In this document: positions 1 to 64,000 of the stretch, piece after piece
Layout of the letters: the number at the start of each line of letters is the position of its first letter
Position numbering within the stretch: the stretch's first letter is position 1
Assembly (NCBI RefSeq): GCF_056746865.1
Contig: NZ_CM163382.1
DNA: 64,000 bases
Direction: 5' to 3' (one strand)
Made by a program: the position numbers and the translations under genes
The notes under the pieces: generated by a model
Databases searched by the model: none
Seen by the model: the letters and a program-made list of their open reading frames with translations, nothing else
Told to the model about the DNA's origin: nothing

Positions 1-215
1 TGGATGCGTTACGCTCCTGATGACGTCATTTGACGTTCAACAGCATCACGGGGCCGCGCGACATTTCACGTCAGTCAGTGCTATCGCTCAGGAACAAATT
101 TTCCCGAATTGGGATATGCCCGCAAATTGCTGGTGATGTGGGGAGAATCTGGTTGAGTTCGGTAGAAATGATTTTTAGGCAGAACGCTTAAATTGTGGCG
201 TCCTGAAACGAAAAA

Positions 216-235
216 CGGACCTCCGTGGAGGTCCG
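216..235 (-). terminator. Rho-independent terminator-like hairpin (9-bp stem cggacctcc/ggaggtccg, T-run on minus strand); likely the native terminator downstream of the tRNA-Phe 3' remnant
   Basis: Perfect inverted repeat at 216-224/227-235 followed on the minus strand by TTTTTCGTTT; sits immediately 3' of the tRNA-Phe fragment. Confidence 0.5.
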
Positions 236-247
236 TTTATATGAATT

Positions 248-265
248 TGGTGCCCGGACTCGGAA
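248..265 (-). repeat. Island-junction direct repeat: 18-nt exact copy of the 3' end of tRNA-Phe (TTCCGAGTCCGGGCACCA), attR-like
   Basis: Reverse complement of 248-265 equals the 3' terminus of E. coli tRNA-Phe; only the 3' part of the tRNA is present, as expected for the distal att repeat of a tRNA-integrated island. Confidence 0.6.
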
Positions 266-513
266 TGAAACTGGTTATATAACCAATTGTTTTGTATCGA
301 CTGTTTTATCCTTGTTCTTTTTGGGGCCACCAATGAGGCCCCCATGTGCAATTCGAATTCTTTTGACGCTATAATCCCTCTTTTTTGTGCTTTGTTGTAA
401 TCATTTTGTCTGGTTCGATATGCTGAATCGCGGAATCGAAGTAACAACAAAATACAGAGATTTATAAAATACCTGGCTACCTGTGTTAGGGAGCGTTAAC
501 GCACAGATTTTGT

Positions 514-840
514 TTATGGCTGCCAGAAATGATCTGATGGTTTGTCGTCTGGCTCTGCAAGTACCCTGTTGATATCCCGGGAACCATGAACGATACGTTC
601 GATACGAACTTCAGTATCCAGTACCCTGAACAGCAGAAGGTAACGACCATACGAACAACCTCTGATCCCAGCCCCTAACTCGGGTCTTTCTCTGTAGAGT
701 ACTGGCGATTCGGCTATCAACAGACATTGTTGGTAAAGCTCTTCGGTAAAACTGATTGCACGGACAGGATTATCCTGAGCGATCCAGTCACCTATAGCTT
801 CAAGATCGTGTTCTGCTAATGGTGAAACAGTCAGTTTCAT
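514..840 (-). CDS. parE: Type II toxin, ParE/RelE family
   Basis: 108-aa ORF with ParE-like sequence; 4-bp overlap with the upstream antitoxin ORF. Confidence 0.75.
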   Translation of the reverse strand: MKLTVSPLAEHDLEAIGDWIAQDNPVRAISFTEELYQQCLLIAESPVLYRERPELGAGIRGCSYGRYLLLFRVLDTEVRIERIVHGSRDINRVLAEPDDKPSDHFWQP

Positions 841-1100
841 ATTGGCTGTTCACCTTCTGCCATCTTTTTGTATTTGTGCGTCAGTCGCCCGAATACCTCT
901 TCAGCACTTTTACTTTCACCGCTGTTGATGCCTGCGGTCACGGCGCTCTGGAGTGATTCAAGCTTTATCTGCTGTTCCCGTTCTTCCAGAGCACGAAGTC
1001 CGGCACGAATGACTTCACTTGTATTGTTATACCGACCACTTTCTATTTGTTCGCGGATAAACGTTTCAAAGTAAGGACTGAGGGATACACTGGTAGGCAT
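837..1100 (-). CDS. parD: Type II antitoxin, ParD family (ribbon-helix-helix)
   Basis: 87-aa ORF, ParD-like N-terminus (MPTSVSLSPYFETFIREQIESGRYNNTSEVIRAGLRALEE); translationally coupled to parE. Confidence 0.75.
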   Translation of the reverse strand: MPTSVSLSPYFETFIREQIESGRYNNTSEVIRAGLRALEEREQQIKLESLQSAVTAGINSGESKSAEEVFGRLTHKYKKMAEGEQPI

Positions 1101-1171
1101 GGTGATTTTCTCGCCGATTGATTACTATCAATTAATAATAGTTAATATTCGCGAATTGTAAAATACCTCTT

Positions 1172-2038
1172 TTATGCCTTGCGGCTTTTGTTCACTGTGC
1201 TTGCCAGGGCTTCCGAGTAGTGTCTGGCAATAATATCATTAAGCCTGTCAACCAGTTCTGGTTTCCTGAACGTGATGTGCGCGGAGCCCTTCTTAAAGTA
1301 TCTGATGCTGAACATCTCATCTTCATAGTCCTCTTTACCCTGAACAGACTGGATGTGGTCATCCAGATGAATGGTGATGTTTTCCCGGTTGTCGGGGATC
1401 GGTTTGCCGCTGAACAGATACAGCATTCTTTCCAGGTCGGCAAGTCGATCTGCCTGTTGCCCGGTGATAAGATGAAACCCCCACCGGTCCCACCTCACCA
1501 GGTTGTTGACGATAATTTTACTGCCAAATTTACAGGGTGAATTGTTTTCGTAATTCCAGCTCAGTCCCCTGAAAACATTGATCACCCCACGCTCAAACAC
1601 TTCATCTTTGTTCTGGTGCAGTTGTTCAAATGTGCTCAGAATGTTCGCTTCACTGATTTCCGGAAAATTATCGTATTCCAGTGACCGGTACCATGTATCA
1701 CGGGCCTGCGCATCCATTAATGACAGCATCCCGGAACGTTGCATCAGGTCACGCCAGATTTCGCGATCGAGATTGCGGGTGATGGCTTTCATTGCTGTTT
1801 CCGGTTTATCCATCAGCCAGCAGCCACAGCGAAAATCCTGTTTCATGGCCCAGTCCCGGGCGGTTTTACCTCCAATGCTTTCCGTCAGAACTGAGATTTC
1901 AGTCAGTTGCCGGATAAGTGTGTCGATTTGCAGCAGTGTACTCTTTCGTACAGCCAGAATGTGGCGGATACTGGTTGAGCAGATAACGTCCGTATGCCCG
2001 TTGACCACTTCCGGACGGGAGGCTGTGATATCAGACAT
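1172..2038 (-). CDS. DUF4942-like protein typical of CP4-type integrative elements
   Basis: 288-aa ORF; family recognised by memory of CP4-44/CP4-57 gene content; synteny downstream of the cbtA module. Confidence 0.55.
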   Translation of the reverse strand: MSDITASRPEVVNGHTDVICSTSIRHILAVRKSTLLQIDTLIRQLTEISVLTESIGGKTARDWAMKQDFRCGCWLMDKPETAMKAITRNLDREIWRDLMQRSGMLSLMDAQARDTWYRSLEYDNFPEISEANILSTFEQLHQNKDEVFERGVINVFRGLSWNYENNSPCKFGSKIIVNNLVRWDRWGFHLITGQQADRLADLERMLYLFSGKPIPDNRENITIHLDDHIQSVQGKEDYEDEMFSIRYFKKGSAHITFRKPELVDRLNDIIARHYSEALASTVNKSRKA

Positions 2039-2122
2039 AATCGATATTCCTTTTTGCAGATAAATGAAAACGCCAGCCCTGTTCAGGCTGGCGTCAGTGG
2101 AATGAAGTCTGGTGAGTAATAT

Positions 2123-2320
2123 TTACCGGTTCTGGTGCAGAAGCTGCAGATGACGAAGAGTACGGACATCCTCCCGGGCCCGTTCGATACAGGGCAACAG
2201 TGCTGCCGAATCCGTTTTATCCTCATCGTTGTCAAAGATAATTCCCGATTCGCAGTCGATATTGTCCTGCAGCCACACAATCAGAATATCCAGTGCTGTT
2301 TCCGTGGTTAATGATTTCAT
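2123..2320 (-). CDS. Small hypothetical protein, YeeW-like position
   Basis: 65-aa ORF between DUF4942 and the cbtA-associated ORF; overlapped by alternative frames, so coding status is uncertain. Confidence 0.3.
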   Translation of the reverse strand: MKSLTTETALDILIVWLQDNIDCESGIIFDNDEDKTDSAALLPCIERAREDVRTLRHLQLLHQNR

Positions 2321-2331
2321 GTTGTTCCTGG

Positions 2332-2820
2332 TTACCAGTCGAAAGTGGGCAGGTCAGGCAGGCATTCAGCGCTGGCATCCAGATGAATGAGACTGACGCC
2401 ATAACGCCGGATAAGAGTGACAACCAGACGGCGGAACGTTTTTGACAGTCCCAGGCGTTTAAGTCGCAGAACCGGGTATGACCACGCATCGGTACGTAAC
2501 AGATATCCGCTACCTGTAAAATGAATCCATTCTGATTCGCCGGTGTCATTCGTCTGATGTGACAGCGAGTACAACCAGGCATTGTCCGTTTCCGTGATAT
2601 GTGCGGTACTGCAGCGTATGCCGGTAAGGGCCGCAGATGGTGGCGTGCGCTCTGCTGATGCCCGGTCAGATTCATCAACAACACGAAGGGAGTAACCGTT
2701 ATCGCAGACCACGTTAATCAGTTCAGCGAGAGTAACACCATCGACGTCAACGACAATGCGCCCCATGTTCAGTGCCTGCACGTTAATGCTGTCGGCTTCC
2801 AGCGTCAGGGCCAGTTTCAT
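2332..2820 (-). CDS. Hypothetical protein translationally coupled to cbtA
   Basis: 162-aa ORF; its start overlaps the cbtA stop by 4 bp (2817-2820); no family recognised. Confidence 0.45.
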   Translation of the reverse strand: MKLALTLEADSINVQALNMGRIVVDVDGVTLAELINVVCDNGYSLRVVDESDRASAERTPPSAALTGIRCSTAHITETDNAWLYSLSHQTNDTGESEWIHFTGSGYLLRTDAWSYPVLRLKRLGLSKTFRRLVVTLIRRYGVSLIHLDASAECLPDLPTFDW

Positions 2821-3194
2821 TGTTTCGCCCCCGGATGTTTACCCAAGGTAATGTTATTTACCGTTCTGTAATTGTCGCGGGCCATCAGGCCGGTTGCCCG
2901 GCGGGCCCGGAGGATATCAATACTGTTTATTAACTGAGAACGGGTACAGGCGCTGAATCCCGGCTGGTCGGTACGTACCAGTGCGTATTTTTCAACGAGA
3001 AAGTTCACCGCATCGCACAGTGAAATGCCTGCCTCAATATGCTGCTCAATCACACGTTCATCAGCGAACGGTGTGTCATTCAGTGTGAGGCCGTAATGCT
3101 GGTCCAACAGTCGGGTGAGCAGTGTCTGCCAGATGGTGACGGGAGACGGGCAGCGCGATGCCTCCCGTACGTGTGTGTCAGGTAATGTTTTCAT
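2817..3194 (-). CDS. cbtA: Type IV toxin CbtA/YeeV family (cytoskeleton-binding toxin)
   Basis: Near-identity by eye to YeeV/CbtA from the internal Met (MKTLPD...HYGLTLNDTPFADERVIEQHIEAGISLCDAVNFLVEKYALVRTDQPGFSAC...); start placed at ATG 3192-3194 rather than the upstream in-frame ORF start. Confidence 0.85.
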   Translation of the reverse strand: MKTLPDTHVREASRCPSPVTIWQTLLTRLLDQHYGLTLNDTPFADERVIEQHIEAGISLCDAVNFLVEKYALVRTDQPGFSACTRSQLINSIDILRARRATGLMARDNYRTVNNITLGKHPGAKQ

Positions 3195-3240
3195 CTTAAG
3201 TTCTCTGTAACTGGTAGTGCTAAAGGTGAGATATTCGGGG

Positions 3241-3615
3241 TTATGAGGTGGTTGCGGGTGCCAGTGTCGGATAAACAGCCATATAAACGTAACCACAGCT
3301 GCCGAGGGTGTCGGCTTCGCAGGTCAGCCCTCTGGCATACAGCGTGACGGTATGCTGATGGCGGGGATTCAGTTCACCGCTGGTGAGCATGAGTTCCAGT
3401 TGTTTCATCAGCAGCGGAAAGGCCTGGTCCAGATGATACGCATCCGCGTCGCTAAACTGCCCCCTGATACCGGCGCGGTCGGCAAGGTAATGCAACTGAT
3501 TGCCCTCCTGCACCAGACGTGCCCCGAAACAGGGCGTCACGGTGCAGGGGAGCCCCCACCAGGGGCGGTCGTTGTTGTTGTCGGGATGCGTTGTCCCGGG
3601 GTGTGTGTCTGACAC
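3241..3615 (-). CDS. cbeA: Type IV antitoxin CbeA/YeeU family
   Basis: MSDTHPGTT...DRPWWGLPCTVTPCFGARLVQEGN..LHYLADRAGIRG.FSDADAYHLDQAFPLLMKQLELMLTSGELNPRHQHTVTLYA matches YeeU; immediately upstream of cbtA. Confidence 0.85.
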   Translation of the reverse strand: MSDTHPGTTHPDNNNDRPWWGLPCTVTPCFGARLVQEGNQLHYLADRAGIRGQFSDADAYHLDQAFPLLMKQLELMLTSGELNPRHQHTVTLYARGLTCEADTLGSCGYVYMAVYPTLAPATTS

Positions 3616-3694
3616 GATAAAATCCTCACAGAAAATCGGTTAAGAATGCTCCGATGGTGGCGATAATTCGGCTCATCAGAATGCCCTTTCTGAT

Positions 3695-3916
3695 TCAGTT
3701 CAGGGTAACGCTCATCAGACGGACATACGGACCAAAACTGTCCTTACGGCGTTCAGCAAACACGGCCAGCACACCGGGAATATCCTGCACTTCACGGCCG
3801 GTATACGTATCCGTGCTACCGTGCCAGCGGTATTTACCGGTACAGAACGGAAAAAGACGGGATGCAGGATGCTGTTGGTGAATACGCATGGCTTCACCAC
3901 GGGTGATGATTTTCAT
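3695..3916 (-). CDS. yeeT: YeeT-like DUF987 protein
   Basis: 73-aa ORF MKIITRGEAMRIHQQHP.SRLFPFCTGKYRWHGS...VRLMSVTLN, canonical CP4 synteny. Confidence 0.75.
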   Translation of the reverse strand: MKIITRGEAMRIHQQHPASRLFPFCTGKYRWHGSTDTYTGREVQDIPGVLAVFAERRKDSFGPYVRLMSVTLN

Positions 3917-3978
3917 AATGGGATACCTCTGAAGACAGAAGATAAAAGTGAAAACAGGTGTGATGTGGTTGTGACGGG

Positions 3979-4470
3979 TTAAAGCAGACCGTGTTCGGCA
4001 AAGGAGAATACCTGGTTGCCACCGACTATCAGATGGTCCGGCACCCGGATATCCACCAGGGCCAGCGCCTGTACCAGACGTTCAGTGATAAGCCGGTCTG
4101 CCTTACTGGGGGTGACTTCACCGGACGGGTGATTGTGCGCCAGCACCACGGCAGCGGCATTGTGGTACAGGGCACGTTTAATCACCTCCCGGGGATGGAC
4201 TTCTGTGCGGTTGATGGTGCCTGTGAAGAGGGTTTCACCCGCAATCAGCTGATTCTGGTTGTTCAGATACAGCACCCGGAACTCTTCCCGCTCCAGTCCT
4301 GCCATGTTCAGAATCAGCCATTCCCGTGCCGCATGCGTGGAGGTGAAGGCCACGCCGGGCTCATGAAGATGACGGTCCAGGGTTTTCAGGGCCCGCTGAA
4401 TGAGGCTGCGCTCGCCGGGCGTCATCGCTCCGGGCAGAAAGGAAAGCTGTTGCATTATGCTTCTCTCCAT
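3979..4470 (-). CDS. yeeS: RadC-like JAB-domain protein (YeeS/YfjY family)
   Basis: HNHPSGEVTPSKADRLITERL motif (JAMM-like HNHPSG); the start could instead be the internal ATG at 4453-4455. Confidence 0.75.
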   Translation of the reverse strand: MERSIMQQLSFLPGAMTPGERSLIQRALKTLDRHLHEPGVAFTSTHAAREWLILNMAGLEREEFRVLYLNNQNQLIAGETLFTGTINRTEVHPREVIKRALYHNAAAVVLAHNHPSGEVTPSKADRLITERLVQALALVDIRVPDHLIVGGNQVFSFAEHGLL

Positions 4471-4950
4471 TCAGTCGATGATGCGCATAATGGCGCTGCA
4501 TTCCGGATGCTGCAGGGCGTAATCCCGCAACCGATAATAATGGACCGTCATGGCATAATTCTCCGTACGACAGGCGTGATGACTGTACGTCATCAGACAG
4601 GCGGCAATGCCGGCGGCTTCCGGGCTCATTTCAGCGCGGTTACCGTTCATGACGTTAAACAGCACCCATGTTTCGTCATCATCGTCATCCGGTTCGGGTG
4701 CCATAAATGCGCCACCGTTGTTCAGGGTGTACAGATTCCAGATACCACCGCAGTAGTCTTCACACAGACGGTCCATCCAGCCGAAGACACGGGGCTCCAG
4801 GGTCACCCACTGTGGAATGAGGCCAAAATGCTGCGGCCAAAAGCTGATGCGCTGTTCATCAGGGACGAGGCTGGCAACCAACTGAGGCGGATTATTCTCT
4901 GGTGTTGTAGCTGAATAAATTGTGGGGGTATTCTGAGAAACGCTTTTCAT
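4471..4950 (-). CDS. Antirestriction protein (ArdB/KlcA-like, YfjX/YafX family)
   Basis: 159-aa ORF with acidic DDDDDE stretch; conserved position next to radC-like gene. Confidence 0.65.
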   Translation of the reverse strand: MKSVSQNTPTIYSATTPENNPPQLVASLVPDEQRISFWPQHFGLIPQWVTLEPRVFGWMDRLCEDYCGGIWNLYTLNNGGAFMAPEPDDDDDETWVLFNVMNGNRAEMSPEAAGIAACLMTYSHHACRTENYAMTVHYYRLRDYALQHPECSAIMRIID

Positions 4951-5031
4951 GAGATAACTCCTTAAATAACAAATAAAAGTGTGTTTTTCAGGAACGAAAG
5001 CTGAATGATTCCCTCACTCAGGGAAACGGCA

Positions 5032-5850
5032 TCAGCGCAGGCTCTCCAGCATCGTTTCTGCCATCACCCACAATGCGCGGTTGAGTTTAATATCGGTGTC
5101 GATGCTGTGAATGGCCCGGGTATGGATACGTTTTCCTTTTGCACTGCGACCGGAAATCCCGCCTTTCAGCATATTCTCCTGGATGGTCTGATATGCGCTC
5201 CACAGGTCCTTACCGTAATCCTCCCGGCGTCGCGGCGTCAGAATGTCGGCGGTGGTGACGGGCTGATGTTCGTCACCATAACGGTAAGTCAGTGCCGCCT
5301 GTGCCAGCGCCTGGCGTGCCGGTGGCGGCAGGACCAGCGACTGCATGGCATCACGCTTCTCCTCTATCCGGTCAAACACGCCCACCACTTCGTAAGCCCC
5401 TTCAATGACTCTGTCCACCACATTTCCCCGGTGCGGAACACGCACTTCCCCCAGAGACTGGCCACAGACGCACCCGTTCTGGCAGACGAACCTGAAGTAA
5501 CCCGGCAGCATCTGGTAGCTGGAGGTACCGTCATGAGAGTTGAGCAGAATAATTTCAGGGACATGTTCTCCGTTTATCTCTCCGGCCCGCCGCAGACGCA
5601 GCATGTGTTTGGTATATTCCCGGCGGCTCTGGTCGCGCACACGGGTCTGGCAGGCGAAGAACGGCTGAAAGCCTTCCCGCTGCAGATTTTCCAGGACGGT
5701 AATGGTGGGAATGTACGCATACCGTTCACTGCGGGAGGTGTGCCGGTCTTCTCCAAAAATACTCGGGACGTGGTACATCAGTTCTTCGCGTGTCAGTGGG
5801 CGCTCCCGACGGATCTGATTTACATGACCAAAACGACTGGCTAATTGCAT
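5032..5850 (-). CDS. DUF932 protein (YafZ/YfjQ-neighbour family)
   Basis: 272-aa ORF; family recognised by sequence memory and synteny. Confidence 0.55.
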   Translation of the reverse strand: MQLASRFGHVNQIRRERPLTREELMYHVPSIFGEDRHTSRSERYAYIPTITVLENLQREGFQPFFACQTRVRDQSRREYTKHMLRLRRAGEINGEHVPEIILLNSHDGTSSYQMLPGYFRFVCQNGCVCGQSLGEVRVPHRGNVVDRVIEGAYEVVGVFDRIEEKRDAMQSLVLPPPARQALAQAALTYRYGDEHQPVTTADILTPRRREDYGKDLWSAYQTIQENMLKGGISGRSAKGKRIHTRAIHSIDTDIKLNRALWVMAETMLESLR

Positions 5851-5939
5851 ACTTTGCTCCTTATGAATGAATTAGCGGTATAAACGAAAAAGCCGCGTCT
5901 CCCGGAGAAGACGCGGCCTGATGGATGAAATGAAGACGT

Positions 5940-6173
5940 TTATTGCCTGAGAATTCCCTCACTGGCGAGATACGAATTTAGCTGTTTTCCGGCATCAGGT
6001 TCAAAATTCCAGCACCGCCAGCGTAGCTGCCCTTCGGCATTGCGGATAACCAGCCGGAAATGCGTTCCCTGGTCATCTTCAATAAGCACATTGCGGTAAG
6101 CTGTTGTGACGGCAACCGCCTGTTCGCGTGAGAAAGGGCCTTCGGGCAATAAAACAGGGTGGCAGTCCGACAT
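5940..6173 (-). CDS. DUF905-like small protein (YkfF family)
   Basis: 77-aa ORF in the conserved CP4 slot. Confidence 0.5.
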
Positions 6174-6178
6174 ACCGA

Positions 6179-6856
6179 CTATTTTCCGATAAATTCAACG
6201 CTGGCGCTGGTGGCATTACCGTCAGCACCAACCGTGACGGTCACTTTGTCGTACGCACGGTCTTCAGGATTGAATACTTCAAACTCAACCTTATTGCCTT
6301 TTACTTCGTAAGAGCCAAAATCAGCGGTTTCTGTTGTTTCCTCGTCATATTCCCGGGCGTATGCCTGCCGGGCAGCCTGCAGGACGGAATCTTTATTAAT
6401 AGTGGTCGTCTGTTTCGGGGAAAAACCGGCAAGTGATGTGACAAATTTCGGACAGACCTTCAGCATATCACCGCGGGTGAATTCCATTCGTACACCAAAT
6501 GCCTGTAAAACGGACACATCACGCTCTGCTATGGAGTGAACGGCTTTTTTGACCATTTCCGGCGCCTGTCCGATTTCCACCTCAACAGCCCTGAATCCCG
6601 TCTGCTGATTACACATTTGTGATGTGGGGATCAGGTTACCGTTAATACTGATACGGCTGCCCAGGAGCGTCTGTACACCATTCGGGCATCCCTGCATCAG
6701 GCCAGTAATACCAATCGTGCCATTTTTCAGCATTACCAGCGCCTGACCATCTTCCGTCATGGTCTGACACCAGCCGTTTTTGACAGCCCAGTTGCCGGCG
6801 GAGGCGGAGAATGATGCCACAGTGAACAGCAGGGGAAAAAGAGCTCTGGTATTCAT
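6179..6856 (-). CDS. Exported hypothetical protein with signal peptide
   Basis: Start placed at internal Met ([20 protein letters not shown]...), a classic signal peptide; upstream in-frame extension lacks signal-peptide character. Confidence 0.5.
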
Positions 6857-7003
6857 GACTGACCTCTGAAATGAACGTACGGTGTTATTGATAATGATGG
6901 AAGGTATGCAGTGACTGTTCAGGGAATGACGTAGCCGTATATTTAGTTTTCTGTTCAACATATTGTCTCCATACCTGTCGGGACGGCTTTGGCAGGCCGG
7001 CGA

Positions 7004-7684
7004 TCACAGGTTAAAGGTGTTGATAAGTTTATGGATGAAAGAGAAATGTGGCAGGGCGGAGATAAAACGCTCTTCAGCGACCAGACTGTGGATGTGGCCT
7101 CTCCGTTCAAACCGTTCTGATGTCAGGCTGACTGATTTGATATCTGCCAGAGGAAAGACCTGCAGTTTTCCCTTCTGTAACGCGATCAGATACCAGCTAC
7201 CGCTGTAATAAATGAGCCGGCAGGGCTCCAGTGACGGATACCATCGCTCAGTCATCAGAGAGATGTGGATACACTGTCTTATTGCCAGGATGAGTTGCGA
7301 GAAACACTCGGGGAACGTTGCAGTGATATCCGGCGCCGGTAGCCAGATAAGGCAGGGAGAGGGCTCCTGGTTGTCGGTAAGACAGGTTATCAGTCGTCCG
7401 TTCCGGAGCGGAAGTATCCGTGCGATCCCGGTATTCTGTATAAAAGAAAGCATTTCAGGGATCGCACCTGGGCTGCTCTGTCGTCTGAGACTGTACCGGC
7501 CATTTCTGTACTCTAAGTCCAGGTGAACCAGACGCTGATGAAAATCGCGCTGTAAAGTACGTTCTGTAACGCCAAATTCATCTGACAGTGTTTTTAGTGA
7601 CAGAGATTCTCCGGCCATCAGTCGGCTGATAATGAGTGATAAGCGAACCGCCAGGCGATCATGCCGGGAACGATTATCAGACAT
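7004..7684 (-). CDS. HTH/WYL-domain transcriptional regulator (YfjR-like)
   Basis: 226-aa ORF with N-terminal HTH (LSLKTLSDEFGVTERTLQRDF) and C-terminal WYL-like region (YYSGSWYLIA). Confidence 0.6.
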   Translation of the reverse strand: MSDNRSRHDRLAVRLSLIISRLMAGESLSLKTLSDEFGVTERTLQRDFHQRLVHLDLEYRNGRYSLRRQSSPGAIPEMLSFIQNTGIARILPLRNGRLITCLTDNQEPSPCLIWLPAPDITATFPECFSQLILAIRQCIHISLMTERWYPSLEPCRLIYYSGSWYLIALQKGKLQVFPLADIKSVSLTSERFERRGHIHSLVAEERFISALPHFSFIHKLINTFNL

Positions 7685-7886
7685 AGATGTGCACTCCGTA
7701 AGAAAACATCTTTTATTTCATGATGTTATTATGCATCATGATGTTGAAAGGATGTGTCGCATCCGGATAATCAGGAATAAAATGCAGCAGAAAAAATATT
7801 CTTTTAATTATCTGATTTTTAAGCATGATTTCATAAAAAGAAGAATGCTTGTTAATCCAGCGACACATCCTGTCGGCGTGAGTGTG

Positions 7887-8771
7887 TCAGAACAGACGAT
7901 CCCACAGTGTGACCAGCAAGTGGATAATGCGGTCCCGGGCCTTACGCAGAAGCTGTAACATCCAGGCCGGAAAGCTGAATTGGGCAACGGCAGCGTCAAA
8001 GCTTTTCCCGATGGCGTCACCAAAAGTTTGTTGTGCGTGTTTCCGGGCCTGTTCAGAGCGGTTTTCCCCCCGGATATGTGAATAAACTGCGCTGGTTGCC
8101 TGTGGTGGCAGTGCGTGGATCATCAGCGACACCAGTGCCGGAAGATTCCAGCCGACAGGTGCGGCAACGGAGAGTACCGGAAATGATGACGGGAACAGGG
8201 TTGCCACCCGGGCTGTTACTGTCGCCAGTGAGAGTTCCTGCTGACGGGACGGGCATTTTTCTGTGTCGTTCCATTCTTCAGCAGGAAACACGCGATCGGC
8301 ATGGCTGAGAACAAACAGAAAACGCGAGGGATCTGCACCTTCATTCAGTAAAAACTGATGCATGGCAATATCAGCAGCATACGCACGTTCATCAGCCCGC
8401 AGGATCCAGATAATCAGATCCAGTTCCGGCAGTAACTGACGGTAAAGCTCCCGGTATTCCTGATCATGCTGCGGTGTCTCACCAATGCCGGGCATATCGA
8501 CCAGCGTCATTCTGCGTTCACCGAGCTGCAGGGTAAGACGATGAGCCTGGCGGGTGCAGCCGTTCAGGGGATGCGTGGCGCAGATACGGGACTGAAAAAT
8601 GGCATTACACAGACTGCTTTTGCCGGTGCCGGATTTACCCATAATGCCAATTACGGGCTCGTAATGAATAACACCGTGGAGATGTTCAAGGATTTTCTGG
8701 CGAATTTCTTCAGGAAGAAACGTCAGATATGATTTTACTTGTGCAGAGAGGGAAGAATGGCTGAATGACAT
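7887..8771 (-). CDS. YfjP/YeeP-family GTPase
   Basis: P-loop GIMGKSGTGKSS and G3-like motif DMPGIGE in a 294-aa ORF. Confidence 0.75.
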   Translation of the reverse strand: MSFSHSSLSAQVKSYLTFLPEEIRQKILEHLHGVIHYEPVIGIMGKSGTGKSSLCNAIFQSRICATHPLNGCTRQAHRLTLQLGERRMTLVDMPGIGETPQHDQEYRELYRQLLPELDLIIWILRADERAYAADIAMHQFLLNEGADPSRFLFVLSHADRVFPAEEWNDTEKCPSRQQELSLATVTARVATLFPSSFPVLSVAAPVGWNLPALVSLMIHALPPQATSAVYSHIRGENRSEQARKHAQQTFGDAIGKSFDAAVAQFSFPAWMLQLLRKARDRIIHLLVTLWDRLF

Positions 8772-8955
8772 ACCGGTATCCTGTTGATTTCGCTGAACCG
8801 GATCACACTAATCCGGTTTATCATTCAGGTAATATGGACGTGAAAAATGATGGAATGTCTGAATTACGGACATGATTGTTAAAGTGTAATGGAGTATGAA
8901 GTGAGTTTTTCCGAACGGGAACTAATGACATACTGCGGTTTCAGGAGATGAGAGG

Positions 8956-10086
8956 ATGACCGGACGTAAAAACAAATGTGTCAGAAAAAATTGTAACAAT
9001 CAGGTTTTCTCAGTAAAAATGGCAGTGGAGAAAAGACTGTGCAGAAAACATTATGAGAGGTTTTGTGAGCTCAAAAAAAGAAGAGAGCAAAATCCTGTTC
9101 ACAGATTAAATGAAGCATTGCCAAGAAAGATAAAAGGACCAAAAAGTAAGAAAAAATTAGTAAAAGAAAGAGAAATCATTAACAGCAGAAAAAAACATAA
9201 ACAGGAGCAGGGACCATCGCTGACTGAACTTAATAAAAAAGTTCGTGAGATACTGAAAACTCCTGCATGGAGAACGCTGGAAACGAGAATTCGAAGAAAC
9301 GGAATCACATTTAAGTCAAAAGCAGAGTTAGATGCGCTTTCTGAACTTTATGCAATTTATTCATGGGTTTCATATTGCAAACGGGGCGATAATTATTCTG
9401 TGTGGTTTTTGAATTGTCCGGATGTAAATATAAACCTTCATGTGTGCGAATGCCGGTCTTCTGAAAGCGATTGTTATCTGCCATCTCGTTTTATTATTCT
9501 TCCAGCTCCATTAAGGCAAAAAGTAAAAAGAAAATACTCGGCTAATTCGTCTGGGGTACCAGGACATAATGATTCAAAAAGTCTTTATAAGACAGTTTTG
9601 TCTGTTTGTGGTGGGAAAAGAGAAACCGAATTGTTCTTTTATTCACTGCCAGTAAAGACTAATCATCATCCTTACTGGATTAAAAGTGGTGTGGTTAAAA
9701 GATTTCCTCCTGTTTTTGGTTTGTTGTTTTATGAACAGGAAAGATTAACAGGAGGTGTTTTTCGTTATGTGTTGATAAGGTTTTATAATACTTTTAAGGA
9801 GAATTTGTTTTTTGTTGAGATTGTCTCGTGCTGTTTTCTTGTTGAGCTTTTTCATGATATTGATTCGTTTTTTATAAATCAACGATTAAGTAAGCTGGAA
9901 AGTTTTATAGATAAGTGGAGGGAGGGTAAAGAAATCTGGATAAAAGCATATCTACAACTGATACATAATACATTGGGAATAACTGAAACAGAAAAACTCG
10001 TCAATCTATATAATTCATTTTTTACTGATAAAGTGGTTATCTGGGATGAATCAGTAAAAAAAGTTAAGTGGATTTATGAGAAATAG
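8956..10086 (+). CDS. Hypothetical protein, 376 aa, Cys/Lys-rich N-terminus, no recognisable family; visibly AT-rich foreign gene
   Basis: Long stop-free ORF in AT-rich DNA (unlikely by chance), RBS aggag upstream of ATG; N-terminal C-x6-C...C-x2-H-x4-C and a lysine-rich tract; aromatic-rich C-terminal half. Confidence 0.55.
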   Translation: MTGRKNKCVRKNCNNQVFSVKMAVEKRLCRKHYERFCELKKRREQNPVHRLNEALPRKIKGPKSKKKLVKEREIINSRKKHKQEQGPSLTELNKKVREILKTPAWRTLETRIRRNGITFKSKAELDALSELYAIYSWVSYCKRGDNYSVWFLNCPDVNINLHVCECRSSESDCYLPSRFIILPAPLRQKVKRKYSANSSGVPGHNDSKSLYKTVLSVCGGKRETELFFYSLPVKTNHHPYWIKSGVVKRFPPVFGLLFYEQERLTGGVFRYVLIRFYNTFKENLFFVEIVSCCFLVELFHDIDSFFINQRLSKLESFIDKWREGKEIWIKAYLQLIHNTLGITETEKLVNLYNSFFTDKVVIWDESVKKVKWIYEK

Positions 10087-10619
10087 TACCATTTAACTGA
10101 AAGCCACCATAACGTCTTTTTGACTACATCCATGATAATGAGTCTCATTTTGATTTCGTTTTTTTTGTTTCGGGAAATTTTCCGAACATCAGTGATAATG
10201 AGGGTTTTGTTGTTTTTGTTTCTGCAATGTTTGAGGGCTGTTCCTGGAGATGATTCGTTGCTTGTGAGCAAGAGGTGGTCCGCTTTACTGGACAAGTTTT
10301 GCATTTGTTGAGTGGTGAAATGGAAGTAAAAAGAGCCCCTTTCTGGCAATGACTGAAAAAGTCAGTAGCGTGTGACAGTAAAAACTAACATAAAGTGATT
10401 ATCGTATGATTATGACAATGACTTATAACTTTTATGAAAAGAACAACAGAAACTATGAAACCATAGCAGATTCCTGAGACCATGTTTTCTGAGGTAGAGA
10501 AAATAATTCAAGAGTAAACCAGTTTGTTTTTTGGTCAGTAAAGAACCATGCCTGATGTGAAAACGGGTAATCAACATTCAGTCTGCATGAATGTCTGAGA
10601 ATGTTGCTAATGTCGGTAT

Positions 10620-10760
10620 GATACTATATACACGTATTTTACTAAGTATTTTTACTAAGCATTTCAGTAAGTGTTTTACCAGACATACACGTGTTTTCAT
10701 AAACAGCCCTATAAGTGTTTTCATTAAGCATTGCTGTACACATTGCTTTGTCTGAAACAC
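10620..10760. repeat. Iteron-like short direct repeats (ACACGTATTTT / AGTAAGTGTTTT / ACACGTGTTTTC / ATAAGTGTTTTC) in AT-rich noncoding DNA
   Basis: At least four closely spaced copies of a TGTTTT/TATTTT-cored motif read directly in the sequence. Confidence 0.4.
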
Positions 10761-11601
10761 ATCCAGTTTAGTAAATCTTTACGTTAGCTAAAATCAGTTT
10801 AAAGCTGCTGTAAAACCTTTCTGTTTAAGCAATCAATCTGCTATTCGATTTTACTGATGTTGCGTTTAACCTTTTCTGAGTTTTTGTGTTTTTAGTCGTT
10901 AACCTGAGACAAGTGTCTTTACGTAAAAACGCAAATCCGACTGAGATAACCTGGTGTGATTTACGGTGTGCTTGCGACGATTTTGTTAAATGGTTCTATG
11001 GATGATTTTGTGACGATGAGATTGATGAGATGATTAACTGGCCCTGGTGTTTTTTCTCAGTGCAAGGTGATTATCTTCATCATAAGGCTCTTTTCAGAAA
11101 AAGCGTGATGATTGGTTCTGGTGTTTTGATTCAGATGAGATTTACGTTATCGATGGTTAATCGTTTTTATGGTGTGTTGAAAAGTAACGTTTTCACGATA
11201 AGAAAATCGATTCTGATATTGGTGAACTTTGTTCTTGTGGCAGGGTTATCTGTAAACAGGTTTTAAGTGCGCTATTCGGCTCTGTGATTGAGTTGTGTGG
11301 TTAAGCTGTAGGTTTTGGTGTTGTTGTTGATTTACAGCGCCAGAAAGCGTTCTGATTGCGTTTTTGATGTTTTGTTTGCACGTTCTGTTGATCCGTTTCC
11401 CTTCAGGCTTTGTAGTTTTTAAAAACCATTTATGCCGTTGTTGTGTGTTTTATCCTGCGTGTAGGTTTATCTTTTCTTCGTGGGGGATTCATTCTGTTTT
11501 AATCAGGAGCCATTGGCGTTGCTCAATGGCGGGATGCCGTAAAGTTTTACCGCAGTGATTAATGATGTGAAGTCAATCCAAATCAACGGAGATCTCTCAT
11601 C

Positions 11602-12333
11602 ATGAATCAACCAATACACAATGCTTACTGGTTATCCCGTTTTGAAAGTATTCTCAACAGTGCCCTGGCGCAACACCGTGCCGTCTCGTTAATCCGGGTG
11701 GATTTACGTTTCCCTGAGTATATGCCTGCCACCATCATGGATACCGATTTAGATTCAGCGGTGATTTCTCGTTTTTTTGCATCCCTGAAAGCAAAAATTC
11801 AGGCTTACCAGCGACATAAACGACGTGCCAACAAGCGTGTGCGTGCAACCACTCTGCGTTATTTCTGGTGTCGGGAGTTTGGCAAGGAAAAAGGCAGGAA
11901 ACATTATCACGTGATATTACTGCTCAACAAAGATACCTGGTGCTCGCCAGGGGATTTCACCGTTCCTTCTTCGCTGGCGACACTGATCAAGCTGGCATGG
12001 TGTAGTGCTCTGCATCTTGAGCCCTGGCAGGGTAATGGACTGGTTCATTTTTCCAGGCGGACGCCTTTCCGTAAACCGACATCATCTGATGCTCGCCCTT
12101 CTTCCGATGATACGCCTTTGTCGGGTGGATGTTCTGATACCAGGAAGGCTTCAGACAAAAAGCCGGGTGAAGCCGCTGTTCTCTGGATCAAGCGTGGTGA
12201 TGTGGAAGCGCTGCAGAAAGCCCGGAACAGAGCCAGTTATCTCGTGAAATATGAGACGAAGCAGCATGACGGTTCCGGGCAACGTAATTATGGTTGCAGT
12301 CGTGGGCCGGGGCGTCTGCTGGATGGCAGGTGA
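11602..12333 (+). CDS. Inovirus Gp2-like protein (YagK/YfjJ family) of CP4-type elements
   Basis: N-terminus MNQPIHNAYWLSRFESILNSALAQHRAVSLIRVDLRFPE recognised from memory of the YagK family; RBS ggag 12 nt upstream. Confidence 0.55.
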   Translation: MNQPIHNAYWLSRFESILNSALAQHRAVSLIRVDLRFPEYMPATIMDTDLDSAVISRFFASLKAKIQAYQRHKRRANKRVRATTLRYFWCREFGKEKGRKHYHVILLLNKDTWCSPGDFTVPSSLATLIKLAWCSALHLEPWQGNGLVHFSRRTPFRKPTSSDARPSSDDTPLSGGCSDTRKASDKKPGEAAVLWIKRGDVEALQKARNRASYLVKYETKQHDGSGQRNYGCSRGPGRLLDGR

Positions 12334-12689
12334 GCCCTGTAAAACGACATCCGGTGTCTGAGCTTATGCTACAGGACGTTGGCTGACGCCCTTAGCTCGT
12401 TTTCTGAAAAAGTCGTCCTGAAGTCATGCAACGGTATTTTTCTCTGCTTTCGCTCCTGGAAACACTCCGTCGGTAAAACCTTACTGTCCTGCTTAATGAT
12501 GTGAACCGAAGTCAACGGAGAGCATTCATTCTGAACCTGCATCCGGTGTTCTGTCCCTTGTCGGTTACCTGATCTTCCCGTTCTGCCGCGGTTTTTCACT
12601 TATTCCATCAACCCCATACGCAAGCCATAACACGTCAGCGCATCCACGGGCAGGACGCGTTGTGGGCTGCGTATAACGGAACATATCTT

Positions 12690-13262
12690 ATGAATGCTAT
12701 CCCTTATTTCGACTATAGCATGGCGCCCTTCTGGCCATCTTATCAGAACAAAATCATCGGCGTTCTCAACCGTGTGTTGCGCGAGCAGTCCTGCTCCCGA
12801 ATACGGCGGATCCTGCTTCGTCTGCCGGGGGAACATGGCAACATCTTCAGCGACAGAAAAACCTGGTTCGGTATGGCCTTTATCGAAACCGTCAGTGCGC
12901 TGATGAATGCAACACCCGGACGCGACCTCTGCTGGCTCCTGACACGTCATCCTGAAAAACCGGAATACCACGTGGTGCTGTGCGTCAGACAGGAATATTT
13001 CGACGGCCCTGAGCTGGACCGGTTGATTCTGGATGCCTGGAGCAACGTACTGGGCTTCGCGTCACCGGGTGAAGCAGCACCGTACCAGAAACAGATAACC
13101 CGGGATGTGGTGCTGGACAGTTGTTCACCGGACTGCGAAGAGAGACTCAAAGAGCTGATATGGGCGTTCAGTGATTTCGCCCGCGATCGTCGTGGTGTGC
13201 GCGATCCGGAAGCCCGTTACCTCGCCGGTAATCCCTGGTATCCCGTAGCAGGCCAGCTCTGA
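12690..13262 (+). CDS. Second YagK/YfjJ-family-like protein (paralogous module)
   Basis: 190-aa ORF from ATG 12690; similar leader element upstream (TTAATGATGTGAA...CAACGGAGA); family call is tentative. Confidence 0.4.
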   Translation: MNAIPYFDYSMAPFWPSYQNKIIGVLNRVLREQSCSRIRRILLRLPGEHGNIFSDRKTWFGMAFIETVSALMNATPGRDLCWLLTRHPEKPEYHVVLCVRQEYFDGPELDRLILDAWSNVLGFASPGEAAPYQKQITRDVVLDSCSPDCEERLKELIWAFSDFARDRRGVRDPEARYLAGNPWYPVAGQL

Positions 13263-13330
13263 AAGCTCAGCTCAGCAGATTCACCCGCATTTGCCCAACA
13301 TTCATAAATCTCACAGAGGACATTCTGACC

Positions 13331-13567
13331 ATGTTGACCTCAATGACAGGTCACGACAGCGTATTGCTGCGTGCCGACGATCCCCTGATCGACATGAACT
13401 ACATCACCAGCTTCACTGGTATGACCGACAAATGGTTTTACAAGCTGATCAGTGAAGGCCATTTCCCTAAACCCATCAAACTGGGGCGCAGCAGCCGCTG
13501 GTACAAAAGTGAAGTGGAGCAGTGGATGCAGCAACGAATCGAGGCATCACGAGGGGCAGCAGCATGA
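13331..13567 (+). CDS. alpA: AlpA-family phage/integrative-element transcriptional regulator
   Basis: 78-aa ORF with AlpA-like core (YITSFTGMTDKWFYKLISEGHFPKPIKLGRSSRWYKSEVEQWM). Confidence 0.8.
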   Translation: MLTSMTGHDSVLLRADDPLIDMNYITSFTGMTDKWFYKLISEGHFPKPIKLGRSSRWYKSEVEQWMQQRIEASRGAAA

Positions 13568-13767
13568 AACGTGTTGTAATGCCGGTACGCTGGCAATGTG
13601 CAAAATACCAGCGTTGGTATTGTGGAAATCAGCCCTGTCCCTGGTGCTGGCGACCTGCTGCCCCCGTCTGTCATTCCTCGTTCTTCGCTGTAACAGGCAT
13701 CGTACCGGTCTCGGCGTGCTTTCCTGCGTACCGACACCGGTTCAGCAACATTCAAGGGGATCAAATC

Positions 13768-14304
13768 GTGCAAATAACCGAAACCGTACTTTCAGAGCCG
13801 GTGGAAATCCGGCGTTTTATTCAGCAGGCGGTGGATCACTGGCCGCGTCTGCTGGCCGTCCACTTCACACTCCATTCGGCAGAAGGAAACATCAACGGAC
13901 AACAGATTCATGCATTCTGTACTTCCTTTTATGAACGTATTACTGAGCGTAATCACACGACCAGTCCATCATCGCCGGTGGTATTACGCTGGTTGCGGGA
14001 ACAACATGGAGGAGCAACAATGCGATGCCTGTTGCTGCTCAGCCAGACGAGTATTTGTCACCCGCGAGCCAGTGTCACAGTTGATGAACAATGTTCGCAA
14101 GTGGTGGATTTACTGCAGCAGACCTGGCGGGGGATGGATACGGGCGGACAATGTCGGGTGGAAAGGTGTTTTCAGGCTGCCCGGGGTGATACATCCGGCC
14201 AGTATATTGCGTTAAAAACAGTTGCATTGTCTCTGGGGTTACCGGTTGTGACCGGTATTACCCATCGCCCGGTACAGCGCTGTACATTGATTACAGCTCA
14301 GTGA
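13768..14304 (+). CDS. Hypothetical protein (GTG start) downstream of alpA; a degenerate paralog lies at 42410-43010
   Basis: RBS agggga plus GTG conserved in both copies, while the upstream DNA differs by indels (so the longer 13522 ORF is unlikely to be the real start). Confidence 0.45.
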   Translation: MQITETVLSEPVEIRRFIQQAVDHWPRLLAVHFTLHSAEGNINGQQIHAFCTSFYERITERNHTTSPSSPVVLRWLREQHGGATMRCLLLLSQTSICHPRASVTVDEQCSQVVDLLQQTWRGMDTGGQCRVERCFQAARGDTSGQYIALKTVALSLGLPVVTGITHRPVQRCTLITAQ

Positions 14305-14321
14305 ACAGCGCTGTTGTGCAG

Positions 14322-14833
14322 TCAACGAGGTTTTCTGTCTTTTCGTCGGTCATTCAGCATCATTAAACGGGTCTCTGCCTCTTTCTGTTCCTGTGGTGTC
14401 ACTTCCCCGCACGGCTGACCGTTCAGGTTGTAACGGGCGCCACCTGCTATTAACGCACGGTAATAGCGCGGAGACTGCACATAAGACGCCACTGCTGCAT
14501 GTAATGTACCAGCGCCAAACGCCAGTTCTCGGATGGCGATATCCTGTATCAGGTCGTCAGGTATCCCCACTTTAAGTGGTTTTGTTTTTTTCCCGGTTGA
14601 ATGACTCAGGCCAGAGTTCCACAAGACGAATAATGCGCTTACGGTTTTTGCTCTGGCGTTTTGTCATGTCGCCACGGTGTTTTATCAGCAGGTTTCTGTT
14701 TATCGTTCAACTGTGGTATCTGGTCACCGGCCTTCATTTTGTATGCTGTGTCCGTTTTATCCTGCAGCGGCGTTGCCGGTGATTTACTGAAAATACCCTG
14801 CGGTTTACGGTTAATGGTCAGAGTTACCATCAA
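14322..14833 (-). other. Two short minus-strand ORFs (100 aa and 64 aa), possibly one frameshifted gene; unknown function
   Basis: ORFs 14322-14624 and 14639-14833 in different frames; no family recognised. Confidence 0.2.
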
Positions 14834-15188
14834 TTTTGTTACCTCGCGCTGTCAATGGAAGTAGTACCTCATCCGATATCTGAAAATGTTTTCCGGTGGA
14901 TGTTACAGCGAATTTCATGTAAGACATGTTGTTGTCGGTATTGTTCAGTACTGTGCGTTGTGAGCGTATTCGTTATCAGACAGAGGGGCAGGGAACAAAT
15001 GGCGTAAACGGACATCTCAGTGCCTGAGAAACAGTACAGGTCAGGCCATCATGGCCTGCAAACAGAGCCCTGGCGACCCCGTGGCCGAAAACGAAACAAT
15101 AACCCGCGCGCAGTGCGAGGAATCCGGATGTGAAGCAATCAGCAGGTAATATTAATGGCAGGACCAGCAGGTTCTTTAAACAAACGAA

Positions 15189-15952
15189 GGTGGTGACTCC
15201 AATTAGTAGAACATATATTTTTCGATAAAGGCACCGATGACTTTTTCATGAAGTTCTACAGAGCGCGAGAAACAGATAGTTCTGCGGGCCAGACGTTTGA
15301 TTCGGGTTCTCAGAGGTAGATGTTGCGCTCAATGCGCTGAGTAAAAATCTTACCAGTCAGATGCTTCTCCTTCGGTAACTCTCTGGTGTAACTACCCCAT
15401 TCGTCAGTGGTCAACATACCGATGGTAAAAGGGCAAGCAGCGCCAGCAATTCACGACAGGTTTAATCAGTCCGTAGGCCAAAAGTGTAGGCCAGAACGCC
15501 ACCAGTTTTCGTGTTGTACGTGTACCAGAGCCAGTGCTGTCGCGCTTTACTGCCGACAAAACTCCATTGCTCATCAAGTTCGCAGATGAGTGCCATATCA
15601 GCATGAGCGACCGGGTATGACGTTATTCTTCGTGGCGAGAGTTTTTTAAAGTCCGGATGACAGTATTAATGCCGATTTTCAGCGTACGGGCAGTATCGCG
15701 AACTCCGGCACCGTTGAAAGCCATTTCAGTGATTTGCTCTTTAACTCCCGGTTTACGGGCCTCGTAACGGTAAGTGAGCTGAAGCACTCGATGACAGTCA
15801 CGGCAGCGAAATCGATCATGTCCTTTGGGTTCTTCCCGTGACGGTAAACCTGAACGGACTGGCAACAGGAGCAATGAAGGTTAACTGTGACCATGAAAGA
15901 ACCTTAAAAGTGGCTATTATACTCCTAATTCAACTAATTGGAGTCATTACCG
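15189..15952 (-). mobile_element. insA: IS1-family element (divergent), full length with about 23-bp terminal inverted repeats; insA recognisable, insB degraded
   Basis: IRs GGTGGTGACTCCAATTAGTAGAA (15189) and reverse complement of ...TTCAACTAATTGGAGTCATTACC (15952); InsA-like ORF 15623-15874 (QLTYRYEARKPGVKEQITEMAFNGAGVRDTARTLKIGINTVIRTLKNS). Confidence 0.7.
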
Positions 15953-15962
15953 TATTCATAAT

Positions 15963-16130
15963 GGATTAGGTTCAGCAGTTGCTGAAGTGCTTGTAGAAAC
16001 TTGTCCTGTGCCCATGCGTCGGGTGGGGGTTAAAGAGCGGTATGGCCAGGTTGAAACTCAGGACTTTTTACAGAGAGAGTACGGGTTAACCGCGCAAGCT
16101 ATTGTGGCGGCAGCCAGAGAGCTATTGTAA
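15963..16130 (+). pseudogene. 3'-terminal fragment of a gene, possibly transketolase-family C-terminal region, truncated by the IS1 element
   Basis: In-frame peptide GLGSAVAEVLVETCPVPMRRVGVKERYGQVETQDFLQREYGLTAQAIVAAARELL ending at TAA 16128-16130, with no upstream start. Confidence 0.3.
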
Positions 16131-16394
16131 TTCATGGAGTTTGTTTACCATTCTGTTTTTCTTAAAAGTGAGTGTCTGTGCGGTCACTAAACTCGGTAAT
16201 AAAGCAGTTCATTGCAGGATAAGAAGCGTTTGGTTGTGTCGTTTTACCGTAAGAACCGACCGCCGTATGTATCCATTAAGCCAGTATTGGTAACGTAGGT
16301 GCCCACCTTTTCAAACTGGTGGGCGCCTGTTATGGAGCAAAAACATTATCCGCAGAACCCCGCAGATCATTTTCAAATGAGTTAAACTTCAAAT

Positions 16395-16506
16395 GGTTAA
16401 ACTGGCTTTGCAACCAGGAGCCTCTGTTGCCCGTATTGCCCGGGAACACGATATCAATGATAACCTCCTGTTCAAATGGCTCAGACTCTGGCAGAACGTA
16501 AGGTAA
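16395..16506 (+). pseudogene. IS3-family transposase OrfA fragment
   Basis: Peptide KLALQPGASVARIAREHDINDNLLFKWLRLW is the conserved IS3-family OrfA HTH region. Confidence 0.45.
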
Positions 16507-17329
16507 AGGGAGATGAAAAAGGCAATAGCAGAACTGAGTGACAGTGAAACCATTCTGGCGTACAGGGTTGGATGGTGAAACTGATAAAAAAACCCTCTGA
16601 AAATTCTGTCAGAGGGTGTAGTCAAAAATGGTAGATATTTACGATGCAGTAATGCTTTCACTCCGGTAATTAATTTCCGTGATTAACTGCTTTCGATCAA
16701 TAAAGGAATTGCAAAAGTGTGATCTTGTTCACGACATCGTGGATGATAATATGCCTGATGTCTGAATCCGGAAACAGTGCTCTGGCGGGTTTCATGTGAA
16801 GTTGACGGATAAAAAATCCGCACGACCAGACAGACGTGCGGTTTACGAAATTCGTAACAAGAGGCTTTTCTACGGATCACGTGGTGCGTGCCACGTGAAA
16901 TTTTTGTAGCGCAAAATGTGCAATGTGTAAATACAAGGAAGGAAAAAAGTTAAATTGGTAGAAGTCCATGCCTGCCACATGTACGTCTGCATTCCTCGTT
17001 TTGAACAGAATTCTCACCAGACATCGTGAATTTCTCATTCAATCATCAGAGATATTAACCAGGATTTTTATTGTTTTGTGATATCAGCAGTGCAGGTATA
17101 CAGACGTTAAAGTAATCAGGTTTATTATAACCACCTTTACAAAGTTGTATATGTTTATAATTTAATGATTTTAATGCCAGTCGTTTTCTGCTGCTTAAAT
17201 TGAGGTCGCATATTATACACAATAATATTCTTAGCATTATTAAATTAATAAGAGAGGATTCTTATCACTGTATTTTTGCTCCGCACTACCGTTCTGGCTG
17301 GTGAAGTAATAATACAGGAGAATAACAGA

Positions 17330-18871
17330 ATGCTTAAAAGACGTGATGCTTTTTTAAAGAAAAGCGCGCTGGCAGTGAGTGTGGCCCTGCTGCTCTCGGC
17401 TCAGGCTCAGGCTGTTTTGACAGGGCCTGTTGATGGTAATTCTTCCAGCTTACTGATTGGAGAAAACTCTTTTATTACGAATTTAACTGGTACAGTTAAT
17501 AACACTTTCCTTTTGGGAGGTGGCGCTTTTAACCTGGATTCACCAGGAAGTCTTCAGTTTGGCTCTTTTTCGGAAGTGTATAATTCTCCACACAGTGTCA
17601 CCCTGGGAAGGGATGCCGGTCAGGCTGAGTCAAAATATGGTGTTGCCATAGGTAAGAGCGCTGAGGTATTTAATTCACAGCATAGTGTTGCTATTGGGGG
17701 ATGGGCTGGAATAGAAAATTCTTCAGGCTCTGTAGCTCTGGGCCATGGCTCACAGGTGTCGGGAGAAAATAACGTGGTATCTGTTGGTGCCGGGCCTGAG
17801 GGATATGGAAAGAGTGTCAAAGGAGCACCGGAAACCCGCCGGATTATAAATGTGTCTGATGGTATCAATAACACAGATGCAGCGACGGTAGGGCAACTGA
17901 ATGAACGATTTGATGATGCACAGGTCTTTTTGTTGCAGACGAATGAAAGAATTGACGAGACAGATAAACGTCTTTCAACAGTTCATGCTGAACTCAGCAG
18001 GGATATTATTGCAGGCACATCGGCAGCGGTGACGTATACAGATGTAACAGCGCTTGCACTTCAGGATGAGATAAAGGATGGGACGAACAAAGTACGTGAT
18101 GAGTTGAAATCACAGGGAGACAGTCTGCGTGGTGAGATAGGCGGTGTATACAGAGATGCCCGTGCTCATACTGACAGTCAGGTCACAGCAGTACGTGATG
18201 AACTGAAGGCAGAGGGAGACAGTCTGCGCGGTGAGATAGGCGGTGTATACAGAGATGCCCGTGCTCATACTGACAGTCAGGTCACAGCAGTACGTGATGA
18301 ACTCAGCAGGGATATTATTGCAGGCACATCGGCAGCGGTGGCGTATACGGATGCATCTTCTCTTGCTCTTCAGGATGAAATAAAAGAAAAAGCGGATGAA
18401 ACAGTTCAGGTTTCCCGGGCTTATACAGATAAAAGTGTACGGGATGCCCGTAAAGAAGCGAAAAGCCAGGCAGAACATCTCAGCGATGTGCTTGTGAAGA
18501 ACAGGGCGCAGACGGATGCAGCAATAGCCTCAAATACAGCAGCGATAAGGAATAACAGTCATCGTCTGGATTTGACGGAAGCCTGGCAGAAGATGGCGAC
18601 AGAGAGAATGAATAATATGCAGGAGCAGATTAAAGAGAACCGGAAGGAGTTAAGGGAGAGTGCAGCCCAGAGCGCGGCACTGGCCGGTCTTTTCCAGCCA
18701 TACAGTGTTGGAAAATTTAACGCGACAGCAGCCGTTGGTGGTTACCGTGATGAGCAGGCCATTGCGGTGGGCGTGGGCTACCGTTTCACAGAGAATGTGG
18801 CAGGAAAAGTTGCAGTTGCTGCAGGTGGGTCATCCGCATCGTGGAATGCTGGTGTGAATTTTGAGTTCTGA
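17330..18871 (+). CDS. Trimeric autotransporter adhesin, YadA-like (possibly Eib/Saa-like), 513 aa
   Basis: Signal peptide ([28 protein letters not shown]), head repeats (GVAIG, SVAIGG, SVALGH), neck motif [11 protein letters not shown], coiled-coil stalk with repeats, C-terminal anchor ending NAGVNFEF. Confidence 0.8.
18092..18289 (+). repeat. Two near-identical 99-bp tandem repeats within the adhesin stalk (33-aa units), plus a third partial unit
   Basis: Units start at 18092 and 18191 and differ at only a few positions; a further roughly 45-bp direct repeat at 17984-18036 and 18296-18348. Confidence 0.85.
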
Positions 18872-18892
18872 CAGGTCAGGATTTAGATATCT

Positions 18893-20265
18893 GTCCCGGG
18901 GGGAGTCCCCATAAGCGCTAACTTAAGGGTTGTGGTATTACGCCTGATATGATTTAACGTGCCGATGAATTACTCTCACGATAACTGGTCAGCAATTCTG
19001 GCCCATATTGGTAAGCCCGAAGAACTGGATACTTCGGCACGTAATGCCGGGGCTCTAACCCGCCGCCGCGAAATTCGTGATGCTGCAACTCTGCTACGTC
19101 TGGGGCTGGCTTACGGCCCCGGGGGGATGTCATTACGTGAAGTCACTGCATGGGCTCAGCTCCATGACGTTGCAACATTATCTGACGTGGCTCTCCTGAA
19201 GCGGCTGCGGAATGCCGCCGACTGGTTTGGCATACTTGCCGCACAAACACTTGCTGTACGCGCCGCAGTTACGGGTTGTACAAGCGGAAAGAGATTGCGT
19301 CTTGTCGATGGAACAGCAATCAGTGCGCCCGGGGGCGGCAGCGCTGAATGGCGACTACATATGGGATATGATCCTCATACCTGTCAGTTCACTGATTTTG
19401 AGCTAACCGACAGCAGAGACGCTGAACGGCTGGACCGATTTGCGCAAACGGCAGACGAGATACGCATTGCTGACCGGGGATTCGGTTCGCGTCCCGAATG
19501 TATCCGCTCACTTGCTTTTGGAGAAGCTGATTATATCGTCCGGGTTCACTGGCGAGGATTGCGCTGGTTAACTGCAGAAGGAATGCGCTTTGACATGATG
19601 GGTTTTCTGCGCGGGCTGGATTGCGGTAAGAACGGTGAAACCACTGTAATGATAGGCAATTCAGGTAATAAAAAAGCCGGAGCTCCTTTTCCGGCACGTC
19701 TCATTGCCGTATCACTTCCTCCCGAAAAAGCATTAATCAGTAAAACCCGACTGCTCAGCGAGAATCGTCGAAAAGGACGAGTAGTTCAGGCGGAAACGCT
19801 GGAAGCAGCGGGCCATGTGCTATTGCTAACATCATTACCGGAAGATGAATATTCAGCAGAGCAAGTGGCTGATTGTTACCGTCTGCGATGGCAAATTGAA
19901 CTGGCTTTTAAGCGGCTCAAAAGTTTGCTGCACCTGGATGCTTTGCGTGCAAAGGAACCTGAACTCGCGAAAGCGTGGATATTTGCTAATCTACTCGCCG
20001 CATTTTTAATTGACGACATAATCCAGCCATCGCTGGATTTCCCCCCCAGAAGTGCCGGATCCGAAAAGAAGAACTAACTCGTTGTGGAGAATAACAAAAA
20101 TGGTCATCTGGAGCTTACAGGTGGCCATTCGTGGGACAGTATCCCTGACAGCCTACAAAACGCAATTGAAGAACGCGAGGCATCGTCTTAACGAGGCACC
20201 GAGGCGTCGCATTCTTCAGATGGTTCAACCCTTAAGTTAGCGCTTATGGGGGAGTCCCCCGGGAT
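18893..20265 (+). mobile_element. IS4-family insertion sequence with about 38-bp terminal inverted repeats
   Basis: IRL cccggggggagtccccataagcgctaacttaagggttg (18893-) and IRR caacccttaagttagcgcttatgggggagtcccccggg (-20265); transposase ORF 18959-20077 has the IS4 YREK signature (Y-RL-R-WQI-E-LAFKRL-K). Confidence 0.7.
18959..20077 (+). CDS. IS4-family DDE transposase
   Basis: 372-aa ORF, YREK motif, bounded by the element IRs. Confidence 0.7.
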   Translation: MPMNYSHDNWSAILAHIGKPEELDTSARNAGALTRRREIRDAATLLRLGLAYGPGGMSLREVTAWAQLHDVATLSDVALLKRLRNAADWFGILAAQTLAVRAAVTGCTSGKRLRLVDGTAISAPGGGSAEWRLHMGYDPHTCQFTDFELTDSRDAERLDRFAQTADEIRIADRGFGSRPECIRSLAFGEADYIVRVHWRGLRWLTAEGMRFDMMGFLRGLDCGKNGETTVMIGNSGNKKAGAPFPARLIAVSLPPEKALISKTRLLSENRRKGRVVQAETLEAAGHVLLLTSLPEDEYSAEQVADCYRLRWQIELAFKRLKSLLHLDALRAKEPELAKAWIFANLLAAFLIDDIIQPSLDFPPRSAGSEKKN

Positions 20266-20281
20266 ATAATGAGGTACAGAG

Positions 20282-20737
20282 ATGCTGGATATAATCCTGG
20301 CGACGAGAGATATTTATTTTGAAAAAGCCCTGCGAGAGGTATTTGGAACCGTAAGCAGTCGAATCAGATATATAGAAGATGCCATATCAGACAGAAGAAG
20401 GGTGCAGTCAGGCAGGTCATTCAGATATTATTTTGTATTCTGTGATGATGAGTATACAGATATTGTTCGTATTCTTTTTACCGGAGAGGCCTGCTGTATT
20501 CTGAATAAGTCGATGCTGAATCTGAGAGCGGCCGGAGGTGTGTTGACGCTGGAAGAGCGCAGAGCGGTACTGAACCGGTATTACAGAGGTTTAAGTATTG
20601 CGGAGATTACAGAAGAGACGGGGCAGAATGACAAGACGGTATACGGTCATCTTCGTCGTGCACTGCAGCGGTCTGGATTCCGGAAGGGGCGTTTTATAAA
20701 GGGGAGAGAAGCGGCGGGGGATTCAGGTGTTGAATAA
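20282..20737 (+). CDS. Orphan LuxR/GerE-type HTH regulator with atypical N-terminus
   Basis: C-terminal LTLEERRAVLNRYYRGLSIAEITEETGQNDKTVYGHLRRALQR resembles a LuxR-type HTH; RBS gaggt upstream. Confidence 0.5.
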   Translation: MLDIILATRDIYFEKALREVFGTVSSRIRYIEDAISDRRRVQSGRSFRYYFVFCDDEYTDIVRILFTGEACCILNKSMLNLRAAGGVLTLEERRAVLNRYYRGLSIAEITEETGQNDKTVYGHLRRALQRSGFRKGRFIKGREAAGDSGVE

Positions 20738-21011
20738 TGTATCTTATATTGTGATATCGGTGCTGCTGCTGTTATTTTTTGTTGTATTTGTGACGAATGG
20801 TTAAGAATAAAACATGAGTTGGTGATTATCAGGACAGGTTGCTTGTATATGAAGATAACAAAGGCGGCATTTATTTTTGCGCTGTCAGTGTGGAGTGTTG
20901 CTGTGATATGTCTTTTATTATTTGTACTGGTTGTTCTGGGATAGCCATAGTGAAATAAAAAGCTGTCTGAATTAAATTATTTTGAACACATATTTTAATT
21001 CTGCACTAAAT

Positions 21012-22329
21012 TCAGAATGACCCTGTAAATAATTCTGTGTAACTGCCGCCGTATTAAAGGTGCTCGCTAAGGCGGTCACCGAACTCGATAATAAAACGGC
21101 TCATTGCCAGCCGCCAGTTCTGGATTGGCATACTCCATTTTTTGACGCCGACTGTATCGCCAGATAAATCACTTTTCGCACCGAGTCGTCCGTTGGGAAC
21201 ACCTTGCGCTTCTTTATCGCCTGCCGAATGACACTGTTCAGCGATTCGATGGCATTCGTCGTGTAGATGGCCTTGCGGATATCCGGTGGGTAACCGAAGA
21301 AGGTGTTGAGATTTTCCCAGTGTGTGCGCCAGCTCTTGCTGATTTGCGGGTATTTTTCATCCCAGACGCCTGCAAACTTATCCAACGCCATCAACGCCGT
21401 TTCCTCTGTCGGGGCCTGATATACCGCTTTCAGCCCGCTGGTGACGGCTTTGTAATCCTTCCACGACACGAATTTCAGGCTGTTGCGCACCATATGGATG
21501 ATGCAGAGCTGAATATGCGTCTGCGGGTACACGCTATTTATCGCTTCCGGGAAGCCTTTCAGGCCGTCCACGAAGGCGATAAGGATATCGTTCAGGCCGC
21601 GATTTTTCAGTTCCGTCAGTACATTCAGCCAGAACTTTGCACCTTCATTTTCGGCCAGCCACATATCCAGCAGCTCTTTCTGACCGTCGGTATTGATGCC
21701 CAGCGCGAGGAACACCGCTTTGTTAATGACACTCCCGCTGTGACGAACCTTAACCACAATACAGTCAAGATAAACAATGGGATACAGTGCATCCAACGGT
21801 CGGTTTTGCCATTCAGAGACCTGTTCTTTAACCGCATCGGTCACTTTGGATATCAGCGTGGGCGAGACATCGGCGTCGTACATTTCTTTGAAGGCTGAGG
21901 TAATTTCGCGGGTAGTCATCCCTCTGGCATACAGCGCCAGGATCTGGTTGTCCATGCCGGTAATGCGGGTCTGATTTTTCTTCACCAGTTGTGGTTCGAA
22001 GGTATTTTCACGGTCACGCGGCGTGTTAAGTTCGATCTCGCCATCATCGCACAATACCGTTTTTGACGAGTAGCCATTACGGGTATTAGAGCCTGATTTA
22101 GGAGCATTTTTCTCATGACCTAGATGGTCAGTCAGTTCTGCATTGAGCGCCGTTTCGACGGTAAGCTTTGTCAACATGCGTGAAAACTGGTTGAGGTCGG
22201 CTTCGGTTTTAAGGCCTTTGGCCAGTTCAGCCGCAAGGACTTTAAGTTTCTTTTCGTCCATCGTTTGCCTGTCTCCGTTGTTGGAGTGAACATATCAAAA
22301 ACAGGCAATTACACAATTTTAATTACAGT
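21012..22329 (-). mobile_element. IS256-family insertion sequence with imperfect terminal IRs and 9-bp target duplication (ttcagaatg)
   Basis: IRs ACCCTGTAAATAATTCTGTGTAACTGCC (left) and reverse complement of GGCAATTACACAATTTTAATTACAGTCTC (right); flanks recreate a sequence found uninterrupted at 46537-46690. Confidence 0.65.
21047..22261 (-). pseudogene. IS256-family (mutator-type) transposase, frameshifted near its 3' end
   Basis: Protein is IS256-like throughout; the expected C-terminus (SKKWSMPIQNWRLAMSRFIIEFGDRL...) is readable in another frame after a poly-A tract at about 21140. Confidence 0.65.
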
Positions 22330-22469
22330 CTCTTCAGAATGGGTAATCAGTGACCGTCCTGACGGTCACTTTAAAGAAAATGCATATTACACAGAATGGT
22401 AAACAGGCTCAACATAGAGCTTGAAGGTAGTTGTTGCCTTGTAATAAAATGTGTGATTCATAGACATCG

Positions 22470-23058
22470 TTTCAATTTTCTCAGTTCAAGTTCAGGCTTG
22501 TAATTCTGTTCCTGTATATGCTCTTCATTGGGCTGATAGTTTGCATGAACGGCATCGGAGTATGGTGTTTTCTCAGCAAGTTCAAAGTAGCGTTCCATCG
22601 GAGTTTTACCGTTGTGAGCGCTATGAGGACGTTCCCTGTTATAGTAATGCTACCATTCTGCTAGCAATCCCTTCAGGTCATCAGCAGAAAGATCTACGGT
22701 AGCGTAAAACTCAGCTTTGTCTGTCTTTTGGGAACGTCCAACCTTTATTACATCAGGCGACAACTACCTTGAAAAACGCCGTTACTCACCGATCCCCTTC
22801 ACGGTAATACGCACTATTGCCAGTGAGATTGAATGAAGTCGTTTTAACTCGCTTTGAATACGTCTTGCACCCAGATTTCGCTGAGAACGTAACTTCCAGA
22901 ATCAGAGCGACTTCGCAAGTGCTGGTTTTCGTTGATGGTGAACGCTTGGAGCGACGGCTGTAGCTTTCCAGACCAGCGATGCCCTGAGCCAGATATCTGC
23001 GCCACCATTTACACAATGTGGGCCGAGAAGTGCCACAGTGACGGCATACAAATGTCAA
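22470..23058 (-). pseudogene. IS481/IS3-like transposase remnant (HTH fragment plus integrase-core C-terminus with in-frame TAG)
   Basis: N-terminal fragment CKWWRRYLAQGIAGLESYSRRSKRSP and C-terminal fragment HYYNRERPHSAHNGKTPMERY separated by stops. Confidence 0.4.
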
Positions 23059-23101
23059 CGACGGATGAAAAGTGGCTCTTACGCAACCTGGATGGAGATT
23101 T

Positions 23102-24119
23102 TCATGCCAGTGGACTCATGACCCTCTGCCTGAGTAGTTCAAATCCGGCTCGACCATACATCTGGCCTTTCAGCATTTTTAGTCGATTTACATGACTTTC
23201 GACAACCCCCATTATTCCAGCGACTGCTGATTGCCTCACATATAGCCGCAGCATCAGCTGCCATCCTTGCAGCCACGCGCCGAAGTTACCACTTTCTCGT
23301 TGCTCTTTTAACCACTCCCTCCATGGGGCCAGAAGTCCTCGCTCTGGAGGCCGGGTTGACATTTCAGGGAATGTTCCTGAACACACCCAGAGACTGACTG
23401 TCACACGTGATAAGCCTGTAATACGGGATATTTCCCCTGAACCCACATCCCTTGTTATGTAGTGCCATAACCTCTGTCCAACGCTGATGCCGTTTTTGGC
23501 GGGTTTGCTGTTTAAGGCGTTCCGGACGACGGAGCGATGCTACAGGCACAGACAGTACTGGCTTAGGTGATTTCTTTGGTGACAACCCACTGGCAACAAG
23601 ACGTATCAGAGGCATCTGTCTGTACATCATTCGTTCAGGCGCATCGCCAATATTTTTTAGCAGGTGCCATCGATCAGCTATCTGTCTGGCCTGAGGTGCA
23701 CCTTCACGTGCTGCTGTCGCATAGACTCCGCCACGGTCACGTGAGACAACCTGTATTTCCGGATATTTTCTGAACCAGGTCGCCAGCGTACTCTGATCGC
23801 AACCGGGAAGCAGGACGAGGGGACGGTGAGTATCAAGATTGACGATTAACGTGCCGTAATGGTGGCCCCGATGCCACGCCCACTCATCAATACCGACATG
23901 AGGCGCGCCCGACTGTTTCGTCTCCGGGGTATTAATAACCCTGCGAAGAAGAGTATCAGCACTGCAACGTAGCCCCACTGCCGTTGCTGCCTGTTTCCCG
24001 GCCTCACCTCCGGCTATTAATCCCGGTTGACGTTGTAAATTTTGTAACGCCTGTGAATACTGCTGATGTGAACTGTGAAGGGAGGCTGAGACTCGGCAAA
24101 ATTTTTCGTTAACAGGCAA
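23102..24119 (-). pseudogene. DDE transposase remnant, ISL3-like, in two overlapping frames
   Basis: Motifs DRWHLLKNIGDA and VNRLKMLKGQMYGRAGFELLRQRV; frameshift between ORFs 23102-23446 and 23364-24119. Confidence 0.45.
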
Positions 24120-24545
24120 GGGTTATGGCAGCACCAGAGTAAGATGCGTCTGGGCTGAGCAGGGTAAGTGCTGTATCTGGAGGCGATGGCATCTATGAAC
24201 TGAGTAGCTGTGCTTAAGGTATTCAACACATAGTGCTGTTTTGCATTTTCCGGGGAGATGGAGGGTTATATACCGTCAGAGCTAATAACTTCTTGACCGT
24301 ATTGCCATCAGCAAAGTAACCGTAGAAATCTCTTAAGTGAGTGTATTAAGTTACCCATAACTTAAAACGGCTTCACTGGTAAGCCTCATACATTTTCTTT
24401 CACTCAAGTTGTGGAAGCCCTCTTTCGTCGAACCGTTCGTTATAAATGCAAAAGATGTATGCTGACCCTCTCAAAGCCGAAATCATACAGAGTTTATGGA
24501 AAAGTGGTGAACCAGTCGCGTCGAAAGTAGATTGAGCTCATATCA

Positions 24546-25739
24546 TTACTTGCTTTTGCAGCAGCGCCAGATAAATACAGTCACCATGCTAAATAATACA
24601 GCGGCAAATAATGCCATCACAATCAGTGCTATTGCGACACCTGTTTTCGACACCAATGGTACCAACAACGCGCAAAGCCCATAGCCAAGTGTGTGACTGC
24701 AAGCGAGCCAGCCCGCGCCTGCGCCGTCGGCCAGCTTATCATTCAGTAAAAGTTGATAAGCGGGGGTTGCCAGAGCAGCTCCAAATGACAGCACTGCACA
24801 GCCTAGGTAAAACAACCATAGCTGTTCAGCGAGCATGATAGCCAGACCACTACTCATCAACACCCCGGCACTCAGGAGCAGAGCCACTGGAGTCAGGCGC
24901 TGTGGACGGAGTACCACGAACTGCGCGATAAGCGCAGCTATTGCGGACAGCCCCAACAACCACGCTACCTGTTGGCTAATAGTGGTGGTATCAGTGGCGA
25001 ACTGGCGAGTAAGGGCTGGAGAAAGTCCAAGCTGCATCATGCTCATTGCCGCAGCCAGTAACATTGCGCAAAGCAGATAAGGCAGGAAATCCCGCTTCAG
25101 GCTGACGCTCTTGCGCTCCGGTGTGGGCTGTGGTGGTGTGCCGGGCAACCGCAGAAGCATCACCAGTGCCAGCGCTGGCGCTGCCATCAGCATCCACACT
25201 GGCGCCAGAGGGTGAATGACCAACATTGCCGCCGCGCACAGCGGCCCGAATAGCCTGCCGCAGCTCAGGCCGGAGCTGATGGTTGCCAGAGCGGCCATGC
25301 GATTCCCATCTCCCGCTCTCTGCAATGCCCAGACCTGACAGGCTGGCACCATTGCTGACACGGTCAGACCGTAGACGATCCGGGCGATGATTAATATTCC
25401 CAACCCCACCGCTTTTGTTACGGCACCGGTAGCCATCAGCACGCTTCCCAGCCCAAGCAGGGTAAAGCTTACGCCATATCCTCCCAGAGCCCACAGCACC
25501 ACAGTCTTACTGCCAGTAAGGGAAATTTGCTTTCCCCACCATGGGGAAGATGGCAGAAACAGCATTGAGCCCAGCATCAGCAGGGCAGCCCATACAGACA
25601 GACTCAGATTTGTCTGTATGACCAGAACAGGGAGTACAACCAGCAGACCGTTCTGTCCGATACCGAGAAGACCGGCACTGAACGCCAGTGGCCAGCAGGA
25701 CAGGGTTTTTTGGGGCGTATCTTCGATCTTAGATGACAT
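24546..25739 (-). CDS. shiF: MFS transporter ShiF (aerobactin-locus associated)
   Basis: 397-aa multi-TM ORF divergently placed upstream of iucA, as in known aerobactin loci. Confidence 0.8.
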   Translation of the reverse strand: MSSKIEDTPQKTLSCWPLAFSAGLLGIGQNGLLVVLPVLVIQTNLSLSVWAALLMLGSMLFLPSSPWWGKQISLTGSKTVVLWALGGYGVSFTLLGLGSVLMATGAVTKAVGLGILIIARIVYGLTVSAMVPACQVWALQRAGDGNRMAALATISSGLSCGRLFGPLCAAAMLVIHPLAPVWMLMAAPALALVMLLRLPGTPPQPTPERKSVSLKRDFLPYLLCAMLLAAAMSMMQLGLSPALTRQFATDTTTISQQVAWLLGLSAIAALIAQFVVLRPQRLTPVALLLSAGVLMSSGLAIMLAEQLWLFYLGCAVLSFGAALATPAYQLLLNDKLADGAGAGWLACSHTLGYGLCALLVPLVSKTGVAIALIVMALFAAVLFSMVTVFIWRCCKSK

Positions 25740-25813
25740 TGTAATGTTTCAACACCATGTATTAATTGTGTTTATTTGTAAAATTAATTTTTCTGACAAT
25801 AACATTTCTCATT

Positions 25814-25832
25814 GATAATGATAATCATTATT
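25814..25832 (+). promoter_or_regulatory. Fur box in the iucA promoter
   Basis: GATAATGATAATCATTATT matches the Fur consensus GATAATGATAATCATTATC at 18 of 19 positions, about 40 bp upstream of iucA. Confidence 0.85.
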
Positions 25833-25874
25833 GACATAATTGTTATTATTTTACTGTGTAGGAGCTGTTTGATT

Positions 25875-27599
25875 ATGATCCTGCCCTCTGAAAAATCCGC
25901 CACAGATGTGGCTGCGCAGTGCTTCCTGAATGCCTTGATTCGTGAAACCAAAGACTGGCAACTGGCGGAATACCCGCCAGACGAATTGATTATCCCGCTG
26001 GACGAACAGAAGTCGCTCCATTTCAGAGTGGCTTATTTCTCCCCAACCCAGCATCACTGCTTTGCATTTCCTGCTCATCTGGTCACGGCATCAGGCAGTT
26101 ATCCTGTCGATTTTACCACTCTCTCCCGGCTTATTATTGACAAGCTCCGGCATCAACTTTTTCTGCCAGTTCCCCTCTGCGAAACTTTCCACCAACGCGT
26201 GCTGGAAAGCTACGCCCATACGCAACAGACAATTGATGCCCGCCATGACTGGGCCATCCTGCGTGAGAAAGCGTTGAATTTTGGCGAGGCTGAGCAGGCA
26301 CTGCTGACAGGACACGCTTTCCACCCTGCACCTAAGTCTCATGAACCGTTTAACCGCCAGGAAGCTGAACGATACCTGCCTGACATGGCACCTCACTTCC
26401 CGCTGCGGTGGTTTTCGGTGGATAAAACGCAAATCGCTGGTGAAAGTCTGCATCTTAACCTTCAACAGCGGTTGACGCGATTTGCCGCAGAAAATGCGCC
26501 CCAGTTACTCAACGAATTAAGTGACAATCAATGGCTGTTCCCGCTGCACCCGTGGCAGGGAGAATATCTTTTGCAGCAGGTGTGGTGCCAGGCACTTTTT
26601 GCTAAAGGACTTATCAGAGACTTAGGCGAGGCCGGCACGTCGTGGCTGCCGACCACCTCTTCCCGCTCCCTCTACTGTGCTACCAGCCGCGATATGATCA
26701 AGTTCTCCCTGAGCGTTCGGCTGACCAACTCCGTCCGTACTCTGTCTGTGAAAGAGGTGGAGCGAGGAATGCGCCTGGCACGTCTGGCGCAAACCGACGG
26801 CTGGCAGATGCTACAGGCCCGCTTCCCTACTTTCCGGGTAATGCAGGAGGACGGCTGGGCCGGGCTGCGCGATCTTAACGGCAACATCATGCAGGAAAGT
26901 TTGTTTTCCCTGCGTGAAAACCTGCTGCTGGAGCAGCCGCAAAGCCAGACCAACGTTCTGGTTTCCCTGACTCAGGCCGCACCGGATGGCGGTGATTCGC
27001 TGCTGGTTTCGGCGGTAAAACGCCTGAGCGATCGCCTCGGTATCACTGTGCAACAGGCCGCCCACGCATGGGTCGATGCTTACTGTCAGCAGGTGCTGAA
27101 GCCTCTGTTTACGGCTGAAGCGGATTACGGCCTGGTGCTGCTGGCGCATCAGCAAAATATTCTTGTGCAGATGCTTGGGGATCTGCCGGTCGGATTTATT
27201 TACCGTGACTGCCAGGGCAGCGCGTTTATGCCTCACGCGACAGAGTGGCTCGATACCATTGACGAGGCGCAGGCGGAAAATATTTTCACCCGTGAGCAGT
27301 TGCTGCGCTATTTCCCTTATTACCTGCTGGTTAACTCCACTTTTGCCGTAACTGCTGCGCTGGGTGCTGCCGGGCTGGACAGCGAAGCGAATCTGATGGC
27401 TCGTGTACGAACATTGCTGGCTGAAGTGCGTGACCAGGTGACTCATAAAACCTGTCTCAACTATGTTCTGGAAAGTCCGTACTGGAACGTAAAAGGTAAC
27501 TTTTTCTGTTATCTGAACGATCATAACGAGAACACCATCGTTGACCCTTCGGTGATCTATTTTGATTTCGCTAACCCGCTGCAGGCTCAGGAGGTCTGA
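25875..27599 (+). CDS. iucA: Aerobactin synthetase IucA
   Basis: IucA/IucC-family protein; start at ATG 25875 with RBS ggag (the upstream in-frame extension is AT-rich leader). Confidence 0.9.
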   Translation: MILPSEKSATDVAAQCFLNALIRETKDWQLAEYPPDELIIPLDEQKSLHFRVAYFSPTQHHCFAFPAHLVTASGSYPVDFTTLSRLIIDKLRHQLFLPVPLCETFHQRVLESYAHTQQTIDARHDWAILREKALNFGEAEQALLTGHAFHPAPKSHEPFNRQEAERYLPDMAPHFPLRWFSVDKTQIAGESLHLNLQQRLTRFAAENAPQLLNELSDNQWLFPLHPWQGEYLLQQVWCQALFAKGLIRDLGEAGTSWLPTTSSRSLYCATSRDMIKFSLSVRLTNSVRTLSVKEVERGMRLARLAQTDGWQMLQARFPTFRVMQEDGWAGLRDLNGNIMQESLFSLRENLLLEQPQSQTNVLVSLTQAAPDGGDSLLVSAVKRLSDRLGITVQQAAHAWVDAYCQQVLKPLFTAEADYGLVLLAHQQNILVQMLGDLPVGFIYRDCQGSAFMPHATEWLDTIDEAQAENIFTREQLLRYFPYYLLVNSTFAVTAALGAAGLDSEANLMARVRTLLAEVRDQVTHKTCLNYVLESPYWNVKGNFFCYLNDHNENTIVDPSVIYFDFANPLQAQEV

Positions 27600-28547
27600 A
27601 TGTCTGGGGCAAACATTGTTCACAGCGGATATGGACTGCGCTGTGAAAAACTCGACAAGCCTCTGAATCTTGGCTGGGGGCTGGACAATAGCGCGGTGTT
27701 GCACTGGCCCGGGGAGCTGCCAACAGGATGGCTGTGCGACGCGCTGGATCAGATATTTATCGCCGCACCACAACTTTCAGCAGTGGTTCTTCCCTGGTCC
27801 GAATGGTGTGAGGAGCCACAGGCGCTGACGCTTTTCGGACAGGTACAAAGCGACATTATCCATCGTTCCGCTTTCTGGCAGTTACCGTTATGGCTGAGTT
27901 CTCCGGCAAACCGGGCCTCCGGTGAAATGGTTTTTGATGCAGAGCGTGAGATTTATTTCCCGCAGCGCCCCCCCCGTCCGCAGGGTGAAGTTTATCGTCG
28001 TTACGATCCACGCATTCGCAGGATGCTGAGTTTCCGCATTGCCGATCCCGTTTCTGATGCAGAACGTTTCACTCGCTGGATGAACGATCCGCGCGTTGAG
28101 TATTTCTGGGAGCAAAGTGGCTCACTGGAGGTACAGATCGCCTATCTGGAACGCCAGCTCACCAGTAAACATGCATTCCCGCTGATTGGTTGTTTCGACG
28201 ATCGGCCGTTCAGTTATTTCGAAATCTACTGGGCGGCGGAAGACCGCATTGGTCGCCACTATTCGTGGCAGCCCTTTGACCGTGGCCTGCATCTGCTGGT
28301 TGGTGAACAGCAATGGCGCGGAGCCCACTATGTGCAAAGCTGGCTGCGCGGGGTGACACATTACCTGCTGCTGAATGAGCCACGTACGCAGCGCACAGTA
28401 CTGGAGCCACGCACCGATAACCAGCGCCTGTTCCGCCATCTTGAGCCTGCGGGATACCGGACAATTAAAGAGTTCGACTTCCCACATAAACGCTCGCGCA
28501 TGGTGATGGCGGATCGTCATCACTTCTTCACGGAGGTCGGTCTGTAA
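27600..28547 (+). CDS. iucB: N6-hydroxylysine acetyltransferase IucB
   Basis: 315-aa ORF in canonical operon position. Confidence 0.9.
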   Translation: MSGANIVHSGYGLRCEKLDKPLNLGWGLDNSAVLHWPGELPTGWLCDALDQIFIAAPQLSAVVLPWSEWCEEPQALTLFGQVQSDIIHRSAFWQLPLWLSSPANRASGEMVFDAEREIYFPQRPPRPQGEVYRRYDPRIRRMLSFRIADPVSDAERFTRWMNDPRVEYFWEQSGSLEVQIAYLERQLTSKHAFPLIGCFDDRPFSYFEIYWAAEDRIGRHYSWQPFDRGLHLLVGEQQWRGAHYVQSWLRGVTHYLLLNEPRTQRTVLEPRTDNQRLFRHLEPAGYRTIKEFDFPHKRSRMVMADRHHFFTEVGL

Positions 28548-30289
28548 TGAATCACAAAGACTGGGATTTGGTCAACCGCCGCTTGGTGGCAAAAATGTTG
28601 TCTGAGCTGGAGTATGAGCAGGTTTTCCACGCGGAATCTCAGGGCGATGACCGCTACTGCATTAACCTGCCGGGAGCACAATGGCGCTTCATCGCTGAAC
28701 GTGGTATCTGGGGCTGGCTCTGGATTGATGCTCAAACTCTGCGCTGCGCGGACGAGCCAGTACTGGCTCAGACGCTGCTGATGCAGCTAAAGCAGGTACT
28801 GTCAATGAGCGATGCAACCGTTGCTGAGCATATGCAGGATTTGTATTCCACGCTGCTGGGCGACCTGCAACTGCTGAAAGCCCGTCGCGGGCTGAGCGCC
28901 AGTGACCTGATTAATCTTAGTGCCGACCGCCTGCAATGCCTGCTGAGCGGTCATCCTAAATTCGTTTTTAATAAAGGTCGCCGTGGCTGGGGTAAAGAGG
29001 CGCTGGAACGATATGCGCCAGAGTATGCCAACACCTTTAGACTGCACTGGCTGGCGGTAAAACGTGAACATATGATCTGGCGCTGTGATAACGAGATGGA
29101 TATTCATCAGTTGTTGACGGCCGCAATGGATCCGCAGGAGTTTGCCCGCTTCAGTCAGGTCTGGCAGGAAAACGGACTGGATCATAACTGGCTGCCGCTG
29201 CCTGTACATCCGTGGCAGTGGCAGCAAAAAATCGCCACCGACTTCATCGCTGATTTTGCCGAAGGCAGGATGGTGTCTCTCGGCGAGTTTGGCGACCAGT
29301 GGCTCGCCCAGCAGTCGCTGCGTACCCTGACCAACGCCAGTCGCCGGGGTGGGCTGGATATCAAGCTGCCGCTGACCATCTACAACACCTCATGCTACCG
29401 GGGGATTCCTGGCAGATACATCGCTGCCGGACCACTGGCTTCACGCTGGCTACAACAGGTTTTTGCGACCGACGCTACCCTGGTGCAAAGCGGTGCAGTG
29501 ATCCTTGGTGAACCGGCTGCAGGCTATGTCTCCCATGAAGGCTATGCCGCGCTTGCCCGGGCTCCCTATCGCTACCAGGAAATGCTTGGTGTTATCTGGC
29601 GGGAGAATCCGTGCCGCTGGCTGAAACCGGATGAAAGTCCGGTTCTGATGGCAACACTGATGGAGTGCGACGAAAACGATCAGCCGCTGGCAGGCGCATA
29701 TATAGACCGCTCCGGGCTGGACGCTGAAACCTGGCTTACGCAACTGTTCCGGGTGGTCGTGGTTCCTCTGTATCACCTGCTTTGCCGCTACGGTGTCGCG
29801 CTTATTGCACATGGACAAAATATAACGCTCGCCATGAAAAAGGGGGTTCCACAGCGTGTTCTGCTGAAAGACTTCCAGGGCGATATGCGGCTGGTGAAAG
29901 AAGAGTTCCCCGAAATGGACTCTTTGCCTCAGGAGGTTCGTGATGTTACATCCCGCCTGAGTGCGGACTACTTAATCCATGATTTGCAGACGGGTCACTT
30001 CGTGACAGTACTGCGTTTTATTTCGCCACTGATGGTTCGTCTTGGCGTACCTGAACGGCGATTTTATCAACTGCTGGCAGCAGTGTTGAGTGATTACATG
30101 AAAAAACATCCACAAATGTCAGAGCGTTTTGCGCTTTTCTCACTTTTCAGGCCACAAATCATTCGCGTGGTGCTGAACCCGGTAAAACTGACCTGGCCTG
30201 ATCTGGATGGCGGCAGCCGCATGCTGCCGAATTACCTTGAGGATCTGCAAAATCCGCTGTGGCTGGTAACTCAGGAATATGAATCATGA
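28547..30289 (+). CDS. iucC: Aerobactin synthetase IucC
   Basis: 580-aa IucA/IucC-family ORF; overlapping start/stop with neighbours. Confidence 0.9.
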   Translation: MNHKDWDLVNRRLVAKMLSELEYEQVFHAESQGDDRYCINLPGAQWRFIAERGIWGWLWIDAQTLRCADEPVLAQTLLMQLKQVLSMSDATVAEHMQDLYSTLLGDLQLLKARRGLSASDLINLSADRLQCLLSGHPKFVFNKGRRGWGKEALERYAPEYANTFRLHWLAVKREHMIWRCDNEMDIHQLLTAAMDPQEFARFSQVWQENGLDHNWLPLPVHPWQWQQKIATDFIADFAEGRMVSLGEFGDQWLAQQSLRTLTNASRRGGLDIKLPLTIYNTSCYRGIPGRYIAAGPLASRWLQQVFATDATLVQSGAVILGEPAAGYVSHEGYAALARAPYRYQEMLGVIWRENPCRWLKPDESPVLMATLMECDENDQPLAGAYIDRSGLDAETWLTQLFRVVVVPLYHLLCRYGVALIAHGQNITLAMKKGVPQRVLLKDFQGDMRLVKEEFPEMDSLPQEVRDVTSRLSADYLIHDLQTGHFVTVLRFISPLMVRLGVPERRFYQLLAAVLSDYMKKHPQMSERFALFSLFRPQIIRVVLNPVKLTWPDLDGGSRMLPNYLEDLQNPLWLVTQEYES

Positions 30290-31563
30290 AAAAAAGTGTC
30301 GATTTTATTGGTGTAGGGACAGGGCCATTTAATCTCAGCATTGCTGCGTTGTCACATCAGATCGAAGAACTGGACTGTCTCTTCTTTGATGAACATCCTC
30401 ATTTTTCCTGGCATCCGGGTATGCTGGTACCGGATTGTCATATGCAGACCGTCTTTCTGAAAGATCTGGTCAGTGCTGTTGCACCTACAAATCCCTACAG
30501 CTTTGTTAACTATCTGGTGAAGCACAAAAAGTTCTATCGCTTCCTTACAAGCAGACTACGTACAGTATCCCGTGAAGAGTTTTCTGACTACCTCCGCTGG
30601 GCTGCTGAAGATATGAATAACCTGTATTTCAGTCATACCGTTGAAAACATTGATTTCGATAAAAAACGTCGATTGTTTCTGGTGCAAACCAGCCGGGGAG
30701 AATATTTTGCCCACAATATCTGCCTTGGTACAGGAAAACAACCTTATTTACCACCCTGTGTGAAGCATATGACACAATCCTGTTTCCATGCCAGTGAAAT
30801 GAATCTTCGTCGGCCGGACCTTAGTGAAAAACGGGTAACCGTGGTTGGTGGAGGACAGAGTGGTGCAGACCTGTTCCTTAATGCATTACGCGGGGAATGG
30901 GGAGAAGCGGCGGAAATAAACTGGATCTCCCGGCGGAATAATTTTAACGCACTGGATGAGGCTGCTTTTGCTGATGAGTATTTTACACCTGAATATATTT
31001 CAGGCTTCTCCGGACTGGAGGAAGATATTCGCCATCAGTTACTGGATGAGCAGAAAATGACATCGGATGGCATCACTGCCGATTCTTTACTGACCATTTA
31101 TCGTGAGTTGTACCACCGTTTTGAAGTTCTGAGAAAACCAAGAAATATCCGTCTGCTACCCAGCCGCTCGGTAACAACTCTGGAAAGTAGTGGTCCTGGC
31201 TGGAAGTTGCTGATGGAGCATCATCTGGATCAGGGCAGGGAGAGCCTGGAAAGTGATGTGGTGATTTTCGCCACAGGTTACCGTTCTGCGTTGCCACAAA
31301 TACTTCCCTCACTGATGCCGCTGATCACCATGCACGATAAGAACACCTTTAAAGTGCGTGATGACTTCACTCTGGAATGGAGTGGCCCGAAAGAGAACAA
31401 CATCTTCGTGGTCAACGCCAGTATGCAAACCCATGGCATCGCCGAACCTCAGCTCAGCCTGATGGCATGGAGATCTGCACGTATTCTTAATCGTGTAATG
31501 GGACGTGATTTATTCGATCTCAGTATGCCGCCCGCCCTGATTCAGTGGCGCAGCGGCACCTAG
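30286..31563 (+). CDS. iucD: L-lysine N6-monooxygenase IucD
   Basis: 425-aa ORF with N-terminal FAD-binding motif GVGTGPFN. Confidence 0.9.
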   Translation: MKKSVDFIGVGTGPFNLSIAALSHQIEELDCLFFDEHPHFSWHPGMLVPDCHMQTVFLKDLVSAVAPTNPYSFVNYLVKHKKFYRFLTSRLRTVSREEFSDYLRWAAEDMNNLYFSHTVENIDFDKKRRLFLVQTSRGEYFAHNICLGTGKQPYLPPCVKHMTQSCFHASEMNLRRPDLSEKRVTVVGGGQSGADLFLNALRGEWGEAAEINWISRRNNFNALDEAAFADEYFTPEYISGFSGLEEDIRHQLLDEQKMTSDGITADSLLTIYRELYHRFEVLRKPRNIRLLPSRSVTTLESSGPGWKLLMEHHLDQGRESLESDVVIFATGYRSALPQILPSLMPLITMHDKNTFKVRDDFTLEWSGPKENNIFVVNASMQTHGIAEPQLSLMAWRSARILNRVMGRDLFDLSMPPALIQWRSGT

Positions 31564-31644
31564 GGAAAACGCAGCCGGAGGCTGCTTCTTTAACTCGCTA
31601 CACAGCATCTTTGGGCTGATTTTTTCCGCCCGTGTGGAGGAATA

Positions 31645-33846
31645 ATGATGATAAGCAAAAAGTATACGCTTTGGGCTCTCAACCCACTGCTTCTTACCAT
31701 GATGGCGCCAGCAGTCGCTCAACAAACCGATGATGAAACGTTCGTGGTGTCTGCCAACCGCAGCAATCGCACCGTAGCGGAGATGGCACAAACCACCTGG
31801 GTTATCGAAAACGCCGAACTGGAACAGCAGATTCAGGGCGGCAAAGAGCTTAAGGACGCACTGGCTCAGCTGATCCCTGGCCTTGACGTCAGCAGCCGGA
31901 GCCGCACCAACTACGGTATGAATGTGCGTGGCCGCCCGCTGGTCGTGCTGGTTGACGGCGTGCGTCTCAACTCTTCACGTACCGACAGCCGACAACTGGA
32001 CTCTATAGATCCTTTTAATATCGACCATATTGAAGTGATCTCCGGTGCGACGTCCCTGTATGGCGGCGGCAGTACCGGTGGCCTGATCAACATCGTGAGC
32101 AAAAAAGGCCAGCCGGAAACCATGAAGGAGTTTGAGGCTGGCACCAAAAGTGGCTTTAGCAGCAGTAAAGATCACGATGAACGCATTGCCGGAGCTGTCT
32201 CCGGCGGAAATGAGCATATCTCCGGACGTCTTTCCGTGGCATATCAGAAATTTGGCGGCTGGTTTGACGGTAACGGCGATGCCACCCTGCTTGATAACAC
32301 CCAGACCGGCCTGCAGTACTCCGATCGGCTGGACATCATGGGAACTGGAACGTTGAACATCGATGAATCCCGGCAGCTTCAGTTGATCACACAGTACTAT
32401 AAAAGCCAGGGCGACGACGATTACGGGCTTAATCTCGGGAAAGGCTTCTCTGCCATCAGAGGGACCAGCACGCCCTTCGTCAGTAACGGGCTGAATTCCG
32501 ACCGTATTCCCGGCACTGAGCGGCATTTGATCAGCCTGCAGTACTCTGACAGCGCTTTCCTGGGACAGGAGCTGGTCGGTCAGGTTTACTACCGCGATGA
32601 GTCGTTGCGATTCTACCCGTTCCCGACGGTAAATGCGAACAAACAGGTGACGGCTTTCTCTTCGTCACAGCAGGACACCGACCAGTACGGCATGAAACTG
32701 ACTCTGAACAGCAAACCGATGGACGGCTGGCAAATCACCTGGGGGCTGGATGCTGATCATGAGCGCTTTACCTCCAACCAGATGTTCTTCGACCTGGCTC
32801 AGGCAAGCGCTTCCGGAGGGCTGAACAACAAGAAGATTTACACCACCGGGCGCTATCCGTCGTATGACATCACCAACCTGGCGGTCTTCCTGCAATCAGG
32901 CTATGACATCAATAATCTCTTTACCCTCAACGGTGGCGTACGCTATCAGTACACTGAAAACAAGATTGATGATTTCATCGGCTACGCGCAGCAACGGCAG
33001 ATTGCCGCCGGGAAGGCTATATCCGCCGACGCCATTCCTGGCGGCTCAGTCGATTACGACAACTTCCTGTTCAACGCTGGTCTGCTGATGCATATCACCG
33101 AACGCCAGCAGGCATGGCTCAACTTCTCCCAGGGCGTGGAGCTGCCGGACCCGGGTAAATACTATGGTCGCGGCATCTATGGTGCTGCAGTGAACGGCCA
33201 TCTTCCTCTAACAAAGAGTGTGAACGTCAGCGACAGCAAGCTGGAAGGCGTGAAAGTCGATTCTTATGAGCTGGGCTGGCGCTTTACTGGCAATAATCTG
33301 CGCACCCAAATCGCGGCCTACTATTCGATTTCTGATAAGAGCGTGGTGGCGAATAAAGATCTGACCATCAGTGTGGTGGACGACAAACGCCGTATTTACG
33401 GCGTGGAAGGTGCGGTGGACTACCTGATTCCTGATACTGACTGGAGTACCGGAGTGAACTTCAACGTGCTGAAAACTGAGTCGAAAGTGAACGGTACCTG
33501 GCAGAAATACGATGTGAAGACAGCAAGCCCATCAAAAGCGACAGCCTACATTGGCTGGGCACCGGACCCGTGGAGTCTGCGAGTGCAGAGCACCACCTCC
33601 TTTGACGTGAGCGACGCGCAGGGCTACAAGGTCGATGGCTATACCATCGTCGATTTGCTTGGCAGTTATCAGCTTCCGGTGGGTACACTCAGCTTCAGCA
33701 TTGAAAACCTCTTCGACCGTGACTACACCACTGTCTGGGGGCAGCGTGCGCCACTGTACTACAGCCCGGGTTACGGCCCTGCTTCACTGTACGGCTACAA
33801 AGGCAGGGGCCGCACCTTTGGTCTGAGTTACTCAGTATTATTCTGA
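31645..33846 (+). CDS. iutA: Ferric aerobactin TonB-dependent outer-membrane receptor IutA
   Basis: 733-aa ORF, signal peptide, TonB-dependent receptor features, C-terminal aromatic residue; operon context. Confidence 0.9.
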   Translation: MMISKKYTLWALNPLLLTMMAPAVAQQTDDETFVVSANRSNRTVAEMAQTTWVIENAELEQQIQGGKELKDALAQLIPGLDVSSRSRTNYGMNVRGRPLVVLVDGVRLNSSRTDSRQLDSIDPFNIDHIEVISGATSLYGGGSTGGLINIVSKKGQPETMKEFEAGTKSGFSSSKDHDERIAGAVSGGNEHISGRLSVAYQKFGGWFDGNGDATLLDNTQTGLQYSDRLDIMGTGTLNIDESRQLQLITQYYKSQGDDDYGLNLGKGFSAIRGTSTPFVSNGLNSDRIPGTERHLISLQYSDSAFLGQELVGQVYYRDESLRFYPFPTVNANKQVTAFSSSQQDTDQYGMKLTLNSKPMDGWQITWGLDADHERFTSNQMFFDLAQASASGGLNNKKIYTTGRYPSYDITNLAVFLQSGYDINNLFTLNGGVRYQYTENKIDDFIGYAQQRQIAAGKAISADAIPGGSVDYDNFLFNAGLLMHITERQQAWLNFSQGVELPDPGKYYGRGIYGAAVNGHLPLTKSVNVSDSKLEGVKVDSYELGWRFTGNNLRTQIAAYYSISDKSVVANKDLTISVVDDKRRIYGVEGAVDYLIPDTDWSTGVNFNVLKTESKVNGTWQKYDVKTASPSKATAYIGWAPDPWSLRVQSTTSFDVSDAQGYKVDGYTIVDLLGSYQLPVGTLSFSIENLFDRDYTTVWGQRAPLYYSPGYGPASLYGYKGRGRTFGLSYSVLF

Positions 33847-33910
33847 CAGGAATTCTTTGGAAACAAAGGTATGTTGATATAAGGGCCTTCCCTGATCATG
33901 GTGGGAAGGC

Positions 33911-35145
33911 TCAAAACGCCATATTCAGTTTCCCGTAGTGGAACATCACGCCCAGCTTAAAGCGTTCCCGATTGCGGTATCCCCTGGCTTTTATCCTCAG
34001 CAGCCTGAGCTTACTGTTAAGCGCCTCCGCGTTTCCGTTTGAGACACGGTGTCGCATGGCATTCAGGATCCCATACAGCCTTTTTCCTATCGTTTTCGTG
34101 GCGTTTTTCATCATAGTAATGTCACTGTTGGCCGCCAGAGCCAGCAATCTCTCCCACTCATTACGTCTTTCCTCACTTCATGGCCTGTTCCAGATATTCT
34201 TTGCCAGCTCTTTCAGCGCCCAGCACAGGCTTGTCAGCTTCATCTGTGCACGCAGCCATATCAGCTTTTCCTGCCTGGATTCGGTCATCCATTTATCGTT
34301 GTACTGCCACAGGAAGCGGGTCCCCTTTGCCTGACGCCGACTTTCAACAGGGAGGTGTGGATGTTCATCCTGACGGATTTTATCAACTACTTCACCAAGT
34401 TGCTTTGCTACATGGAAGCGGTCGAAGGCGATTTTCTCAACCGCACAGGGTAAGTGGATACGCGCTGCTCTTATACAGCCTGCATTCATGTCCATTGAGA
34501 GCGTTTTGATAGCCAGCAACTGCCCGTCAGTAAGCGTGCGAAGATAGCCGGCGAGGCTCTCTGTGCCACGATCGTCCGTTAAGGCCAGTGCACGACCATC
34601 GCGATCGGAGATCACAGTTATATAACAATGTCCTTTTTTAAAGGCGACCTCATCCACATTCATATGACGGGCGGATAATGGCTTTTTTATCCGGGCAAGA
34701 CCTCGCTTAACTGCCCGGGTCATAATGCCGTCAACCGCATTCCAGCTGAGCTTAAGTTGTTTCCTTACAGCATCAACAGTGCTGATTTTCAGCCATGAGA
34801 GAACGAGTCGAACAGCAGCGTATACCGCCTTCCGGGGCCAGCCCAGGGAACTAGCAACGTCTGGCAGCCATGCTCCGGGCACATAATGCGGGGCACATCG
34901 GCTTCGACAATAGTGGTGAACTGGCAGATATCAAGATGACGCCATTTACGATGACGGTGATCGTGAACAGAACAGGATTTACCGCAGGTCGGACAGGCTA
35001 ACCGGGCATTTTTAGCGATTCCAACTGTGACGGTAACAGAACCGGCGTTTTCATCGAGAGAAAGATATTTAACCTGCCATGGAGCGGTCAGGTTGATAAT
35101 ATGAGCGTAGAGGGACCTTTCGTCCATGGCGGTGACCTTTGGCAA
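33911..35145 (-). pseudogene. ISL3-family transposase, split into three frames by frameshifts
   Basis: N-terminal zinc-finger (CPTCGKSCSVHDHRHRKW...CPEHGC), core DRFHVAKQLGE, C-terminal GYRNRERFKLGVMFHYG; ORFs 34789-35145, 34178-34882 and 33911-34147. Confidence 0.65.
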
Positions 35146-35430
35146 TTAAAACACCATCATCATGCCTTCAGCCACCATAACAAGGGAAAACCCTGATATA
35201 CGGCCTTAAAAAGATATTCCGTCTCCGGAACGGACTGCTCACCACTGAATAACATTATGCCTGTTTTATGTATCTTTGACTGAAATTTATCGCATATCCT
35301 CATTTCATTGCCCGTATGAAAAGGTAAGCGAAAACCTACTGCCGTAGTAGCCATTGAGTAGTATTGGTAACATAGGTGCCAACATTTCAACTGATCTGCG
35401 CTAAGATCTTGGGTATTCTATGAAAAATGT

Positions 35431-36100
35431 GGTAGTGCTTCCAATCAGTAGAACATGTTCTTTTCAATGACGGAACCGATGACTTTTTCGTTGATTTTCA
35501 CGGAACGCGAGAAGCAGATTGTTTTACGTGCCAGCCGCTTGATGCGGGTGCGGAGGGGCAGGTTGTTAAGTTCAATAGGTTGCGTGAATATTTTACCGGT
35601 CAGGTATTTCTCCTTCGTCACTTCTCTGACGTTGCAGCCCCTGTCATTGCTGGTCACTATGCCGATATAGAACGAAGTCAACAGGGCTAACAGTTCCCGA
35701 CAGGTCTCATCATTCCGTGGCCCGAAAGAATAAGCCAACACACCGCAGTTTTAGTGTTGTAAGCAGACCAGTGTTGTTGCGCCTTGCTGCCAACGAAATT
35801 TAACTGCTCATCAAGTTTCAAAGATAAGGGCAACATCAGCGTGAACGACTGGCGTAGATGTTATCCGCCGGGGCGAAAACATTTTTAATGTCCGTATGAC
35901 GGTATTGATGCCGATTTTCAGTGTTCATGGGTATCACGGACACCTGCGCCGTTATGTGCCATTTCAACGATCTGCTCCTTAACGCCGGGTTTCCTGACTT
36001 CACCAAGAGTAAGTGAGCTGGAAAACATGTTTTACATGAGCGACAACGGAAACGCTCATCTCGGGAACGTGTTCTTAACGGTTAGACTGGCCCCCCTGAA
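35431..36100 (-). mobile_element. Second IS1-family copy (degraded; one terminus unclear)
   Basis: End sequence ggtagtgcttccaatcagtagaacat parallels the IS1 copy at 15189; InsB-like ORF 35445-35741 and degraded InsA-like reading near 35900-36060. Confidence 0.55.
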
Positions 36101-36435
36101 TCACCTGCAGTTGAAGGACAGTAACAGGTTAAGTGATAACAGATGTCTGGAAATATAGAGGTAAATCCAAGGAAGTGCCACTTTTCATCCGTTGTTGACA
36201 ATACAGCAAAACTTGATGCTATTCGTACGCCCACAATGGAATGTGGATTCAAACTGAATATTCCGTTTGTTGATATGAGTGATTTGGGCAACGGTGGCAA
36301 CAAATAACTTTATACAGGAGCTGACGGTGTTTTCCTGATCATGCCGCCCATATTTTCTTCGGAGGTCGGGGACTTTCAATACCTTCCCCCGACACTCTAT
36401 GACTTCACAAGATTGTCTCCATGACTGCTATGTGC

Positions 36436-37314
36436 CTACAGATGTTGCTCTCTGGTTGTTGTACTAGTCGGGAGATCCTGTGGATCGACATTTTCCTTCG
36501 CGTGAGCATTGATGCTGGAAGCGGTAAACGTCAGGATGAATACAACCGTGAATAAGATAACAATCGTTGGTGCTGGTGCGCTGTCTATAAAAAAGGAGAG
36601 CCATACACCAGTCATTGAGACCATTACCGATATACCGAGCGCCAGCAGGAGCGCAATATGAAAGCGTTGCGTCAGGAGTACCGCAATGGCGCCAGGCGCA
36701 ATGAGCAGAGAAATGGAGAGAATGATACCTACCGCTTTCAGCGTCGCCACAATGGTCAGAGAGACCATGCACAGCAGCCCATAATGCAGCCATCTCGTAT
36801 GCAAACCGCTTACCTGCGCCTGTTGATAATCAAAGCTGAACAGCAAAAAATCCCGCCATTTTACGCTAATAACAAGTGTAACCAGCCCGGCAATAATCAC
36901 CGTCTGGATTATATCGCCGATGGTTACCCCGAGCATGTCGCCGAAAAGAATATGGTCAAGATGTACGTCGGGTTTGACTGCAATATACAAGATCAGACCT
37001 GCGGCAAACATGCCAGAAAAAACAATCCCCATCACTGTATCTTGCTTGATTCGGCTGTTGTCTTTCAGGTATCCCGTCGCCACCGCGCAGAATACTCCGG
37101 CGACGAATGCTCCTCCCGCCAGAGGAAAACCCAGTATCCACGCAAGCACGATACCAGGAAAAACCGCATGACTCATCGCGTCTCCCATCAGTGCCCAACC
37201 TTTCAGGACCAGAAAGACCGACAGCAGCGCACAGGGTATGGAAACTACCAGTGAAATCAGCAGTGCGTGACTCATAAAGGTGAACTGCAGTGGCTCCAGT
37301 AATAATGCCATCAT
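36436..37314 (-). CDS. sitD: Mn/Fe ABC transporter permease SitD
   Basis: Multi-TM permease, last gene of sitABCD. Confidence 0.85.
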   Translation of the reverse strand: MMALLLEPLQFTFMSHALLISLVVSIPCALLSVFLVLKGWALMGDAMSHAVFPGIVLAWILGFPLAGGAFVAGVFCAVATGYLKDNSRIKQDTVMGIVFSGMFAAGLILYIAVKPDVHLDHILFGDMLGVTIGDIIQTVIIAGLVTLVISVKWRDFLLFSFDYQQAQVSGLHTRWLHYGLLCMVSLTIVATLKAVGIILSISLLIAPGAIAVLLTQRFHIALLLALGISVMVSMTGVWLSFFIDSAPAPTIVILFTVVFILTFTASSINAHAKENVDPQDLPTSTTTREQHL

Positions 37315-38168
37315 GAGCGATCCTCCAGCACCTTATGCGCACGCTGACGATTTGCCAAAAGCCCATGGGTGGGTGCAAAGACAAATGCTAAAAGAAACAG
37401 CAGTGTCTGCGCCACCACGATGATTCCACCTGTCGCTCCGTCCAGAAAGTAACTGACCCACGCGCCGAGGAAACTGGTTACACTGCCAATAGTTACAGCA
37501 ATCACGAGCAGGCGGGGAAAACGATCGGTTAACAACCATGCTGTTGCGCCAGGGGTCACTACCAGACAGATCACCAGAAAAGCCCCAACCGTTTGCAATG
37601 CTGCAACGGTCGATACCGCCAGCAGTGTGAAGAAGAGGATTTTTAATCTTCCTGGATATAATCCAATAGCACGGGCGTGATTTTCGTCGAAAAAGGTCAC
37701 CATAAGATCTTTCCATTTGAAAAAGAGCACTATGACTGAGACAATGCCAATGATAGTGAGTTGCAGGATATCCGCCGGAGCGATTGCCAGAATATTGCCC
37801 AGGACGATGGTCTGAATATTTACGGATGTCGGGTTTAATGACACCATAAACAGCCCCAGGCCAAAAAAGGACGAGAAGATCAGGCCGATGATGGCATCTT
37901 CTTTTAAGCGAGTGCGTTGGTTAAGAAACAGCATGCTGCCCGCAGCCAGTCCACCGGAAAAGAAGGCCCCCAGAGAAAACGGAAGCCCCAGCATATATGC
38001 CCCCGCAACACCCGGGACGATAGAGTGCGACAGCGCATCGCCAATCAGCGACCAGCCTTTTAGCATCAGATAGCATGACAGGAAAGCGCAGAGACCGCCG
38101 ACCATCGCCGCGACCCACATCGCATTGAGCATATATTCATAGCTGAAGGGTTCCAGTAGCACGTTCAT
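37311..38168 (-). CDS. sitC: Mn/Fe ABC transporter permease SitC
   Basis: 285-aa multi-TM permease; overlapping stops/starts. Confidence 0.85.
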
Positions 38169-38992
38169 CTTTCTTCCCTCTGCACCGCTGATGGTCGATA
38201 AGCCACAAAGGGGCGTTCATCGTCAGTAATAATGCTTTCTTCCGAGCCTTTAAGTGTGACATGGCGTAGTACGCCGCTAAAAGCCAGCTCCAGGTTCTCG
38301 GCTGTAAAAGTGGTGTCTGTCGGCCCGCTTGCCAGGACGGTGCCTTTGACCATGACCGTATAATCGCAAAATGTCGTGACGGATCCGAGATTGTGCGTTG
38401 AGACAAGCATCGTTTTGCCTTCCGCGCGTAACTCCCTCAACAGGCTGATGATTTTGGCTTCGGTTTTCACATCAACGCCGGTAAAAGGTTCATCCAGCAG
38501 GATCACATCACCCTGCTGTGCAATCGCTCTCGCCAGAAAGACGCGTTTCTTTTGTCCACCGGAAAGCTCGCCGATTTGTCGATGGCGAAAATCTACCATA
38601 TCGACACGTTCCAGCGCATCGGTGACAACCTGACGATCCCTCTTATTGGCTATACGCAACATACCCATATGCCCATAGCGGCCCATCATCACCACATCTT
38701 CCACCAGTACAGGAAAGGACCAGTCCACTTCTTCTGACTGCGGGACGTAGGCAATCAGGTTTTTCTGCAGAGCCTGCCGCGTGGGAATACCCAGAACAGA
38801 TATCTTTCCGGTAGTCAGACGCACGAATCCCATAATCGCTTTAAATAACGTCGATTTTCCGGAACCGTTTACCCCAACCAGAGCGGCAATAGATCCGCCT
38901 GGTACTGTGAAGGATGCATCGCGCAGTGCTGTGTGCCCGTTACGCCAGGTGACAGTAACGCCATTAACGACAATACCCGCAGATTGCATCAT
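38165..38992 (-). CDS. sitB: Mn/Fe ABC transporter ATP-binding protein SitB
   Basis: Walker [10 protein letters not shown] and ABC signature LSGGQKKRV. Confidence 0.9.
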
Positions 38993-39906
38993 TACTTCTC
39001 CCTTTTCCCGGCTTTAATTCCCTGCACCAGCGTACTGGTAGTAACCTTCAGAAGGTCGATATACGTAGGTACCGGGCCGTTTTCTGTGCTCAGGGAATCG
39101 ACATAGAGCACACCGCCGTAGTGTGCGCCGGTTTCACGCGCAACCTGACGCGCTGGTTTATCGGAAACCGTACTCTCACTAAATACCGCTGGGATATTAT
39201 TTTTCTTCACTATATCAACCACTTTACGTACCTGCTGGGGTGTTCCTTGTTGATCGGCATTTATCGGCCACAGATAAAGCTCTTTTAGCCCCAAATCGCG
39301 TGCGAGATAAGAAAAAGCCCCTTCACTGGTGACCATCCATCTTTTATTCTCAGGGAGTTCAGCAATCTGCTTACGCAGGGGGGCAAGGGTTTGGGTAATC
39401 TTGGCTTTATAAGTATCGGCATTACGTTGGTATGTTTTTGCATTTGCCGGATCGTATTTTATCAACGCATCACGAATATTATCGACGTAAATCAAAGCAT
39501 TATCTGGTGACATCCAGGCATGAGGGTTAGGTTTTCCCTCGTAGGGGCCTTCGGTGATCCCTACTGGCGTCACACCCGAAGAGACAATCACTTCTGGAAC
39601 ACCATTGAGATGCTGGTAAAAGCGCTGGAACCACAATTCCAGATTCATTCCATTGGCGAGAATCAGTTGTGCCCCCTGCGCACGTTTAATATCGCCAGGG
39701 GTAGGCTGATACTCATGAATTTCCGCACCGGGCTTGGTTATGGATGAGACTTCTGCAACATCTCCAGCCACGTTTTTGGCCATATCTGCGATGATGGTAA
39801 ATGTTGTAATGACCTTGAATTTTTCAGTTGCACTCGCCTGAAATGCGATCGAGCAGGTGAGGGCGAGGAACCCCAAGAGCATGGTTAATTTTTTTATTGA
39901 GTGCAT
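38992..39906 (-). CDS. sitA: Mn/Fe ABC transporter periplasmic binding protein SitA
   Basis: 304-aa ORF with signal peptide; first gene of the operon. Confidence 0.9.
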
Positions 39907-39938
39907 AATTCAGTACCTATAGTGAGCAAAATTAGAAC

Positions 39939-39960
39939 AAACATAGCAACGGCTATGTTT
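39939..39960 (-). promoter_or_regulatory. MntR-box-like palindrome upstream of sitA
   Basis: AAACATAGC-aacg-GCTATGTTT inverted repeat about 30 bp upstream of the sitA start. Confidence 0.6.
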
Positions 39961-39982
39961 TATAGCATAATCTATACAAATG

Positions 39983-40000
39983 CAAATGGTTATCATTAAT
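39983..40000 (-). promoter_or_regulatory. Fur-box-like sequence upstream of sitA
   Basis: AAATGGTTATCATTAATG has partial match to the Fur consensus; weaker than the iucA box. Confidence 0.4.
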
Positions 40001-40239
40001 GTATTTGTTTGTAAGTGATGAGATGCTCTTCCTCTCCTTCACGACAGCCTTCAATTACGCCATGATGGATAAACTGTAACCATAAAAGGAGAAATGTACT
40101 GAACACATCCTGCCCTGTTAAGAGAGGTGCACTGTGATGGATGAAGGGTAAAATTGTCTGCTGTGGAGCCTCTCAGATTTCCGGCATCATAGTGCCCAAT
40201 ACGGGATGCAAAAGCGCCCTCAGACTGGCGACTCCACAA

Positions 40240-41287
40240 ATGAAATATACACCGGTTGGCGTTGATATCGCAAAGTATCTGATTCAGGTTCACTTCATCA
40301 ATGAGTACACGGGCGAAGTGGTGGACAAGCAGCTACGTAGCAAGGATTTTCTGACGTTCTTCAGCAACCGGGAACCCTGTCTGATAGGTATGGAGGCTTG
40401 TGGAGGCTCCCAACATTGGGCGAGGGAACTGGAAAAAACTGGGACACAAAGTTCGGCTGTTGCAAGCTCGCTTCGTTAAAGCATTCGTCATGGGCAACAA
40501 AAATGATGTGATGGATGCGCGTGCTATCTGGATGGCGGTACAGCAGCCCAGTAAAGATATCGCTGTTAAAACGGAAGAGAAGCAGTCAGTTCTGGTCCTG
40601 CACCGTTCGCGCAGACAACTGGTGAAGTTCAGAACCTCGCATATTAATACCCTTGGCACGCTCCTCGAGTTTGGTGAAATCCTCCACAAAGATTGGACAG
40701 CGATGGACAGAAAGCTACCGACAGCCCTAGAGCGAATGAAGACGAACCTGCCGCCGTATCTCATCACTGTGCTTGAATACCAGTACAACAGACTGAGTGA
40801 GCTGGGCATGCAGATAGATGGCCTTGATAAACAGATTAACAGCGTGGCACGGCAGAGCGAAAACTGTAAGCGCCTAATGGAAATCCCCGGTGTGGGGCCG
40901 TTAATCGCTACGGCGGTGGTCGCCACCATGGGCGAGGCCTCAGCATTTAAATCCGGACGTGAGTTTGACGCTTATGTCTGTCTGGTGCCGAAGCAGACGG
41001 GGTCCGCTGGGAAGGTTCGCATGCTGGGGATAAGCAAACGTGGGGATACCTACCACCGGACATTATTTATCCATGGGGCAAGGGCGGCAGCATTGCTTAC
41101 CAAAGAACCCGGCCCATGGATCACGGAGCTGAAAAAACGGCAGCCGACAGGTGTAATGCCGATCAGTTTAGGAGCAGTTGACCGATCCAGGGTCTGTTTA
41201 AGAATCCTGAAACGCTCACTCGTTTCCGGATTTTTGTGCACAGAAAAACCCCAGCTAGGCTGGGGGCCGGAAAGCTTTCAGCTTTGA
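40240..41287 (+). pseudogene. IS110-family transposase, frameshifted
   Basis: N-terminal MKYTPVGVDIAKY... in ORF 40141-40479 continues in ORF 40400-41287 after a frame change; the C-terminal part is IS110-like. Confidence 0.6.
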
Positions 41288-41376
41288 GCCAGTTATTAAA
41301 ACCCCTTTTGATTTGTTAAAACACCTTGCGGTCTGGCAACTGCAAGTGTCAAACAAGAAATCAAAAGGGGGTCCCA

Positions 41377-41616
41377 ATGGGGAACGAAAAGAGCTTAGCG
41401 CATACCCGATGGAACTGTAAATATCACATAGTTTTTGCGCCAAAATACCGAAGAAAAGTGTTCTACAGAGAGAAGCGTAAAGCAACAGGCAGTATTTTGA
41501 GAAAGCTGTGTGAGTGGAAAAGTGTACGGATTCTTGAAGCTGAGTGCTGTGCAGATCATATCCATATGCTTGTGGAGATCCCGCCCAAAATGAGCGTATC
41601 CGGCTTTATGGGATAG
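41377..41616 (+). pseudogene. tnpA: IS200 TnpA (Y1 HUH transposase) 5' fragment, truncated
   Basis: MGNEKSLAHTRWNCKYHIVFAPKYRR.VFYREKR...ILEAECCADHIHMLVEIPPKMSVS, then abrupt junction with IS256-like sequence. Confidence 0.75.
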
Positions 41617-42347
41617 ACGGCATTAATCGCTTCCGGGAAGCCTTTCAGGCCGTCCACGAAGGCGATAAGGATATCGTTCAGGCCGCGATTTTTCAGTTCC
41701 GTCAGTACATTCAGCCAGAACTTTGCACCTTCATTTTCGGCCAGCCACATATCCAGCAGCTCTTTCTGACCGTCGGTATTGATGCCCAGCGCGAGGAACA
41801 CCGCTTTGTTAATGACACTCCCGCTGTGACGAACCTTAACCACAATACAGTCAAGATAAACAATGGGATACAGTGCATCCAACGGTCGGTTTTGCCATTC
41901 AGAGACCTGTTCTTTAACCGCATCGGTCACTTTGGATATCAGCGTGGGCGAGACATCGGCGTCGTACATTTCTTTGAAGGCTGAGGTAATTTCGCGGGTA
42001 GTCATCCCTCTGGCATACAGCGCCAGGATCTGGTTGTCCATGCCGGTAATGCGGGTCTGATTTTTCTTCACCAGTTGTGGTTCGAAGGAACCATCACGAT
42101 CAGGTGGAGTACGTAATTCCATCGGCCCGTCGGTAGTGGTGACGGTTTTCGTGGAATAGCCATTACGGAAGTTGGTTCCCGATTTGGTCTGATTTTTTTC
42201 ATGTCCCAGATGGTGAGTCAGTTCAGCGTTGAGAGCTGCCTCAACACTTATTTTCTTGAGCAGGCGATCGAACTGACTGAGATCTTCAGGGGTTTTGAGA
42301 TTTTTGGCCAGTTCGTTAGCCAGAGCCTGCAATTGTGTGTCGTCCAT
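41617..42347 (-). pseudogene. Truncated IS256-family transposase copy with a divergent N-terminal 100 aa
   Basis: Identical to the 21047-22261 copy from QLVKKNQTRITGMDNQ onward but divergent before it; 3' end cut at the IS200 junction. Confidence 0.6.
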
Positions 42348-42409
42348 AATTTAGCTTTCATTTGATGTTGAATTGAACAGATCAAAATCAGGCAATTACA
42401 TAAATCTAT

Positions 42410-43010
42410 GTACAGGCTCAATGCCGGCGCTGGTATTGTAGAAATCAATCCTGCCCCTGATGTCGGAGATACTCTCGTTAACCTTCCTGATTGTATCCTC
42501 TGCTCAGTCAATGGGTTGCCAATGGGGGCACCCTTTCCTGACTGATTCGTCATTTCATTCTTATTGTATGTTACTGGCATTACACCAGTGCTGGCATACT
42601 TTCCTGCGTGTCTGCACCGGTTTGACAAAATTCAACAGGGATAAAATAGTGCAGGAAACTGAAGCATTACTTGCAGAGCCGGGAGACATCCGGCGTTTTA
42701 TTCAACAGGCAGTGGATCACTGGCCGCATTTTCTGATTGTCCACTTCACACACAATTCGACAGAAGGAAACATCAACGGACAACAGATTCATGCATTCTG
42801 AACTTCCTTTTATGAACGTATTACTGAACGTAATCACACTGACAGTCCATCCTCGCCGGTGGTATTACGCTGGTTGCGTGAACAACATGAAGGAACAACA
42901 ATACCTGTTGCTGCTCAGCCATGTGGTGGCATGCAGCGGCACTTTAAGCAGCACAGGGCACTTTGAACTGCTCCGGGAATCCTGGAGACTAAACTCCCTG
43001 AGAAAGAGGT
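42410..43010 (+). pseudogene. Degenerate paralog of the alpA-downstream gene (13600-14304), frameshifted
   Basis: DNA and peptide similarity (DIRRFIQQAVDHWP, HFT...TEGNINGQQIHAF, LPFMNVLL, RRWYYAGC) with frame changes. Confidence 0.5.
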
Positions 43011-43267
43011 AAACAGGATGAGTATGATTCACAATTGGGGTAATTTGTTCCATTGCCTCAAATGCTGGCTGTACGCCACAGACTCTGCGTGTCTGGGTTA
43101 GCCAGTATGAGCGGGATACAGGGGCGCTTCACACATAACATTCCTTCTAATTTGCATAATTAATTACACTGATAGTCACATTCAATAACTATCATAAGCT
43201 ATCATCTGGCTGACTGTTATTTCGCAACAGTTATTGAGTAAATCTTTAACCTGTTAACAGAGGGTTT

Positions 43268-43792
43268 ATGAAACGTAAACTTATTGCCTTTGTGATTCTG
43301 GCTACATCATCCTGTGGATATGCAGCCACCAAAGATGTAACAATGAATCTTGTTGATAGTGACGGAAAAGAGCGAAATATTGGTAAAATAACCATCCAGA
43401 AGACACCCTACGGGCTGCTGTTCACCCCTGATCTTCACTCCTTACCCGCCGGCATTCATGGTTTTCATGTACATGAAAACGCAAGTTGTGCTCCTGCCCT
43501 GAAAGATGGAAAAACTGTCGCTGCTTTATCTGCAGGTGGTCACTTTGACCCGGAAAAAACAGGGAAGCATCTCGGTCCATGGTCTCCTGATGGCCACCTA
43601 GGTGATCTCCCTGCGCTTTATGTCACTCATGACGGAAAAGCAACCTACCCGGTGCTTGCGCCAAGACTATCTGAATTAAAGGAGCTCGATGGCCGTTCGC
43701 TAATGCTCCACGCAGGAGGTGATAATCATGATGACCATCCTGAACCTCTAGGTGGCGGTGGTGCAAGAATTGCCTGTGGTATCATCCCATAA
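43268..43792 (+). CDS. sodC: Periplasmic Cu,Zn superoxide dismutase SodC
   Basis: Signal peptide plus Cu/Zn-binding histidine cluster (GFHVHE, GGHFDP) and C-terminal [12 protein letters not shown]. Confidence 0.85.
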
Positions 43793-43920
43793 TCAATCAG
43801 GTAAGGGATATCCTCCCTTACCCTTAATCTTCCCTGGCGGCATGTGCATATCTTTCAGTTACTGTGAGATACCTGTATTACGGTGTCTTTTTAGCTCACA
43901 GAAATATCAGACAGCCCGTT

Positions 43921-44145
43921 TCAGTGTTTTATTACCTTAATCTTTTTACGGCATTCTTCAGCTCTTGCGCATGCTATTTTTTCACCTGTTTCATAACATT
44001 GCTGGCAGCCTAATCCAAATTTCATCGCCATATCATAACCTTCCCGAAAACCTCGGAACCACGCGTTACGAAGGTATTCATCATATTCCCCGTAGTCAAT
44101 AATAACCATTTTATTTTCATGGGATTTTCCGGTATTCTCACTCAT
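43921..44145 (-). CDS. Small hypothetical protein, 74 aa, Cys-containing
   Basis: ATG at 44143-44145 preceded by RBS gaggt; sequence MSENTGKSHENKMVIIDYGEYDEYLRNAWFRGFREGYDMAMKFGLGCQQCYETGEKIACARAEECRKKIKVIKH; no family recognised. Confidence 0.4.
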   Translation of the reverse strand: MSENTGKSHENKMVIIDYGEYDEYLRNAWFRGFREGYDMAMKFGLGCQQCYETGEKIACARAEECRKKIKVIKH

Positions 44146-44959
44146 TTTCGATACCTCAATGCTTACAACAGAAAAGTATACTTTTACGAAGTTCGCCTTT
44201 GCAGGACTATATAAAGTTATCACTGGATGCAAGAGCCGGAAATCATGTATATCAGGATCAACTTTGTAATTCAATAACATATTATCCAGTGAAAAAGTAA
44301 GTATATTTAAGCTGGGGAAGGAGAAGGGGGACTTAATTTGATATTTTCATCAATAATATTATTTTACCTCCTCCATTATTCATTCAGGCCTGGTTCCGGG
44401 CGTAATTCCGATTTCTCTGTTGAAGCGATGCATTTATATTTAAATATTCACCTGTCATTGAATTTTATTTGAAATAGGAGAAAATCTCCTCCTGTACTAC
44501 AGATAACCCGGAATGTTCCTCGAAAGAAAATTCTGGCGCAGAATTCACGCCCGGTTCTGTTCAACATCATGCAGGATAACGATACCGAAACGTTAAACTC
44601 TGGCAATTCTCGTGTTATACACAGGCAGGAGTGATTACTACGGTAAGAATTGCTGAAAAGGGGAGAACACTGAAGGCCTTATTCGCGAAGAATAAAGGAG
44701 ACATTTCATGTAAATTATTATCAGAGATAACCTTCTCCAGGCGCTTTTGTTCGCTTCCTGAATTGCTACCTGATACATATTTACGGGATGCCAGCCTGGT
44801 GACTATAACTCCGAAAAGACCGATTATTGTATTGCGTGCATCCGGCATGTTTACAATGTACGCTGGTATCTAACGGAGTCTGACACAGATGCACGCAGGT
44901 GTATATTTTAACGTAATTATCCGGAAGGAACAGTATATTTTAATGCGGGAGTTGCATGA

Positions 44960-45734
<775 letters not shown>

Positions 45735-45740
45735 CTAGCT

Positions 45741-45777
<37 letters not shown>

Positions 45778-46149
45778 TAATTACACTGTGGGTTGACGCC
45801 GGAAGAATCAGAGAACAGATACCGTTCTTACTGTAAAACGTGGCTAATATTAATTGAGCACTGCAGTGTTCAGAGCACAAAGAAGAAAAAAGATGTGTGC
45901 GAATGCCTGTAATGTGTTAAAAGAATGTTCCGCGTTTCCGGTACGCTTTTCGTAACTAACAATGCAGGGTGACGTAACGCTGGTTGTGCCGGAAACGCGT
46001 CCCTCCCCCTATCTTTCCTGTTTGGATTTGCCCCTATATTTCTGGATTATCCGACAAAACCGGCGTGAAGTATTACTCTCGTCGCCCAGCACCATAAGGA
46101 TAACGCCCATAAAATCATGAAACTTTTCTTCCAGATTGGATACAATCAG

Positions 46150-46482
46150 GCCGTATCCCGTATTACAGGCTTATCACGTGTGACAGTCAGTCTCTGGGTG
46201 TGTTCAGGAACATTCCCTGAAATGTCAACCCGGCCTCCAGAGCGAGGACTTCTGGCCCCATGGAGGGAGTGGTTAAAAGAGCAACGAGAAAGTGGTAACT
46301 TCGGCGCGTGGCTGCAAGGATGGCAGCTGATGCTGCGGCTATATGTGAGGCAATCGGCAGTCGCTGGAATAATGGGGGTTGTCGAAAGTCATGTAAATAG
46401 ACTAAAAATGCTGAAAGGCCAGATGTATGGTCGAGCCGGATTTGAACTACTCAGACAGAGGGTCATGAGTCCACTGGCATGA
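46150..46482 (+). pseudogene. Duplicate of the ISL3-like transposase C-terminal fragment seen at 23102-23446
   Basis: Identical peptide ...SRITGLSRVTVSLWVCSGTFPEMSTRPPERG...VNRLKMLKGQMYGRAGFELLRQRVMSPLA. Confidence 0.5.
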
Positions 46483-46536
46483 AAATCTCCATCCAGGTTG
46501 CGTAAGAGCCACTTTTCATCCGTCGTCGATATCTGG

Positions 46537-46690
46537 GATAGCCATAGTGAAATAAAAAGCTGTCTGAATTAAATTATTTTGCACATATATTTTAATCCTG
46601 CACTGAATTAAGAATGGGTAATCAGTGACTGCTTGGACGGTCACTTTTAAGAGAAGGCATTAACAGAGAATGGTAAACAGGCTCAATATA
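46537..46690 (+). repeat. Uninterrupted copy of the sequence that flanks both sides of the IS256-family element at 21012-22329
   Basis: 46537-46602 matches 20936-21011 and 46603-46690 matches 22330-22420 with few mismatches. Confidence 0.7.
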
Positions 46691-47143
46691 TTATGTTGTT
46701 GGCACTACAGATGAATGATGGGATGATATTTTCCAATCCTTTCCATCCCACTCATAAGCGAAACTATAGCGTGCTGAAACTTGTTTTTTATCTTCAAAAG
46801 TAAACGTGTAATTCCCTGTATCAAGAGCCATATTGCATCCAATGCGAATAGTTCTGAAGTTTATTTCTCCAACAGGTTTTTTTTTCAAAAAATGCTCAAA
46901 ATAGTCAACTCTTTCTGCATCTGTAATCCTAATTTTTTTTGATACTGTGGGCAGTAAGATCGCATCACTTAAATAGTTATCAGCAACCTTCTTGGCATCA
47001 CCTGTTTTTAATGATTCATTCCAGCGATCGAATAACCTTTCAATGTCTTTACTATCTACCCGAATACACTTAACATTATCTACGTCACTTGCCCACGACG
47101 CTCCAGAAAACAGACACAGAATTAAAATATTTATTTTTTTCAT
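46691..47143 (-). CDS. Secreted hypothetical protein, possibly NTF2/SnoaL-like fold; AT-rich gene
   Basis: Signal peptide MKKINILILCLFSGASWA; 150 aa; fold guess is from general sequence character only. Confidence 0.4.
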   Translation of the reverse strand: MKKINILILCLFSGASWASDVDNVKCIRVDSKDIERLFDRWNESLKTGDAKKVADNYLSDAILLPTVSKKIRITDAERVDYFEHFLKKKPVGEINFRTIRIGCNMALDTGNYTFTFEDKKQVSARYSFAYEWDGKDWKISSHHSSVVPTT

Positions 47144-47385
47144 AACTCCTCCTGATCAGCCTGAAACTTTTTTAAAGTTTAATCATATTAATACAGTGCA
47201 ACTATTTGATAGTAAAAACGATGTTCTCTATTTTGTTAATAGATACTTCCTATTGTGTATATATTATGAGATTATTAAGAATAATACTCTCTGGGTCGTA
47301 GAGACAGGGTATAAGTCACAGGCTGGTGTGGTTCGGATGTTCTTGCCCCCTCAATATCAGACTGCTATTGTATCTTAAGTTAACG

Positions 47386-47739
47386 TTATCCGCTGACGTC
47401 GATATTCCCGTGGTGAGAGATAACCTAACGCACTATGCGGATGGTTTTCATTGTAATGCTCGAACGCCTCTGCAAGGTTATGCAATGCCGTTATTACATT
47501 CAGTTTCGGCATGAACGCGATGTAGTCTTCATTCACGTTTTCACGAACCTTTCTGCCATTCTATTGCTCTGAGGGCTACTGACTGCCGTCGTGCAGGGCT
47601 CCAGATTCAACTCTCTGGCGAATTGCCGTGTTTCATGAGCCGTATAAGCCGAACCGTTATCCGTCCGCCACTGGATTGCTCGTTCCGGTCCTTTATCGCC
47701 AAAGCGTTTTTCTATCGCTCCTAACATCACATCCTGCAC
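47386..47739 (-). pseudogene. IS3-family OrfB (integrase core) C-terminal fragment
   Basis: [45 protein letters not shown] and downstream [14 protein letters not shown]. Confidence 0.55.
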
Positions 47740-48503
47740 TGTCGGCTTTATCGTAACCTCCCGTACTGGTCACGGGCAGACTGTTCATCATGTTAAACCC
47801 AGCCGCTGTCAGATCATGCACCGGCCGGATGGCGGGCTGACCTGCCCCGCCGCGCTGCTGCCCGCCAATCCATTTCTTACCTTCCTTCCCGGTGGCCTGA
47901 CGTCCGGCCTCGTCCCCTTTCACCGCATCACCGTCACCGCTGTTCACCACCTTCTTGTACTCTTCCAGCATCGCTGGCCTGCGTCCATTTGCTGCGATCA
48001 GAAAAGTCCATCATCCGTTTTGCCATGTTCTGGCAGTTCAGTTACGCCTTGTCGAAAGCCACATTCGCCTGCAGCACACCGTTGGTGATCATGTCGTACA
48101 GGCCGGGGTTGGCACGCTGTATCACCATCGCCGGCAGACTGGCAGCGGCGCCGGTCGCCCCCTAAATCACATCCCCCATCAGATTTTTAAAGCCGTCGGT
48201 CAATCCGTTAAGATGATTACCCACCGTGGTCTTCAGGTCAAAGTTGCCGCACATCAGATCGCTGCTCCAGCCCAGGTCCATACCCAGCTTCTGCATGTTG
48301 CTGCGCGTGGCCAACTGTGAGATCACCGAGCCGCCACCCAGCGTATAGAACAGTTTGTCGGATACGGCGCCATCCACGGATTTCCCGTAACCGAACGTGC
48401 TGTCATTCAGTTTCGGCAGGGAAAGAAGATCAGCCATCGCCGGAATACTGCAGTACAGCATCACACTCAGTGCCACCATACCTGTTTTCATCTTCATCAT
48501 CAT
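47740..48503 (-). pseudogene. Exported protein of a conjugative-element operon (weak TraH-like guess), interrupted by in-frame TAG at 48159-48161 and truncated by the IS3 fragment
   Basis: Signal peptide MMMKMKTGMVALSVMLYCSIPAMA; reading frame continues past TAG (GATGAAASLPAMVIQRANPGLYDMITNGVLQANVAFDKA); family assignment is weak. Confidence 0.3.
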
Positions 48504-48509
48504 GGTTCC

Positions 48510-48872
48510 TTAAAAATTCGTACTGCCAAGGAATCGCTGCCCGCGCTTTTCGAAGCAGCTGTAAGGCTGCCACAGTGCAAAGGCTGCATTACCGTTCTCC
48601 GCCGCCTGGTGTTCACCATCCGGGAAAACGGCACAGGAACGCGACACTGACGGCGTCAGTCGCTGCCATTTGTGATTGCGGGTGCCGGTGTTTTCCTCCA
48701 CCGCCTCCGGGGGCCAGTAGCCGTCACGTTTCACGCCCTTAACCTCCCTGTAGACATGCGACTCCCCCATCCGCGTGATAATGTCGGCCACCCGCTGAGC
48801 CCCCACCGCCGCGGCCCGGTCATCATCGCTCTGCATCACAAAACCACTCCGGTGATAAACGCTCCCCCACAT
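48510..48872 (-). CDS. Hypothetical protein in the same operon remnant
   Basis: 120-aa ORF between two signal-peptide genes; no family recognised. Confidence 0.3.
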   Translation of the reverse strand: MWGSVYHRSGFVMQSDDDRAAAVGAQRVADIITRMGESHVYREVKGVKRDGYWPPEAVEENTGTRNHKWQRLTPSVSRSCAVFPDGEHQAAENGNAAFALWQPYSCFEKRGQRFLGSTNF

Positions 48873-48953
48873 GTTTTTATCGGCCTAGCTGCCAATCTCG
48901 CGTTTGCCGGGAACCTGTGCCTCTGGATACAGGGATTCAGGTAATCCCGTTCG

Positions 48954-49484
48954 CTAGACGATGCTGTCCAGGGTACTGAGGAAATAGGCCATGGCCGGTG
49001 TCACCGGTGAATCACAGCTGAATCCGGGTACCATCCCGCCGATAAGCTGTGTGGCCGGATGACCCAGCGCATCTGCATATTTGAAACGAATTGCTGAACG
49101 GCGCTTCCCCTGTATTTTCATATCCGCCGGATTTCCCCCGCCGGCACTCAGCCCGGACAGGCCGTCAGTGATGGCATTCTCCGGGCCACCTGCGGTCCGG
49201 CTGACCAGCGACATCTCTTTCCAGGGATTACCACCCGGTGCCGTATAGGTGGAAATAACCACTTCCGGGATGAAATGTGTCACCTTCACGGAAATTCTGA
49301 CCGTACAGCCAGACGCGCTGCAGTAAAGCCAGTAACAAATCCCGCTGACACGCCAGCTGATATAGTCCGGTGCCGCAGTACTGGCGATAATGCTGGCGGT
49401 GTTCAGTGATACAGACGCCAGGGGCAGTGATGCCACACTCAGTAACAGCACGCCGGTACGCAGACGACATTTCAGGGACATCAT
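48954..49484 (-). CDS. Exported hypothetical protein, cysteine-containing, conjugative-element-like
   Basis: Signal peptide; start ATG overlaps the upstream gene stop (ATGA coupling at 49481-49484). Confidence 0.4.
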   Translation of the reverse strand: MMSLKCRLRTGVLLLSVASLPLASVSLNTASIIASTAAPDYISWRVSGICYWLYCSASGCTVRISVKVTHFIPEVVISTYTAPGGNPWKEMSLVSRTAGGPENAITDGLSGLSAGGGNPADMKIQGKRRSAIRFKYADALGHPATQLIGGMVPGFSCDSPVTPAMAYFLSTLDSIV

Positions 49485-49876
49485 GGCTGCACTCCTCCCT
49501 CAGCACGGATTTTCCCGGCCATCACCACATCCATGGTGCCGTAAACCACCTCACTGTCATCAAACACCACGGCAGGGTATTTCTTCACGCCCAGCGACTA
49601 GGCATGTGCCACATCGCGGTAATGACCGGCCAGTTCCGCCTGCATCGTCTGCCATTCGGGAGACTTCATACGTACCCTGACCACCGATTCAGCCTCACCC
49701 GCATCAGCAGGCAACAGGCCCCAAAAGCGGCTCTGAAGCTGCTCAGGCGCATCCAGCAGAACCACCCTGACACCATCAGGAGGATTAACGGGAAGATGCT
49801 GAGAATCGGTATAAATTGTTGTGCCGGCAGACGCTGCCAGCGGCAGGAAAAACAGGGAACAGAAAATCCGGTACAT
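49481..49876 (-). pseudogene. Exported thioredoxin-fold-like protein (TrbB/DsbA-like guess) with in-frame TAG at 49598-49600
   Basis: Signal peptide MYRIFCSLFFLPLAASA; frame continues after TAG for 39 codons to a TGA that overlaps the next start. Confidence 0.35.
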
Positions 49877-50071
49877 CGTACACCTCAGTCAGATATTATC
49901 TGACTGACAGCGTGCGAAGAAAGCGCTCATTTATCAGCAATAAATTAAAAACGGGATTAAAAAATTACGGTGGGATCCGGGGAAGTGTATCTGCCAAGCA
50001 TAACAGACAGTCTGTGATTATACCCGGCCTTTCACAAAGCCGGGGAACTGATTCATACCAAGTGGTGATTT

Positions 50072-50323
50072 TCAACAATAAGTATAATGAGGTTGTCCCG
50101 GCACCGGTGGCAGTGGTTCGAGATAGACGTCATCAACAAAAACACAGGGGAATTTTTCAACTGCACATCCAGCACGCTCAGACATTACCTTCAGACTGAT
50201 ACCATGTTTCTCAGCATCAATAAAGAGGACATCTGCCCCTGTTTCATCCCGGAGATTTGTCGCATGATGCATGATCCGGTGTACTGAAGGACATGTTTTG
50301 TAACCAAAAACACATATACGCAT
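50072..50323 (-). CDS. Small glutaredoxin/thioredoxin-like protein (tentative)
   Basis: MRICVFGYKTCPSV... resembles a glutaredoxin-type N-terminus; start taken at internal Met. Confidence 0.35.
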   Translation of the reverse strand: MRICVFGYKTCPSVHRIMHHATNLRDETGADVLFIDAEKHGISLKVMSERAGCAVEKFPCVFVDDVYLEPLPPVPGQPHYTYC

Positions 50324-50809
50324 GTTGCACCTCCTGATCACTGGTTGACGCCGATAATAAAACAATAATGTGAGCGTAAAAAATGCACCTCATACCACAT
50401 TTCTGTAAAAGGCTCTGGCTATCACTGCAAAAAGCAAAATCTTAATTCCAGCATCACTTGTTACTCTCATTCCGTCACTTATATTTACCCACATGGCGAT
50501 GTATTTAATTACTGCCCATAAGAATAAAAGCCGCTGGCGGATTATTTCTTTATTACCCGGATGCGGTCACAAGCCCACACATCGTCAACTACCTGCCGGT
50601 AATATTAACTGTCAGAAGAACGCATACATCCGGATGTTTACAGAGTCGCGCGCCTGGTCACAGGTGACAACAGAAGTATGCCATACTAAAGGAGTAAACG
50701 GCGGGTCACTGGTGATCAAACACCTGCATCGTGTGTTGCTGCCACTGCCCTCAGGTGACAGAGGCAGCATCTTTACGTATTATAATGCGTTATATCGGGT
50801 TTGTTGTTA

Positions 50810-52897
50810 TCAGAACTGATAGTTCAGCGACATCCAGTAATTTCTCTCAGGTATCACATAACCCGTTGTCGATGCCCCCGTCTGGAAGTAATCACCCGCA
50901 TAAAGCGTACCACTGCCGGCACGATACAGACTTACGTCACTGTAATCCTTGTTAAGCACATTATTCACCGCTGCATTCAGCATCAGTGCATCCGTCACTT
51001 TCCACGACATGCCCGCATCCAGTACCGTCCAGGCTTTCAGATATTCACCTTTCTCATCATACACTTTCTTCTGTACAGCTGAGAGTGACGAATAATTCTG
51101 GGTGAAACGTGGCGTTTTCCCGCGGTAACGGGCACCCAGCCATGATGTCACCTCTTCAGTAATCTGCCAGTTCAGTTTCGCATTCACCATATGCTCAGGG
51201 GTGTAACTCAGTGGTGCACCTTTATTATCCCCATCCCGTTGTTCACTCTGCGTCCAGGTATAATTCAGAGACAGAGTCACATCCTCTGACAACAGAGGCA
51301 GTGTGCCGGCAAATTCCACGCCCTGAGTCCTAGCCTTTCCGCTGTTTGTGTAGCTGCGGGTATTATCATCAATGGAATAAGATACGATCTTGTTGGAGAA
51401 TTCTGTCATAAAGCCCGTGATATTGGCGTTCAGACCGGCATGATTATCGTAATACACGCCCGCTTCATAACTGACACTCTCCTCCGGCTTCAGGTCCGGG
51501 TTACCGAGAAGATTCGTACGCCCCTGACCGGACACACCGCTGATCCCCTTATGTAACTGCCCCATGCTGGGCGCCTTATATCCCGTGGTCACCCCACCTT
51601 TCAGCGTCCACGCATCAGTCACATCCCAGACCATATATGCCCGGGGACTGAAGTGTCCTCCGAACACCTCATAGCGTTCATAGCGGCTACCCGCAGTCAG
51701 TGCAAATGCATCCGTGATATACCACTCATCCTCAACAAATGCCGACCAGCTTTTCTGACGGAAGGTTTCACCAGTACTGGCGAGAACAACCCCGTCTTTC
51801 ATGGAGGAGTTCTGATACTCACCACCGACGGTAACCTTGTGTGATTCCCCCAGAGGTGCAAACAGTAATGAGCTCAGGATAAGATTCGACTCCTTAAGCT
51901 CCCTCGGCTGGCCGGCAAGCCCCCATTTATCACGCTGCAGTACGCTACGTACAAGCTGACGGCCTTTATTTTCCGTCTCATTCCAGTTCAGAGATGACTT
52001 CCAGGCTCCGAAGGTGAATGTATGATCATAGCCTGCTGAAATTTTATTACGCTCATAGCGCAGGGTGCGATCATAACCGCCCGTCAGACTGCCCAGCTGG
52101 CCATCTCGGTTATCATAACGCTGCCGGGCGATATCCATATCAATCCAGAGTACATCCTTGTCCGTCGCTTTCCAGTCAAGACGACCACCTGCATTATAAT
52201 TCTGTGATTCCGTGGGATAAGGGATACGCGTAGCTGAGGTGTCGCTCAGTGATGTGACCGATGAGCCCTGACGCTGCTGTGTGCTGCCACGTACCTGAAG
52301 GCTGAGTGAATCATCCACAAGGGGACCGCTGCTCCAGAAATTAAACTGGCTGCTGTTCCCCCATTTGTTACTTTCCTGCAGGTTCAGCCCGGCATTAACC
52401 GAAGAGCGCCATTTGTCTGCATTCTTTTTGGTGATGATATTCACCACGCCCCCCATGGCATCAGAGCCGTACAGAGTGGACATGGGGCCCCTGATAATCT
52501 CAATACGTTCGATGGCGGCCAGAGGTGGCATAAAACCCGTATTCATGGCAGCATAACCGTTTGGGGTTACGTCACTGCTCCCGCCCTGACGGACACCATC
52601 GATCAGTATCAGCGTATAACTGGCAGGCATTCCGCGGATGCTGATTTCGAGCCCACCTGTTTTACCCGTACCGCTTTCAACATCCACCCCCTCTACGGAT
52701 CTCAGTGCCTCCCCCAGATCATGATACTGGCTGGATCGCAAATCCTCCTGGCTGATCACTGAAACACTCGCAGCTGCACTGGTTAATTTTTTTTCATAGC
52801 CAGACGCCGTGACTACCATCACATCTTCCGCAGCCATACTGCTGACTGAAAACCCGAGACAAGGGATGGCTACTGAAGCCAGAGTGGTTACTCGCAT
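50810..52897 (-). CDS. iha: TonB-dependent outer-membrane receptor/adhesin, Iha-like (IrgA homolog adhesin)
   Basis: 695-aa ORF, signal peptide, plug and barrel features, C-terminal ...WMSLNYQF; close resemblance by memory to Iha; RBS ggagag. Confidence 0.75.
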   Translation of the reverse strand: MRVTTLASVAIPCLGFSVSSMAAEDVMVVTASGYEKKLTSAAASVSVISQEDLRSSQYHDLGEALRSVEGVDVESGTGKTGGLEISIRGMPASYTLILIDGVRQGGSSDVTPNGYAAMNTGFMPPLAAIERIEIIRGPMSTLYGSDAMGGVVNIITKKNADKWRSSVNAGLNLQESNKWGNSSQFNFWSSGPLVDDSLSLQVRGSTQQRQGSSVTSLSDTSATRIPYPTESQNYNAGGRLDWKATDKDVLWIDMDIARQRYDNRDGQLGSLTGGYDRTLRYERNKISAGYDHTFTFGAWKSSLNWNETENKGRQLVRSVLQRDKWGLAGQPRELKESNLILSSLLFAPLGESHKVTVGGEYQNSSMKDGVVLASTGETFRQKSWSAFVEDEWYITDAFALTAGSRYERYEVFGGHFSPRAYMVWDVTDAWTLKGGVTTGYKAPSMGQLHKGISGVSGQGRTNLLGNPDLKPEESVSYEAGVYYDNHAGLNANITGFMTEFSNKIVSYSIDDNTRSYTNSGKARTQGVEFAGTLPLLSEDVTLSLNYTWTQSEQRDGDNKGAPLSYTPEHMVNAKLNWQITEEVTSWLGARYRGKTPRFTQNYSSLSAVQKKVYDEKGEYLKAWTVLDAGMSWKVTDALMLNAAVNNVLNKDYSDVSLYRAGSGTLYAGDYFQTGASTTGYVIPERNYWMSLNYQF

Positions 52898-52946
52898 ATC
52901 TTCTCTCCGATTATATTAATCAGAGAGAAGATAAACAAACGCAAGA

Positions 52947-52963
52947 GATAATGAGAATGATTT
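52947..52963 (-). promoter_or_regulatory. Fur-box-like sequence upstream of iha
   Basis: GATAATGAGAATGATTT about 50 bp upstream of the iha start. Confidence 0.55.
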
Positions 52964-53221
52964 GCTTTTGGTTTTTACATAAAAAAGCAAAAAATTACAA
53001 AATATTACATAAGGTTCTACTATACCCCGAATTTCAGTTGAGGACGTTCTTTTCTCTAGGGGAAAGTAACGGATAGCAATCGTTGACGATCCATATCGGA
53101 TTTTTGCACTATGGGTATTTATCCAATCTTTATCAGTTTCTTGTCCTTGGATATGTTAATCATACACTATCGGATATTTCGTACATCAGACAGGTGAATA
53201 TAATTAATAATGAGGAGTTTT

Positions 53222-53494
53222 ATGGACAATAGAACAATTACTCTGCAGGAATTACTCGAGTACATGTCAATGCTTCGAGACGACATGAATGCTCTCACGG
53301 TTGCATTTTCATATCTGGCTTCATCGCTTCCTAAGGAACAGATGATACAAATACTGGCATTCATTCATTTTGAATCAAATAATTCCAGATGGTCTTCAGA
53401 ACAGCAGAAATCTTTCAAATGGCTAGCATCACTACTGGAGGGCTGTTATACAGTTCACACAAACATTTTTGATATACCATCAAAGAACCACTAG
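53222..53494 (+). CDS. Hypothetical protein, 90 aa, AT-rich
   Basis: RBS aggag 5 nt upstream of ATG 53222; no family recognised. Confidence 0.35.
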   Translation: MDNRTITLQELLEYMSMLRDDMNALTVAFSYLASSLPKEQMIQILAFIHFESNNSRWSSEQQKSFKWLASLLEGCYTVHTNIFDIPSKNH

Positions 53495-53817
53495 TACATT
53501 ATGATACATTCCCTCTGAAATATATTTCTACTTTGAGCGCCTCTGACTTTATGAGGCGCTTTGTCCAGCAAACCAAACATACTCGCTGGAAACAGAGTAA
53601 AGTATTATTATCCCCGATACATCTATATTTTACAACAGCGCATCCATATATTAATTAACGATGCAGTTAAGTTCCCCATTCTACCCAATTTACTGTTTTT
53701 GTTGTTTGAAAGAAGACTCTCATTAAGTGAGAGCCATCTGTAAGTATCCCGCATAATCGCTCCATTCATATTTAGAGATCATCCGGAATAATCAATCTGA
53801 TAACGAAGAAAATCGCT

Positions 53818-53943
53818 ATGCGTAAAGCCCGTATTACTGAGTATTAGATCATCGCTGTAATTAAATCGGTTGAAACCGGACGAACAATTAAAGATGTTTG
53901 TCGGGAAGCCGGTATTTCTGAAGCCACTTACTACATCTATTGA
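53818..53943 (+). pseudogene. IS3-family OrfA fragment with in-frame TAG
   Basis: MRKARITEY-stop-IIAVIKSVETGRTIKDVCREAGISEATYYIY is an HTH OrfA-like peptide. Confidence 0.45.
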
Positions 53944-54158
53944 CTACCTCAGTTTTGCAAGCACTGATTCTGGTTTTGGATTGTTGCTTACATCTATCCG
54001 GCATCAGGAAAACCTGTGCCCAAATAGGGAATCCACACACAATCGCCTCTACAACTGGACGACCTCTGAGGCCAGTACAAAAATCAGGTTCCGATTGTGC
54101 AGGTGCAACCCGTCACCATTTCTCAGTACGCTGCAACTTTTGCTGAAAGAGATTAACT

Positions 54159-54386
54159 TCACACTGCCTGATATTCTGTATCATTTATCAGCATCGACCA
54201 GATTATTCTCGCGTATTTGTTAGCAATCTCCACAGTAGTTTTATTAAATTCGCGACTCTCCTTTAACTGCTTAACCCACTGATTTAGGTATACATCATTA
54301 TTATTCGTAGCAACTCTAACGACAGCACGGACGCCATGAATAAAAAGTGTTTGCAGATGCTTGTCGCCTTTTTTCGTTATATTCAT
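54159..54386 (-). pseudogene. IS110-family transposase C-terminal fragment
   Basis: GDKHLQTLFIHGVRAVV...ANKYARIIWSML matches the IS110-family C-terminal region. Confidence 0.45.
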
Positions 54387-54627
54387 GAGAACTTACCTGC
54401 AGCAACTCTAGTGCAGGCATGGAAGCAGACCAAGCCATGCAGCACAGTGACGATCATTCTTAAATTCAGTGCCTTTGCCAATAATAACAGCAACAACGCT
54501 CGTGACAATTTCAGGACCAATGCCTTTAGCTTTTGCAATACGCTGACAGCATTCAGATTGCCTGGACAGGTCTCTATTTATTTATCAAAAAAGTTTATAC
54601 TACGACCGAGATCGTTAAAGAGATCAT

Positions 54628-55786
54628 CTAAATAGCTGCGCCTAATACCACTACACTTTTGCCAGCCCATGTTTGCCTCCGGGGAACGGGCTGATGGTTT
54701 CCATAAAATGGCGAATTTTTTTCAACAGTTGCCACATTGAGCGGCACTGATGATTACGCGTTATTGTGTCGTGAAGTGCCTGCCATAGCCGTTCAACATG
54801 ATTCACCCATGGCAAGTAAACCGGCTGATAAATGACCCTGAACTTCGGGTTCTCCTTCAACCAGCGCTGTGTTTCCCGGCTTTTGTGGATAATGTAGTTG
54901 TCCACGATCAGTGTGATGGTTTTCACCCGAAGGTATGTCGCTTTAAGCCGCTTCAGCAGGCTGATGAACAGCGCCGAACTTTTGCTGTTGCCGCCCACAT
55001 AGCTGACTTTACCTGTCCCGCTGTGCAGCGCTCCGGCCAGATCATATTTTTCATTCTGTCCCGGCGTGACCACCCGTTTTTGCTGTCCGCGCAGTTGCCA
55101 GTCCGCACCGATTTTGGGATTAAGATGGATATCCACTTCATCTTCATAAAAGACCGGATGCTCTGTGCTGCATTCGTCCAGTGCTTTATGGATTGCTGCC
55201 ATCTTTTCATCTTTATGCGGGTCACGGATACGCAGAGTTGGCGCAGCCCTTCGCCACACAATCCCCGCAGACGGCAACCAGCGGCGAACGGTTCCGGCAT
55301 TTAACTGGCAATCGGTTATCTCATTGATTTTTATTGCCAGCAGTTCTGTACTCCAGCGTGAACGCTGGTAGCCAAAGTCGCCGGGAGAATGTTTTACCAG
55401 CTCACGTAACAGTGTGCAGATATGCTCAAACGACCAGAGACGGGCTCGCCCGGCAGGTAATGATTTCAGTCCCTCAACACCCGACTGCGTGAACCAGTTA
55501 ATCCAACATCCAACAGAGGAACGGGCGCAGCAGAGCGTTCTGGCAACGTCGCTGACACGGTCGCCCCGGTGCAGCATCAGCATGGCAGTCAGTCTGCGGG
55601 CATAATTTTTATCGTGTGTTTTATGGATGGCTTTCTGCATCAGGCGTCGTTCGTCACGGGAAATTGGTGCTATGATCGGCATTGCTCAGTCCGGTTGGTG
55701 ATTTGTTTTGATTTGGCGATTGATCAGATCGCACAATCCAGGCTGAGCTCCCTCAAAGTGATCTACTATTCCGCGCAGCTATTTAG
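54628..55786 (-). mobile_element. IS630-family insertion sequence (about 1.16 kb) with terminal inverted repeats
   Basis: Ends CTAAATAGCTGCGC (54628) and GCGCAGCTATTTAG (55786); intact 343-aa transposase inside. Confidence 0.8.
54651..55682 (-). CDS. IS630-family transposase
   Basis: 343-aa ORF with IS630-like N-terminal HTH and DDE region. Confidence 0.8.
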   Translation of the reverse strand: MPIIAPISRDERRLMQKAIHKTHDKNYARRLTAMLMLHRGDRVSDVARTLCCARSSVGCWINWFTQSGVEGLKSLPAGRARLWSFEHICTLLRELVKHSPGDFGYQRSRWSTELLAIKINEITDCQLNAGTVRRWLPSAGIVWRRAAPTLRIRDPHKDEKMAAIHKALDECSTEHPVFYEDEVDIHLNPKIGADWQLRGQQKRVVTPGQNEKYDLAGALHSGTGKVSYVGGNSKSSALFISLLKRLKATYLRVKTITLIVDNYIIHKSRETQRWLKENPKFRVIYQPVYLPWVNHVERLWQALHDTITRNHQCRSMWQLLKKIRHFMETISPFPGGKHGLAKV

Positions 55787-56027
55787 TTCCGCTATCGTTC
55801 TGCACATACAAGCTCTTAACCCGTTTATGCATCCTCAAGGCTCAGCAGAATAGCTGTCAGCGCCAATGATATAAGACAGTAATGGGGATGCGGACGATTT
55901 CCTGGACTCTCAGGAGATGAAACATGTTTACTGAAGAAGAAAAAATCCGCGCCATTGAGCTTTATTTCAAATATGTGACCCGTCCTGAATAGCGTTGACA
56001 CGTTCCTACTTAAATCCGGAGAACGTA

Positions 56028-57017
56028 ATGATGACTTAGCTCAAACGCACCCAACGTGATTATCCTCTATCCTTTAAAATAGCTGTTGTTGAGCAGGTTG
56101 AAAAAGGCGAGATGACTTATAAACAGGCCCAGCAGCGGTATGGCATTCAGGGGCGCTCCACCGTTCTTGTCTGGTTACGTAAATATCCTGGACTTCCTGA
56201 GCTGGTGAAGAGGAAACTGCCTGTGACTCAGACAACTATCCCGCTCACACCCGAGCAAAGAATCAGGGAACTTGAAACGTAGCTTGAGCTGGCGAACCAG
56301 AAAGCTACGTTTTTTGAGTCAGTTATCAATGTCCTGAAAAATGATTACGGGGTGAGTATCGTAAAAAGCGGCCCGGCAAGTCCTCGCGCAAAGTCCGGTC
56401 CCCAAAATAACTGTGACGCGTGCAGTCTGTTCCTGGGACACAGCAGACAGGCATGGTATCAGGACAATGCAAGGCGCAGAAAACGGCAGGAACATCATGC
56501 TCAGGTTCTTGATTTTGTTGCCCGTGTCAGATGTCGTCAGCCCCGAATCGGTGCGCGTAAGCTGCACTATCTGCTGAACACTCAGGCCGATAAAAGGCTG
56601 AATATCGGGCGAGACCGCCTGTTTAACCTGCCCGATGAATACCGACTCCTGGTGCCAGTAAAACGGTCATATCACAAAACTACCAACAGCCATCATCGCT
56701 TCTACCGACATCCAAACCTGCTTAAACCAGGCCCTGAACAGGTTACTGCTCTTGAACCAGAACAGGTCCGGGTCGCCGATATTACTTACCTTCCACTGCG
56801 CAATAGTTCGGCCTATCTGAGTCTGGTCACCGATGCCTGCTCCAGAAAAATTATGGGCTACCATGTTGGGGAAAACCTGCAGACAGAAAATGTGGTAAAA
56901 GCGTTCAGACAGGTGCTGAAGCTGAGAAAAACGACGAGTCCCCTGGTGCATCATTCTGGCAGGGGCTGCAATACTGTTCAGCGCTCTATCAGTCAGTTCA
57001 TGAAAGAAATGAAATAA
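56028..57017 (+). pseudogene. IS3-family transposase remnant with in-frame TAG stops and a 3' frameshift
   Basis: TAG at 56037 and 56280 inside an otherwise continuous frame; OrfB-like core (DITYLPLRNSSAYLSLVTDACSRKIMGYHVG...LVHHSGRG); C-terminus (AIYNHERPHLALKYKTPYDVHQAFY) in another frame to about 57245. Confidence 0.55.
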
Positions 57018-57485
57018 CCTGTTCAATGACTGATGGTTATGACTGCTACCAGCATTGGCTGAGTGAATAAATGGTACCCTGAAAAATGAGTTTTTACTCT
57101 CGCGTCCTGCAGACCTGGCTCAGGCCCGGGAAATGGTCCAAGAGTCCGTGGCAATTTATAACCATGAGCGGCCACACCTGGCTCTGAAATACAAAACGCC
57201 CTATGACGTTCATCAGGCGTTTTACAGACAGAAAAGTGTCAACTTATACCAAGACTAGTCAATGGTAAGAAGCTGGCTCCCGTCGTACGCGAACTGGGCT
57301 ACCCTTCGAAAAGAAATCTGCGGCGTTGGATCCGTTCATAGGAATCAGGTGGCGGAGCAAAAGAATCCATTCGCCATAAGCCCCGTTACACAGATGAGCA
57401 AAAACAAGTTGCCGTTGAACATTATCTTAACCACGGCTGCTGCCTAGCGTTTACCAGTAGAACTCTGGGTTATCCCTGTACCGAT

Positions 57486-57878
57486 GTGCTCGCTCGCTGG
57501 GTTAATGAACGTTACCCCGGCAGACGACGTATATTTACCAGTAAGACCAGTCCGGTTGCGCCCTTTGAACCAGAAGTCAAACGTCAGGCTGTCATGGCAT
57601 TCTGTACACGACAAATATCAGCCAGTGAAATCTCTAGGCGTATTGGTGTCAGTCGTGCGGTATTGTATAAATGGAAAGATGAAATTATCGGCAACAGTGC
57701 TTACCAGACTATGCGTAAACATAACGAACCTTCCCTAGAGGCAGAACGCGATGCGTTGCGGGAGGAAGTCGCCCGACTGAATCAGGAAATACGCCGCCGG
57801 CAGATGGAACTGGATATTCTGAAAAAAGCGGAGAAAATCATAAAAAATCTATGGTCACCCCCGTTTTTGCTACACTGA
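57486..57878 (+). pseudogene. IS3-family OrfA-like fragment
   Basis: HTH (SASEISRRIGVSRAVLYKWKDE) followed by leucine-zipper-like REEVARLNQEIRRRQMELDILKKAEKI. Confidence 0.45.
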
Positions 57879-58122
57879 TTTTTGATTAATGGTGGGCTTG
57901 CTTAAATCTATCCGGCGTCTCTGTGGACAAGGAGACCCGCGCCTCGATGAGTTCCGCACCTGATAATCCTAAAAAGACCCTCGGCTTCAGTGAGCCATTT
58001 TTTCTGTCAGGTTTTTAATCAGGTCTATTTGCCGTTCATGTCATCAATAATCAGTCTTCGCAAAACCAGACAGGTAACTTGTATCGTAAGCGTGCAGCAA
58101 GAACCGTATTGACGGGGATGTG

Positions 58123-59661
58123 TTATTCAGTCGGCAGTGCTACGCGCCAGGGGAGCAGTTCGCCGACCCGGTTTATCGGCCAGTCGGCTATGACGTCAAG
58201 GACATAGCGGAGGTAGCTTTCTGGCTCCACTCCGTTCAGTTTGCACGTCCCGATCAGGCTGTACAGCAGCGCTCCCCGCTCTCCTCCATGATCCGAACCG
58301 AAGAACAGGTAGTTTTTGCGGCCCAGACTGACCATCCGCAACGCATTTTCAGCGATGTTATTGTCCGCCTCAGCCCAGCCATCATCTGCATAGTACGTCA
58401 GCGCCGGCCACTGGTTCAGGGCGTATGCGAACGCTTTCGCCAGTTCTGAGTGTCGCGACAGGGTTTTCATCTTTTCACGCAGCCAGCTTTCCAGGGATTT
58501 CAGCAGCGGTTTCGTTTTCAACTGACGTTCGGCAAGGCGCTGCTCCGCCGTCATTCCCCTTATCTCTGCCTCGATGGCGTACAGTTCGCCGATCCGTTTC
58601 AGCGCTTCCTCCGTCAGGGCTGACGGGGTGCGAACGTGCACATCGTGGATTTTACGGCGGGCGTGAGCCCAACAGGCGGCTTCCGTTATCCGGCCATCCC
58701 GGTACAGCTCGTTGAACCCGGCGTATGCATCCGCCTGCAGTACACCACTGAACCCCGCAAGATGGGTCTGCGGATGGATGCCTTTTCTGTCCGGGCTGTA
58801 AGCGAACCACACCGCCGGCGCCAGCGTTGACCCGGCGTTACGGTCGTCACGAACGTAGGTCCATAACCGCCCGGTCTTCGTTTTCTTATTGCCTGGCAAC
58901 AGCACCGGGACAGGCGTGTCATCAGCATGGAGCTTACCGTCAGTCAGCACATAGTCCTGAAGCGCTTCTTCCAGCGGTGACAGTAGCCGGCAGCATGCAT
59001 CCACCCAGCCCGACAGCAGTGAACGACTCAGCTCCACGCCCTGGCGGCCGTACATTTCAGACTGGCGGTACAGCGGGGTGTGCTCTGCATACTTTGAGAT
59101 CAGCACGCGGGCCAGCAGCCCCGGTCCTGCGATACCCCGCTCGATGGGCCGTGAAGGCGCGGGGGCCTGCACGATGGCATCGCACTGAGTACAGGCATGC
59201 TTTTCACGTACAGTCCGGATAACCCGGAAGGCGCTGCGCATCAGCTCCAGCTGTTCGGCGGCATCCTCACCCAGATAGCTCAGCGAGCCTCCACATTCCG
59301 GGCAGCATGACGCTGCCGGCAGCAGCCGTTTTTCATCGCGGGGGAGTGATTCGGGGAACGGTTTGCGGGTGCGGGTTTGACGCAGCGGGCGCTGCACGGC
59401 CGGGTCGTCAACCCGACCGGTAAGGGTATCACTTTCTTTCTGAAGTGCCTTCAGGTCAGCTTCCATCTGTGCGATACGACGGGAGACTTTTTCCGAGCGG
59501 CTGCCGAAGTTCATCCGGCGCAGCTTATCCAGCTGTGCCTGCAGATGGTCTATTTCGCGTTCACGCTCGTTCAGCTTTTCCTGCAGGGCACGGTTCAGCG
59601 CCTCCTGTTCGGCAAGGAGACGTTTCAGTGCATTGATATCGTCAGGAAGTGAGCTGCTCAT
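58123..59661 (-). CDS. tnpC: IS66-family transposase TnpC
   Basis: 512-aa ORF with N-terminal coiled coil, zinc-finger CPECGG...CTQC and DDE region. Confidence 0.85.
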
Positions 59662-59709
59662 ACCGGGTATATTACCAGGCTCATTCAGCGTCGACCAGGA
59701 TAAAGAGGC

Positions 59710-60057
59710 TTACAACATAGTCAGGGACGTAAGCAGTCTTTTAGGCTGCCGCCAGTCGATACCTTCCAGCAGCATCGCCAGCTGTGCCGGTGTGAGGAAC
59801 ACTTTGCCATCCCGGGCTGACGGCCAGGCGAAGCGGCCGCGCTCCAGCCGTTTGGTCAGCAGACACAGTCCATCGCCGGTAGACCAGAGGAGCTTTACCT
59901 GACTGCCATTACGCCCACGGAAGATAAAAACGTGACCTGACATCGGATCGTCTTTCAGCGTCGTCTGCACCTTTGCCGCCAGGCCGTTGAAGCCGTTTCT
60001 CATATCGGTGATGCCAGCGACCAGCCAGATCTTTGTCCCTGATGGTAATGGGATCAA
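59710..60057 (-). CDS. tnpB: IS66-family accessory protein TnpB
   Basis: 115-aa ORF in canonical position. Confidence 0.8.
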   Translation of the reverse strand: MIPLPSGTKIWLVAGITDMRNGFNGLAAKVQTTLKDDPMSGHVFIFRGRNGSQVKLLWSTGDGLCLLTKRLERGRFAWPSARDGKVFLTPAQLAMLLEGIDWRQPKRLLTSLTML

Positions 60058-60458
60058 CGTTTGAGCTCCCGTATCAGCAGGTTCAGGATATTTTCACTGA
60101 TGGCACCATTCAGACGGAGTGATCCGTGCCGGAACGTCACTTCACAGCTGATATTGAGTGATTCAGGTGTCGCAGTAGCTACAGGTTGTGACCGGGGGGA
60201 GGTTGTAGGGACAACATCTTCGGCATCAAGTGTTATCGGGAGCAGCTCAGGCACGTTGTTTTCTGTTGTTGAAGGAGGACGTAGTTTTCCTTCGCGCCAG
60301 TACTGGCGCCACTTGAACAGCAAATTATCGTTGATCCCATGCTCACGAGCGAGTTGCGCTACGGAGATCTCTGGTCGATGCGAGAGTTCAACCATTTTGA
60401 TTTTGAACTCAACGGGATAATTAGGGCTTTTTTTACGCACTGCGGTTAATGATTTCAT
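60054..60458 (-). CDS. tnpA: IS66-family OrfA (TnpA, HTH)
   Basis: 134-aa ORF; 4-bp overlap with tnpB. Confidence 0.8.
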   Translation of the reverse strand: MKSLTAVRKKSPNYPVEFKIKMVELSHRPEISVAQLAREHGINDNLLFKWRQYWREGKLRPPSTTENNVPELLPITLDAEDVVPTTSPRSQPVATATPESLNISCEVTFRHGSLRLNGAISENILNLLIRELKR

Positions 60459-60569
60459 GGATAGCGTCCACCATATTTGGTGTCCACTATTCTCTCAGGA
60501 ATTTCAGGATCTGCCAGACGGTGCTGAGACGACGCTTACCTTGTATCTTATTTTTTAAAATAAGCTAAT

Positions 60570-61556
60570 TGAGTTTTGTCAGTATCTATATCAGGCCTGA
60601 TATTCTTTGTGCAGAGCAGTGATTGCCCAGGCTATTCGGGCCAGTTTATTTGCCAGAGCGCAGGCGACAATATTTGAATGCTTATTGTCGAGTTGCTTTT
60701 GAACCCATTCAGCAACTCTGCCCTATTGATGCTCCAGCCGCATCATGAACGAGCGGGCGTACAGAACAAGTAACCGACTCGTTTGCTGATCCCCAGCAGC
60801 ATTGATTTACCACCGGTACTGTATTGTCGGGGAACAAGTCCTGTGGATGCTGCAAAATCCCTACTGCACGAAAATTGTTTACCATCACCAAGCTGGGATG
60901 ATAGCAGGCTGGCCGTCATCGGCCCAACACCGGGGATTGTCATGATTCGTTGCACAGTAGCGTCAGCTTTGATTGACTGGTTTAACTCTGATTCCAGTTC
61001 TGTTATTTGCTCAATACGATAAAGATAGTGAGCATGTAATTTCATCAGCAAGCGACTCAGATATTCAGGTATTTCGTGTTCAGCTAACGCCAGAGATAAC
61101 CATTTTATTGCGGCATCCCCTGTCGGCAGTCTGATTCCAAATTCCAGCAAGAAACCGTGGATCTGGTTGTTTTTTTTCACCTTATCTCTGATGAGCGATT
61201 CTCTGACCCGATGTAATGCCCTCATTGCCTGCTGGGTTTCTGTTCTGGGCTGGACAAAACGCATTGATGGTCGTGAAGCCGCTTTGCATATGGCTTCTGC
61301 ATCAATAAAATCATTCTTATTACCTTTGACAAACGGACGCACGAATTACGGAGAGATAAGTTTTTCTTCATGACCGATGTCGCTGATACGCCGGGCCATA
61401 AAATGCGTACCAGCGCAGGCTTCCATAACAACTACTGAGGATGGACATGTTGCCAGAAACTGCATCAGCTTCGTACGCGTAAACTTTTTACGCAAAAGCG
61501 CATTGCCAGATTTATCTTGACAATGAATATGGAAAGAATGTTTACCGAGATCGATA
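60570..61556 (-). pseudogene. IS110-family transposase with nonsense codons (TAA at codon 2 and near 61347) and a C-terminal frameshift; IS66 inserted at its end
   Basis: N-terminal ...NVALIGIDLGKHSFHIHCQDKSGN; central VKGNKNDFIDAEAICKAASRPSMRFV; C-terminal VACALANKLARIAWAITAL in another frame. Confidence 0.55.
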
Positions 61557-61627
61557 CCAATAAGCGCAACGTTTTACATGATGGTGCCCTCTAAAATAAC
61601 CCACCCTGTCAGCGTACCGCTCACAGG

Positions 61628-62532
61628 GTGGGGGTGACCATCTCATTAGACCCGGGCATCAGTATCAGTCACCTAAACAACAGAGAAAAAACAAATATCG
61701 CTGATGCCCTGAGACAAACATATCCCCTGACAGAATTACTGCATGTTCTGGGGCTTGCCCGTAGCAGTTATTTTTATCACCGGGCTGCACTGAAAGCCGG
61801 TGATAAATACGCCACGATACGTACGATGCTGACAGATATAGTTAACAGTAATTACCAGTGTTATGGCTATCGTCGCCTGCATGCGATGCTCAGGCATGAG
61901 GGGGTCAGCTATCAGAAAAGGTTGTAAGCAGACTTATGGTGAAGGAACAGCTTGTCGTCAGCCGTAACCGTCGTCGCCGCTACAGCTCATATTGCGGAGA
62001 AATCGGACCGGATCCGGATAACCTTATCGCCAGAGATTTTAAGGAGGACCAACCTAATCAGAAATGGCTGACAGATATAACGGAGTTCCAGCTTCCTGCA
62101 GGAAAAGTCTGGCTGTCACAGGTGGTGGACTGCTTCGATGGAAAAGTTGTGAGCTGGTCTCTCAGTACACGCCCCGACGCAGAACTGGTTAACGCTATGC
62201 TGGATAACGCTGTCAAAACGTTAAATGCTGGCGAACGACCGATGATACACAGTGGCAGAGGTGGGCATTATCGCTGGCCAGGCTGGCTGGAAAGAGTTAA
62301 TGCCGCAGGTCTTATTCACTCAATGTCCCGTAAGGATGATGCCGCATGCGAAGGCTTTTTCGGCAGACTGAAAACGGAAATGTATTATGGGCGTAAATGG
62401 TCGGGCATCATGCCGGAAAAGTTCATGCAGCATGTGGATGCTTACATCAGAGGGTATAACGAGCGGCGTATAAAATTATCGCTGGGTGAAGACAGCCCTG
62501 AAATGTACCGCCAACAATGTAGGCTGGAATAA
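61628..62532 (+). pseudogene. IS3-family OrfB (integrase core) in two frames
   Basis: ORFs 61628-61927 and 61936-62532 with DDE-region motifs (WLTDITEF, HSGRGGHY, MYRQQCRLE). Confidence 0.55.
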
Positions 62533-63049
62533 TAAAGAAGTCCAGGAAATCGTCCGCATCCCCAAAACGGCCAATAATCTTGGCGTTGACATAGCACGAC
62601 GATCTCTTGAAACTACCGCGCCGATAGTTATTCCCCAATCAAGCAACAGTCCCCTGATTTGACAAACGGTCACATTAACAATATGCTGCCTTGCCCGGTG
62701 CAAAGCGTAGATATCCTGTTGTTCCGAGCTTTTTGGAGGCATGAACAGCATTGTCGGTTACATCAGAAGCACTGCGATGGCCTGTGCATCATTACCGTCA
62801 TTTTTTGCCCACAGACAAAGGGAGTTACATACTGTGGGTTGAGGACCTTTACGTTATGCCCCAGTTTTTTAAATTCACTCTGCCAGTAAAATTCCCATGT
62901 GGATGCCCTACATCAATTAGGAAGGCCGGAATATTCGCCACTATTTGGAGTAATTCTTTTCGGCCAATACGTTTTGAATAAACCGGATTACCGACCTAAT
63001 TTAACCCGCAGAGCTGAAAGATATTTTTATCCAGATCAATACCTAGGAA

Positions 63050-63830
63050 TACGATATTCATTGTGATTCCCCTGCTGAGTGAGTGCATTTCGTACAGTTA
63101 ACCGCAAAAGGAGGGGGTACTCCATTCCATGAACTGGAAGCCCAGATACGATGCATAGAGTCACCTGATATTAAAAAGAACGAGGATCTTGAGGACGAGA
63201 ACCGACGTCCAAAACAGATGCTTGCCGACCTTAGCCTAGAGAACCGGCATTGAAAGACATTATCGAAAAAAGCTTTAAAACCAGCCTGTAAGCGTGAGCT
63301 TGTTACTCATCAGATAACGACATTTGGACTCAGTGTCCATCAGGCCTGCCGGAGTCTGAACCAGAGCAGAACGGTTTCCCATTACCGTCCGGATACCACG
63401 TGGTACGACCCCGTTATTGTGGTGGTGCAGGCAGTGGACGAGCGATATCCTCGATACGGTTTTTCAAAACTTTTTCAGGTTCTGAGGCAGCAGGTTCGCG
63501 GCAAATCGCAGTTATCCGGTCATGCTGCGCATAGATAATGGTTCGGAATTTATCTCTCTAACGCTGGCTGAATGGGCTGATATACACGCAGTAAAACGGG
63601 AGTTTATCCAGCCGGGTAAGCTGACGTAGAACGCTTTTATTGGGCGTTTTAACAGGACACACCGTACAGAAATACTCGATTTTTATCTGTTCAGAACGCT
63701 GAATGAAGTTCTAGAAATTACGGAGAAATGGTTATCAGAATATAGCTATGAACGCACACATGAATCACTGAACAATAAGACGCTGGAAGAATATCGACGA
63801 CACCATTATTTGACCAAGATATAAAAATGC
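63050..63830 (+). pseudogene. IS3-family transposase debris
   Basis: Fragments PKQMLADLSLENRH and LNEVLEITEKWLSEYSYERTHESLNNKTLEEYRR in multiple frames. Confidence 0.45.
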
Positions 63831-64000
63831 ATGGAATTAAAACGGGGCATATTTATATATGAATAACACAACTATATCGCTAAGGTAAAGGTGTATCCAA
63901 ACGGAGAATACAGCACTAACAGCATATATTCATCCAAATTAATAAAATATGACCGAGAACATAGAATATTAAACATTTTTAAATTATGCTTTTCTCGCTA

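Follow-up and report, generated by a model that had tools for sequence, protein, structure and literature searches.

The window analysed here, a single stretch of 64,000 nucleotides, carries at its low-coordinate edge a copy of the 3′ end of a tRNA gene, read on the minus strand. The plus strand reads TGGTGCCCGGACTCGGAAT at positions 248–266; reverse-complemented, this is exactly the terminal 19 nt of E. coli tRNA-Phe with the CCA included, and alignment with K-12 pheU returned a match at 19/19 positions; when the comparison was carried beyond the exact 19 nt, out to position 271, 22/24 positions were identical. On the minus strand the repeat and the following 4 nt read TTTCATTCCGAGTCCGGGCACCA. 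The 19-mer is present as a single copy in the window, even with up to three mismatches allowed. Based on the K-12 alignment, its uniqueness and its agreement with the 19-bp attR class of GI-pheV (PMC11537424), this segment (248–266, minus) was designated the attR core, a direct-repeat copy of the tRNA-Phe (pheU) 3′ end. An earlier note on this DNA had described an 18-nt tRNA-Phe 3′ copy ending at position 265; its identity and strand were retained, while its length and end were corrected to 19 nt and 266.

The repeat is separated by a 9-nt spacer (AATTCATAT, 239–247, minus; identical in K-12) from a Rho-independent-type terminator, that of pheU (203–238, minus). A terminator pattern scan placed the hairpin at 238–213 (minus), with 11 base pairs, 6 of them G-C, and a 4-nt loop, followed by TTCGTTTCAG. 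Judged by its sequence, the element thus combines a G+C-rich hairpin with a T-rich tail at 212–203, the run after the stem being TTTTTCGTTT. The fold energy of segment 270–198 (minus) was −23 kcal/mol (z = −3.0 versus shuffles), and the same hairpin stands downstream of the intact pheU gene in K-12. The minus-strand hairpin reported in the earlier note was therefore recovered, with its low end at 213 in place of 216. In the window this pheU terminator is detached from its tRNA gene. Any current function of the detached element is one that we infer, and it is possible that it ends the transcript of the island genes parDE today.

Window positions 1–266 aligned without gaps to the cadC-yjdQ-pheU interval of K-12 (259/266 identical). 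Similarity ended at base 267, within the K-12 pheU gene, after the alignment had taken in the pheU terminator and the 3′-terminal 19 nt of that gene. From the cadC start codon to the repeat is 617 bp, which puts the repeat in exactly the same place as the pheU 3′ end in K-12. The order of the site in K-12 MG1655 is cadC, yjdQ (a pseudogene), pheU and dicD, and the interval found in the window is missing there, whilst in strain MDR_56 cadA, cadB, cadC and an integrase pseudogene are followed by the window's genes. In a megablast search of complete E. coli genomes (queries: window 1–2500, 1–25000, 38000–47000, 40001–64000 and 56500–62000), segment 1–2500 adjoined cadC in many genomes and was present at a coverage of at least 80% in 467/5,426. 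The other tRNA-Phe locus, pheV, carries this island end (parDE and CP4-like module) in SMS-3-5, beside kpsF; homology to the window began exactly at 248 and ran into the island, with a different flank and a different terminator.

Because the window is collinear with K-12 up to 266 and diverges at 267, inside pheU, we are highly confident that a large genomic island, inserted by site-specific recombination into the 3′ end of pheU upstream of cadC in E. coli, has its attR (distal) junction at positions 203–266. Comparison with the empty site in K-12 thus showed the pattern expected of an island end, and the exact end for annotation purposes is 266/267. The proposal of an island boundary at the low-coordinate edge was upheld by two independent limits, namely the collinearity break with K-12 at 267 and the start of the SMS-3-5 homology at 248.

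Two classes of tRNA-Phe attR have been published, one of 19 bp, which reads TTTCATTCCGATTCCGGGCACCA, and one of 23 bp in which a single base is deleted, TTCGATTCCGAGTCCGG-CACCA (PMC11537424). The window repeat, together with its adjoining nucleotides, belongs to the 19-bp class without the G-to-T change; since the substitution carried by the CFT073/EC958 class is absent, the repeat is a perfect 19-mer. The window island resembles GI-pheV and GI-pheU (PMC11537424, PMC7686366) in having a direct repeat of the tRNA-Phe 3′ end as attR and in its mosaic modular cargo with a yee/CP4-like module. Those islands carry an integrase beside the intact tRNA gene at the other end, an arrangement that for the window was encountered in relatives. 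The published GI-pheV resides at pheV, whereas the window island resides at pheU. Islands at pheU and pheV have the same integrase gene and may occupy either site (PMC7686366), and SMS-3-5 shows the island end at the alternative tRNA-Phe site, as that study reports. Comparison with known pheV and pheU islands, as the earlier note had suggested, showed that the repeat fits a published attR class and that SMS-3-5 carries this end at pheV.

The sequence on the low side of the terminator consists of a leader (85–202, minus), running from the terminator to the start of a relic integrase and homologous to the leader between pheU and the integrase at attL of strain PK8261; the first 11 codons of yjdQ (IALTDVKCRAA; 52–84, minus), with the start codon decayed to ATA at 84–82, located by tblastn with the PK8261 integrase and by annotation; and the start of an integrase C-terminal remnant (RDAVERQM...; 1–50, minus), supported by tblastn and RefSeq pseudogene annotations. 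The remnant aligned from residue 359 of the 420-aa integrase and continues off the window towards cadC. In tblastn of the PK8261 integrase against the relic (combined E = 5e-10), residues 1–11 and 359–420 aligned, residues 12–358 were deleted, and the C-terminal part contained a frameshift and a stop. The relic is a pseudogene homologous to P4-type integrases, rather than a functional member of the family. The yjdQ pseudogene covers window positions 1–84 and is expected to continue for ~ 106 bp upstream of the window.

When the flank was compared with attL of PK8261, the spacer, the hairpin and ~ 120 nt of leader aligned, up to the integrase start codon. The relic measures ~ 350 bp and was found in K-12 and in three other E. 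coli genomes examined; cadC follows it directly in K-12, MDR_56, PK8261 and EC6563. The K-12 counterpart, yjdQ (b4654), likewise stands between cadC and pheU and shows an identical internal deletion of the integrase; it directly follows intact pheU, whereas in the window the island separates the two. The term ‘yjdQ’ was not found in a literature search, the K-12 RefSeq annotation being the sole basis of the name. No Rfam family matched window positions 1–1200 at E values up to 1, and therefore no known sRNA lies in the flank. Collectively, the low flank (1–247) is not pristine core DNA; it is what an older pheU island has left behind, namely its terminator, its leader and an integrase gene with an internal deletion.

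On the other side of the junction, a non-coding terminal stretch of the island (267–513), the same sequence here at pheU and in SMS-3-5 at pheV, leads to a parDE type II toxin-antitoxin pair (514–1100, minus; Pfam PF05016 and PF03693), the last genes of the island, with ParE encoded at 514–840 and ParD at 837–1100. A GGGGCC/GGCCCC inverted repeat at ~ 323–346 was considered as a parDE terminator and rejected, as a T-run followed the repeat on neither strand. The next segment, 1172–8771 (minus), is a CP4-like conserved module, assigned using Pfam and the RefSeq annotation of 99%-identical DNA. From 1172 upwards it encodes DUF4942, DUF957 and DUF5983 proteins, CbtA toxin, CbeA/YeeU antitoxin, a DUF987 protein, a RadC-like JAB protein, an antirestriction protein, DUF932 and DUF905 proteins, an HTH regulator and a GTPase. 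These genes are co-oriented and ordered as in the RefSeq annotations of relatives. Pfam matches to DUF4942, DUF5983, CbtA, CbeA, RadC-JAB, antirestriction, DUF932 and GTPase families were all above the gathering score, and with this set of families the CP4-like label is right, as is the placement of such a module at the distal end in the earlier note. We take the module to be linked to the CP4-44, CP4-57 and CP4-6 prophages of K-12. Just inside the CP4-like module, at 8001–12000, G+C content drops to 0.39–0.42, against ~ 0.49 window-wide; an inovirus Gp2-family gene and an ORF for a hypothetical protein of 376 aa are found in this interval.

The entire interval 267–64000 is island body. According to the annotations of PK8261 and EC6563, onto which the window was mapped, its cargo includes a YadA-like adhesin, iucABCD-iutA (25812–33846), sitABCD (36436–39906), iha (50810–52897), sodC, ICE remnants and many IS fragments; it is a strain-variable set of virulence genes and IS elements that is absent from K-12, i.e. 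accessory content. This single island carries three iron-uptake systems: the aerobactin genes iucABCD-iutA, the sitABCD genes and iha, a siderophore receptor/adhesin. The YadA-like region (17276–20077) is made up of two ORFs of 531 and 372 aa; the YadA-like gene of PK8261 is broken by IS5, which the window does not have. Decayed ICE genes lie at ~ 48.5–49.9 kb, where relatives are annotated with TIGR03756/TIGR03757 pseudogenes.

Two catalogued islands, likened to the present one by insertion site and cargo only, share its insertion at pheU and iucABCD-iutA: PAI-ED1a-pheU, 44 kb in size, with Iha and aerobactin, and SHI-3 of Shigella boydii, a 21 kb aerobactin island at pheU (PMC7545054). Of these, PAI-ED1a-pheU also shares iha with the window. 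The window island is much larger than either (> 63.7 kb in the window and 105–161 kb in relatives), and its cargo goes beyond theirs in sitABCD, the YadA-like adhesin, sodC and the ICE remnants.

No tRNA gene was detected by ARAGORN throughout the 64-kb window, a fuzzy search tolerating up to 4 edits (indels included) found no second tRNA-Phe-like fragment in it, and tblastn with both PK8261 integrases revealed no P4-type integrase homologue in it. In view of the absence of a second fragment and of an integrase, no island junction, tandem or otherwise, lies inside the window. The claim that the whole window is inside the island thus holds for 267–64000, and > 63.7 kb of the island is contained in it.

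The far end was examined in two relatives, while 467 genomes share the junction region 1–2500. PK8261 (NZ_CP080155.1) is collinear with window positions 1–45725 at 99.0–99.9% identity. Its locus runs from dsbD, dicD and pheU through a first integrase, a pap/resistance island, a CP4-like module and a degenerate repeat to a second integrase, raffinose genes, a type I R-M system, mobI, PhoX, the iha segment, amiC and sodC, and ends with sit, iuc, YadA, a CP4-like module, parDE, the 19-mer, yjdQ and cadC. Two exact copies of the 19-mer stand there as direct repeats 161,025 bp apart. EC6563 (NZ_CP095856.1) has a single island, in the order dicD, pheU, integrase, island, repeat, yjdQ and cadC, with its direct repeats at a distance of 105,051 bp. 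In both genomes the intact tRNA gene shares the strand of the repeat and is followed by a tyrosine integrase, so that the layout foreseen in the earlier note, an intact tRNA-Phe gene and an integrase beyond the high-coordinate end, is the one encountered in these relatives. For the present strain we infer an intact pheU and an integrase beyond position 64000, probably about 100–160 kb from the window repeat; IS elements have rearranged the island extensively, and part of it has the opposite orientation in PK8261, so that the relatives give no more than a rough guide to its length.

The ~ 105-kb pheU island of EC6563 and the distal island of PK8261 have the same attR and the same yjdQ and cadC flank as the window, and both carry integrase WP_001218742.1 at their proximal end. 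This protein is identical in the two genomes, being the second integrase in PK8261 and lying directly beside pheU in EC6563. The internal junction between the two PK8261 islands consists of a tRNA-Phe 3′ copy with a 1-nt deletion, followed by the second integrase, at about 4605433–4605454 of NZ_CP080155.1 (fetched locus L004, 30434–30455), and corresponds exactly to the published 23-bp attR class. PK8261 thus holds two islands in tandem, and the integrase nearest to the window-type repeat is consequently not the one beside the tRNA gene in that strain. The position of WP_001218742.1, adjoining pheU in EC6563 and internal in PK8261, suggests that the pap/resistance island of PK8261 entered after the island that carries WP_001218742.1.

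Relative to PK8261, window positions 45123–64000 are inverted. The pivot of the inversion is a 603-bp IS3 fragment (window 45123–45725), present in PK8261 as inverted copies at 4637767–4638369 and 4667704–4668306 of NZ_CP080155.1, and the window layout equals that of PK8261 with the ~ 30-kb segment between the IS3 copies flipped. In EC6563, sodC, IS3, SgcJ and iha are adjacent as in the window, but this block is turned the other way with respect to cadC. A further difference from PK8261 is an IS66-family (ISEc22-like) element at 58086–60539, which is missing from PK8261. Its terminal inverted repeats begin GTAAGCG..., and the 8 bp duplicated at the target (CTTGTATC) lie at 58078–58085 and 60540–60547. 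By megablast, this insertion at 58086 was found in 0/5,426 complete E. coli genomes; being absent from the site in all genomes searched, it marks this strain. Segment 40001–64000 reached a coverage of at least 80% in none of the 5,426 genomes, and the full arrangement of the window was likewise found in none of them, close relatives being found. The island displays an arrangement unseen among 5,426 complete genomes, consisting of an IS3-flanked ~ 30-kb inversion and a private IS66-family insertion.

Other readings of the junction were weighed against an attR. For a chance match of the 19-mer to tRNA-Phe, beside an unrelated terminator, no support was found, although the terminator pattern scan was weak when taken alone (1 site versus 1.5 expected in shuffles). 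The 19-mer occurred in 0/100 dinucleotide-preserving shuffles of the window with up to three mismatches tolerated, and collinearity with the pheU locus of K-12 takes in the 19-mer, the spacer, the hairpin and 200 nt more, an alignment that refutes coincidence. Across ~ 350 kb of fetched related loci, all copies of the 19-mer belonged either to a pheU gene or to an island end, and 144 kb of DNA from the interior of islands in three of these loci (L002, L004 and L007) lacked the exact 19-mer; the recurrence in non-island contexts that the earlier note had warned of was thus not observed in these loci. We assign practically no probability to coincidence.

It is also very unlikely that pheU was destroyed by an event without site specificity, such as an IS insertion or a deletion, which would have left a 19-nt stump and no intact pheU at the other end. 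The far end does lie beyond the window, and the island is rich in IS elements and rearrangements, yet the break point coincides with the 19-bp attR class of P4-integrase islands at tRNA-Phe (PMC11537424), an identical junction occurs at pheV in SMS-3-5, no IS end was seen abutting base 267, and both relatives examined, out of the 467 genomes sharing the junction, keep an intact pheU and an integrase at the far end. Equally little credence was given to the repeat being an internal junction of a tandem array, with substantial island DNA continuing on its low side, despite the precedent of the PK8261 array at pheU, with its degenerate repeat TTCGATTCCGAGTCCGG-CACCA and second integrase, and despite the integrase relic with leader on the low-side flank of the window. 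That relic is only ~ 350 bp long and is present in K-12, and the next gene is cadC in each of the four genomes named above. In practice, present-day accessory DNA reaches no further out than the repeat, and a tandem array is true of it solely in an evolutionary sense.

An attR at this position would be explained by the recombination pathway inferred from established knowledge of P4-type integrases and tRNA islands (PMC11537424, PMC7686366). A P4-type tyrosine integrase would recombine the attP of the island with the last ~ 19–23 nt of the tRNA gene, and the island would provide a new 3′ end, so that the tRNA gene stays whole at attL, beside the integrase. The original 3′ end, its own terminator and the DNA downstream would be displaced to the distal end as attR, the piece seen in the window.

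The boundary itself is an already known, ordinary kind of feature, the far-end scar of a pheU island, with a textbook anatomy (tRNA 3′ repeat, displaced terminator and integrase relic) that raises no new question. For reading the rest of the sequence, its consequence is that all but the first 266 bases belong to one mosaic virulence island at pheU, beside cadC; as the window is island from 267 onwards, other findings in it are to be read as island cargo.

Since the flank is the relic, shared with K-12, of an island that occupied this tRNA gene earlier, the site records successive integrations. The relic and the tandem array of PK8261 together point to serial integration, presumably with newer islands nearest to the tRNA gene: each new island would enter the intact tRNA gene and older ones would be moved outward, a fossil generation being reduced to the terminator, leader and yjdQ. 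We lean towards the view that pheU is a layered record of serial P4-type integrations, in which the window boundary parts the current island of at least 64 kb from its fossil predecessor. The layered integration and the IS-driven inversion may be regarded as small illustrations of how such islands evolve.

Follow-up and report, generated by a model that had tools for sequence, protein, structure and literature searches.

An exchangeable allelic cassette of Escherichia coli integrative islands encodes a zinc-finger protein of probable HNH nuclease descent with a degenerate catalytic site

The plus-strand open reading frame at positions 8956-10086 of the window, by which the whole 64,000-nt stretch of DNA analysed here is meant, encodes a basic protein of 376 residues (pI 9.8) that appears to be an HNH-derived, catalytically degenerate zinc-finger protein. 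Its gene, hereafter the slot ORF, is found as one of three homologous alleles at a fixed position of Escherichia coli islands, between a GTPase gene and a Gp2-like gene. The explanation favoured here, with a probability of roughly 0.55, is that the slot protein would be a zinc-finger DNA binder with a dead HNH element and variable partner recognition, acting in island regulation or in conflict.

The slot ORF is a real, conserved gene under selective maintenance. It has an ATG start preceded, 9 nt upstream, by an AGGAG ribosome-binding site (RBS, 8942-8946), the other two frames of the locus contain 25 and 41 stops, and the probability of 376 codons staying open by chance at the local base composition is 4e-15, in agreement with the first-pass annotation, which had described a long and well-initiated ORF. 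Comparison with an 80%-identical sister allele, also of 376 residues (20% protein divergence), gives a dN/dS of 0.31 with zero indels, unlike the adjoining non-coding DNA, which gains indels between the same haplotypes; dS between the two 376-aa haplotypes reaches 0.56 in the C-terminal half versus 0.16 in the N-terminal half. The protein, annotated as 'hypothetical protein' (WP_000147745.1), belongs to a cluster of 3,400 member sequences, and its homologs, of 376-414 residues, show identities as low as 30% in Klebsiella and Atlantibacter. It is not a recognisable housekeeping or IS-derived protein in the sense intended in the first-pass annotation, and its gene is not absent from or disrupted in most islands. 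That the ORF is a decaying, functionless HNH remnant, silenced in AT-rich DNA, is extremely unlikely. The apparent loss of the catalytic site, the AT-richness of the slot, DNA of this type being typically silenced by H-NS, and a frameshift of the 407-aa allele in at least one genome would be in line with decay, but the low dN/dS, the lack of indels, the full length kept across genera down to 30% identity, the confident AF2 fold derived from a diverse alignment and the intact state of the gene in hundreds of genomes all argue against it.

Descent of the slot protein from zinc-finger HNH nucleases is indicated by profile-profile comparison. When searched directly, the protein alone gave no significant match in Pfam, NCBIfam, PADLOC, PHROGs or PDB sequences, nor to any HNH profile, the full family profile gave none in the PDB, and literature searches on its accession numbers, on the backbone of the island and on inactive HNH domains returned nothing specific to this gene. 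Its earlier description as unrecognisable thus holds for direct database matches, but not for profiles, which tie its full length to relatives bearing an HNH motif (hhalign probability 99.85%, E 7.8e-31, 353 columns between the window clade and the HNH-motif clade). These distant family members carry the canonical motif H..P...GG.N...N......N, with invariant H, P, GG, N, N, P and N common to 11 of them. The profile of their clade matches PHROG HNH endonuclease families with E-values of 8.8e-7, 2e-6, 1.5e-4 and 2.5e-4, the Pfam families HNH_4 (7.4e-4) and HNH_5 (2.4e-3) and, weakly, the HNH region of Cas9d, while its motif profile retrieved six PDB sequences, every one of them an HNH nuclease that aligns in register. 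In McrA and solved HNH nucleases (PDB 6ghc; Cas8f-HNH fusions, 8ydb) the distant-clade register LEVxH-x-x-P-x-S-x-GG-x-x-x-x-N aligns with the catalytic core, these being motif-level matches (E about 1) with no overall similarity and with motif residues that the window protein lacks.

The closest likeness is to the zinc-finger HNH endonucleases of PHROG 1271 and 8660 and of Pfam HNH_4 and HNH_5, in which, as predicted for the slot family, an N-terminal C-x4-C...LC-x2-HY module is followed by a beta-beta-alpha element. With respect to them, the window protein (i) lacks the catalytic His, the GG and the three Asn, (ii) has a Lys-rich linker in place of the second zinc cluster, and (iii) carries a C-terminal helical domain of ~180 residues with no counterpart in those families. 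Moreover, in contrast to endonucleases of the phage type, the slot family was not found in phage genomes, a tblastn search with the HNH-intact member P0030 giving hits in 0 of 50,697 records.

Residues 1-46 (8956-9093) correspond to a putative CCCH zinc finger, which is the most conserved domain (46-59% identity versus ~30% for the whole protein) and is modelled with pLDDT values of 96-97 by AF2. Its four ligands are invariant at the fixed spacing C8-x4-C13-x15-C29-x2-H32 (among the family members that have the domain, C8 in 26 of 26, C13 in 25 of 26, C29 in 26 of 26 and H32 in 27 of 27), and they would be expected to bind zinc; in the distant members the equivalent region matches the zinc-finger part of phrog_1271, 'HNH endonuclease'. 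The Cys/His cluster pointed out in the first-pass annotation is real and conserved, but it does not have the C-x6-C spacing then given, and C37, located at H32-x4-C37 and present in the window clade, is outside the family-wide invariant set. The lysine-rich tract also recognised at that stage corresponds to a Lys/Arg-rich linker (residues 47-98, 9094-9249) with 17 K+R and a pI of 10.6, in which a helix is predicted with low confidence at residues 65-85 (pLDDT 50-73), and which stands where the HNH-motif clade has its second zinc cluster (CxxC...YCSxxC/H). Residues 1-98 as a whole have a pI above 10.3, and the conserved zinc cluster together with this basic charge makes nucleic-acid binding, one of the functions suggested beforehand, plausible. 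A conserved helical segment follows (residues 99-155, 9250-9420, pLDDT 83-97), which contains KTPAWR, with the invariant W105 kept in 29 of 29 family members, and ELYxxYSW.

In the hhalign register, residues 156-196 (9421-9543) are the degenerate counterpart of the beta-beta-alpha (HNH) element, and AF2 predicts strands at 161-165 and 179-183 and a helix at 184-194. Here, E165 stands for the catalytic His, S171-D172 for the GG, and Y174, R178 and R187 for the three Asn (positions N164, N168 and N177, respectively, in P0029 numbering). The catalytic-His position is occupied by E, T, K, S, W, F or Q in all 19 degenerate members versus His in all 11 motif-bearing ones, and none of the residues that the window clade displays at the motif positions is conserved within the clade, P183 being invariant in the element. 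The slot protein appears, from this alignment, to have lost every HNH catalytic residue, and it would consequently lack nuclease activity; 'non-catalytic' refers here to the HNH site, since R263, E288 and N353, polar residues of the C-terminal domain that are invariant across the family, might constitute an active site of an unrecognised kind. Very improbable, nevertheless, is the alternative that the slot protein is still an active nuclease or another enzyme, by means of an allele-specific H162/C164/C166/C173 cluster or of R263/E288/N353. Purifying selection on the ORF, the invariant polar residues away from the HNH site and the new His/Cys cluster that the 376-aa alleles have inside their degenerate motif would be consistent with it, but H162/C164/C166/C173 are conserved neither in Klebsiella nor even at 38% identity (P0004), and no known catalytic fold was detected in the C-terminal domain.

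The remainder of the protein (residues 197-376, 9544-10083) is predicted as a family-specific all-helical domain with a C-terminal beta-hairpin. This domain ranks with the fastest-evolving regions of the protein, yet P252, L256, R263, E288, Y352 and N353 are invariant or near-invariant, and the aromatic richness previously ascribed to the C-terminal half is confirmed by 31 F/W/Y in 176 residues. With a diverse alignment as input, AF2 gave a model with a pLDDT of 84.3, an earlier one from a shallow alignment (pLDDT 49.9) having been discarded as unusable. Compared with PDB structures, the good model gave generic helical-bundle matches only, with no fold match for the C-terminal domain, and compared with AFDB50 it gave family members only. 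Of the remote-homology and structural searches that the first-pass annotation had proposed, the profiles reached the HNH-motif clade, and the structural search returned only generic helical bundles and family members.

The neighbours of the slot ORF are those previously named. On its left, and transcribed divergently from it, is the gene of a YfjP-like TRAFAC-class GTPase (7887-8771, minus strand; NCBIfam Era/EngA-type GTPase domains, PGAP 'GTPase family protein'); on its right is the Gp2-like gene (11602-12333, plus strand; YagK/YfjJ, REP_ORF2-G2P-related; PGAP 'inovirus Gp2 family protein'), an ortholog of which matches Pfam YagK_YfjJ_C / REP_ORF2-G2P. Alignments of seven islands show sharp breakpoints at ~8850 and ~10500, delimiting an allelic cassette (8850-10500, ~1.65 kb) that comprises promoter/RBS, ORF and a non-coding tail of ~0.4 kb and is exchanged as a unit. 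Within the divergent intergenic region (8772-8955), the left ~80 bp, up to ~8850, are common to all islands and include an inverted repeat (8761-8776 / 8813-8828), while the right ~105 bp, into which the RBS falls, are allele-specific; at ~8850, identity to the islands of strain 536 and ExPEC XM falls from 0.84-1.00 to 0.3-0.5. The AT-richness noted earlier is also clear, with GC contents of 0.351 for the cassette and 0.373 for 10501-11601, versus 0.515 for both flanks.

Between alleles the slot protein is only 19-22% identical, versus 95% for the GTPase and 87-95% for the Gp2-like protein in islands with an intact slot allele. Three such ~20%-identical alleles (376, 407 or 316 aa) occupy the E. 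coli slot, the counts for the three being 462, 976 and 741 genomes (515, 1,069 and 812 places); among islands sharing the conserved block upstream of the Gp2-like gene (2,606 places), ~90% carry one of them. The 316-aa allele shows a weaker family membership (E ~1e-3 to 1e-4) and comes with one additional, unrelated gene. The same locus is occupied in the islands of L021 and of strains 536, ATCC 8739 and ExPEC XM. The slot content thus consists of homologous alleles at a fixed position, and not of an arbitrary cargo insert; since one of three versions is exchanged at a fixed island position, the gene is not random cargo. The GTPase, which keeps 94-95% amino acid identity between islands with different slot alleles (87% in L014), shows no co-variation with the allele in the slot, and no GTPase adjoins the gene in half of the distant family members, so that a specific partnership between the two proteins is unsupported.

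The family is small, unnamed and confined to Enterobacterales (37 clusters among 1.84 billion representatives), where it is restricted to integrative islands and nearly absent from plasmids (1 of 72,556 records). In E. coli and Klebsiella its members, in which all the catalytic residues have been lost, lie between a divergent island GTPase operon and AlpA/Gp2-like genes. HNH-intact distant members directly follow a gene of the AlpA family, which has a Pfam annotation in three of six contexts, the other three having an unannotated small ORF at the AlpA position, and in this clade the gene points in the same direction as its neighbours. YfjH of K-12 (318 aa), divergent from alpA, was considered as a family member and rejected (hhalign probability 0.1%). 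A 30%-identical ortholog is found at the same position in Klebsiella, in islands whose GTPase is only 50% and whose Gp2-like protein is only 20% identical. Because this positional ortholog persists in such diverged islands, the slot gene fits the island backbone better than cargo.

These observations bear on the proposal that the slot protein is a novel single-gene anti-phage defence cargo, the slot being a defence hotspot and its alleles alternative defence specificities, which is considered unlikely. The corresponding YfjJ/Gp2-like to YfjP-like interval of K-12 CP4-57, a related though more distant island with a P4 integrase, holds AbpAB, YfjM and RnlAB, that is, experimentally known defence or toxin-antitoxin systems unrelated to the slot protein; defence loci typically combine conserved flanks with extreme diversity of the alleles between them; one HNH-intact relative adjoins GmrSD, AAA_15/21 and Dcm cargo; and the slot neighbours include a WYL regulator and the GTPase, with a partial LeoBC/LeoA match. 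On the contrary, none of the 376-, 407- and 316-aa alleles matched any family of PADLOC-DB 2.0, which goes against the defence function first put forward, the slot alternatives are homologs of one family instead of unrelated systems, the nuclease effector site appears destroyed, and the Klebsiella ortholog has stayed in place. In K-12 CP4-57 the gene order is, moreover, co-directional, in contrast to the single homologous gene in three alleles plus a conserved non-coding block of the slot islands. The earlier view of a variable cargo position is right for the K-12 interval with abpAB and rnlAB, but in ~90% of the E. coli modules the GTPase-to-Gp2 content, which does vary across islands as anticipated, does so as alleles of one family between conserved flanks.

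Quite unlikely as well is a role as anti-defence or establishment factor of a leading-region-like block (DUF932, antirestriction/KlcA-like, RadC), in which a DNA binder devoid of nuclease activity would protect the entering DNA of the island or divert host nucleases as a decoy, diversifying in an arms race. The position of the gene beside an operon with DUF932, an antirestriction protein and RadC/JAB, the predicted combination of dead nuclease fold and basic DNA-binding N-terminus, and the rapid diversification of the protein would agree with such a role. Nonetheless, the gene is divergent from that operon in E. coli, the protein shows no similarity to known anti-restriction proteins, and conjugative plasmids, which commonly carry such factors, lack the family almost entirely.

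The 1.5 kb that follow the slot ORF contain no credible gene, as the first-pass annotation had stated, but they are composite. The cassette 3' tail (10087-10500) is allele-specific and non-coding, differs by indels from the sister haplotype L006, to which it is 74-89% identical, and is not alignable to islands with other alleles. Beyond it, a conserved AT-rich non-coding block of ~1.1 kb (10501-11601) extends to the Gp2-like gene independently of the slot allele; it is present at its 2,606 places in 1,879 E. coli genomes. Over seven islands its mean identity is mostly 85-95%, single 50-nt bins ranging from 70 to 96%, and its substitutions show no codon periodicity, versus 32/23/51 for the Gp2 control. 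The block displays strong strand asymmetry at ~10800-11600 (GC skew +0.24 to +0.37, AT skew -0.23 to -0.33) and an iteron-like array (10628-10740) of ~24-nt degenerate units, ATACACGTrTTTTacTAAGyrTTT, whose copy number differs between islands. The only plus-strand promoter-like site (10595-10622) is just 5' of the array, and scans of the gap for Rfam families, sigma-70 promoters and intrinsic terminators gave no family match and no enrichment. The block with its array may be an island origin or control region.

Several coding candidates in this interval were discarded. A 91-aa antisense ORF (10074-10349) does not stay open in the sister haplotype L006, and an 82-aa 'hypothetical protein' annotated by PGAP in other islands is probably spurious, since it has three in-frame stops in the window and a variable annotated length. 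The possibility of a decayed gene was likewise dismissed, local tblastn with YfjI, AlpA, YfjJ, YfjH, YfjM, DUF3987, ParM, Gp2-like proteins and the extra genes of other alleles giving one weak match only; this match, to the N-terminus of a Klebsiella Gp2-like protein, has 13 of 38 identities across a stop and was not reproduced by a close homolog.

In the favoured explanation, a protein composed of a CCCH zinc finger, a Lys-rich linker, a dead beta-beta-alpha HNH descendant and a family-specific C-terminal helical domain would no longer cut DNA at its HNH site, would use the first three of these parts to bind nucleic acid, and would recognise a variable partner through its fast-diverging C-terminal domain. 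Because of this presumed nucleic-acid binding and variable-partner recognition, it would be a specificity-determining island regulator or conflict factor, neither an enzyme nor a drop-in defence cargo, with control of the divergent GTPase-to-CbtA operon or interference with a competing element as possible roles. More tentatively, the three alleles could be specificity variants of a sensor-regulator seated on island DNA, a doubtful but conceivable refinement. It would sit either at the divergent promoter of the GTPase operon or on the iteron-like array, and it would be freed or activated once its hypervariable C-terminal domain binds a protein brought by an invading phage or by a competing element.

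Stl-type master repressors of phage-inducible chromosomal islands are helix-turn-helix (HTH) DNA binders of highly divergent sequence, encoded divergently from the island operon, with alleles that differ between islands. By analogy, the slot protein would resemble them in its high sequence divergence, its divergent orientation, its conserved, putatively DNA-binding end, its presumed variable partner-recognition end and its alleles differing between similar islands. It departs from them in being, as judged from sequence, a zinc finger with a dead HNH element instead of an HTH protein, and the genes of its HNH-intact relatives are co-directional with their neighbours.

The island module is present in 1,879 of 5,426 complete E. 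coli genomes (~35%), nearly all of its copies encoding one of the three alleles, and its slot family is unnamed, without a model in Pfam or NCBIfam and absent from the literature. The probable HNH descent with catalytic loss provides a first testable handle on this family; a further one is given by its link to the AlpA/GTPase junction and by a hypervariable cassette between near-identical flanks, a population signature seen at conflict or specificity loci. The slot gene therewith comes off the list of free cargo and, if the sensor-regulator reading were true, it would represent, in about one third of E. coli genomes, either a master switch of a new, non-HTH but Stl-like class or a novel sensor for defence or anti-defence.

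The AT-rich interval between the Era/EngA-class GTPase (7887-8771, minus strand) and the gene called by PGAP as inovirus Gp2 family (11602-12333) was found much as the first-pass annotation had described it, with GC values of 0.351 in the cassette (~8850-10500) and 0.373 in the stretch downstream, against 0.515 in each flank. Its open frame at 8956-10086 (plus strand) encodes 376 aa from an ATG preceded by AGGAG 9 nt upstream. A frame of this length would occur by chance with p = 4e-15 (local GC 0.34, stop probability 0.084 per codon), and the other two frames contain 25 and 41 stops. Aligned with L006, the sister 376-aa haplotype (80% identical), it shows zero indels, a dN/dS of 0.31 and a dS of 0.34, whereas many indels separate both haplotypes in the non-coding DNA just 3'. 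Considering that (i) PGAP calls it as hypothetical protein WP_000147745.1, (ii) 462 of the 5,426 complete E. coli genomes carry this type, (iii) the coding alignment is indel-free with such a dN/dS, and (iv) Klebsiella, Atlantibacter and others have homologs of similar length (376-414 aa) with identities as low as 30%, sequence comparison indicates a real gene under purifying selection; that it is a functionless remnant is most improbable. The lysine-rich tract and the aromatic-rich C-terminal half of the product are also borne out, as is its N-terminal Cys/His cluster, although with spacing C8-x4-C13...C29-x2-H32-x4-C37 rather than the C-x6-C initially read.

Direct searches with this protein in Pfam, NCBIfam, PADLOC, PHROGs and PDB sequences gave zero matches. 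To that extent the earlier statement that it belongs to no recognisable family holds, but profile comparison does reveal its relatives. When 1.84 billion representative proteins were searched exhaustively with a profile, only 37 clusters came up, nearly all of 370-430 aa, and 30 diverse members were aligned. Eleven distant members share the motif LE(V/L)(C/S)H-x-(Y/F)-P-N-(S/G)-x-GG-x-N-x3-N-x-(I/L)-I-(A/G)-P-x2-(I/L)-N-(R/Q/K), with H, P, GG, N, N, P and N invariant, together with a second zinc cluster (CxxC...YCSxxC/H). These motif-bearing members match the PHROG HNH endonucleases phrog_8660 (8.8e-7) and phrog_1271 (2e-6, 1.5e-4, 2.5e-4), endonuclease VII (7e-3), Pfam HNH_4 (7.4e-4) and HNH_5 (2.4e-3) and, weakly, the HNH region of Cas9d. 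The six PDB sequences found with the motif-region profile are without exception HNH nucleases (McrA 6ghc, Cas8f-HNH and "HNH nuclease domain" proteins), each hit weakly (E about 1), yet all in register on the catalytic His, GG and Asn residues. Thus, by several independent sequence results, the motif is that of HNH nucleases. Along its entire length, the clade of the window protein is homologous to the motif-bearing clade (hhalign probability 99.85%, E 7.8e-31, 353 columns). In P0026, a 465-aa member, the N-terminal zinc-finger module is tandemly duplicated, recalling the zinc-finger repeats that phage HNH endonucleases carry (phrog_1271).

In the hhalign register, the catalytic His of the window protein is replaced by E165, the GG by S171-D172 and the three motif Asn by Y174, R178 and R187, only P183 being kept, and the substituted positions show no conservation among the degenerate clades. 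All HNH catalytic residues are thus lost from its sequence, and HNH descent with a dead site is considered likely. In 376-aa alleles the degenerate motif contains a cluster, H162/C164/C166/C173 (9439-9474, residues 162-173), that is kept in the 80% haplotype and not conserved in the 38% and 30% relatives. This cluster may represent a new metal site specific to the lineage. That the protein is an enzyme using an alternative active site is very unlikely.

AlphaFold2, run from a deeper alignment, produced a confident model (pLDDT 84.3, pTM 0.71). Its zinc-finger region is well defined, and confidence is low in the lysine-rich linker; a helical segment comes next, and at the site of the aligned HNH motif two strands (161-165, 179-183) lead into a helix (184-194). 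The C-terminal domain is all-helical and closes with a beta-hairpin. Residues C8, C13, C29, H32, W105, P183, P252, L256, R263, E288, Y352 and N353 are conserved throughout the family; the protein is basic and its CCCH zinc finger is invariant. Conservation concentrates in the zinc finger and residues 99-155, while the linker, the beta-beta-alpha element and the C-terminal domain are far more divergent, even between the two 376-aa haplotypes (zinc finger 100% identical, C-terminal domain 71%; dS 0.16 in the N-half versus 0.56 in the C-half). This protein was found in no Pfam, NCBIfam or PHROG family and in no paper. On these comparisons it is most aptly seen as a catalytically degenerate HNH-superfamily variant that is new without forming a new category, and that combines a novel C-terminal domain with an unusual population structure.

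The premise that this position carries variable cargo applies to CP4-57 of K-12, whose yfjJ-to-yfjP interval holds abpB, abpA, yfjM, rnlA and rnlB, but not to islands of the window type, which carry homologous slot alleles instead. Relative to the islands of strain 536, ExPEC XM and L015, the GTPase is 95% and the Gp2-like protein 87-95% identical, whereas the slot protein is only 19-22% identical; identity falls sharply at ~8850 and returns at ~10500, breakpoints that define a 1.65 kb allelic cassette. In strains 536 and ATCC 8739 the slot gene encodes 407 aa, and its product, a distant homolog along its whole length, shares with the Klebsiella member 22% identity across ~410 residues, the zinc finger and the C-terminal YNS(F/C)F motif. 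ExPEC XM, L015 and L016 contain a 316-aa gene, lacking the zinc finger and of weaker but detectable family membership, plus one convergent gene of 262-284 aa. The 316-aa allele is always accompanied by this convergent gene (L009 4671-5459; L015 3311-4165, minus strand), which has neither a PADLOC match nor similarity to the slot family, and the two may form a two-gene cassette variant. Among the 5,426 genomes, the 376-aa type occupies 515 places (462 genomes), the 407-aa type 1,069 (976) and the 316-aa type 812 (741). Together these make 2,396 places, against 2,606 places (1,879 genomes) of the shared downstream block, so that about 90% of modules hold one allele of this single family. The same slot in Klebsiella is filled by a 30%-identical ortholog, even though identity is only 50% for the GTPase and 20% for the Gp2-like protein, and the family member P0033 has the same arrangement. 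Sequence comparison thus indicates a fixed position with cassette-like allelic replacement.

In integrase-bearing islands, HNH-intact members lie directly 3' of a small gene, which Pfam assigns to the AlpA family in three contexts and which is a small ORF with no annotation in three others; DUF3987, DUF932 or the GTPase follows them. The window protein found the family in one of 72,556 plasmid records and the HNH-intact member P0030 in none of 50,697 phage records (tblastn). The family is all but absent from plasmids and is confined to chromosomal islands of Enterobacterales; a role in anti-defence or establishment is judged quite unlikely. PADLOC matched none of the three alleles, and a new defence gene is considered unlikely. 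Among the neighbours, PADLOC signals came only from a WYL-type HTH regulator adjoining the GTPase (7004-7684, minus strand; WYL, 2.6e-18) and from the GTPase itself, as a partial match to the dynamin-like defence candidates LeoBC/LeoA (3.2e-8, residues 183-285). Beyond the Gp2-like gene, a YadA-like trimeric autotransporter adhesin gene (17276-18871) and an IS4-family transposase (18959-20077) also belong to the island.

The 1.5 kb AT-rich gap is indeed devoid of genes, but is not one unit, being composed of an allele-specific non-coding tail (10087-10500) and an AT-rich non-coding block of 1.1 kb (10501-11601), present 5' of the Gp2-like gene regardless of slot allele and, in the seven islands compared, conserved mostly at 85-95%. 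Searches of the gap for gene remnants, Rfam families and terminators found none. The block shows no codon periodicity (Gp2 gene control 32/23/51), and its strands are strongly asymmetric (GC skew reaching +0.37, AT skew reaching -0.33). At its left edge, an iteron-like array of ~24-nt degenerate units, ATACACGTrTTTTacTAAGyrTTT (10628-10740), varies in copy number between islands and lies just 3' of the only plus-strand promoter-like site of the region (10595-10622), with its conserved -10-like GGTATGATACTATATACAC. The block might serve the Gp2-like rolling-circle-type initiator as its origin or operator, or else be a long leader or ncRNA. In other islands PGAP calls a low-complexity hypothetical protein of 82 aa (WP_000573215 and relatives; 57 or 59 aa in further records) at the position of ~11375-11585 (minus strand), which corresponds to 5852-6100 of the comparison island L014. 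It has three in-frame stops in the window and is probably a spurious call. In the divergent intergenic part common to all islands, a 16-nt inverted repeat (8761-8776 / 8813-8828), 88% complementary and with a spacer of 36 nt, spans the start codon of the GTPase and might act as an operator.

Overall, the best explanation, to which we assign a probability of roughly 0.55, is a non-catalytic nucleic-acid binder of HNH descent serving as island regulator or conflict factor. Zinc finger, linker and dead HNH fold would provide non-catalytic nucleic-acid binding, and the fast-evolving C-terminal domain would recognize a variable partner. The protein would act at the regulatory junction of the island, where the divergent GTPase-to-CbtA operon, AlpA and Gp2-like genes meet, its specific role there as regulator or conflict factor being tentative. 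The family is widespread, about a third of E. coli genomes holding an allele, and its function is readily testable.

Follow-up and report, generated by a model that had tools for sequence, protein, structure and literature searches.

The closely spaced TGTTTT/TATTTT-cored repeats that the earlier note placed at 10620-10760 are present there, within the 64,000-nt stretch of DNA analyzed here (the window), and they form a statistically real array of six to eight direct-repeat units of about 12-13 nt each, all on the + strand (10630-10760, read directly from the sequence). The array starts 1-5 nt past a conserved box, TGTCGGTATGATACTATAT (10611-10629, + strand), which consists of an invariant TGTCGG and an AT-rich, -10-like tail, and among E. 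coli copies of the same island it is one of two conservation peaks in a noncoding block that ends at the start codon of a gene of the Gp2 (YagK/YfjJ) family. By analogy with known initiators of the HUH class, it may be a docking array for Gp2 beside the conserved box, acting as operator, as origin-like site or as both, a reading that we favor tentatively.

The core array (10630-10728) comprises six units of ~12-20 nt with the pattern (ACAC/TAAG)-(G)TRTTTT-MH. All are on the + strand: unit 1, ACACGTATTTTACTAAG (10630-10646); unit 2, TATTTTTACTAAG (10647-10659); unit 3, CATTTCAGTAAG (10660-10671); unit 4, TGTTTTACCAGAC (10672-10684); unit 5, ATACACGTGTTTTCATAAAC (10685-10704); and unit 6, TATAAGTGTTTTCATTAAG (10710-10728). 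Two degenerate trailing units, CATTGCTGTACAC and ATTGCTTTGTCTGAAACAC, occupy 10729-10760 on the same strand. Exact GTRTTTT cores are found in five of the units, starting at 10634, 10646, 10671, 10691 and 10715, which gives spacings of 12, 25, 20 and 24 nt between them. Measured from unit to unit the spacings are 12/13/12/20/24, so that the first four units keep a 12-13-nt pitch and are followed by steps of 20 and 24 nt, and autocorrelation within the array peaks at lags of 12, 24, 57, 69 and 81. The extended motif GTRTTTTNM occurs five times within 90 nt of the array, and 25 times on both strands of the window versus 9.6 expected. The maximum number of GTRTTTT cores per 100 nt is five, versus three or fewer in all 2000 dinucleotide shuffles of the surrounding gap (10087-11601), the core having been picked for this comparison post hoc, with the data already seen. 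Tandem Repeats Finder returned a period of 12 with 3.8 copies and a score of 55 at 10634-10679, a score that was reached by 6 of 500 dinucleotide shuffles of 10087-11601.

The array sits in an unannotated 1.5-kb gap (10087-11601) of 33-38% G+C in a context of roughly 50% G+C; the array region itself has ~35% G+C, with T-tracts each 12-13 bp. The locus has the backbone of an E. coli-type CP4/PAI island. To the left of the gap are genes for an HTH-WYL regulator (7004-7684, - strand), a YeeP-like GTPase (7887-8771, - strand) and a low-G+C hypothetical 'cargo' protein of 376 aa (8956-10086, + strand). To the right lie the genes for Gp2 (11602-12333, + strand; 243 aa, annotated 'inovirus Gp2 family') and for a small helix-turn-helix protein of the AlpA family (13331-13567, + strand; 78 aa, Pfam Phage_AlpA 2e-10), with a gene for a 200-aa hypothetical protein between them (12660-13262). 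No tRNA gene was found in the 64-kb window and no integrase within several kb. PADLOC gave zero matches on the variable cargo, and a defense annotation was rejected. The array does lie upstream of the Gp2 homolog and on its strand, as the earlier note has it, though as far as ~870-970 nt from the ATG at 11602.

Between the array and the gene, three segments can be distinguished. The flank ATCCAGTTTAGTAAATCTTTACG (10761-10783, + strand) consists of invariant columns in alignment A1, and in some E. coli loci it carries a 13-nt insertion between GTAAA and TTTAC. It is followed by a long, G+T-rich, C-poor noncoding leader (10784-11500, + strand), with a GC skew of +0.32 and an AT skew of -0.36 in 11001-11500; across the whole gap (10087-11601), GTTTT is found 23 times on the + strand and 5 times on the - strand. 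The idea that this leader is a decayed extension of the array was rejected, as there is no periodicity outside 10630-10760. The last segment (11501-11601, + strand), which includes AATGGCGGGATG (11525-11536) and the ribosome-binding site, is highly conserved, with a column identity of 0.90-1.00 and a pairwise divergence of 6.8%. Its RNA fold is without significance (z = -1.4), and of the two RNA structure tests performed (z = -1.6 and -1.4) neither was significant. The interval 9900-11800 has no credible Rfam match, the one match obtained being at chance level (17.5 bits vs a gathering score of 35), and on this and the non-significant folds a known RNA was rejected. No terminators were predicted. 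Folding of the 136 nt of DNA after the array (10725-10860) gave no significant hairpin (z = +0.40), and a hairpin nick site in this position was rejected on that value.

Of 5426 complete E. coli genomes, 1864 carry a 421-bp stretch around the array, with identities of 71-99%, and none has it annotated. Fourteen E. coli loci were chosen to span this range of identity. Their gene order is constant: GTPase (- strand), variable cargo, conserved noncoding block and Gp2 (+ strand). The conserved block runs from ~10500 to the Gp2 start codon, and at least three different cargo sets terminate at its left edge (about 10480-10500). Since the block continues to Gp2 and the sequences to its left are unrelated, the array is assigned to the Gp2 side. 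Within it, units 5 and 6 (10685-10728) are near-invariant in the 14 loci, units 1-4 have been gained or lost as blocks of 13, 31 and 49 nt, and an 18-nt block of the trailing units is missing in 5 of the 14; in the alignment of these loci, the indels of the array are concentrated beside the box. Because copy number changes by whole-unit indels (13, 18, 31 and 49 nt between orthologous copies) and no full-length ORF is kept, the array is not coding, which bears out the earlier description of the region as noncoding. The ORFs over the array (10591-10755, + strand; 10578-10760, - strand) and those in the leader, all broken by indels across loci, were rejected as genes. Mean pairwise divergence among 13 loci is 9.3% for the array and 13-22% for the remaining leader, the most divergent part of the conserved block, and 5.6% for the Gp2 coding sequence (7.9% at third codon positions). 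The earlier note would have regarded its proposal as refuted by a motif array that is neither conserved in related elements nor bound by proteins of the element; in related elements the array is kept, and the proposal is not refuted on that ground.

The TGTCGG box directly before the array was absent from the earlier note. TGTCGGTATGATACTATAT has a single occurrence in the window and is near-invariant in the 14 E. coli loci. A promoter scan placed CTGAGA-16-TATGAT at 10595-10622, the sole + strand sigma-70-like site in 10000-11700. When 80 distant Gp2-family loci were fetched (one genome per species), box variants consisting of TGTYGG and an AT-rich tail (e.g., TATAGTAATATAT) were found on the strand of the gene, 130-540 nt upstream of Gp2 homologs, and altogether a box precedes Gp2-family genes in ~45 of 83 loci from many genera. 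The taxa include Enterobacterales, Aeromonadales, Vibrio, Alcanivorax and Hydrogenovibrio, and among the genera are Tatumella, Kosakonia, Rosenbergiella, Budvicia, Limnobaculum, Providencia, Proteus, Serratia and Tolumonas. A profile built from 23 examples and used with a cut-off of at least 12 bits detected the box upstream of the gene in 22 of 60 further loci versus 1 of ~80 downstream. Box-like sequences also lie 60-100 nt before the start codons of yagK and yfjJ in E. coli K-12; these genes were rejected as close counterparts, as their proteins are 30% identical and there is no homologous long leader or array.

The -10-like hexamer most often starts directly after TGTYGG and its -35 partners are poor, so the box can be read either as an unusual or activator-dependent promoter or as a protein recognition site. 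It is also present in loci with no AlpA match (L036, L079 and L097), and upstream of K-12 yagK, where no AlpA is annotated nearby; for these reasons the box is taken to go with Gp2. A likeness of the box, taken as its reverse complement, to the phiX174 origin (CAACTTGATATTAATAACACTATAGACCAC) was rejected, because the box profile reaches no more than 7.9 bits anywhere in phiX174, and the same limit (7.9 bits or less) applies to a microvirus with a Rep that has a weak match to Gp2. As a feature of YagK/YfjJ-family genes, the upstream TGTCGG box is more general than the array and apparently undescribed; no paper was found on the function of this family or on any cis element linked to it.

Arrays of other sequence follow the box elsewhere. 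Four Budviciaceae loci have tandem arrays within 5-15 nt after the box, unrelated in sequence to that of E. coli and made of perfect repeats with units of 8, 16 or 36 nt: 17-18 copies of TAATACTG in L041, about 4-5 copies of a 36-nt unit in L035, GGAGGTTTCTTTATAT-type units in L040 and GGATTTATATAGG-type units in L049. L040 and L049, whose Gp2 proteins are 92% identical, have a common TTTATAT(R)G-type unit, and the units differ in Budviciaceae loci whose Gp2 is 83% and 74% identical. This co-variation of array and Gp2 sequence is compatible with co-evolution or with plain rapid turnover. One Budvicia genome contains three different sets of box, array and Gp2.

By the criterion of at least three exact 7-mers within 140 nt, 5 of 44 loci have an array after the box and none of the 44 has one before it. 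Over 1-1.2 kb, at least four near-exact 9-mers are present upstream of the gene in 8 of 78 loci vs 2 of 75 downstream, and at least three exact 8-mers in 11 of 80 vs 2 of 77. Arrays are thus more frequent upstream than downstream of Gp2 genes, though only a minority of loci have one, for the most part loci in which the leader is long. In the majority of Gp2-family loci, including most of those that bear a box, an array is undetectable, and it is therefore not essential to the core function of the family.

The core of the E. coli repeat recurs at a distance. In Tolumonas (L078), AAGTGTTTT(T)C units that share this core are repeated 5-8 times at a pitch of 11 nt. Directly after this GTGTTTT array comes TCCAGTTTTGCTAAA, the E. 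coli counterpart of which is TCCAGTTTAGTAAA, and a TCCAGTTT box after the array is common to the two; the 12-mer AATGGCGGGATG is found in identical form 115 nt before the Gp2 start in L078. Neither TCCAGTTT nor AATGGCGGGATG is general to the family, and both were rejected as family-wide boxes. In Tolumonas, the TGTCGG box lies between array and gene, and the array is near a divergent gene. The array of Brenneria (L017), with three copies of ACACATTTTA beside a divergent gene ~640-710 nt upstream of the Gp2 homolog, is likewise upstream of the box. In Aeromonas, the repeat core takes the form GTGTTTTT.

Gp2 matches the Pfam families YagK_YfjJ_C (2.9e-36) and REP_ORF2-G2P (3.4e-10). The family alignment has the motifs RVDLRxP, KHYHVxLLLN (HUH) and, near the C-terminus, YLxKxxTK; in the E. 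coli protein the latter two read KHYHVILLLN and YLVKYETK (YxxK), with two tyrosines four residues apart, and H101, H103, Y213, K216 and K220 are each at least 90% conserved in alignment A2. The best Foldseek match of its AlphaFold model (mean pLDDT 76) is the nuclease/origin-binding domain of AAV5 Rep (probability 0.96, E = 6e-3), and the other top matches are parvovirus NS1 and CRESS-virus Rep; all of these matches are weak (TM about 0.3). A profile search of PDB sequences with Gp2 gave zero matches. The earlier note's description of Gp2 as a replication-initiator homolog is borne out to the extent that Pfam, the HUH and YxxK motifs and a weakly Rep-nuclease-like fold place it in the HUH type. 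In a search of 50,697 phage records, the one meaningful match of Gp2 was a microvirus Rep, over 62 residues, once a misassigned 4.5-kb E. coli contig had been set aside. Plasmid matches were island segments on large plasmids or misassigned contigs, so Gp2 was rejected as the Rep of an autonomous replicon, and these searches turned up no plasmid or phage that replicates autonomously with a Gp2 homolog as its sole Rep. Judged from sequence motifs and the model, it is plausible that Gp2 is an HUH nuclease confined to islands.

The earlier note also named AlpA as a possible reader of the array. In 71 of 84 loci Gp2 has an AlpA-like gene next to it, as a rule 100-150 nt further downstream, and across genera AlpA is 65-80% identical vs 30-55% for Gp2. 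Its helix-turn-helix is near-invariant in the window and in L017, L023, L035, L040, L041 and L049, where the arrays are unrelated. The Tolumonas AlpA-like protein is 30% identical to that of E. coli, and Gp2 37% identical (local alignment), despite the E. coli-like array unit. AlpA is a poor candidate for the array reader, because its helix-turn-helix is constant where the arrays are unrelated and because Tolumonas shares the unit with a divergent AlpA; such a role is unlikely for a protein whose DNA-binding region hardly varies between wholly different arrays. AlpA is instead a candidate regulator within the conserved Gp2-AlpA module. The AlpA antiterminator of Pseudomonas aeruginosa was rejected as a model, being evidently much larger than the 78-aa protein here, with DNA contacts at residues R128-H142 and recognition of a single 6-bp site. 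Several uncharacterized DNA-binding proteins are encoded on the island, and in the E. coli-Tolumonas search no shared protein besides Gp2 was found as a candidate reader of the GTGTTTT unit. A shared divergent neighbor was rejected in this role, as nothing in the window is homologous to the neighbors found in Tolumonas, Brenneria and L016.

Docking of Gp2 is favored because an invariant box, adjacent lineage-specific repeats and a downstream HUH gene on the same strand fit the logic of HUH initiators. The array would then be a cis-acting protein-docking platform of the island's Gp2 module, with the TGTCGG and AT-rich box (10611-10629) as the upstream edge of that module. With six to eight units of ~12 nt in the same orientation, multiple copies of a single protein could bind next to one another, and Gp2 would be the most likely reader, its conserved core recognizing the invariant box and its variable surfaces the lineage-specific repeats. 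The box could serve as a promoter and/or a nick site. Since it resembles a promoter, with a -10-like hexamer but a poor -35, protein bound to the repeats, which would span about +1 to +100, might throttle or gate transcription into the ~970-nt leader and gp2-alpA, and nicking by Gp2 at the box might start replication or mobilization of the excised island. It is doubtful whether a more specific proposal holds, in which proteins of the Gp2 family nick or recognize the DNA at the box and the repeats are island-specific 'iterons' that provide the Gp2 of each island with a target of its own, box and repeats together making a replication/mobilization origin of CP4/PAI-type genomic islands; in that event, Gp2-dependent nicking might itself seed local tandem duplications. 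Several observations count against Gp2 docking: the Tolumonas and Brenneria arrays are upstream of the box and near a divergent gene, arrays are undetectable in most relatives, in the 136 nt after the array neither a significant hairpin nor an inverted repeat points to a nick site, the box profile is unlike the phiX174 origin, the searches found no autonomous replicon with a Gp2 homolog as its sole Rep, the Foldseek match is weak (E = 6e-3, TM about 0.3), the 12-13-bp pitch is off the helical repeat, and the co-variation of array and Gp2 could be fast turnover.

The position of the array, directly downstream of the gap's sole + strand sigma-70-like site, would also suit an operator for another island regulator or for H-NS, which gates the promoter-like box and the leader with no processing of DNA. 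Candidate readers are the 200-aa protein (12660-13262), the HTH-WYL protein (7004-7684), AlpA, or H-NS nucleating on the T-tracts. The -10-like hexamer after TGTYGG in many loci, the 33-38% G+C in a context of roughly 50% with T-tracts each 12-13 bp, and the several uncharacterized DNA-binding proteins of the island are all in keeping with this. We nevertheless consider it somewhat unlikely, given that the recognition region of AlpA is nearly invariant where arrays are unrelated, that only Gp2 was found common to E. coli and Tolumonas, both of which have the GTGTTTT unit, that the AlpA-like proteins of the two are 30% identical, and that the divergent neighbors lack a homolog in the window; binding of the H-NS type leaves unexplained both the conserved ACAC and TAAG flanks of the units and the perfect, lineage-specific tandem units of the Budviciaceae. 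Another explanation denies the repeats any sequence-specific function: they would be products of slippage, forming and decaying beside the box, perhaps because the DNA there is often melted or nicked, and their persistence in E. coli would be due to young island copies. It is unlikely that this accounts for the E. coli array, in which the units are degenerate, and therefore old, yet the array as a whole has diverged about half as far as the leader next to it, with units 5 and 6 near-invariant across 14 loci. The return of the AAGTGTTTT core in Tolumonas and of its GTGTTTTT form in Aeromonas, and the position of arrays after the box (5 of 44 loci) and never before it (0 of 44), likewise count against slippage. 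It does agree with the whole-unit variation in copy number among close relatives and the concentration of indels by the box, with the perfect repeats of the Budviciaceae, which are typical of recent slippage, with the failure to detect arrays in most family members, and with the modest Tandem Repeats Finder significance (6 of 500 shuffles).

Two further explanations are less probable. If the putative promoter is used, the repeats, which lie some 1 to 130 nt into its transcript (about +1 to +130), could form the 5' end of a ~970-nt leader transcript and offer U-rich/UAAG sites to an RNA-binding protein such as Hfq, a ProQ/FinO-type protein or an RNase, which would control the stability or read-through of the leader. 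The sense strand is G+U-rich and C-poor, and so would probably be a poor Rho substrate, and a related island copy carries a ProQ/FinO-family pseudogene. A role in RNA is very unlikely, however, as the RNA folds (z = -1.6 and -1.4) are not significant, there is no Rfam match and no predicted terminator, and the Tolumonas and Brenneria arrays, being upstream of the box, would be outside the corresponding transcript; transcription is itself putative. The last is the origin or iteron array that the earlier note suggested, taken in its classical form: a theta-type origin, at which iterons or 13-mer unwinding elements work together with DnaA and an initiator like those of plasmids. AT-rich tandem 12-13-mers resemble the 13-mer unwinding elements of oriC, and a Rep-like gene lies downstream, just as repeats lie upstream of a replication-type gene in the theta iteron origins of pSC101, RK2, F and P1 and in P4 ori/crr, to whose repeats this locus, with its P4/CP4-like island context, has a likeness. 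The details differ. Theta origins have units of 17-22 bp at a pitch of ~22 bp, and here the units are ~12-13 nt with spacings of 12/13/12/20/24; their initiators are winged-helix iteron-binding proteins of the RepA/TrfA/pi type, and here the adjoining Gp2 is of the HUH type; and they have adjacent DnaA boxes, whereas the DnaA box TTWTNCACA, with seven matches in the window, has none in 10087-11601. In addition, Gp2 homologs were not found as Rep on autonomous replicons. With spacing, DnaA boxes and initiator class all mismatched, the theta reading fails, and we regard it as extremely improbable. What stands of the earlier suggestion is a real, conserved array that is tied to the Gp2 module and is likely to bind protein, and the note's alternative of a regulator-binding array is fully tenable; a plasmid-style iteron origin is not supported, in view of the spacing, the lack of a DnaA box or of a significant hairpin next to the array, and the many relatives in which an array is undetectable.

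The Gp2-AlpA module is a core of a very widespread class of genomic island, and the stretch studied here is found in about one-third of complete E. coli genomes. A preprint on Pseudomonas islands that are transduced by phage (doi 10.1101/2024.08.29.610337) lists the Gp2-AlpA pair, with RadC and YqaJ, among their likely core genes and assigns the pair no function. Were the nick-site and iteron proposal true, it would account for the way in which co-resident islands avoid cross-talk, and very common islands would gain a defined processing site; if the array is only an operator or a product of slippage, the result is an ordinary one. As a cis element of a very common island family the array can be put to the test; it is of a familiar kind, and its docking role is predicted.

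Same-orientation sites that are spaced by roughly one helical turn and abut or overlap a promoter are known from cooperative operator arrays of small DNA-binding proteins: the Cox boxes of P2, Apl of 186, Xis of lambda and the 11-bp ParR-parC repeats of R1. The layout here is comparable, with a putative promoter and a pitch of 12-13 nt that gives way to 20 and 24 nt after the fourth unit, and like Cox, Apl and Xis systems the module includes a small gene of the AlpA/excisionase family. The array, however, lies between cargo and Gp2 leader and not at an attachment site, and its sequence does not track the AlpA helix-turn-helix. Unlike parC/parS loci, it has no ParA/ParM or centromere-binding genes beside it, the neighbors being cargo, Gp2, the 200-aa hypothetical protein and AlpA.

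Nearer in layout to Gp2 docking are systems of the HUH class, in which the initiator often binds to a row of short direct repeats that adjoin a nick sequence conserved in the family. The double-strand origin of rolling-circle plasmids of the pMV158 type has a nic locus and, as its 'bind' locus, three direct repeats of 11 bp to which RepB binds. The E. coli locus is similar in having an HUH gene downstream and short, same-orientation repeats spaced at about one helical turn beside a family-conserved sequence, with the repeats being replicon-specific and the conserved element family-wide. Bind-like repeats beside the box are found in E. coli-type and Budviciaceae loci, 5 of 44 box loci having at least three exact copies. 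It differs from pMV158 in that no nick hairpin was found, the 12-13-bp pitch is interrupted by irregular gaps, ~900 nt separate the repeats from the gene, the setting is a chromosomal island and not a plasmid, most family members are without repeats, and nicking and replication are putative. Tandem repeats bound by HUH domains are also known from geminiviruses, where the iterons overlap the rep promoter, and from the Rep-binding element of AAV. Compared with these, the island locus has longer units and no stem-loop with a nonanucleotide, and Gp2 has a weak fold match (TM about 0.3) and no helicase domain. The likeness to the geminivirus, CRESS and AAV systems lies in the best structural matches of Gp2, which are AAV Rep, parvovirus NS1 and CRESS Rep, and in the placement of lineage-specific repeats beside a conserved AT-rich element and a promoter-like site, a layout which, by analogy, suggests that recognition of an origin is combined with autoregulation.

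The DNA immediately before the GTRTTTT-cored direct repeats (10630-10760 of the window) carries a short box, TGT(C/T)GG with an AT-rich, -10-like tail (10611-10629), which lies upstream of the gene for Gp2, the YagK/YfjJ-family ('inovirus Gp2') HUH Rep-like protein, and on the same strand. The box is conserved family-wide, and is found in this position and orientation upstream of YagK/YfjJ genes in many gammaproteobacterial genera. Among the Gp2-family loci that were fetched (L-numbers), it is situated 130-540 nt 5' of the Gp2 homolog in L023, L026, L027, L031, L035, L036, L040, L041, L049, L053, L059, L062, L068, L069, L071, L072, L078, L079, L083, L086, L093, L097 and L099, and in K-12 (L018, L019) it precedes both yagK and yfjJ. 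No description of such a box upstream of these genes was found in the literature searched. Its role may be that of a promoter, or it may be where the HUH protein recognises or nicks the DNA.

The genome of Budvicia aquatica DSM 5075 has three Gp2 copies (L040, L041 and L046). At L040 and L041, the two studied closely, a strong box leads into a repeat array, and the arrays differ between the two; at L046 the box match is weak and no array stands out. If the arrays give element-specific recognition, this is the pattern to be expected.

Two more short boxes are common only to the E. coli-type locus and Tolumonas osonensis (L078), with none found in the other 80 loci. The first, TCCAGTTT(T)AG/GCTAAA, occurs at 10761-10783 in the window and at 3712-3727 in L078, and the second is a 12-mer, AATGGCGGGATG, that is identical in both (11525-11536, and 3887-3898 in L078). 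The two loci agree in how these boxes are ordered with respect to the GTGTTTT array and the gene, and their Gp2 proteins are only about 37% identical.

On its + strand, much of the noncoding leader between the array and the Gp2 start (10880-11480) has a marked excess of G and T and little C, with a GC skew of +0.32 and an AT skew of -0.36, and across the whole gap (10087-11601) the commonest 5-mer is GTTTT, seen 23 times on the + strand and five times on the - strand. Within the conserved block, the 10880-11480 stretch diverges fastest (13–22% pairwise), and no periodicity, conserved ORF or Rfam match was detected in it. As guesses, the skew might stem from a long, Rho-resistant untranslated transcript or from past single-strandedness. 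Elsewhere in the window, full-length Rfam matches were obtained for STnc490 (41246-41367, + strand, 129 bits) and isrN (63277-63419, - strand, 138 bits), two Hfq-binding small RNAs that are associated with islands and received their names in Salmonella first.

In the E. coli PAI-type Gp2 (11602-12333 in the window), some 35-45 residues of low complexity (RTPFRKPTSSDARPSSDDTPLSGGCSDTRKASDKKPGEAA, residues ~154-188) form an insertion that is missing in all distant homologs and has a pLDDT below 50 in the model. At L017 (Brenneria; 2284-3255, -), L016 (1978-2970, -) and L035 (Budviciaceae; ~1710-2576, -), proteins of 323-330 aa are read divergently from Gp2 (or from AlpA-Gp2). They contain a GYFWV...YIH(V/F)xFY(I/V)D stretch that mirrors RYFWCREFG...KHYHVILLLN in Gp2, and are possibly its distant paralogs. 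Another opposite-strand gene that recurs upstream of Gp2 specifies a protein of about 286 aa (L078, 2729-3589, -), with upstream homologs in L028, L030, L031, L040, L048, L049, L056, L064, L068, L070, L072, L084, L088 and L091, and is not present in the window. The C-terminus of this protein scores barely above threshold (22 bits, cutoff 21) against Pfam RepB-RCR_reg, which regulates replication in rolling-circle plasmids.

The small helix-turn-helix protein AlpA (13331-13567 in the window) is encoded in 71 of the 84 Gp2-family loci, usually 100-150 nt downstream of Gp2; Budviciaceae and a small number of other loci have it upstream instead. Across genera it is much better conserved than its partner (65–80% versus 30–55% identity for Gp2), which suggests that AlpA has a conserved partner or target other than the variable array.

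Variable cargo slots flank the leader-plus-Gp2 block on either side (8956-10086 and 12334-13330 in the window; loci L002-L013). Hypothetical proteins occupy the left slot (one of 376 aa, one of 407 aa, or a convergent two-gene set), and the right slot holds a restriction endonuclease, a TIR-domain protein, an ATP-dependent nuclease, or a 200-aa hypothetical protein together with AlpA. In its layout this resembles a defence hotspot, but PADLOC returned no match for the five left-slot proteins tested or for two window hypotheticals downstream of Gp2.

Follow-up and report, generated by a model that had tools for sequence, protein, structure and literature searches.

A repeated non-coding block in a pathogenicity island

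A non-coding block of ~70-80 bases occurs twice in an Escherichia coli pathogenicity island, preceding two distantly related replication-protein-like genes, and this repeat is genuine and far beyond chance. As conserved as coding DNA, the block is most likely a shared control region that has not been characterised before, and a feature of an ordinary kind. The first copy, E1 (11536..11606, + strand), ends at the ATG that opens the Gp2-732 gene, and the second, E2 (12453..12535, + strand), lies ~160 nt upstream of a gene that we call hyp190. An earlier note had proposed that the regions preceding the two genes share an element, spaced differently in the second copy; both points hold in the window (the whole 64 kb stretch of DNA that was analysed), and the similarity is longer than first noted.

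The 13-mer TTAATGATGTGAA has just two exact copies in the 64 kb window, 11559-11571 and 12493-12505, each in + orientation, where 0.13 matches would be expected by chance and a count of two was reached in 0 of 100 shuffles. Downstream of each 13-mer stands TCAACGGAGA (11583-11592 in E1, 12512-12521 in E2). Two ungapped blocks make up the similarity, 11539-11571 against 12473-12505 (76% identity) and 11568-11606 against 12497-12535 (74%), and their offsets of 934 and 929 imply a 5-nt indel between the 13-mer and TCAACGGAGA, this gap being 5 nt shorter in E2 than in E1. Pairwise local alignment of the two upstream regions scores 36, compared with 19.6 +/- 2.2 and a maximum of 30 for shuffles; under alternative scoring schemes z is 5.8-10.6 and 0 of 1000 shuffles equal the alignment. 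Three parts are common to the copies, namely a GTAA-N4-TTAC palindrome, the 13-mer and TCAACGGAGA, with a palindrome-to-13-mer distance of exactly 20 nt (counted from the GTAA start) in both. The composite pattern of palindrome plus 13-mer matches only E1 and E2 in the window, with 0.00 matches expected. Searching the literature for the motif turned up nothing of relevance, and the sequence does not match a described operator.

E1 and the Gp2-732 gene

E1 is delimited by the repeat blocks and by an nhmmer match at 11532-11607 (E 1.4e-18). Its palindrome P1, CCGTAAAGTTTTACCG (11537..11552), has the core GTAA-N4-TTAC and was found with the pattern CGGTAANNNNTTACCG at one mismatch. It is followed on the + strand by box A, TGATTAATGATGTGAA (11556..11571), with the exact 13-mer at the 20-nt distance also seen in E2, and by box B, TCAACGGAGATC (11583..11594), identified by direct sequence reading. 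Box B contains the Shine-Dalgarno sequence of Gp2-732, GGAG at 11588-11591, 10 nt before the ATG. The first copy had been placed about 60 bp upstream of 11602; it is indeed upstream of that start, with the 13-mer beginning 43 nt before the ATG and the full homology reaching ~65 nt.

The Gp2-732 gene (11602..12333, + strand; 732 nt, 243 aa) belongs to the inovirus Gp2 / YagK_YfjJ family (PF11726 E 2.9e-36; PF23343 E 3.4e-10) and is annotated in RefSeq as 'inovirus Gp2 family protein'. Reading of its sequence reveals both an HUH-like HYH motif and a YLVK motif. Behind the gene is a degraded terminator-like hairpin with a U-rich tail (12374..12405, + strand), which is intact in other island variants. 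In one of these (L002) the stem is GC-rich and 11 bp long (centroid -20.6 kcal/mol, z -2.2), and two others (L011 and L012) have a stem of 8-9 bp followed by GCTCGTTTTCTG; the window allele is missing part of the left arm.

E2 and the start of hyp190

The second copy is matched by nhmmer at 12462-12537 (E 1.5e-22). Its palindrome P1', CGGTAAAACCTTACTG (12471..12486; consensus CGGTAAAAACTTACCG), was located by pattern match and variant alignment, and box A', TGCTTAATGATGTGAA (12490..12505, + strand), by the exact 13-mer and variant alignment. Box B', TCAACGGAGAGC (12512..12523, + strand), contains an SD-like GGAG that no usable start codon follows: at the position that matches the E1 ATG in the E1/E2 alignment (offset 929) there is a CTG (12531..12533, + strand), apparently a vestigial start. 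The boxes thus span 12493-12521, not 12491-12520 as first given, with the end of the second 169 nt ahead of the ATG at 12690. The reading frame that follows the CTG meets a stop in the window and is disrupted by 1-nt indels at two places in other variants. A leader peptide behind the SD-like box, open in some alleles, was rejected on account of this stop and these indels. We also rejected a longer hyp190 protein starting at the E2 pseudo-start, since the database homologues all begin with MNAIPYFDYS or something very similar, and where entries are longer this is due to a C-terminal frameshift extension. The lack of a conserved small ORF and the uniform start of the hyp190 homologues indicate that the E2 block is non-coding.

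Between E2 and the gene is a poorly conserved spacer (12536..12674, + strand; mean pairwise identity 0.3-0.8), the probable hyp190 5' UTR. In most variants it holds the 3' arm of a hairpin pairing with GTGAACCGAAGTCAACGGAGA, the corresponding arm in the window being 12577-12597. Its origin as a decayed 5' coding region of hyp190 or Gp2 was rejected (z -0.4 and 1.7). Immediately before the gene, the proximal ribosome-binding region AACGGAACATATCTT (12675..12689, + strand) looks like a weak third copy of box B and its start context; compared with the 3' part of E1 it gives z 2.9, with 6 of 500 shuffles as good, and compared with E2 it gives z 2.4.

Relationship of the two genes and their modules

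The hyp190 gene (12690..13262, + strand) encodes 190 aa. The earlier note had counted two Gp2-like genes, which holds for Gp2-732, while hyp190 is, on profile evidence, only remotely Gp2-like: neither PF11726 nor PF23343 matches at E 0.01, and the PF11726 hit has E 0.26 and 11.7 bits (cut-off 25.8). Remote homology or a shared fold with YagK/YfjJ members is supported, both proteins are of the Rep/G2P fold class, and in hyp190 the family HUH is replaced by a degenerate EYH, in which the His pair is absent, with no clear catalytic Tyr motif. The open reading frame hyp178 (13768-14304), considered as a third paralogue, was rejected at an hhalign Prob of 0.8%. The Gp2-732 and hyp190 proteins are ~21% identical, whereas the E1 and E2 leaders are ~75% identical, which suggests that the leader was probably copied later than the gene duplication, or else is under far stronger constraint.

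The element is present twice, but the single duplicated module that was first suggested is too simple, as E1 and E2 sit in separately recombining modules. The Gp2-732 module carries E1 and its homology ends at 12428-12434; the hyp190-AlpA module carries E2 and starts at ~12446-12455. These recombine independently, and Gp2-732 is found without E2 and E2 without Gp2-732. A 567-nt Gp2 allele can stand in place of the 732-nt gene, in which case the upstream stop codon is ~30 nt from E2, with no clear terminator between. We rejected the E1-Gp2-E2 stretch as an excisable cassette, because no E1/E2 hybrid junction occurs among 5,426 complete genomes, and there were no empty sites either. Always downstream of hyp190, in a conserved gene order, is a gene for a small HTH protein of the AlpA family (13331..13567, + strand; PF05930 E 2e-10; TIGR01764 excisionase domain E 4e-4), a candidate trans factor. 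The island is of the CP4-57-like type, with aerobactin genes among its virulence cargo here. About one-third of complete E. coli genomes have such islands with the Gp2-like / hyp190 / AlpA module, frequently more than one, and each of the E1 and E2 regions is found in ~35% of these genomes, which together contain ~3,200 copies of E1 and ~2,500 of E2. Carriers of the island include E. coli SMS-3-5 (NC_010498), with 96% identity over this region, and strain 98232.

Conservation and distribution

The motif recurs with other copies of these genes: E1 was present in all eight Gp2-732 loci examined and is retained in every Gp2-732 context, plasmids and loci lacking E2 among them. E2 was present in each of the 19 hyp190 loci examined and is retained regardless of the Gp2 allele upstream. 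Comparison with other YagK/YfjJ loci sets the limits of the element. It is missing from K-12 yfjJ and yagK, and tandem Gp2-like pairs in distant relatives, including relatives of hyp190, have no shared leader element. Among 100,044 species representatives, the exact two-box pattern occurs in one metagenome-assembled genome only, so the element is restricted to E. coli-type islands. E1/E2 is not a general YagK/YfjJ leader, and the proposal of a conserved regulatory or 5' UTR element is upheld in the narrower form of a conserved non-coding block, most economically explained by a role in regulation or as a 5' leader. A possible third member, E3, upstream of the 567-nt Gp2 allele (CCGTCTGTAAGTTATTACCG...TGATTATGAGCGAA) was rejected (pairwise z 2.4-2.9, no nhmmer match at E 10); its resemblance appears at most weak and is unproven.

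Across eight island variants the mean pairwise identity of E2 is 0.82-0.96, the level of coding DNA, compared with 0.3-0.8 in the non-coding flanks on both sides. The spacer allele of L002/L003, on first impression an unrelated sequence, is in fact a very diverged allele that aligns with the window spacer at only z 4.1, and the E2 block there is nearly identical. Within the element, the half-sites GTAA and TTAC are identical in E1, E2 and all variants but one (an E2 variant with CTAC), while the central 4 nt of the palindrome vary among copies and variants and the 5-nt stretch before box A' differs in almost every E2 variant. The outer palindrome pairs vary without compensation (CG 11, CA 1, UG 1, CU 1 for one pair and GC 12, GU 1, AC 1 for another). 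This pattern of constraint looks like DNA recognition by a protein.

The same data bear on whether E2 could be a functionless relic, that is, a leader fragment with the first coding bases copied by recombination before another gene, persisting only because the islands are young and recombine often. The dead CTG start behind the SD-like box, the confinement to E. coli-type islands and the lack of a shared leader in distant homologous gene pairs are all consistent with it. However, the block is conserved like coding sequence while the flanking non-coding DNA has diverged to 30-80%, with one allele almost unalignable, and neutral decay would not yield invariant half-sites and boxes beside freely varying spacers. 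We therefore consider a relic very improbable.

A proposed shared promoter/operator region

Our tentative reading of E1/E2, rated at slightly under an even chance, is that they form a common promoter/operator-plus-leader region to which a protein encoded by the island binds. The repeat itself, its anatomy and selective conservation, its linkage to the two modules and its narrow distribution are shown by the sequences; that it works as a promoter/operator, where transcription starts and which protein binds are inferred. E1 and E2 would be one cis-regulatory block serving two adjacent units, the Gp2-732 gene and the hyp190-AlpA operon. The GTAA-N4-TTAC palindrome and the box TG(A/C)TTAATGATGTGAA, exactly 20 nt apart, would be DNA sites in or beside the promoter, and an island-encoded DNA-binding protein reading both sites would place the two units under joint control; the AlpA-like HTH protein and one of the Rep-like proteins are candidates for this role. 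AlpA has been described as a putative activator of the integrase gene (bioRxiv 10.1101/2024.08.29.610337). In Pseudomonas aeruginosa, the AlpA binding element is GGGACG (PMC9371919); the antiterminator elements of that system were rejected as a counterpart, as the protein is different and larger and the GGGACG site is unrelated to E1/E2.

Transcription would start just downstream of box A, which contains a weak -10-like AATGAT. In E1, TCAACGGAGA is the ribosome-binding site of Gp2. Its E2 counterpart may be a vestigial ribosome-binding site, with CTG replacing the E1 start codon, that in most alleles would form the 5' arm of a hairpin opening a ~185-nt 5' UTR, and hyp190 would be translated from the second, proximal AACGGA-N9-ATGAAT site. 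The strong terminator-like hairpin after Gp2-732 in most variants leads us to expect a hyp190-AlpA promoter in the next conserved block, although with the 567-nt Gp2 allele, where no clear terminator precedes E2, a separate promoter is not required. A palindromic site conserved in sequence and not in pairing, as expected of an operator, is what the GTAA-N4-TTAC core presents.

Promoter predictions count against this reading. A sigma-70 consensus scan found no promoter at E1 or E2. The top-scoring promoter-like arrangement that a simple PWM scan finds in E1 and E2 alike lies on the minus strand (TTCACA-N16/17-TAAGGT or AAAACT), and its score of 7.2-7.8 is not above the background of 5.8 +/- 2.3; the + strand AATGAT has the key A2 and T6 but a poor -35. 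The 5-nt difference in box spacing, half a helical turn, is also awkward for one protein complex on DNA.

Possible action in the mRNA

That spacing difference matters less in RNA, and we considered whether the block acts in the mRNA and not on DNA. An E1 hairpin would hide the Shine-Dalgarno sequence and the AUG, and in E2 this sequence would form the base of a long 5'-UTR hairpin with a possible role in transcript stability, processing or attenuation. The invariant 13-mer or the SD box could also be recognised, in the two mRNAs alike, by a common trans-acting RNA or RNA-binding protein. The predicted E1 fold of -20.4 kcal/mol (z -2.9, 1 of 200 shuffles as good) is in keeping with action in the mRNA, its main hairpin pairing UUAAUGAUGUGA with UCUCAUCAUGAA and covering the AUG. 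In most E2 variants, GTGAAC..GGAGATCA in the 3' half has a complement 30-100 nt downstream (z -2.2 to -3.5), and the highly diverged L002 allele retains such complementarity (z -2.5, 5 of 300 shuffles). Against this, the E2 region is not unusually stable as RNA (z ~0 in three variants), the long hairpin is weak in the window allele (z -0.6), and the pairing partners of E1 and E2 differ, with no evident common structure. The RNAalifold covariation term is only -0.63, where low diversity (93% mean identity) leaves little power, and the sole variable helix pair (CG 6, UG 5, UA 1, CA 2), which shows a double change and is broken in two sequences, is distributed about as independent changes would give. 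In the window's minimum-energy fold, 12514-12529 pairs over a long distance with the start of hyp190 (12690-12705); this pairing was rejected, as many variants have eroded it and the consensus fold lacks it.

A ProQ/FinO-family gene adjoins the module, but it is frameshifted in a near-identical annotated genome and in others. Rfam finds nothing at E1/E2, either at gathering thresholds over the whole window or at E up to 10 over 10000-14500, and a known RNA family was accordingly rejected. The two Rfam sRNAs of the island have no special complementarity to the leaders, and targeting of the leaders by isrN or STnc490 was rejected on duplex energies weaker than background (duplexfold being crude on long sequences). 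Overall, action in the mRNA appears rather unlikely.

A possible recognition site for Rep-like proteins

Both genes downstream of the element are in the Rep/G2P fold class, and E1/E2 could instead be the recognition site of these HUH-fold proteins, origin-like or an operator, made up of the palindrome and the AT-rich box. YagK/YfjJ-type proteins would bind there to nick for rolling-circle-type replication, or merely to repress themselves. The element stands directly upstream of each Rep-fold gene with its palindrome beside an AT-rich invariant box, much as origins and iterons immediately precede the rep genes of many rolling-circle replicons, and Gp2-732 has the HUH-like HYH and YLVK motifs. 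In Pseudomonas islands, a Gp2-like gene adjoining alpA has been counted among likely core-function genes (bioRxiv 10.1101/2024.08.29.610337). Several features do not fit, however: the EYH of hyp190 with neither His pair nor clear catalytic Tyr motif, a 4-nt palindrome loop too small for nick-site presentation, the absence of iterons at E1/E2, and other YagK/YfjJ genes, including the tandem pairs in distant relatives, that do without the element. Nor does the E1-E2 DNA show any sign of behaving as a unit, given the absence of a hybrid junction in 5,426 complete genomes and the separation of the modules at 12428-12455. A Rep recognition site is thus decidedly unlikely. Its most specific form, in which Gp2-732, with intact HUH and Tyr motifs, binds or nicks at the palindrome and AT-rich box and the catalytically degenerate hyp190 binds the same site as a regulator, strikes us as quite improbable. 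If that form were correct, the Gp2-AlpA end of these very common islands would be a module for replication initiation and autoregulation that still works or did so until recently, and the element would be the first defined target sequence for the uncharacterised YagK/YfjJ family.

Comparison with known systems

Reuse of control regions is common in mobile elements, and the value of the finding is practical, not conceptual, unless E1/E2 is a target of the Rep-like proteins. A short and sharply conserved element provides bait for a regulator and precise mutation targets for the control of island maintenance, excision and replication.

Three known arrangements resemble parts of the locus. In the IS200 left-end leader, a terminator hairpin and a stem-loop that occludes the RBS precede an HUH transposase gene. 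Here too a small HUH-fold gene follows a short hairpin and then a second hairpin over the SD and AUG (the E1 fold), and past the gene there is a related block with a hairpin, oriented the same way. Unlike IS200, E1-Gp2-E2 is not mobile as one unit, E2 is part of the hyp190 module, there are no empty or hybrid sites, and the proteins are of YagK/YfjJ type and not Y1 transposases. In FinP/traJ and Inc/repZ-type systems, a leader is under antisense control helped by a FinO/ProQ-family chaperone. The likeness is in a leader that holds the ribosome-binding site of a replication- or regulatory-type gene, can form stem-loops and has a ProQ/FinO-family neighbour; the differences are that there is no antisense promoter across the ribosome-binding site (the shared minus-strand site fires away from it and is not significant) and no terminator for such an antisense RNA, and that the ProQ/FinO gene is often a pseudogene.

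The preferred reading of a shared promoter/operator brings E1/E2 close to the promoter/operators of mobile elements that are shared by co-regulated genes, such as the auto-regulated rep promoters of rolling-circle replicons and the AlpA-dependent promoters of CP4-57 and PICI-type islands. E1/E2 differ from these in having no consensus sigma-70 hexamers and in matching no described operator. They agree with them in being a short conserved block upstream of replication- or regulation-type island genes, with a palindrome of invariant half-sites and variable centre, and in the duplication of this block before two units, which would answer to one factor.

Island setting and gene content

The window is a CP4-57-type pathogenicity island on the chromosome of Escherichia coli. 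The 2.5 kb around the two element copies, E1 and E2, shares 99.9% identity with strain 98232 and seven further E. coli strains, and has matches at lower identity in 2,222 of the 5,426 complete genomes of the species. According to the RefSeq annotation of a near-identical genome, the minus strand carries a partial integrase, toxin-antitoxin genes, RadC, an antirestriction gene, DUF932 and a GTPase. Plus-strand features run from a gene for a 376-aa hypothetical protein through an ORF-free stretch of about 1.5 kb to an inovirus Gp2 family gene (Gp2-732, 11602-12333), then a gene for a 190-aa hypothetical protein (hyp190, 12690-13262), one for an AlpA-family regulator (13331-13567) and one for a further hypothetical protein, of 178 aa. 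From the minus strand, a frameshifted ProQ/FinO-family gene converges on this module (window region 14322-14624; 15535-15971 in comparison locus L001), with the frameshift annotated in the near-identical genome and several other variants; beyond it lie IS elements and then the aerobactin operon.

The stretch upstream of Gp2-732 (10087-11535), without an ORF of at least 80 aa, is AT-rich (32-40% GC), has a strong G+T skew on the plus strand, has short repeats at 10628-10738, among them a 12-nt tandem array (10634-10679), and accompanies the Gp2-732 module when that is conserved in other genomes; a promoter, H-NS-bound DNA or origin-like repeats could lie here. Two Hfq-binding sRNA families that were first described in Salmonella have full-length Rfam matches elsewhere in the island: isrN (63277-63419, minus strand, 138 bits, E 2e-30) and STnc490 (41246-41367, plus strand, 129 bits, E 9e-26).

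A leader element repeated in two separate modules

The earlier note had described a motif upstream of both Gp2-732 and hyp190 with a second box downstream, and both parts were borne out: TTAATGATGTGAA occurs in the 64 kb only at 11559 and 12493 (two matches versus 0.13 expected), and TCAACGGAGA at 11583 and 12512. The homology is longer than had been noted, with 11539-11571 corresponding to 12473-12505 and 11568-11606 to 12497-12535, and the block offsets of 934 and 929 place a 5-nt indel between the boxes. The local alignment of E1 (11536-11606) with E2 (12453-12535) scores 36, against 19.6 +/- 2.2 for shuffled sequences, a score reached by none of 1000 shuffles under three scoring schemes.

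Each copy begins with a 16-bp palindrome (CCGTAAAGTTTTACCG in E1, CGGTAAAAACTTACCG in the E2 consensus) sharing the core GTAA-N4-TTAC, then five freely variable bases (e.g. GCCTT, ACATT, GGGAT, TCGAT, GTCCT or GCAGT) and box A, TG(A/C)TTAATGATGTGAA, within which an exact 13-mer begins exactly 20 nt past the GTAA start in E1 and E2 alike. Box B, TCAACGGAGA(T/G)C, follows after 11 nt in E1 and 6 nt in E2. The sequence 11 bases past GGAG is ATGAA in E1, the start of Gp2, and so box B of E1 is its Shine-Dalgarno region; E2 has CTGAA instead, with no usable start behind box B and no conserved reading frame there among the island variants. This dead start codon suggests that E2 arose from a leader of the E1 type, which formerly stood directly before a start codon. 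That E1 and E2 are a functionless relic is, in our estimate, quite improbable. The hyp190 N-terminus is always MNAIPYFDYS or a close variant, and its translation-start site is its own proximal AACGGA-N9-ATGAAT, which has a weak similarity to box B plus start (z 2.9 and 2.4). Just upstream of E1 is a second palindrome, GCCATTG-N8-CAATGGC (11509-11533), whose counterparts in other variants differ in sequence and retain a CATTG...CAATG hairpin, e.g. GCATTGCTCAATGC in locus L011.

The two copies had also been attributed to a duplicated module. The repeated leader is real, but homology of the Gp2-732 module stops at 12428-12434 and that of the hyp190 module starts at 12446-12455, so that E1 and E2 lie in different, independently recombining modules. 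As the Gp2-732 and hyp190 proteins are only about 21% identical while the leaders are about 75% identical, and distant gene pairs have no common leader, the similarity of the leaders probably reflects copying from one unit to the other in the E. coli island lineage, and not descent from the gene duplication itself. The earlier reading is broadly right but over-general.

Relationship of hyp190 to Gp2

The description of the second gene as Gp2-like holds only as a remote relation. No significant Pfam match was found for hyp190 (PF11726 at E 0.26), but an hhalign comparison places its profile collinear with Gp2-732, starting close to the N-termini (probability 75%, E 2.6e-5), with HYH of Gp2-732 replaced by EYH. 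The family is tiny (40 matches among 1.84 billion cluster representatives), and its two distant full-length members both carry PF11726 in precomputed annotation; the 178-aa protein has no detectable relation. These distant relatives, from metagenome assemblies (L028 1845-3588 and L026 140-3573), lie in AlpA / Gp2-like / Gp2-like / UCP030791 clusters in which we found no comparable element and no common leader. With the two Gp2-like genes of L028 just 46 nt apart, a tandem Rep-like gene pair adjoining alpA looks ancestral.

Conservation and distribution

Across eight island variants, E2 (12453-12532) has a mean pairwise identity of 0.82-0.96, like hyp190 and alpA coding DNA; flanking non-coding DNA has 0.60 before it and 0.3-0.8 after. 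In loci L002 and L003, E2 is almost unchanged despite a strongly diverged spacer whose alignment with that of the window reaches only z 4.1. RefSeq places a 49-aa hypothetical protein in this spacer, between E2 and hyp190 (L002 3112-3261; L003 3097-3246, minus), probably an over-call in non-coding DNA. E2 is kept with either upstream gene, the 732-nt Gp2 or an unrelated-looking 567-nt YagK/YfjJ allele with a different leader, and E1 accompanies the 732-nt allele at every locus examined, including a plasmid and chromosomal loci lacking hyp190 and E2. Of the 5,426 complete E. coli genomes, 1,894 have the E1 region and 1,876 the E2 region, about 35% each. An HMM built from both copies recovered only E1 and E2 in the window and comparison loci (E at most 1e-18), all further matches having E above 0.7, and the element is absent upstream of K-12 yfjJ and yagK. 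Among 100,044 species-representative genomes, the exact two-box pattern is present in one, an Enterobacteriaceae MAG with both copies. We found no mention of the motif in the papers searched.

Loci L003, L004 and L008-L010 share an invariant block, AAATACC(G/A)TCTGTAAGTTATTACCGTTTTAGATCTGATTATGAGCGAAAGCATTAATTCG, some 110 nt before the 567-nt allele. Its GTAA-N4-TTAC palindrome and TGATTATGA box recall E2, and in L009 an 88-nt deletion ends exactly at the edge of the block. The likeness to E1/E2 is marginal (z about 2.5) and was not recovered by nhmmer.

Possible mechanism

Our tentative preference, at somewhat less than an even chance, is that E1 and E2 are a shared promoter/operator-plus-leader block. 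Judged by variation among the loci, the constraint is on base identity and not on pairing: the core half-sites are identical in E1, E2 and all variants but one, the palindrome centre and the adjoining 5 nt vary freely at a fixed distance to box A, and the outer pairs vary without compensation (CG 11, CA 1, UG 1, CU 1; GC 12, GU 1, AC 1). An RNA-level leader is a doubtful alternative. E1 RNA does fold significantly (z -2.9) with a hairpin occluding the AUG, and most variants show pairing between the spacer and the 3' half of E2 (z -2.2 to -3.5), the very diverged allele (z -2.5) among them, but E2 RNA by itself is not stable (z about 0), the window allele has lost most of the E2-spacer hairpin (z -0.6), the helices lack covariation, and the pairing partners of E1 and E2 differ. 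Recognition of E1/E2 by Rep-fold proteins seems unlikely.

Position speaks for a promoter/operator block: a strong terminator-like hairpin lies 3' of Gp2-732 in most variants (12374-12405 in the window, where it is degraded; L002 2931-2958; just before the right-hand break points in L011 and L012), making E2 the expected place for a hyp190-alpA promoter. The hairpin stem is the same across genomes, its 6-nt loop occurs in both orientations (CAGCCA in L002 and L011, TGGCTG in L012 and the window), and the window copy lacks part of the left arm. Counting against a promoter, no consensus sigma-70 site was found at E1 or E2, and a PWM scan of both gave nothing above background; the best site common to both copies, TTCACA-N16/17-TAAGGT or AAAACT, has minus-strand orientation (score 7.2-7.8 versus 5.8 +/- 2.3), and on the plus strand box A holds a weak -10, AATGAT (AATAAT in one variant), with a poor -35.

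Comparison with known systems

In Pseudomonas tyrosine-integrase islands, the far end carries a Gp2-like gene beside alpA, and the two are included with the genes likely to define core element functions (bioRxiv 10.1101/2024.08.29.610337). By analogy, this arrangement fits a Gp2/alpA module that would be part of the island's own machinery. The elements are of practical use for studying CP4-57-type islands, and would be of wider interest only if they prove to be targets of YagK/YfjJ proteins.

E1/E2 is unrelated to the P. aeruginosa AlpA binding element (PMC9371919). FinP/traJ-type leaders are alike only in the adjoining ProQ/FinO gene; unlike in those systems, the PWM scan gave no evident antisense promoter over the ribosome-binding site at E1/E2. 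The left end of IS200 is similar in placing a hairpin plus an RBS-occluding stem upstream of an HUH gene, although, unlike IS200, E1/E2 and the gene do not move as one unit. E1/E2 is a real, uncharacterised member of a familiar feature class, in kind a reused control region of a mobile element.

Follow-up and report, generated by a model that had tools for sequence, protein, structure and literature searches.

In the 64,000-nt stretch of Escherichia coli DNA analyzed here (the window), the stop codon of an alpA gene (TGA, 13565 to 13567) overlaps the ATG of a small reading frame (13564 to 13566), forming an ATGA. This overlap had been pointed out, together with a repeat 29 kb away, by an earlier reading of the sequence alone (the sequence-only reading). 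It matters more than the repeat; it opens a conserved micro-gene that is almost never annotated. Judged by the signature of purifying selection and by its start and frame, the micro-ORF is conserved and very probably protein coding, and it is found in about half of the complete E. coli genomes. The repeat, which consists of an intact gene downstream of alpA (copy A) and a dead relic (copy B), is real but ordinary.

The alpA module and its micro-ORF

The alpA gene (plus strand, 13331 to 13567) encodes a 78-aa HTH regulator of the AlpA/Xis type, which matches PF05930 (E = 2e-10; 40.8 bits against a gathering cutoff of 21) and the PHROG "excisionase and transcriptional regulator" (E = 6e-10). It belongs to a module at 11.6 to 14.3 kb that comprises, in this order, a YagK/YfjJ ("inovirus Gp2") Rep-like gene (plus strand, 11602 to 12333; PF11726, E = 2.9e-36; PF23343, E = 3.4e-10), a conserved gene for a hypothetical protein of 190 aa (plus strand, 12690 to 13262; PGAP CDS WP_000991602.1 in relatives), alpA, the micro-ORF starting at the ATGA, and a gene of the UCP030791 family starting at a GTG. 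The YagK/YfjJ proteins of PF11726, also called inovirus Gp2, are rolling-circle Rep-like proteins of the E. coli cryptic prophages CP4-6 and CP4-57. The 190-aa protein had no match in Pfam, NCBIfam, or PHROGs and is weakly similar to the Gp2 paralog around the HUH region of the latter (BLASTP, E = 0.028). Many E. coli islands have the module in this order, and the copy in the window is complete. Downstream of it, on the minus strand (14325 to 14824), lies a frameshifted ProQ/FinO-family pseudogene, recognized by PF04352 on a 100-aa ORF, by a tblastn match to an intact homolog that splits across frames, and by the PGAP remark "frameshifted."

The core of the micro-ORF comprises 30 codons (plus strand, 13564 to 13653) with the zinc-ribbon-like motif MKRVVMPVRWQCAKC.RWYCG..PCPWCWR, and the total length varies between 30 and 57 residues across alleles. 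The ATG is preceded, at a distance of 7 nt, by an SD-like GAGG(G/A)G, and of 116 loci chosen by anchors outside the ORF, 103 have the ATGA. By BLAST, conservation across 2,578 of 5,426 complete E. coli genomes ends at the end of the core. Among 41 unique alleles, the variable sites are distributed 10/11/21 over the three codon positions, and pN/pS is 0.22 in frame versus 1.33 and 1.22 in the other two frames. C12, C20, C25, and C28 are invariant in this set and C15 occurs in 38 of the 41 alleles, the window allele itself carrying C15Y (TAC, 13606 to 13608); the residues between C20-G21 and P24 vary freely with the frame kept. Where no intact UCP030791 gene is present, alpA is still followed by the micro-ORF. 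In about one-quarter of the sampled alleles the frame is disrupted or a Cys is missing, so the micro-ORF is dispensable in many islands.

The core of the micro-ORF aligns without gaps to the C-x2-C-x4-Y-x-G-x3-C-x2-C motif of Zn_ribbon_11 (PF11682). It has two Cys pairs (C12-x2-C15 and C25-x2-C28) plus C20, with C15 replaced by Tyr in the window. The "putative zinc ribbon proteins" of Zn_ribbon_11, composed of DUF7828 and a zinc ribbon, are encoded in similar islands, and the micro-ORF differs from them in its small size (30 to 57 residues) and in having no DUF7828. In hmmscan the best score, that of one 51-aa variant, was 10.9 bits (E = 0.38), below the PF11682 gathering score of 24, and the 37- and 42-aa variants did not match PF11682; the ungapped hhalign alignment with Zn_ribbon_11 had an E value of 0.0047 with a probability of only 7.5%. 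We therefore speak of a resemblance to zinc ribbons at the level of the motif. PHROGs and NCBIfam gave no match for the micro-ORF, and the protein search for this region used the 68-aa window translation as the query. An AF2 model of the micro-protein, of low confidence (pLDDT 67), points to a beta-hairpin and, after it, a helix.

Excision of the CP4-type prophage CP4So depends on AlpA, which also induces it (PMC5148205). The window AlpA resembles the AlpA/Vis/Xis regulators of P4-like and CP4-type elements in being an AlpA-family HTH protein but differs from them in that no integrase gene adjoins it in the window. It would probably act as the excisionase and transcriptional switch of its element, and the micro-protein may be produced by translational coupling with AlpA and serve as its small partner. 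Since AlpA controls CP4-type excision, an overlooked partner in the same message would bear on whether islands are kept or lost. A literature search found no paper containing the peptide or its accessions, and, in the papers searched, the descriptions of the CP4-57 and CP4So systems include no zinc-ribbon micro-ORF coupled through an ATGA. We tentatively propose, as a possibility worth considering and short of a likely one, that the widely conserved micro-protein is a third, unrecognized part of the AlpA switch in E. coli islands, made in step with AlpA and acting with it in excision or transcriptional control, and that in the short-spacer group the insertion of a single C decides whether it is a free peptide of 42 aa or the N-terminal domain of a fusion with the dead-Rep protein UCP030791.

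The 246-codon frame and other readings of the region

The sequence-only reading had also allowed for a longer product coupled to alpA. The frame for it exists: ATG 13564 is in frame with the GTG at 13768 without an intervening stop, which gives a fused ORF of 246 codons (plus strand, 13564 to 14304) made up of the micro-ORF, a linker, and UCP030791 and particular to this allele group. The ATG nevertheless opens a separate micro-ORF, and the fusion arises only in the short-spacer group, through a 1-nt insertion. This insertion lies in a C5 run (plus strand, 13661 to 13665) that has one C more than the otherwise identical C4 alleles L023, L024, L025, and L008; the extra C shifts the tail of the micro-ORF and joins the downstream gene in frame. 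The C4 version would stop at TAA 13691 to 13693 after 42 aa, and the proteins P0175 and P0177 are this 42-aa form. The exact 246-aa product is called on nine E. coli contigs, and 7 of 12 short-spacer metagenomic alleles have the fused frame, two of them keeping C15. Because one extra C puts the micro-ORF in frame with UCP030791, the 246-aa fusion could be made, and in the window allele this C15Y form may accompany the 178-aa product of the GTG start.

Could the 246-aa ORF starting at the ATGA be the real gene of the window, with GTG 13768 merely an internal codon? We consider this unlikely. The uninterrupted frame, its recurrence in short-spacer metagenomic alleles, including those with C15, and the 246- and 250-aa forms called by gene callers agree with it, but no allele lacks the GTG or its SD, and the fusion hangs on that single C. 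Moreover, the micro-ORF stops 0 to 27 codons past the core in 62 of 74 sampled loci (long spacer) as well as in divergent short-spacer alleles, and the long forms that gene calling gave in other genomes (e.g., P0057 and P0006) extend upstream in another frame. A different reading, in which the conserved 90 nt after alpA are not coding and act in cis as RNA or DNA (an AlpA site, for example, or an attenuator), appears improbable. The region is indeed intergenic in almost all RefSeq annotations, and a conserved hairpin, or pair of ACCGGT palindromes, is found further downstream (plus strand, 13703 to 13740), about 30 nt upstream of the GTG. Against a cis-acting element stand the excess of variation at third codon positions, the low pN/pS in the ORF frame (versus 1.2 to 1.3 in the others), the four invariant Cys residues with the frame kept across freely varying ones, and the ATGA with the SD-like sequence in front of it; Rfam contained nothing relevant for 11000 to 16000. 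As to the hairpin itself, the RNAalifold consensus of 14 alleles has 14 pairs with one-sided changes only and no double compensatory changes, and the wider region around it folds no better than shuffles (z = -0.5). A promoter and terminator scan gave no more sites than shuffled sequence.

Copy A and the UCP030791 family

Copy A (plus strand, 13768 to 14304) is an intact UCP030791 (PF27752) gene encoding 178 aa from a GTG start that is used family-wide: it was the same in 20 of 20 alleles inspected, and PGAP uses it as the start. A search with the protein gave 337 matches (best E = 2e-104), all annotated as PF27752, and membership is assigned via homologs and not by an HMM; Pfam, NCBIfam, and PHROGs gave no match for copy A or copy B. 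Copy A is a full-length member, 88 to 93% identical to other members, and occupies the same position after alpA as they do. It represents the 178-aa form, which is without the four residues RQVH (12 nt) that most alleles have; this shorter form accounts for 8 of 54 unique alleles. The exact sequence of copy A is found in E. coli records, and the allele is a mosaic of two allele types, with 95.8% identity to its neighbors over the gene versus 98% over the whole 2.1-kb query.

PGAP names members of the family, such as WP_001167455.1, "UCP030791 family putative phage-derived protein." The label "phage-derived" is unsupported by phage genomes, because tblastn found no UCP030791 homolog in 50,697 phage records. 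One viral contig matched a gene-internal pattern; it had no BLAST similarity, and the match was judged to be due to chance. A scan of the GTDB species representatives with the family alignment gave a single locus, on a contaminant-like contig in a Collinsella MAG, and the family hardly occurs outside the E. coli pan-genome.

When UCP030791 was compared with the Gp2/YagK-YfjJ family by hhalign, the probability was 96.7% (E = 4.7e-10; 144 columns), and 4 of 18 UCP030791 members weakly matched PF11726 (best E = 7e-4); the copy A protein did not match it at E ≤ 0.01 and did not reach the gathering threshold. The genes of the two families share one module, and the order of the secondary structure elements agrees, with a Rep-like, palm-like fold. 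The catalytic motifs are where the two differ. H101 and H103 of the HUH motif are invariant in 7 of 7 Gp2 paralogs, while UCP030791 has no HxH and no conserved His, the aligned residues being T-M-R-C in the window and x-R-M in the consensus (x-R-M/C in the family). The Y-L-x-K motif (Y213-L214-x-K216), invariant in the 7 Gp2 paralogs, is absent as well: the only candidate position is occupied by Y, H, L, or F, and the family has no invariant Tyr. This equivalence was assigned by eye; the hhalign alignment stops short of the motif.

By the hhalign result and the weak PF11726 matches, on which the homology rests, UCP030791 is a remote, motif-less relative of Gp2/YagK-YfjJ. It may be a catalytically dead derivative of the neighboring HUH-type Rep-like protein in which the HxH and Tyr motifs were lost, and it would then probably bind DNA without cutting it. 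Read as a motif-less paralog, the uncharacterized UCP030791 family gains a testable role, namely, DNA binding without cleavage.

Copy B, a pseudogene fragment between IS ends

A degraded second copy of the gene had been placed at 42410 to 43010 by the sequence-only reading. Both an alignment and BLASTN bore out the repeat within the window, at 13604 to 14045 and 42420 to 42921; the homology stood, whereas the right edge proposed for copy B overshoots it. The similarity is true homology, beyond short chance matches: an ungapped core of 265 nt (13757 to 14021 versus 42638 to 42902) found in a repeat search of the window is 88% identical, and with copy A as the BLASTN query copy B was matched at an E value of 1e-104. 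With gaps allowed, the alignment continues upstream past an indel of about 64 nt and enters the spacer next to alpA. Overall identity is 83 to 88%. Both copies retain the GTG (at 13768 and 42649, respectively), preceded by an SD-like AGGGG or AGGGA, and the last 260 nt of the gene in copy A have no counterpart in copy B. Neither copy belongs to an IS, copy A lying in a conserved non-IS gene block and copy B outside an IS256-family end and 40 nt before an IS629/IS1203-like end.

As had been proposed, copy B is a degraded paralog, with a nonsense codon, a 5-nt deletion, and a missing 3' end. Its left edge is set by an IS256-family (IS1414-like) fragment (minus strand, 41611 to 42419; in PGAP an incomplete IS256 family transposase), which is 85% identical to the full IS copy at 21525 to 22332 in an alignment ending at 42419. 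The 3' half of a micro-ORF follows, from codon 14 on (plus strand, 42420 to 42460), in which alignments reveal G21R, P24S, and a change of W27 to TGA. The 5' part of the UCP030791 pseudogene (plus strand, 42649 to 42921) has TGA in place of TGT at 42799 to 42801 and the 5-nt deletion at 42900/42901; tblastn gave 80% identity over residues 1 to 85, and the homology stops at 42921. On the right stands an end remnant of an IS629/IS1203-like element of the IS3 family (plus strand, 42961 to 43024), with thousands of megablast matches to annotated IS3, IS1203, and IS629 transposase ends. The 11 private substitutions of copy B, distributed 3/3/5 over the codon positions, look neutral, as would be expected of drift without constraint. 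Only 53 complete genomes carry copy B in identical form, every other allele being at most 84% identical by megablast, and a near-identical intact progenitor was absent from 5,426 complete genomes. Its intact reading frame is lost, and it is a family pseudogene fragment, nonfunctional today. PGAP/RefSeq already marks it as a pseudogene, and the relic therefore adds little.

Since copy B keeps the 3' half of the micro-ORF and the spacer, it once lay downstream of an alpA. Its spacer is of the long type (that of UTI89 and KKo009) and that of copy A is short; the nearest sampled allele is 89% identical to copy B over the coding part, versus 87.5% for copy A. Being of this other allele type, copy B is not an in situ duplicate of copy A, and because it comes from another allele lineage, more than one alpA-type module gave DNA to the island. 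To this extent the proposal of a second element holds; the presence of a whole second element at the spot of copy B is not established. Copy B is a piece of about 500 nt between IS ends, tblastn with all the module proteins found no other module remnants near it, and no integrase or att site belonging to it was found in the window. In support of the proposal, a near-identical island in strain PK8275 carries a second complete module, inverted and beside a tyrosine recombinase. The proximity of copy B to sodC, which had also been remarked upon, establishes no link between the two: in another context the sodC segment has another IS to its left, which makes the adjacency incidental.

Copy B would accordingly be the remnant of a second such gene block of a different allele lineage. 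We infer that an IS256-family element cut this block inside the micro-ORF and so removed its alpA, that the 3' part was lost near the IS629/IS1203-like end, and that the remainder drifted unconstrained, leaving a scar that shows that DNA of at least two alpA-type modules ended up in the island. The explanation as a whole, comprising the intact module, copy B as the relic of a second one, and the fusion allele, strikes us as very probable.

Duplication of copy A within the island with subsequent decay, in which no second element took part, would fit with the two copies having the same orientation within one island at a distance of 29 kb, with the 12-nt segment missing from both, and with the identity of about 96% over their central 150 nt. 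We hold it to be highly improbable, given the low overall identity, the different spacer types with their indel of about 64 nt, and the several alleles of other islands that resemble copy B more than copy A does. The 12-nt-short form occurs in 8 of 54 unique alleles and is therefore not specific to this pair, and the placement of copy B indicated by the sequence comparison is outside the copy A clade. Import of copy B as a short passenger, through IS256- or IS3-family transposition or recombination, from another island of the same or another genome is a serious contender, although we lean somewhat against it. IS ends are found at or near both edges of copy B, module remnants are missing nearby, the neighboring sodC segment is itself an IS-bounded cassette known in other contexts, and possible donors exist, with matches to the alpA-UCP030791 query at up to 8 places per E. 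coli genome (median, 2). Nothing is directly contrary to such an import, which is a variant of the decay of a second block described above and differs from it only in the place of decay; against it stands the arrangement being fixed and identical in 53 genomes.

Island setting

The window belongs to an E. coli genomic island of mosaic structure that lies beside cadC and bears many IS scars. Mosaic, IS-riddled islands built of several elements are standard in pathogenic E. coli. The cargo includes aerobactin (iucABCD-iutA), sit, sodC, and iha; the sodC gene (plus strand, 43268 to 43792; annotated as such by PGAP) lies outside the module, and the same segment is found beside an IS66 element in strain 3CM. 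In its iucABCD-iutA genes and its chromosomal neighborhood the island resembles the aerobactin islands at pheU or beside cadC, such as SHI-3 of Shigella boydii, which is located at pheU (PMC6174562). It appears to exceed this type considerably in size and to be of more composite structure, with sit, sodC, and iha as well as many remnants of IS.

The repeated gene beside sodC is a decayed relic

The gene following alpA had been proposed to recur in degraded form at 42410-43010, next to sodC. The repeat is real: BLASTN of copy A (the UCP030791 gene after alpA, 13768-14304) against the window recovered copy B (42420-42921) with an E value of 1e-104, and a repeat search within the window placed the ungapped core at 13757-14021 versus 42638-42902 (265 nt, 88% identity). 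Alignment of the two regions with MAFFT revealed similarity over 13604-14045 versus 42420-42921, which extends 5' of the GTG beyond an indel of ~64 nt, the difference between short-spacer (copy A) and long-spacer (copy B) alleles, and on the 3' side crosses a 5-nt deletion. The proposed right limit of 43010 was too far, as similarity ends at 42921, and the last 260 nt of the gene in copy A are missing from copy B. The GTG is indeed kept in both copies (13768 and 42649), as it is in 20/20 alleles examined; it is preceded by an SD-like purine run and is the start that PGAP uses. The observation was correct, but its meaning is ordinary: it comes down to a relic, already annotated as a pseudogene, within a mosaic island.

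An IS256-family fragment (41611-42419) aligns to the complete copy (21525-22332) with 85% identity, and this alignment ends at the left edge of copy B (42419/42420). The first base after the fragment belongs to codon 14 of the small ORF that overlaps the alpA stop (the micro-ORF); copy B therefore keeps the micro-ORF 3' half, the long spacer, and the 5' part of UCP030791 (its first 85 codons). The micro-ORF half carries G21R, P24S, and a TGA in place of W27, and the UCP030791 part has TGA instead of TGT (42799-42801) and a deletion of 5 nt (42900/42901). A match to an IS629/IS1203-type (IS3-family) end (42961-43024) lies 40 nt beyond. PGAP annotates copy B as a pseudogene (frameshifted, incomplete, internal stop). 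Among 54 unique alleles, the one closest to copy B matches it at 89.4% over 255 nt (copy A, 87.5%); copy B carries 11 private substitutions, at codon positions 3/3/5, versus 0 to 4 in each intact allele, as expected for an old, unconstrained pseudogene. By megablast, copy B is identical in 53 of 5,426 complete genomes, all other matches being ≤84%. It almost certainly has no function.

Origin of copy B

The alpA-linked micro-ORF tail, the different spacer type, and the divergent sequence show copy B to be derived from a separate alpA-type module, not from copy A. To this extent the second CP4-like element suggested by the sequence-only reading stands, a distinct module having contributed copy B, but its presence as a whole element at that spot is less certain, since copy B is a 500-nt piece flanked by IS ends and no further module remnants were found near it. 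Copy B may be what remains of a whole element decayed in place, or it may be a fragment imported by IS activity. The sodC segment adjoins an IS66 element instead in another genome.

The broader suggestion, that the island took up more than one element, is supported by the separate module behind copy B and by strain PK8275, which has the same island and a second complete module, inverted, adjoining a tyrosine recombinase, and ~100 kb from copy A. The inverted block (NZ_CP080163.1, 8395-22200) reads ProQ pseudogene, UCP030791, alpA, hypothetical gene, Gp2, ... GTPase, ... DUF4942. The tyrosine recombinase comes after this block, and the flank of IS1, transketolase-fragment, and YadA-like sequence is likewise in mirror image; the arrangement resembles either a large duplication in inverted orientation or a pair of elements facing each other. 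The number of places matching the alpA-UCP030791 query per E. coli genome has a median of 2 and reaches 8, which, with the second module of PK8275, makes a composite origin the rule.

Copy A is itself a mosaic (13768-14304 compared with loci L001 and L003 from related genomes): its ends match the PK8275/TUM9803 allele, and its middle, without a 12-nt RQVH segment, matches an allele like that encoding P0057. Identity over alpA-UCP030791 is 95.8%, versus 98.1% for the whole 2.1-kb query, and strain XH992 carries the same island, yet a long-spacer allele at the copy A position. The copy A locus recombines between islands.

A conserved micro-ORF coupled to alpA

The added value of the analysis lies in two modest, testable results, the Rep-like ancestry of UCP030791 and a micro-gene that is coupled to alpA, conserved, and for the most part unannotated. 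The noted overlap is present: the alpA stop TGA (13565-13567) shares bases with the micro-ORF ATG at 13564. This ATGA occurs in every intact micro-ORF allele, with an SD-like GAGG(G/A)G 7 nt upstream of the ATG. The 90 nt 3' of the alpA stop are conserved far above the rest of the spacer, and BLAST matches to 13560-13700 stop at query positions 93-95, the end of the 30-codon core (13564-13653), in 2,578 of 5,426 complete E. coli genomes. The ORF is 30 to 57 codons long, with the core MKRVVMPVRWQCAKC[QR]RWYCGxxPCPWCWR. A metagenome sample was anchored inside alpA, so that its loci (116 usable) were unselected for the micro-ORF; ATGA was present in 103. The core was intact with all five Cys in 74, intact with one Cys replaced in 8, and disrupted in 21. 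Across 41 unique cores, variable sites at codon positions 1/2/3 numbered 10/11/21, and pN/pS was 0.22, the two alternative frames giving 1.33 and 1.22. Four of the Cys (C12, C20, C25, and C28) never vary, and 38 of the cores keep C15. A set of 15 alleles compared earlier pointed the same way. By its pattern of substitution, this putative gene is shown to be under selection.

The micro-ORF belongs with alpA, since it is present where UCP030791 is a stub (FORC_028, locus L012, GTG at 2778) or absent downstream (O157:H7 JEONG-1266). Both of these loci have a glycosyltransferase-like gene after alpA and the micro-ORF. The alpA end is annotated differently in O157:H7, hence the micro-ORF there lies in unannotated sequence. 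Annotation is otherwise sporadic, as "hypothetical protein"; no family was found in Pfam, NCBIfam, or PHROG, and no mention of the peptide or its accessions in the literature searched. Islands of the same kind also encode "putative zinc ribbon proteins", whose Zn_ribbon_11 motif can be aligned to the Cys pattern with no gap. With an E value of 0.38 by hmmscan and 0.0047 by hhalign, however, the match is weak, and the micro-ORF product resembles this family but does not count as a member. The AF2 model of the product is of low confidence. An allele class in which the Cys motif is lost to an internal deletion (MKRVAMPALVLRKSALS...) was seen at L022 2487-2612 and in ~15 metagenomic loci, and this degenerate form is the one annotated by PGAP as a protein (WP_000831909.1). 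Excision of a CP4-type prophage needs its AlpA and is induced by it (PMC5148205). Tentatively, the micro-protein would be made by translational coupling and work with AlpA.

A longer coupled product, which had been left as a possibility, can be traced to a single base. The ATG at 13564 and the GTG at 13768 share one frame with no stop between them. The window has CCCCC at 13661-13665, the otherwise identical L023 and L024 have CCCC, and the divergent short-spacer alleles L008 and L025 have CACC. In the four-base form, the micro-ORF has 42 codons and ends at a TAA equivalent to 13691-13693 (proteins P0175 and P0177); the fifth C shifts the frame into UCP030791, creating a stop-free ORF of 246 codons. 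Codon 15 of the window's micro-ORF is TAC (Tyr). The fused state is common in the window's allele group: it was found in 7 of 12 short-spacer metagenome loci, 2 of which keep C15, and in the independent complete genomes L001 and L003. The micro-ORF is separate from UCP030791 in the long-spacer majority (62/74 loci) and in the divergent short-spacer alleles, making two genes the arrangement for the family as a whole; long forms called among these alleles use another frame (P0057 and P0006). The fusion is a derived state specific to the window's allele group, and its product is a predicted one.

UCP030791 is related to the adjacent Rep-like gene

The copy A ortholog WP_001167455.1 bears the RefSeq name "UCP030791 family putative phage-derived protein" (PF27752 by precomputed assignment). 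The family is small, with only 53 clusters at 50% identity, many of them fragments, among 1.84 billion representatives, one locus among 100,044 species-representative genomes, and no homologs in 50,697 phage records. Its context is constant, the order being a Gp2/YagK-YfjJ gene, a ~190-aa hypothetical gene, alpA, and UCP030791. A profile of 18 UCP030791 members matched a profile built from 7 Gp2/YagK-YfjJ paralogs (probability, 96.7%; E, 4.7e-10; 144 columns), and a single-sequence comparison gave the same match, weaker. Though homologous by profile, the two differ in their motifs: HxH and Y-L-x-K are invariant in the Gp2 paralogs, whereas UCP030791 has x-R-M/C at the HxH position and no invariant Tyr or His. 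We read UCP030791 as a presumably catalytically dead offshoot of the adjacent Rep-like gene; that it binds DNA as a Rep derivative that does not cut is conceivable, if somewhat doubtful.

The 190-aa hypothetical gene (12690-13262) has weak BLASTP similarity to the Gp2 paralog (E, 0.028), centred on the Gp2 motif HYHVILLL, where it has EYHVVLCV. It may represent a further Rep-like paralog, highly divergent and the third of the module. Protein P0058 (196 aa; 19 contigs) is a UCP030791 protein with a C-terminal Zn_ribbon_11 motif (PF11682; E, 2.9e-7), a second, independent zinc ribbon-UCP030791 fusion that probably arose by deletion into a downstream "putative zinc ribbon protein" gene. A hairpin, or paired ACCGGT palindromes, lies ~30 nt 5' of the UCP030791 GTG (13703-13740; copy B, 42594-42631) and is kept in 14/14 alleles with one-sided (wobble-compatible) changes only; it may serve as a binding site for a protein or form a hairpin in the RNA.

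Island setting

The window matches E. coli chromosomes, and its exact 178-aa and 246-aa products are recorded in E. coli. Its counterpart in PK8275 adjoins cadC, with 98% identity in the copy A flanks and 100% in the copy B region. A toxin-antitoxin/antirestriction/GTPase block (0.5-8.8 kb, minus strand) and the alpA module (11.6-14.3 kb) are followed, in order, by a ProQ/FinO pseudogene, IS remnants with a YadA-like gene, iucABCD-iutA, sitABCD, the IS256-family fragment, copy B, sodC, and further IS remnants with iha. No tRNA gene was found in the 64-kb window. The ProQ/FinO-family gene (14325-14824, minus strand), downstream of copy A, is frameshifted and in at least three pieces; strain S2 has an intact 174-aa version. 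Tandem repeats of 99 nt (families D4 and D5; 86-94% identity; 17976-18387) lie inside a 531-aa ORF (17276-18871) annotated as a YadA-like adhesin in relatives, and their number likely varies. IS-derived repeats, direct and inverted (21525-22332 versus 41611-42419, 23049-23430 versus 46154-46535, and 20935-21019 versus 46532-46616), bracket the iuc/sit/sodC cargo and could serve as substrates for inversions and deletions, the 382-nt inverted pair being 98% complementary.
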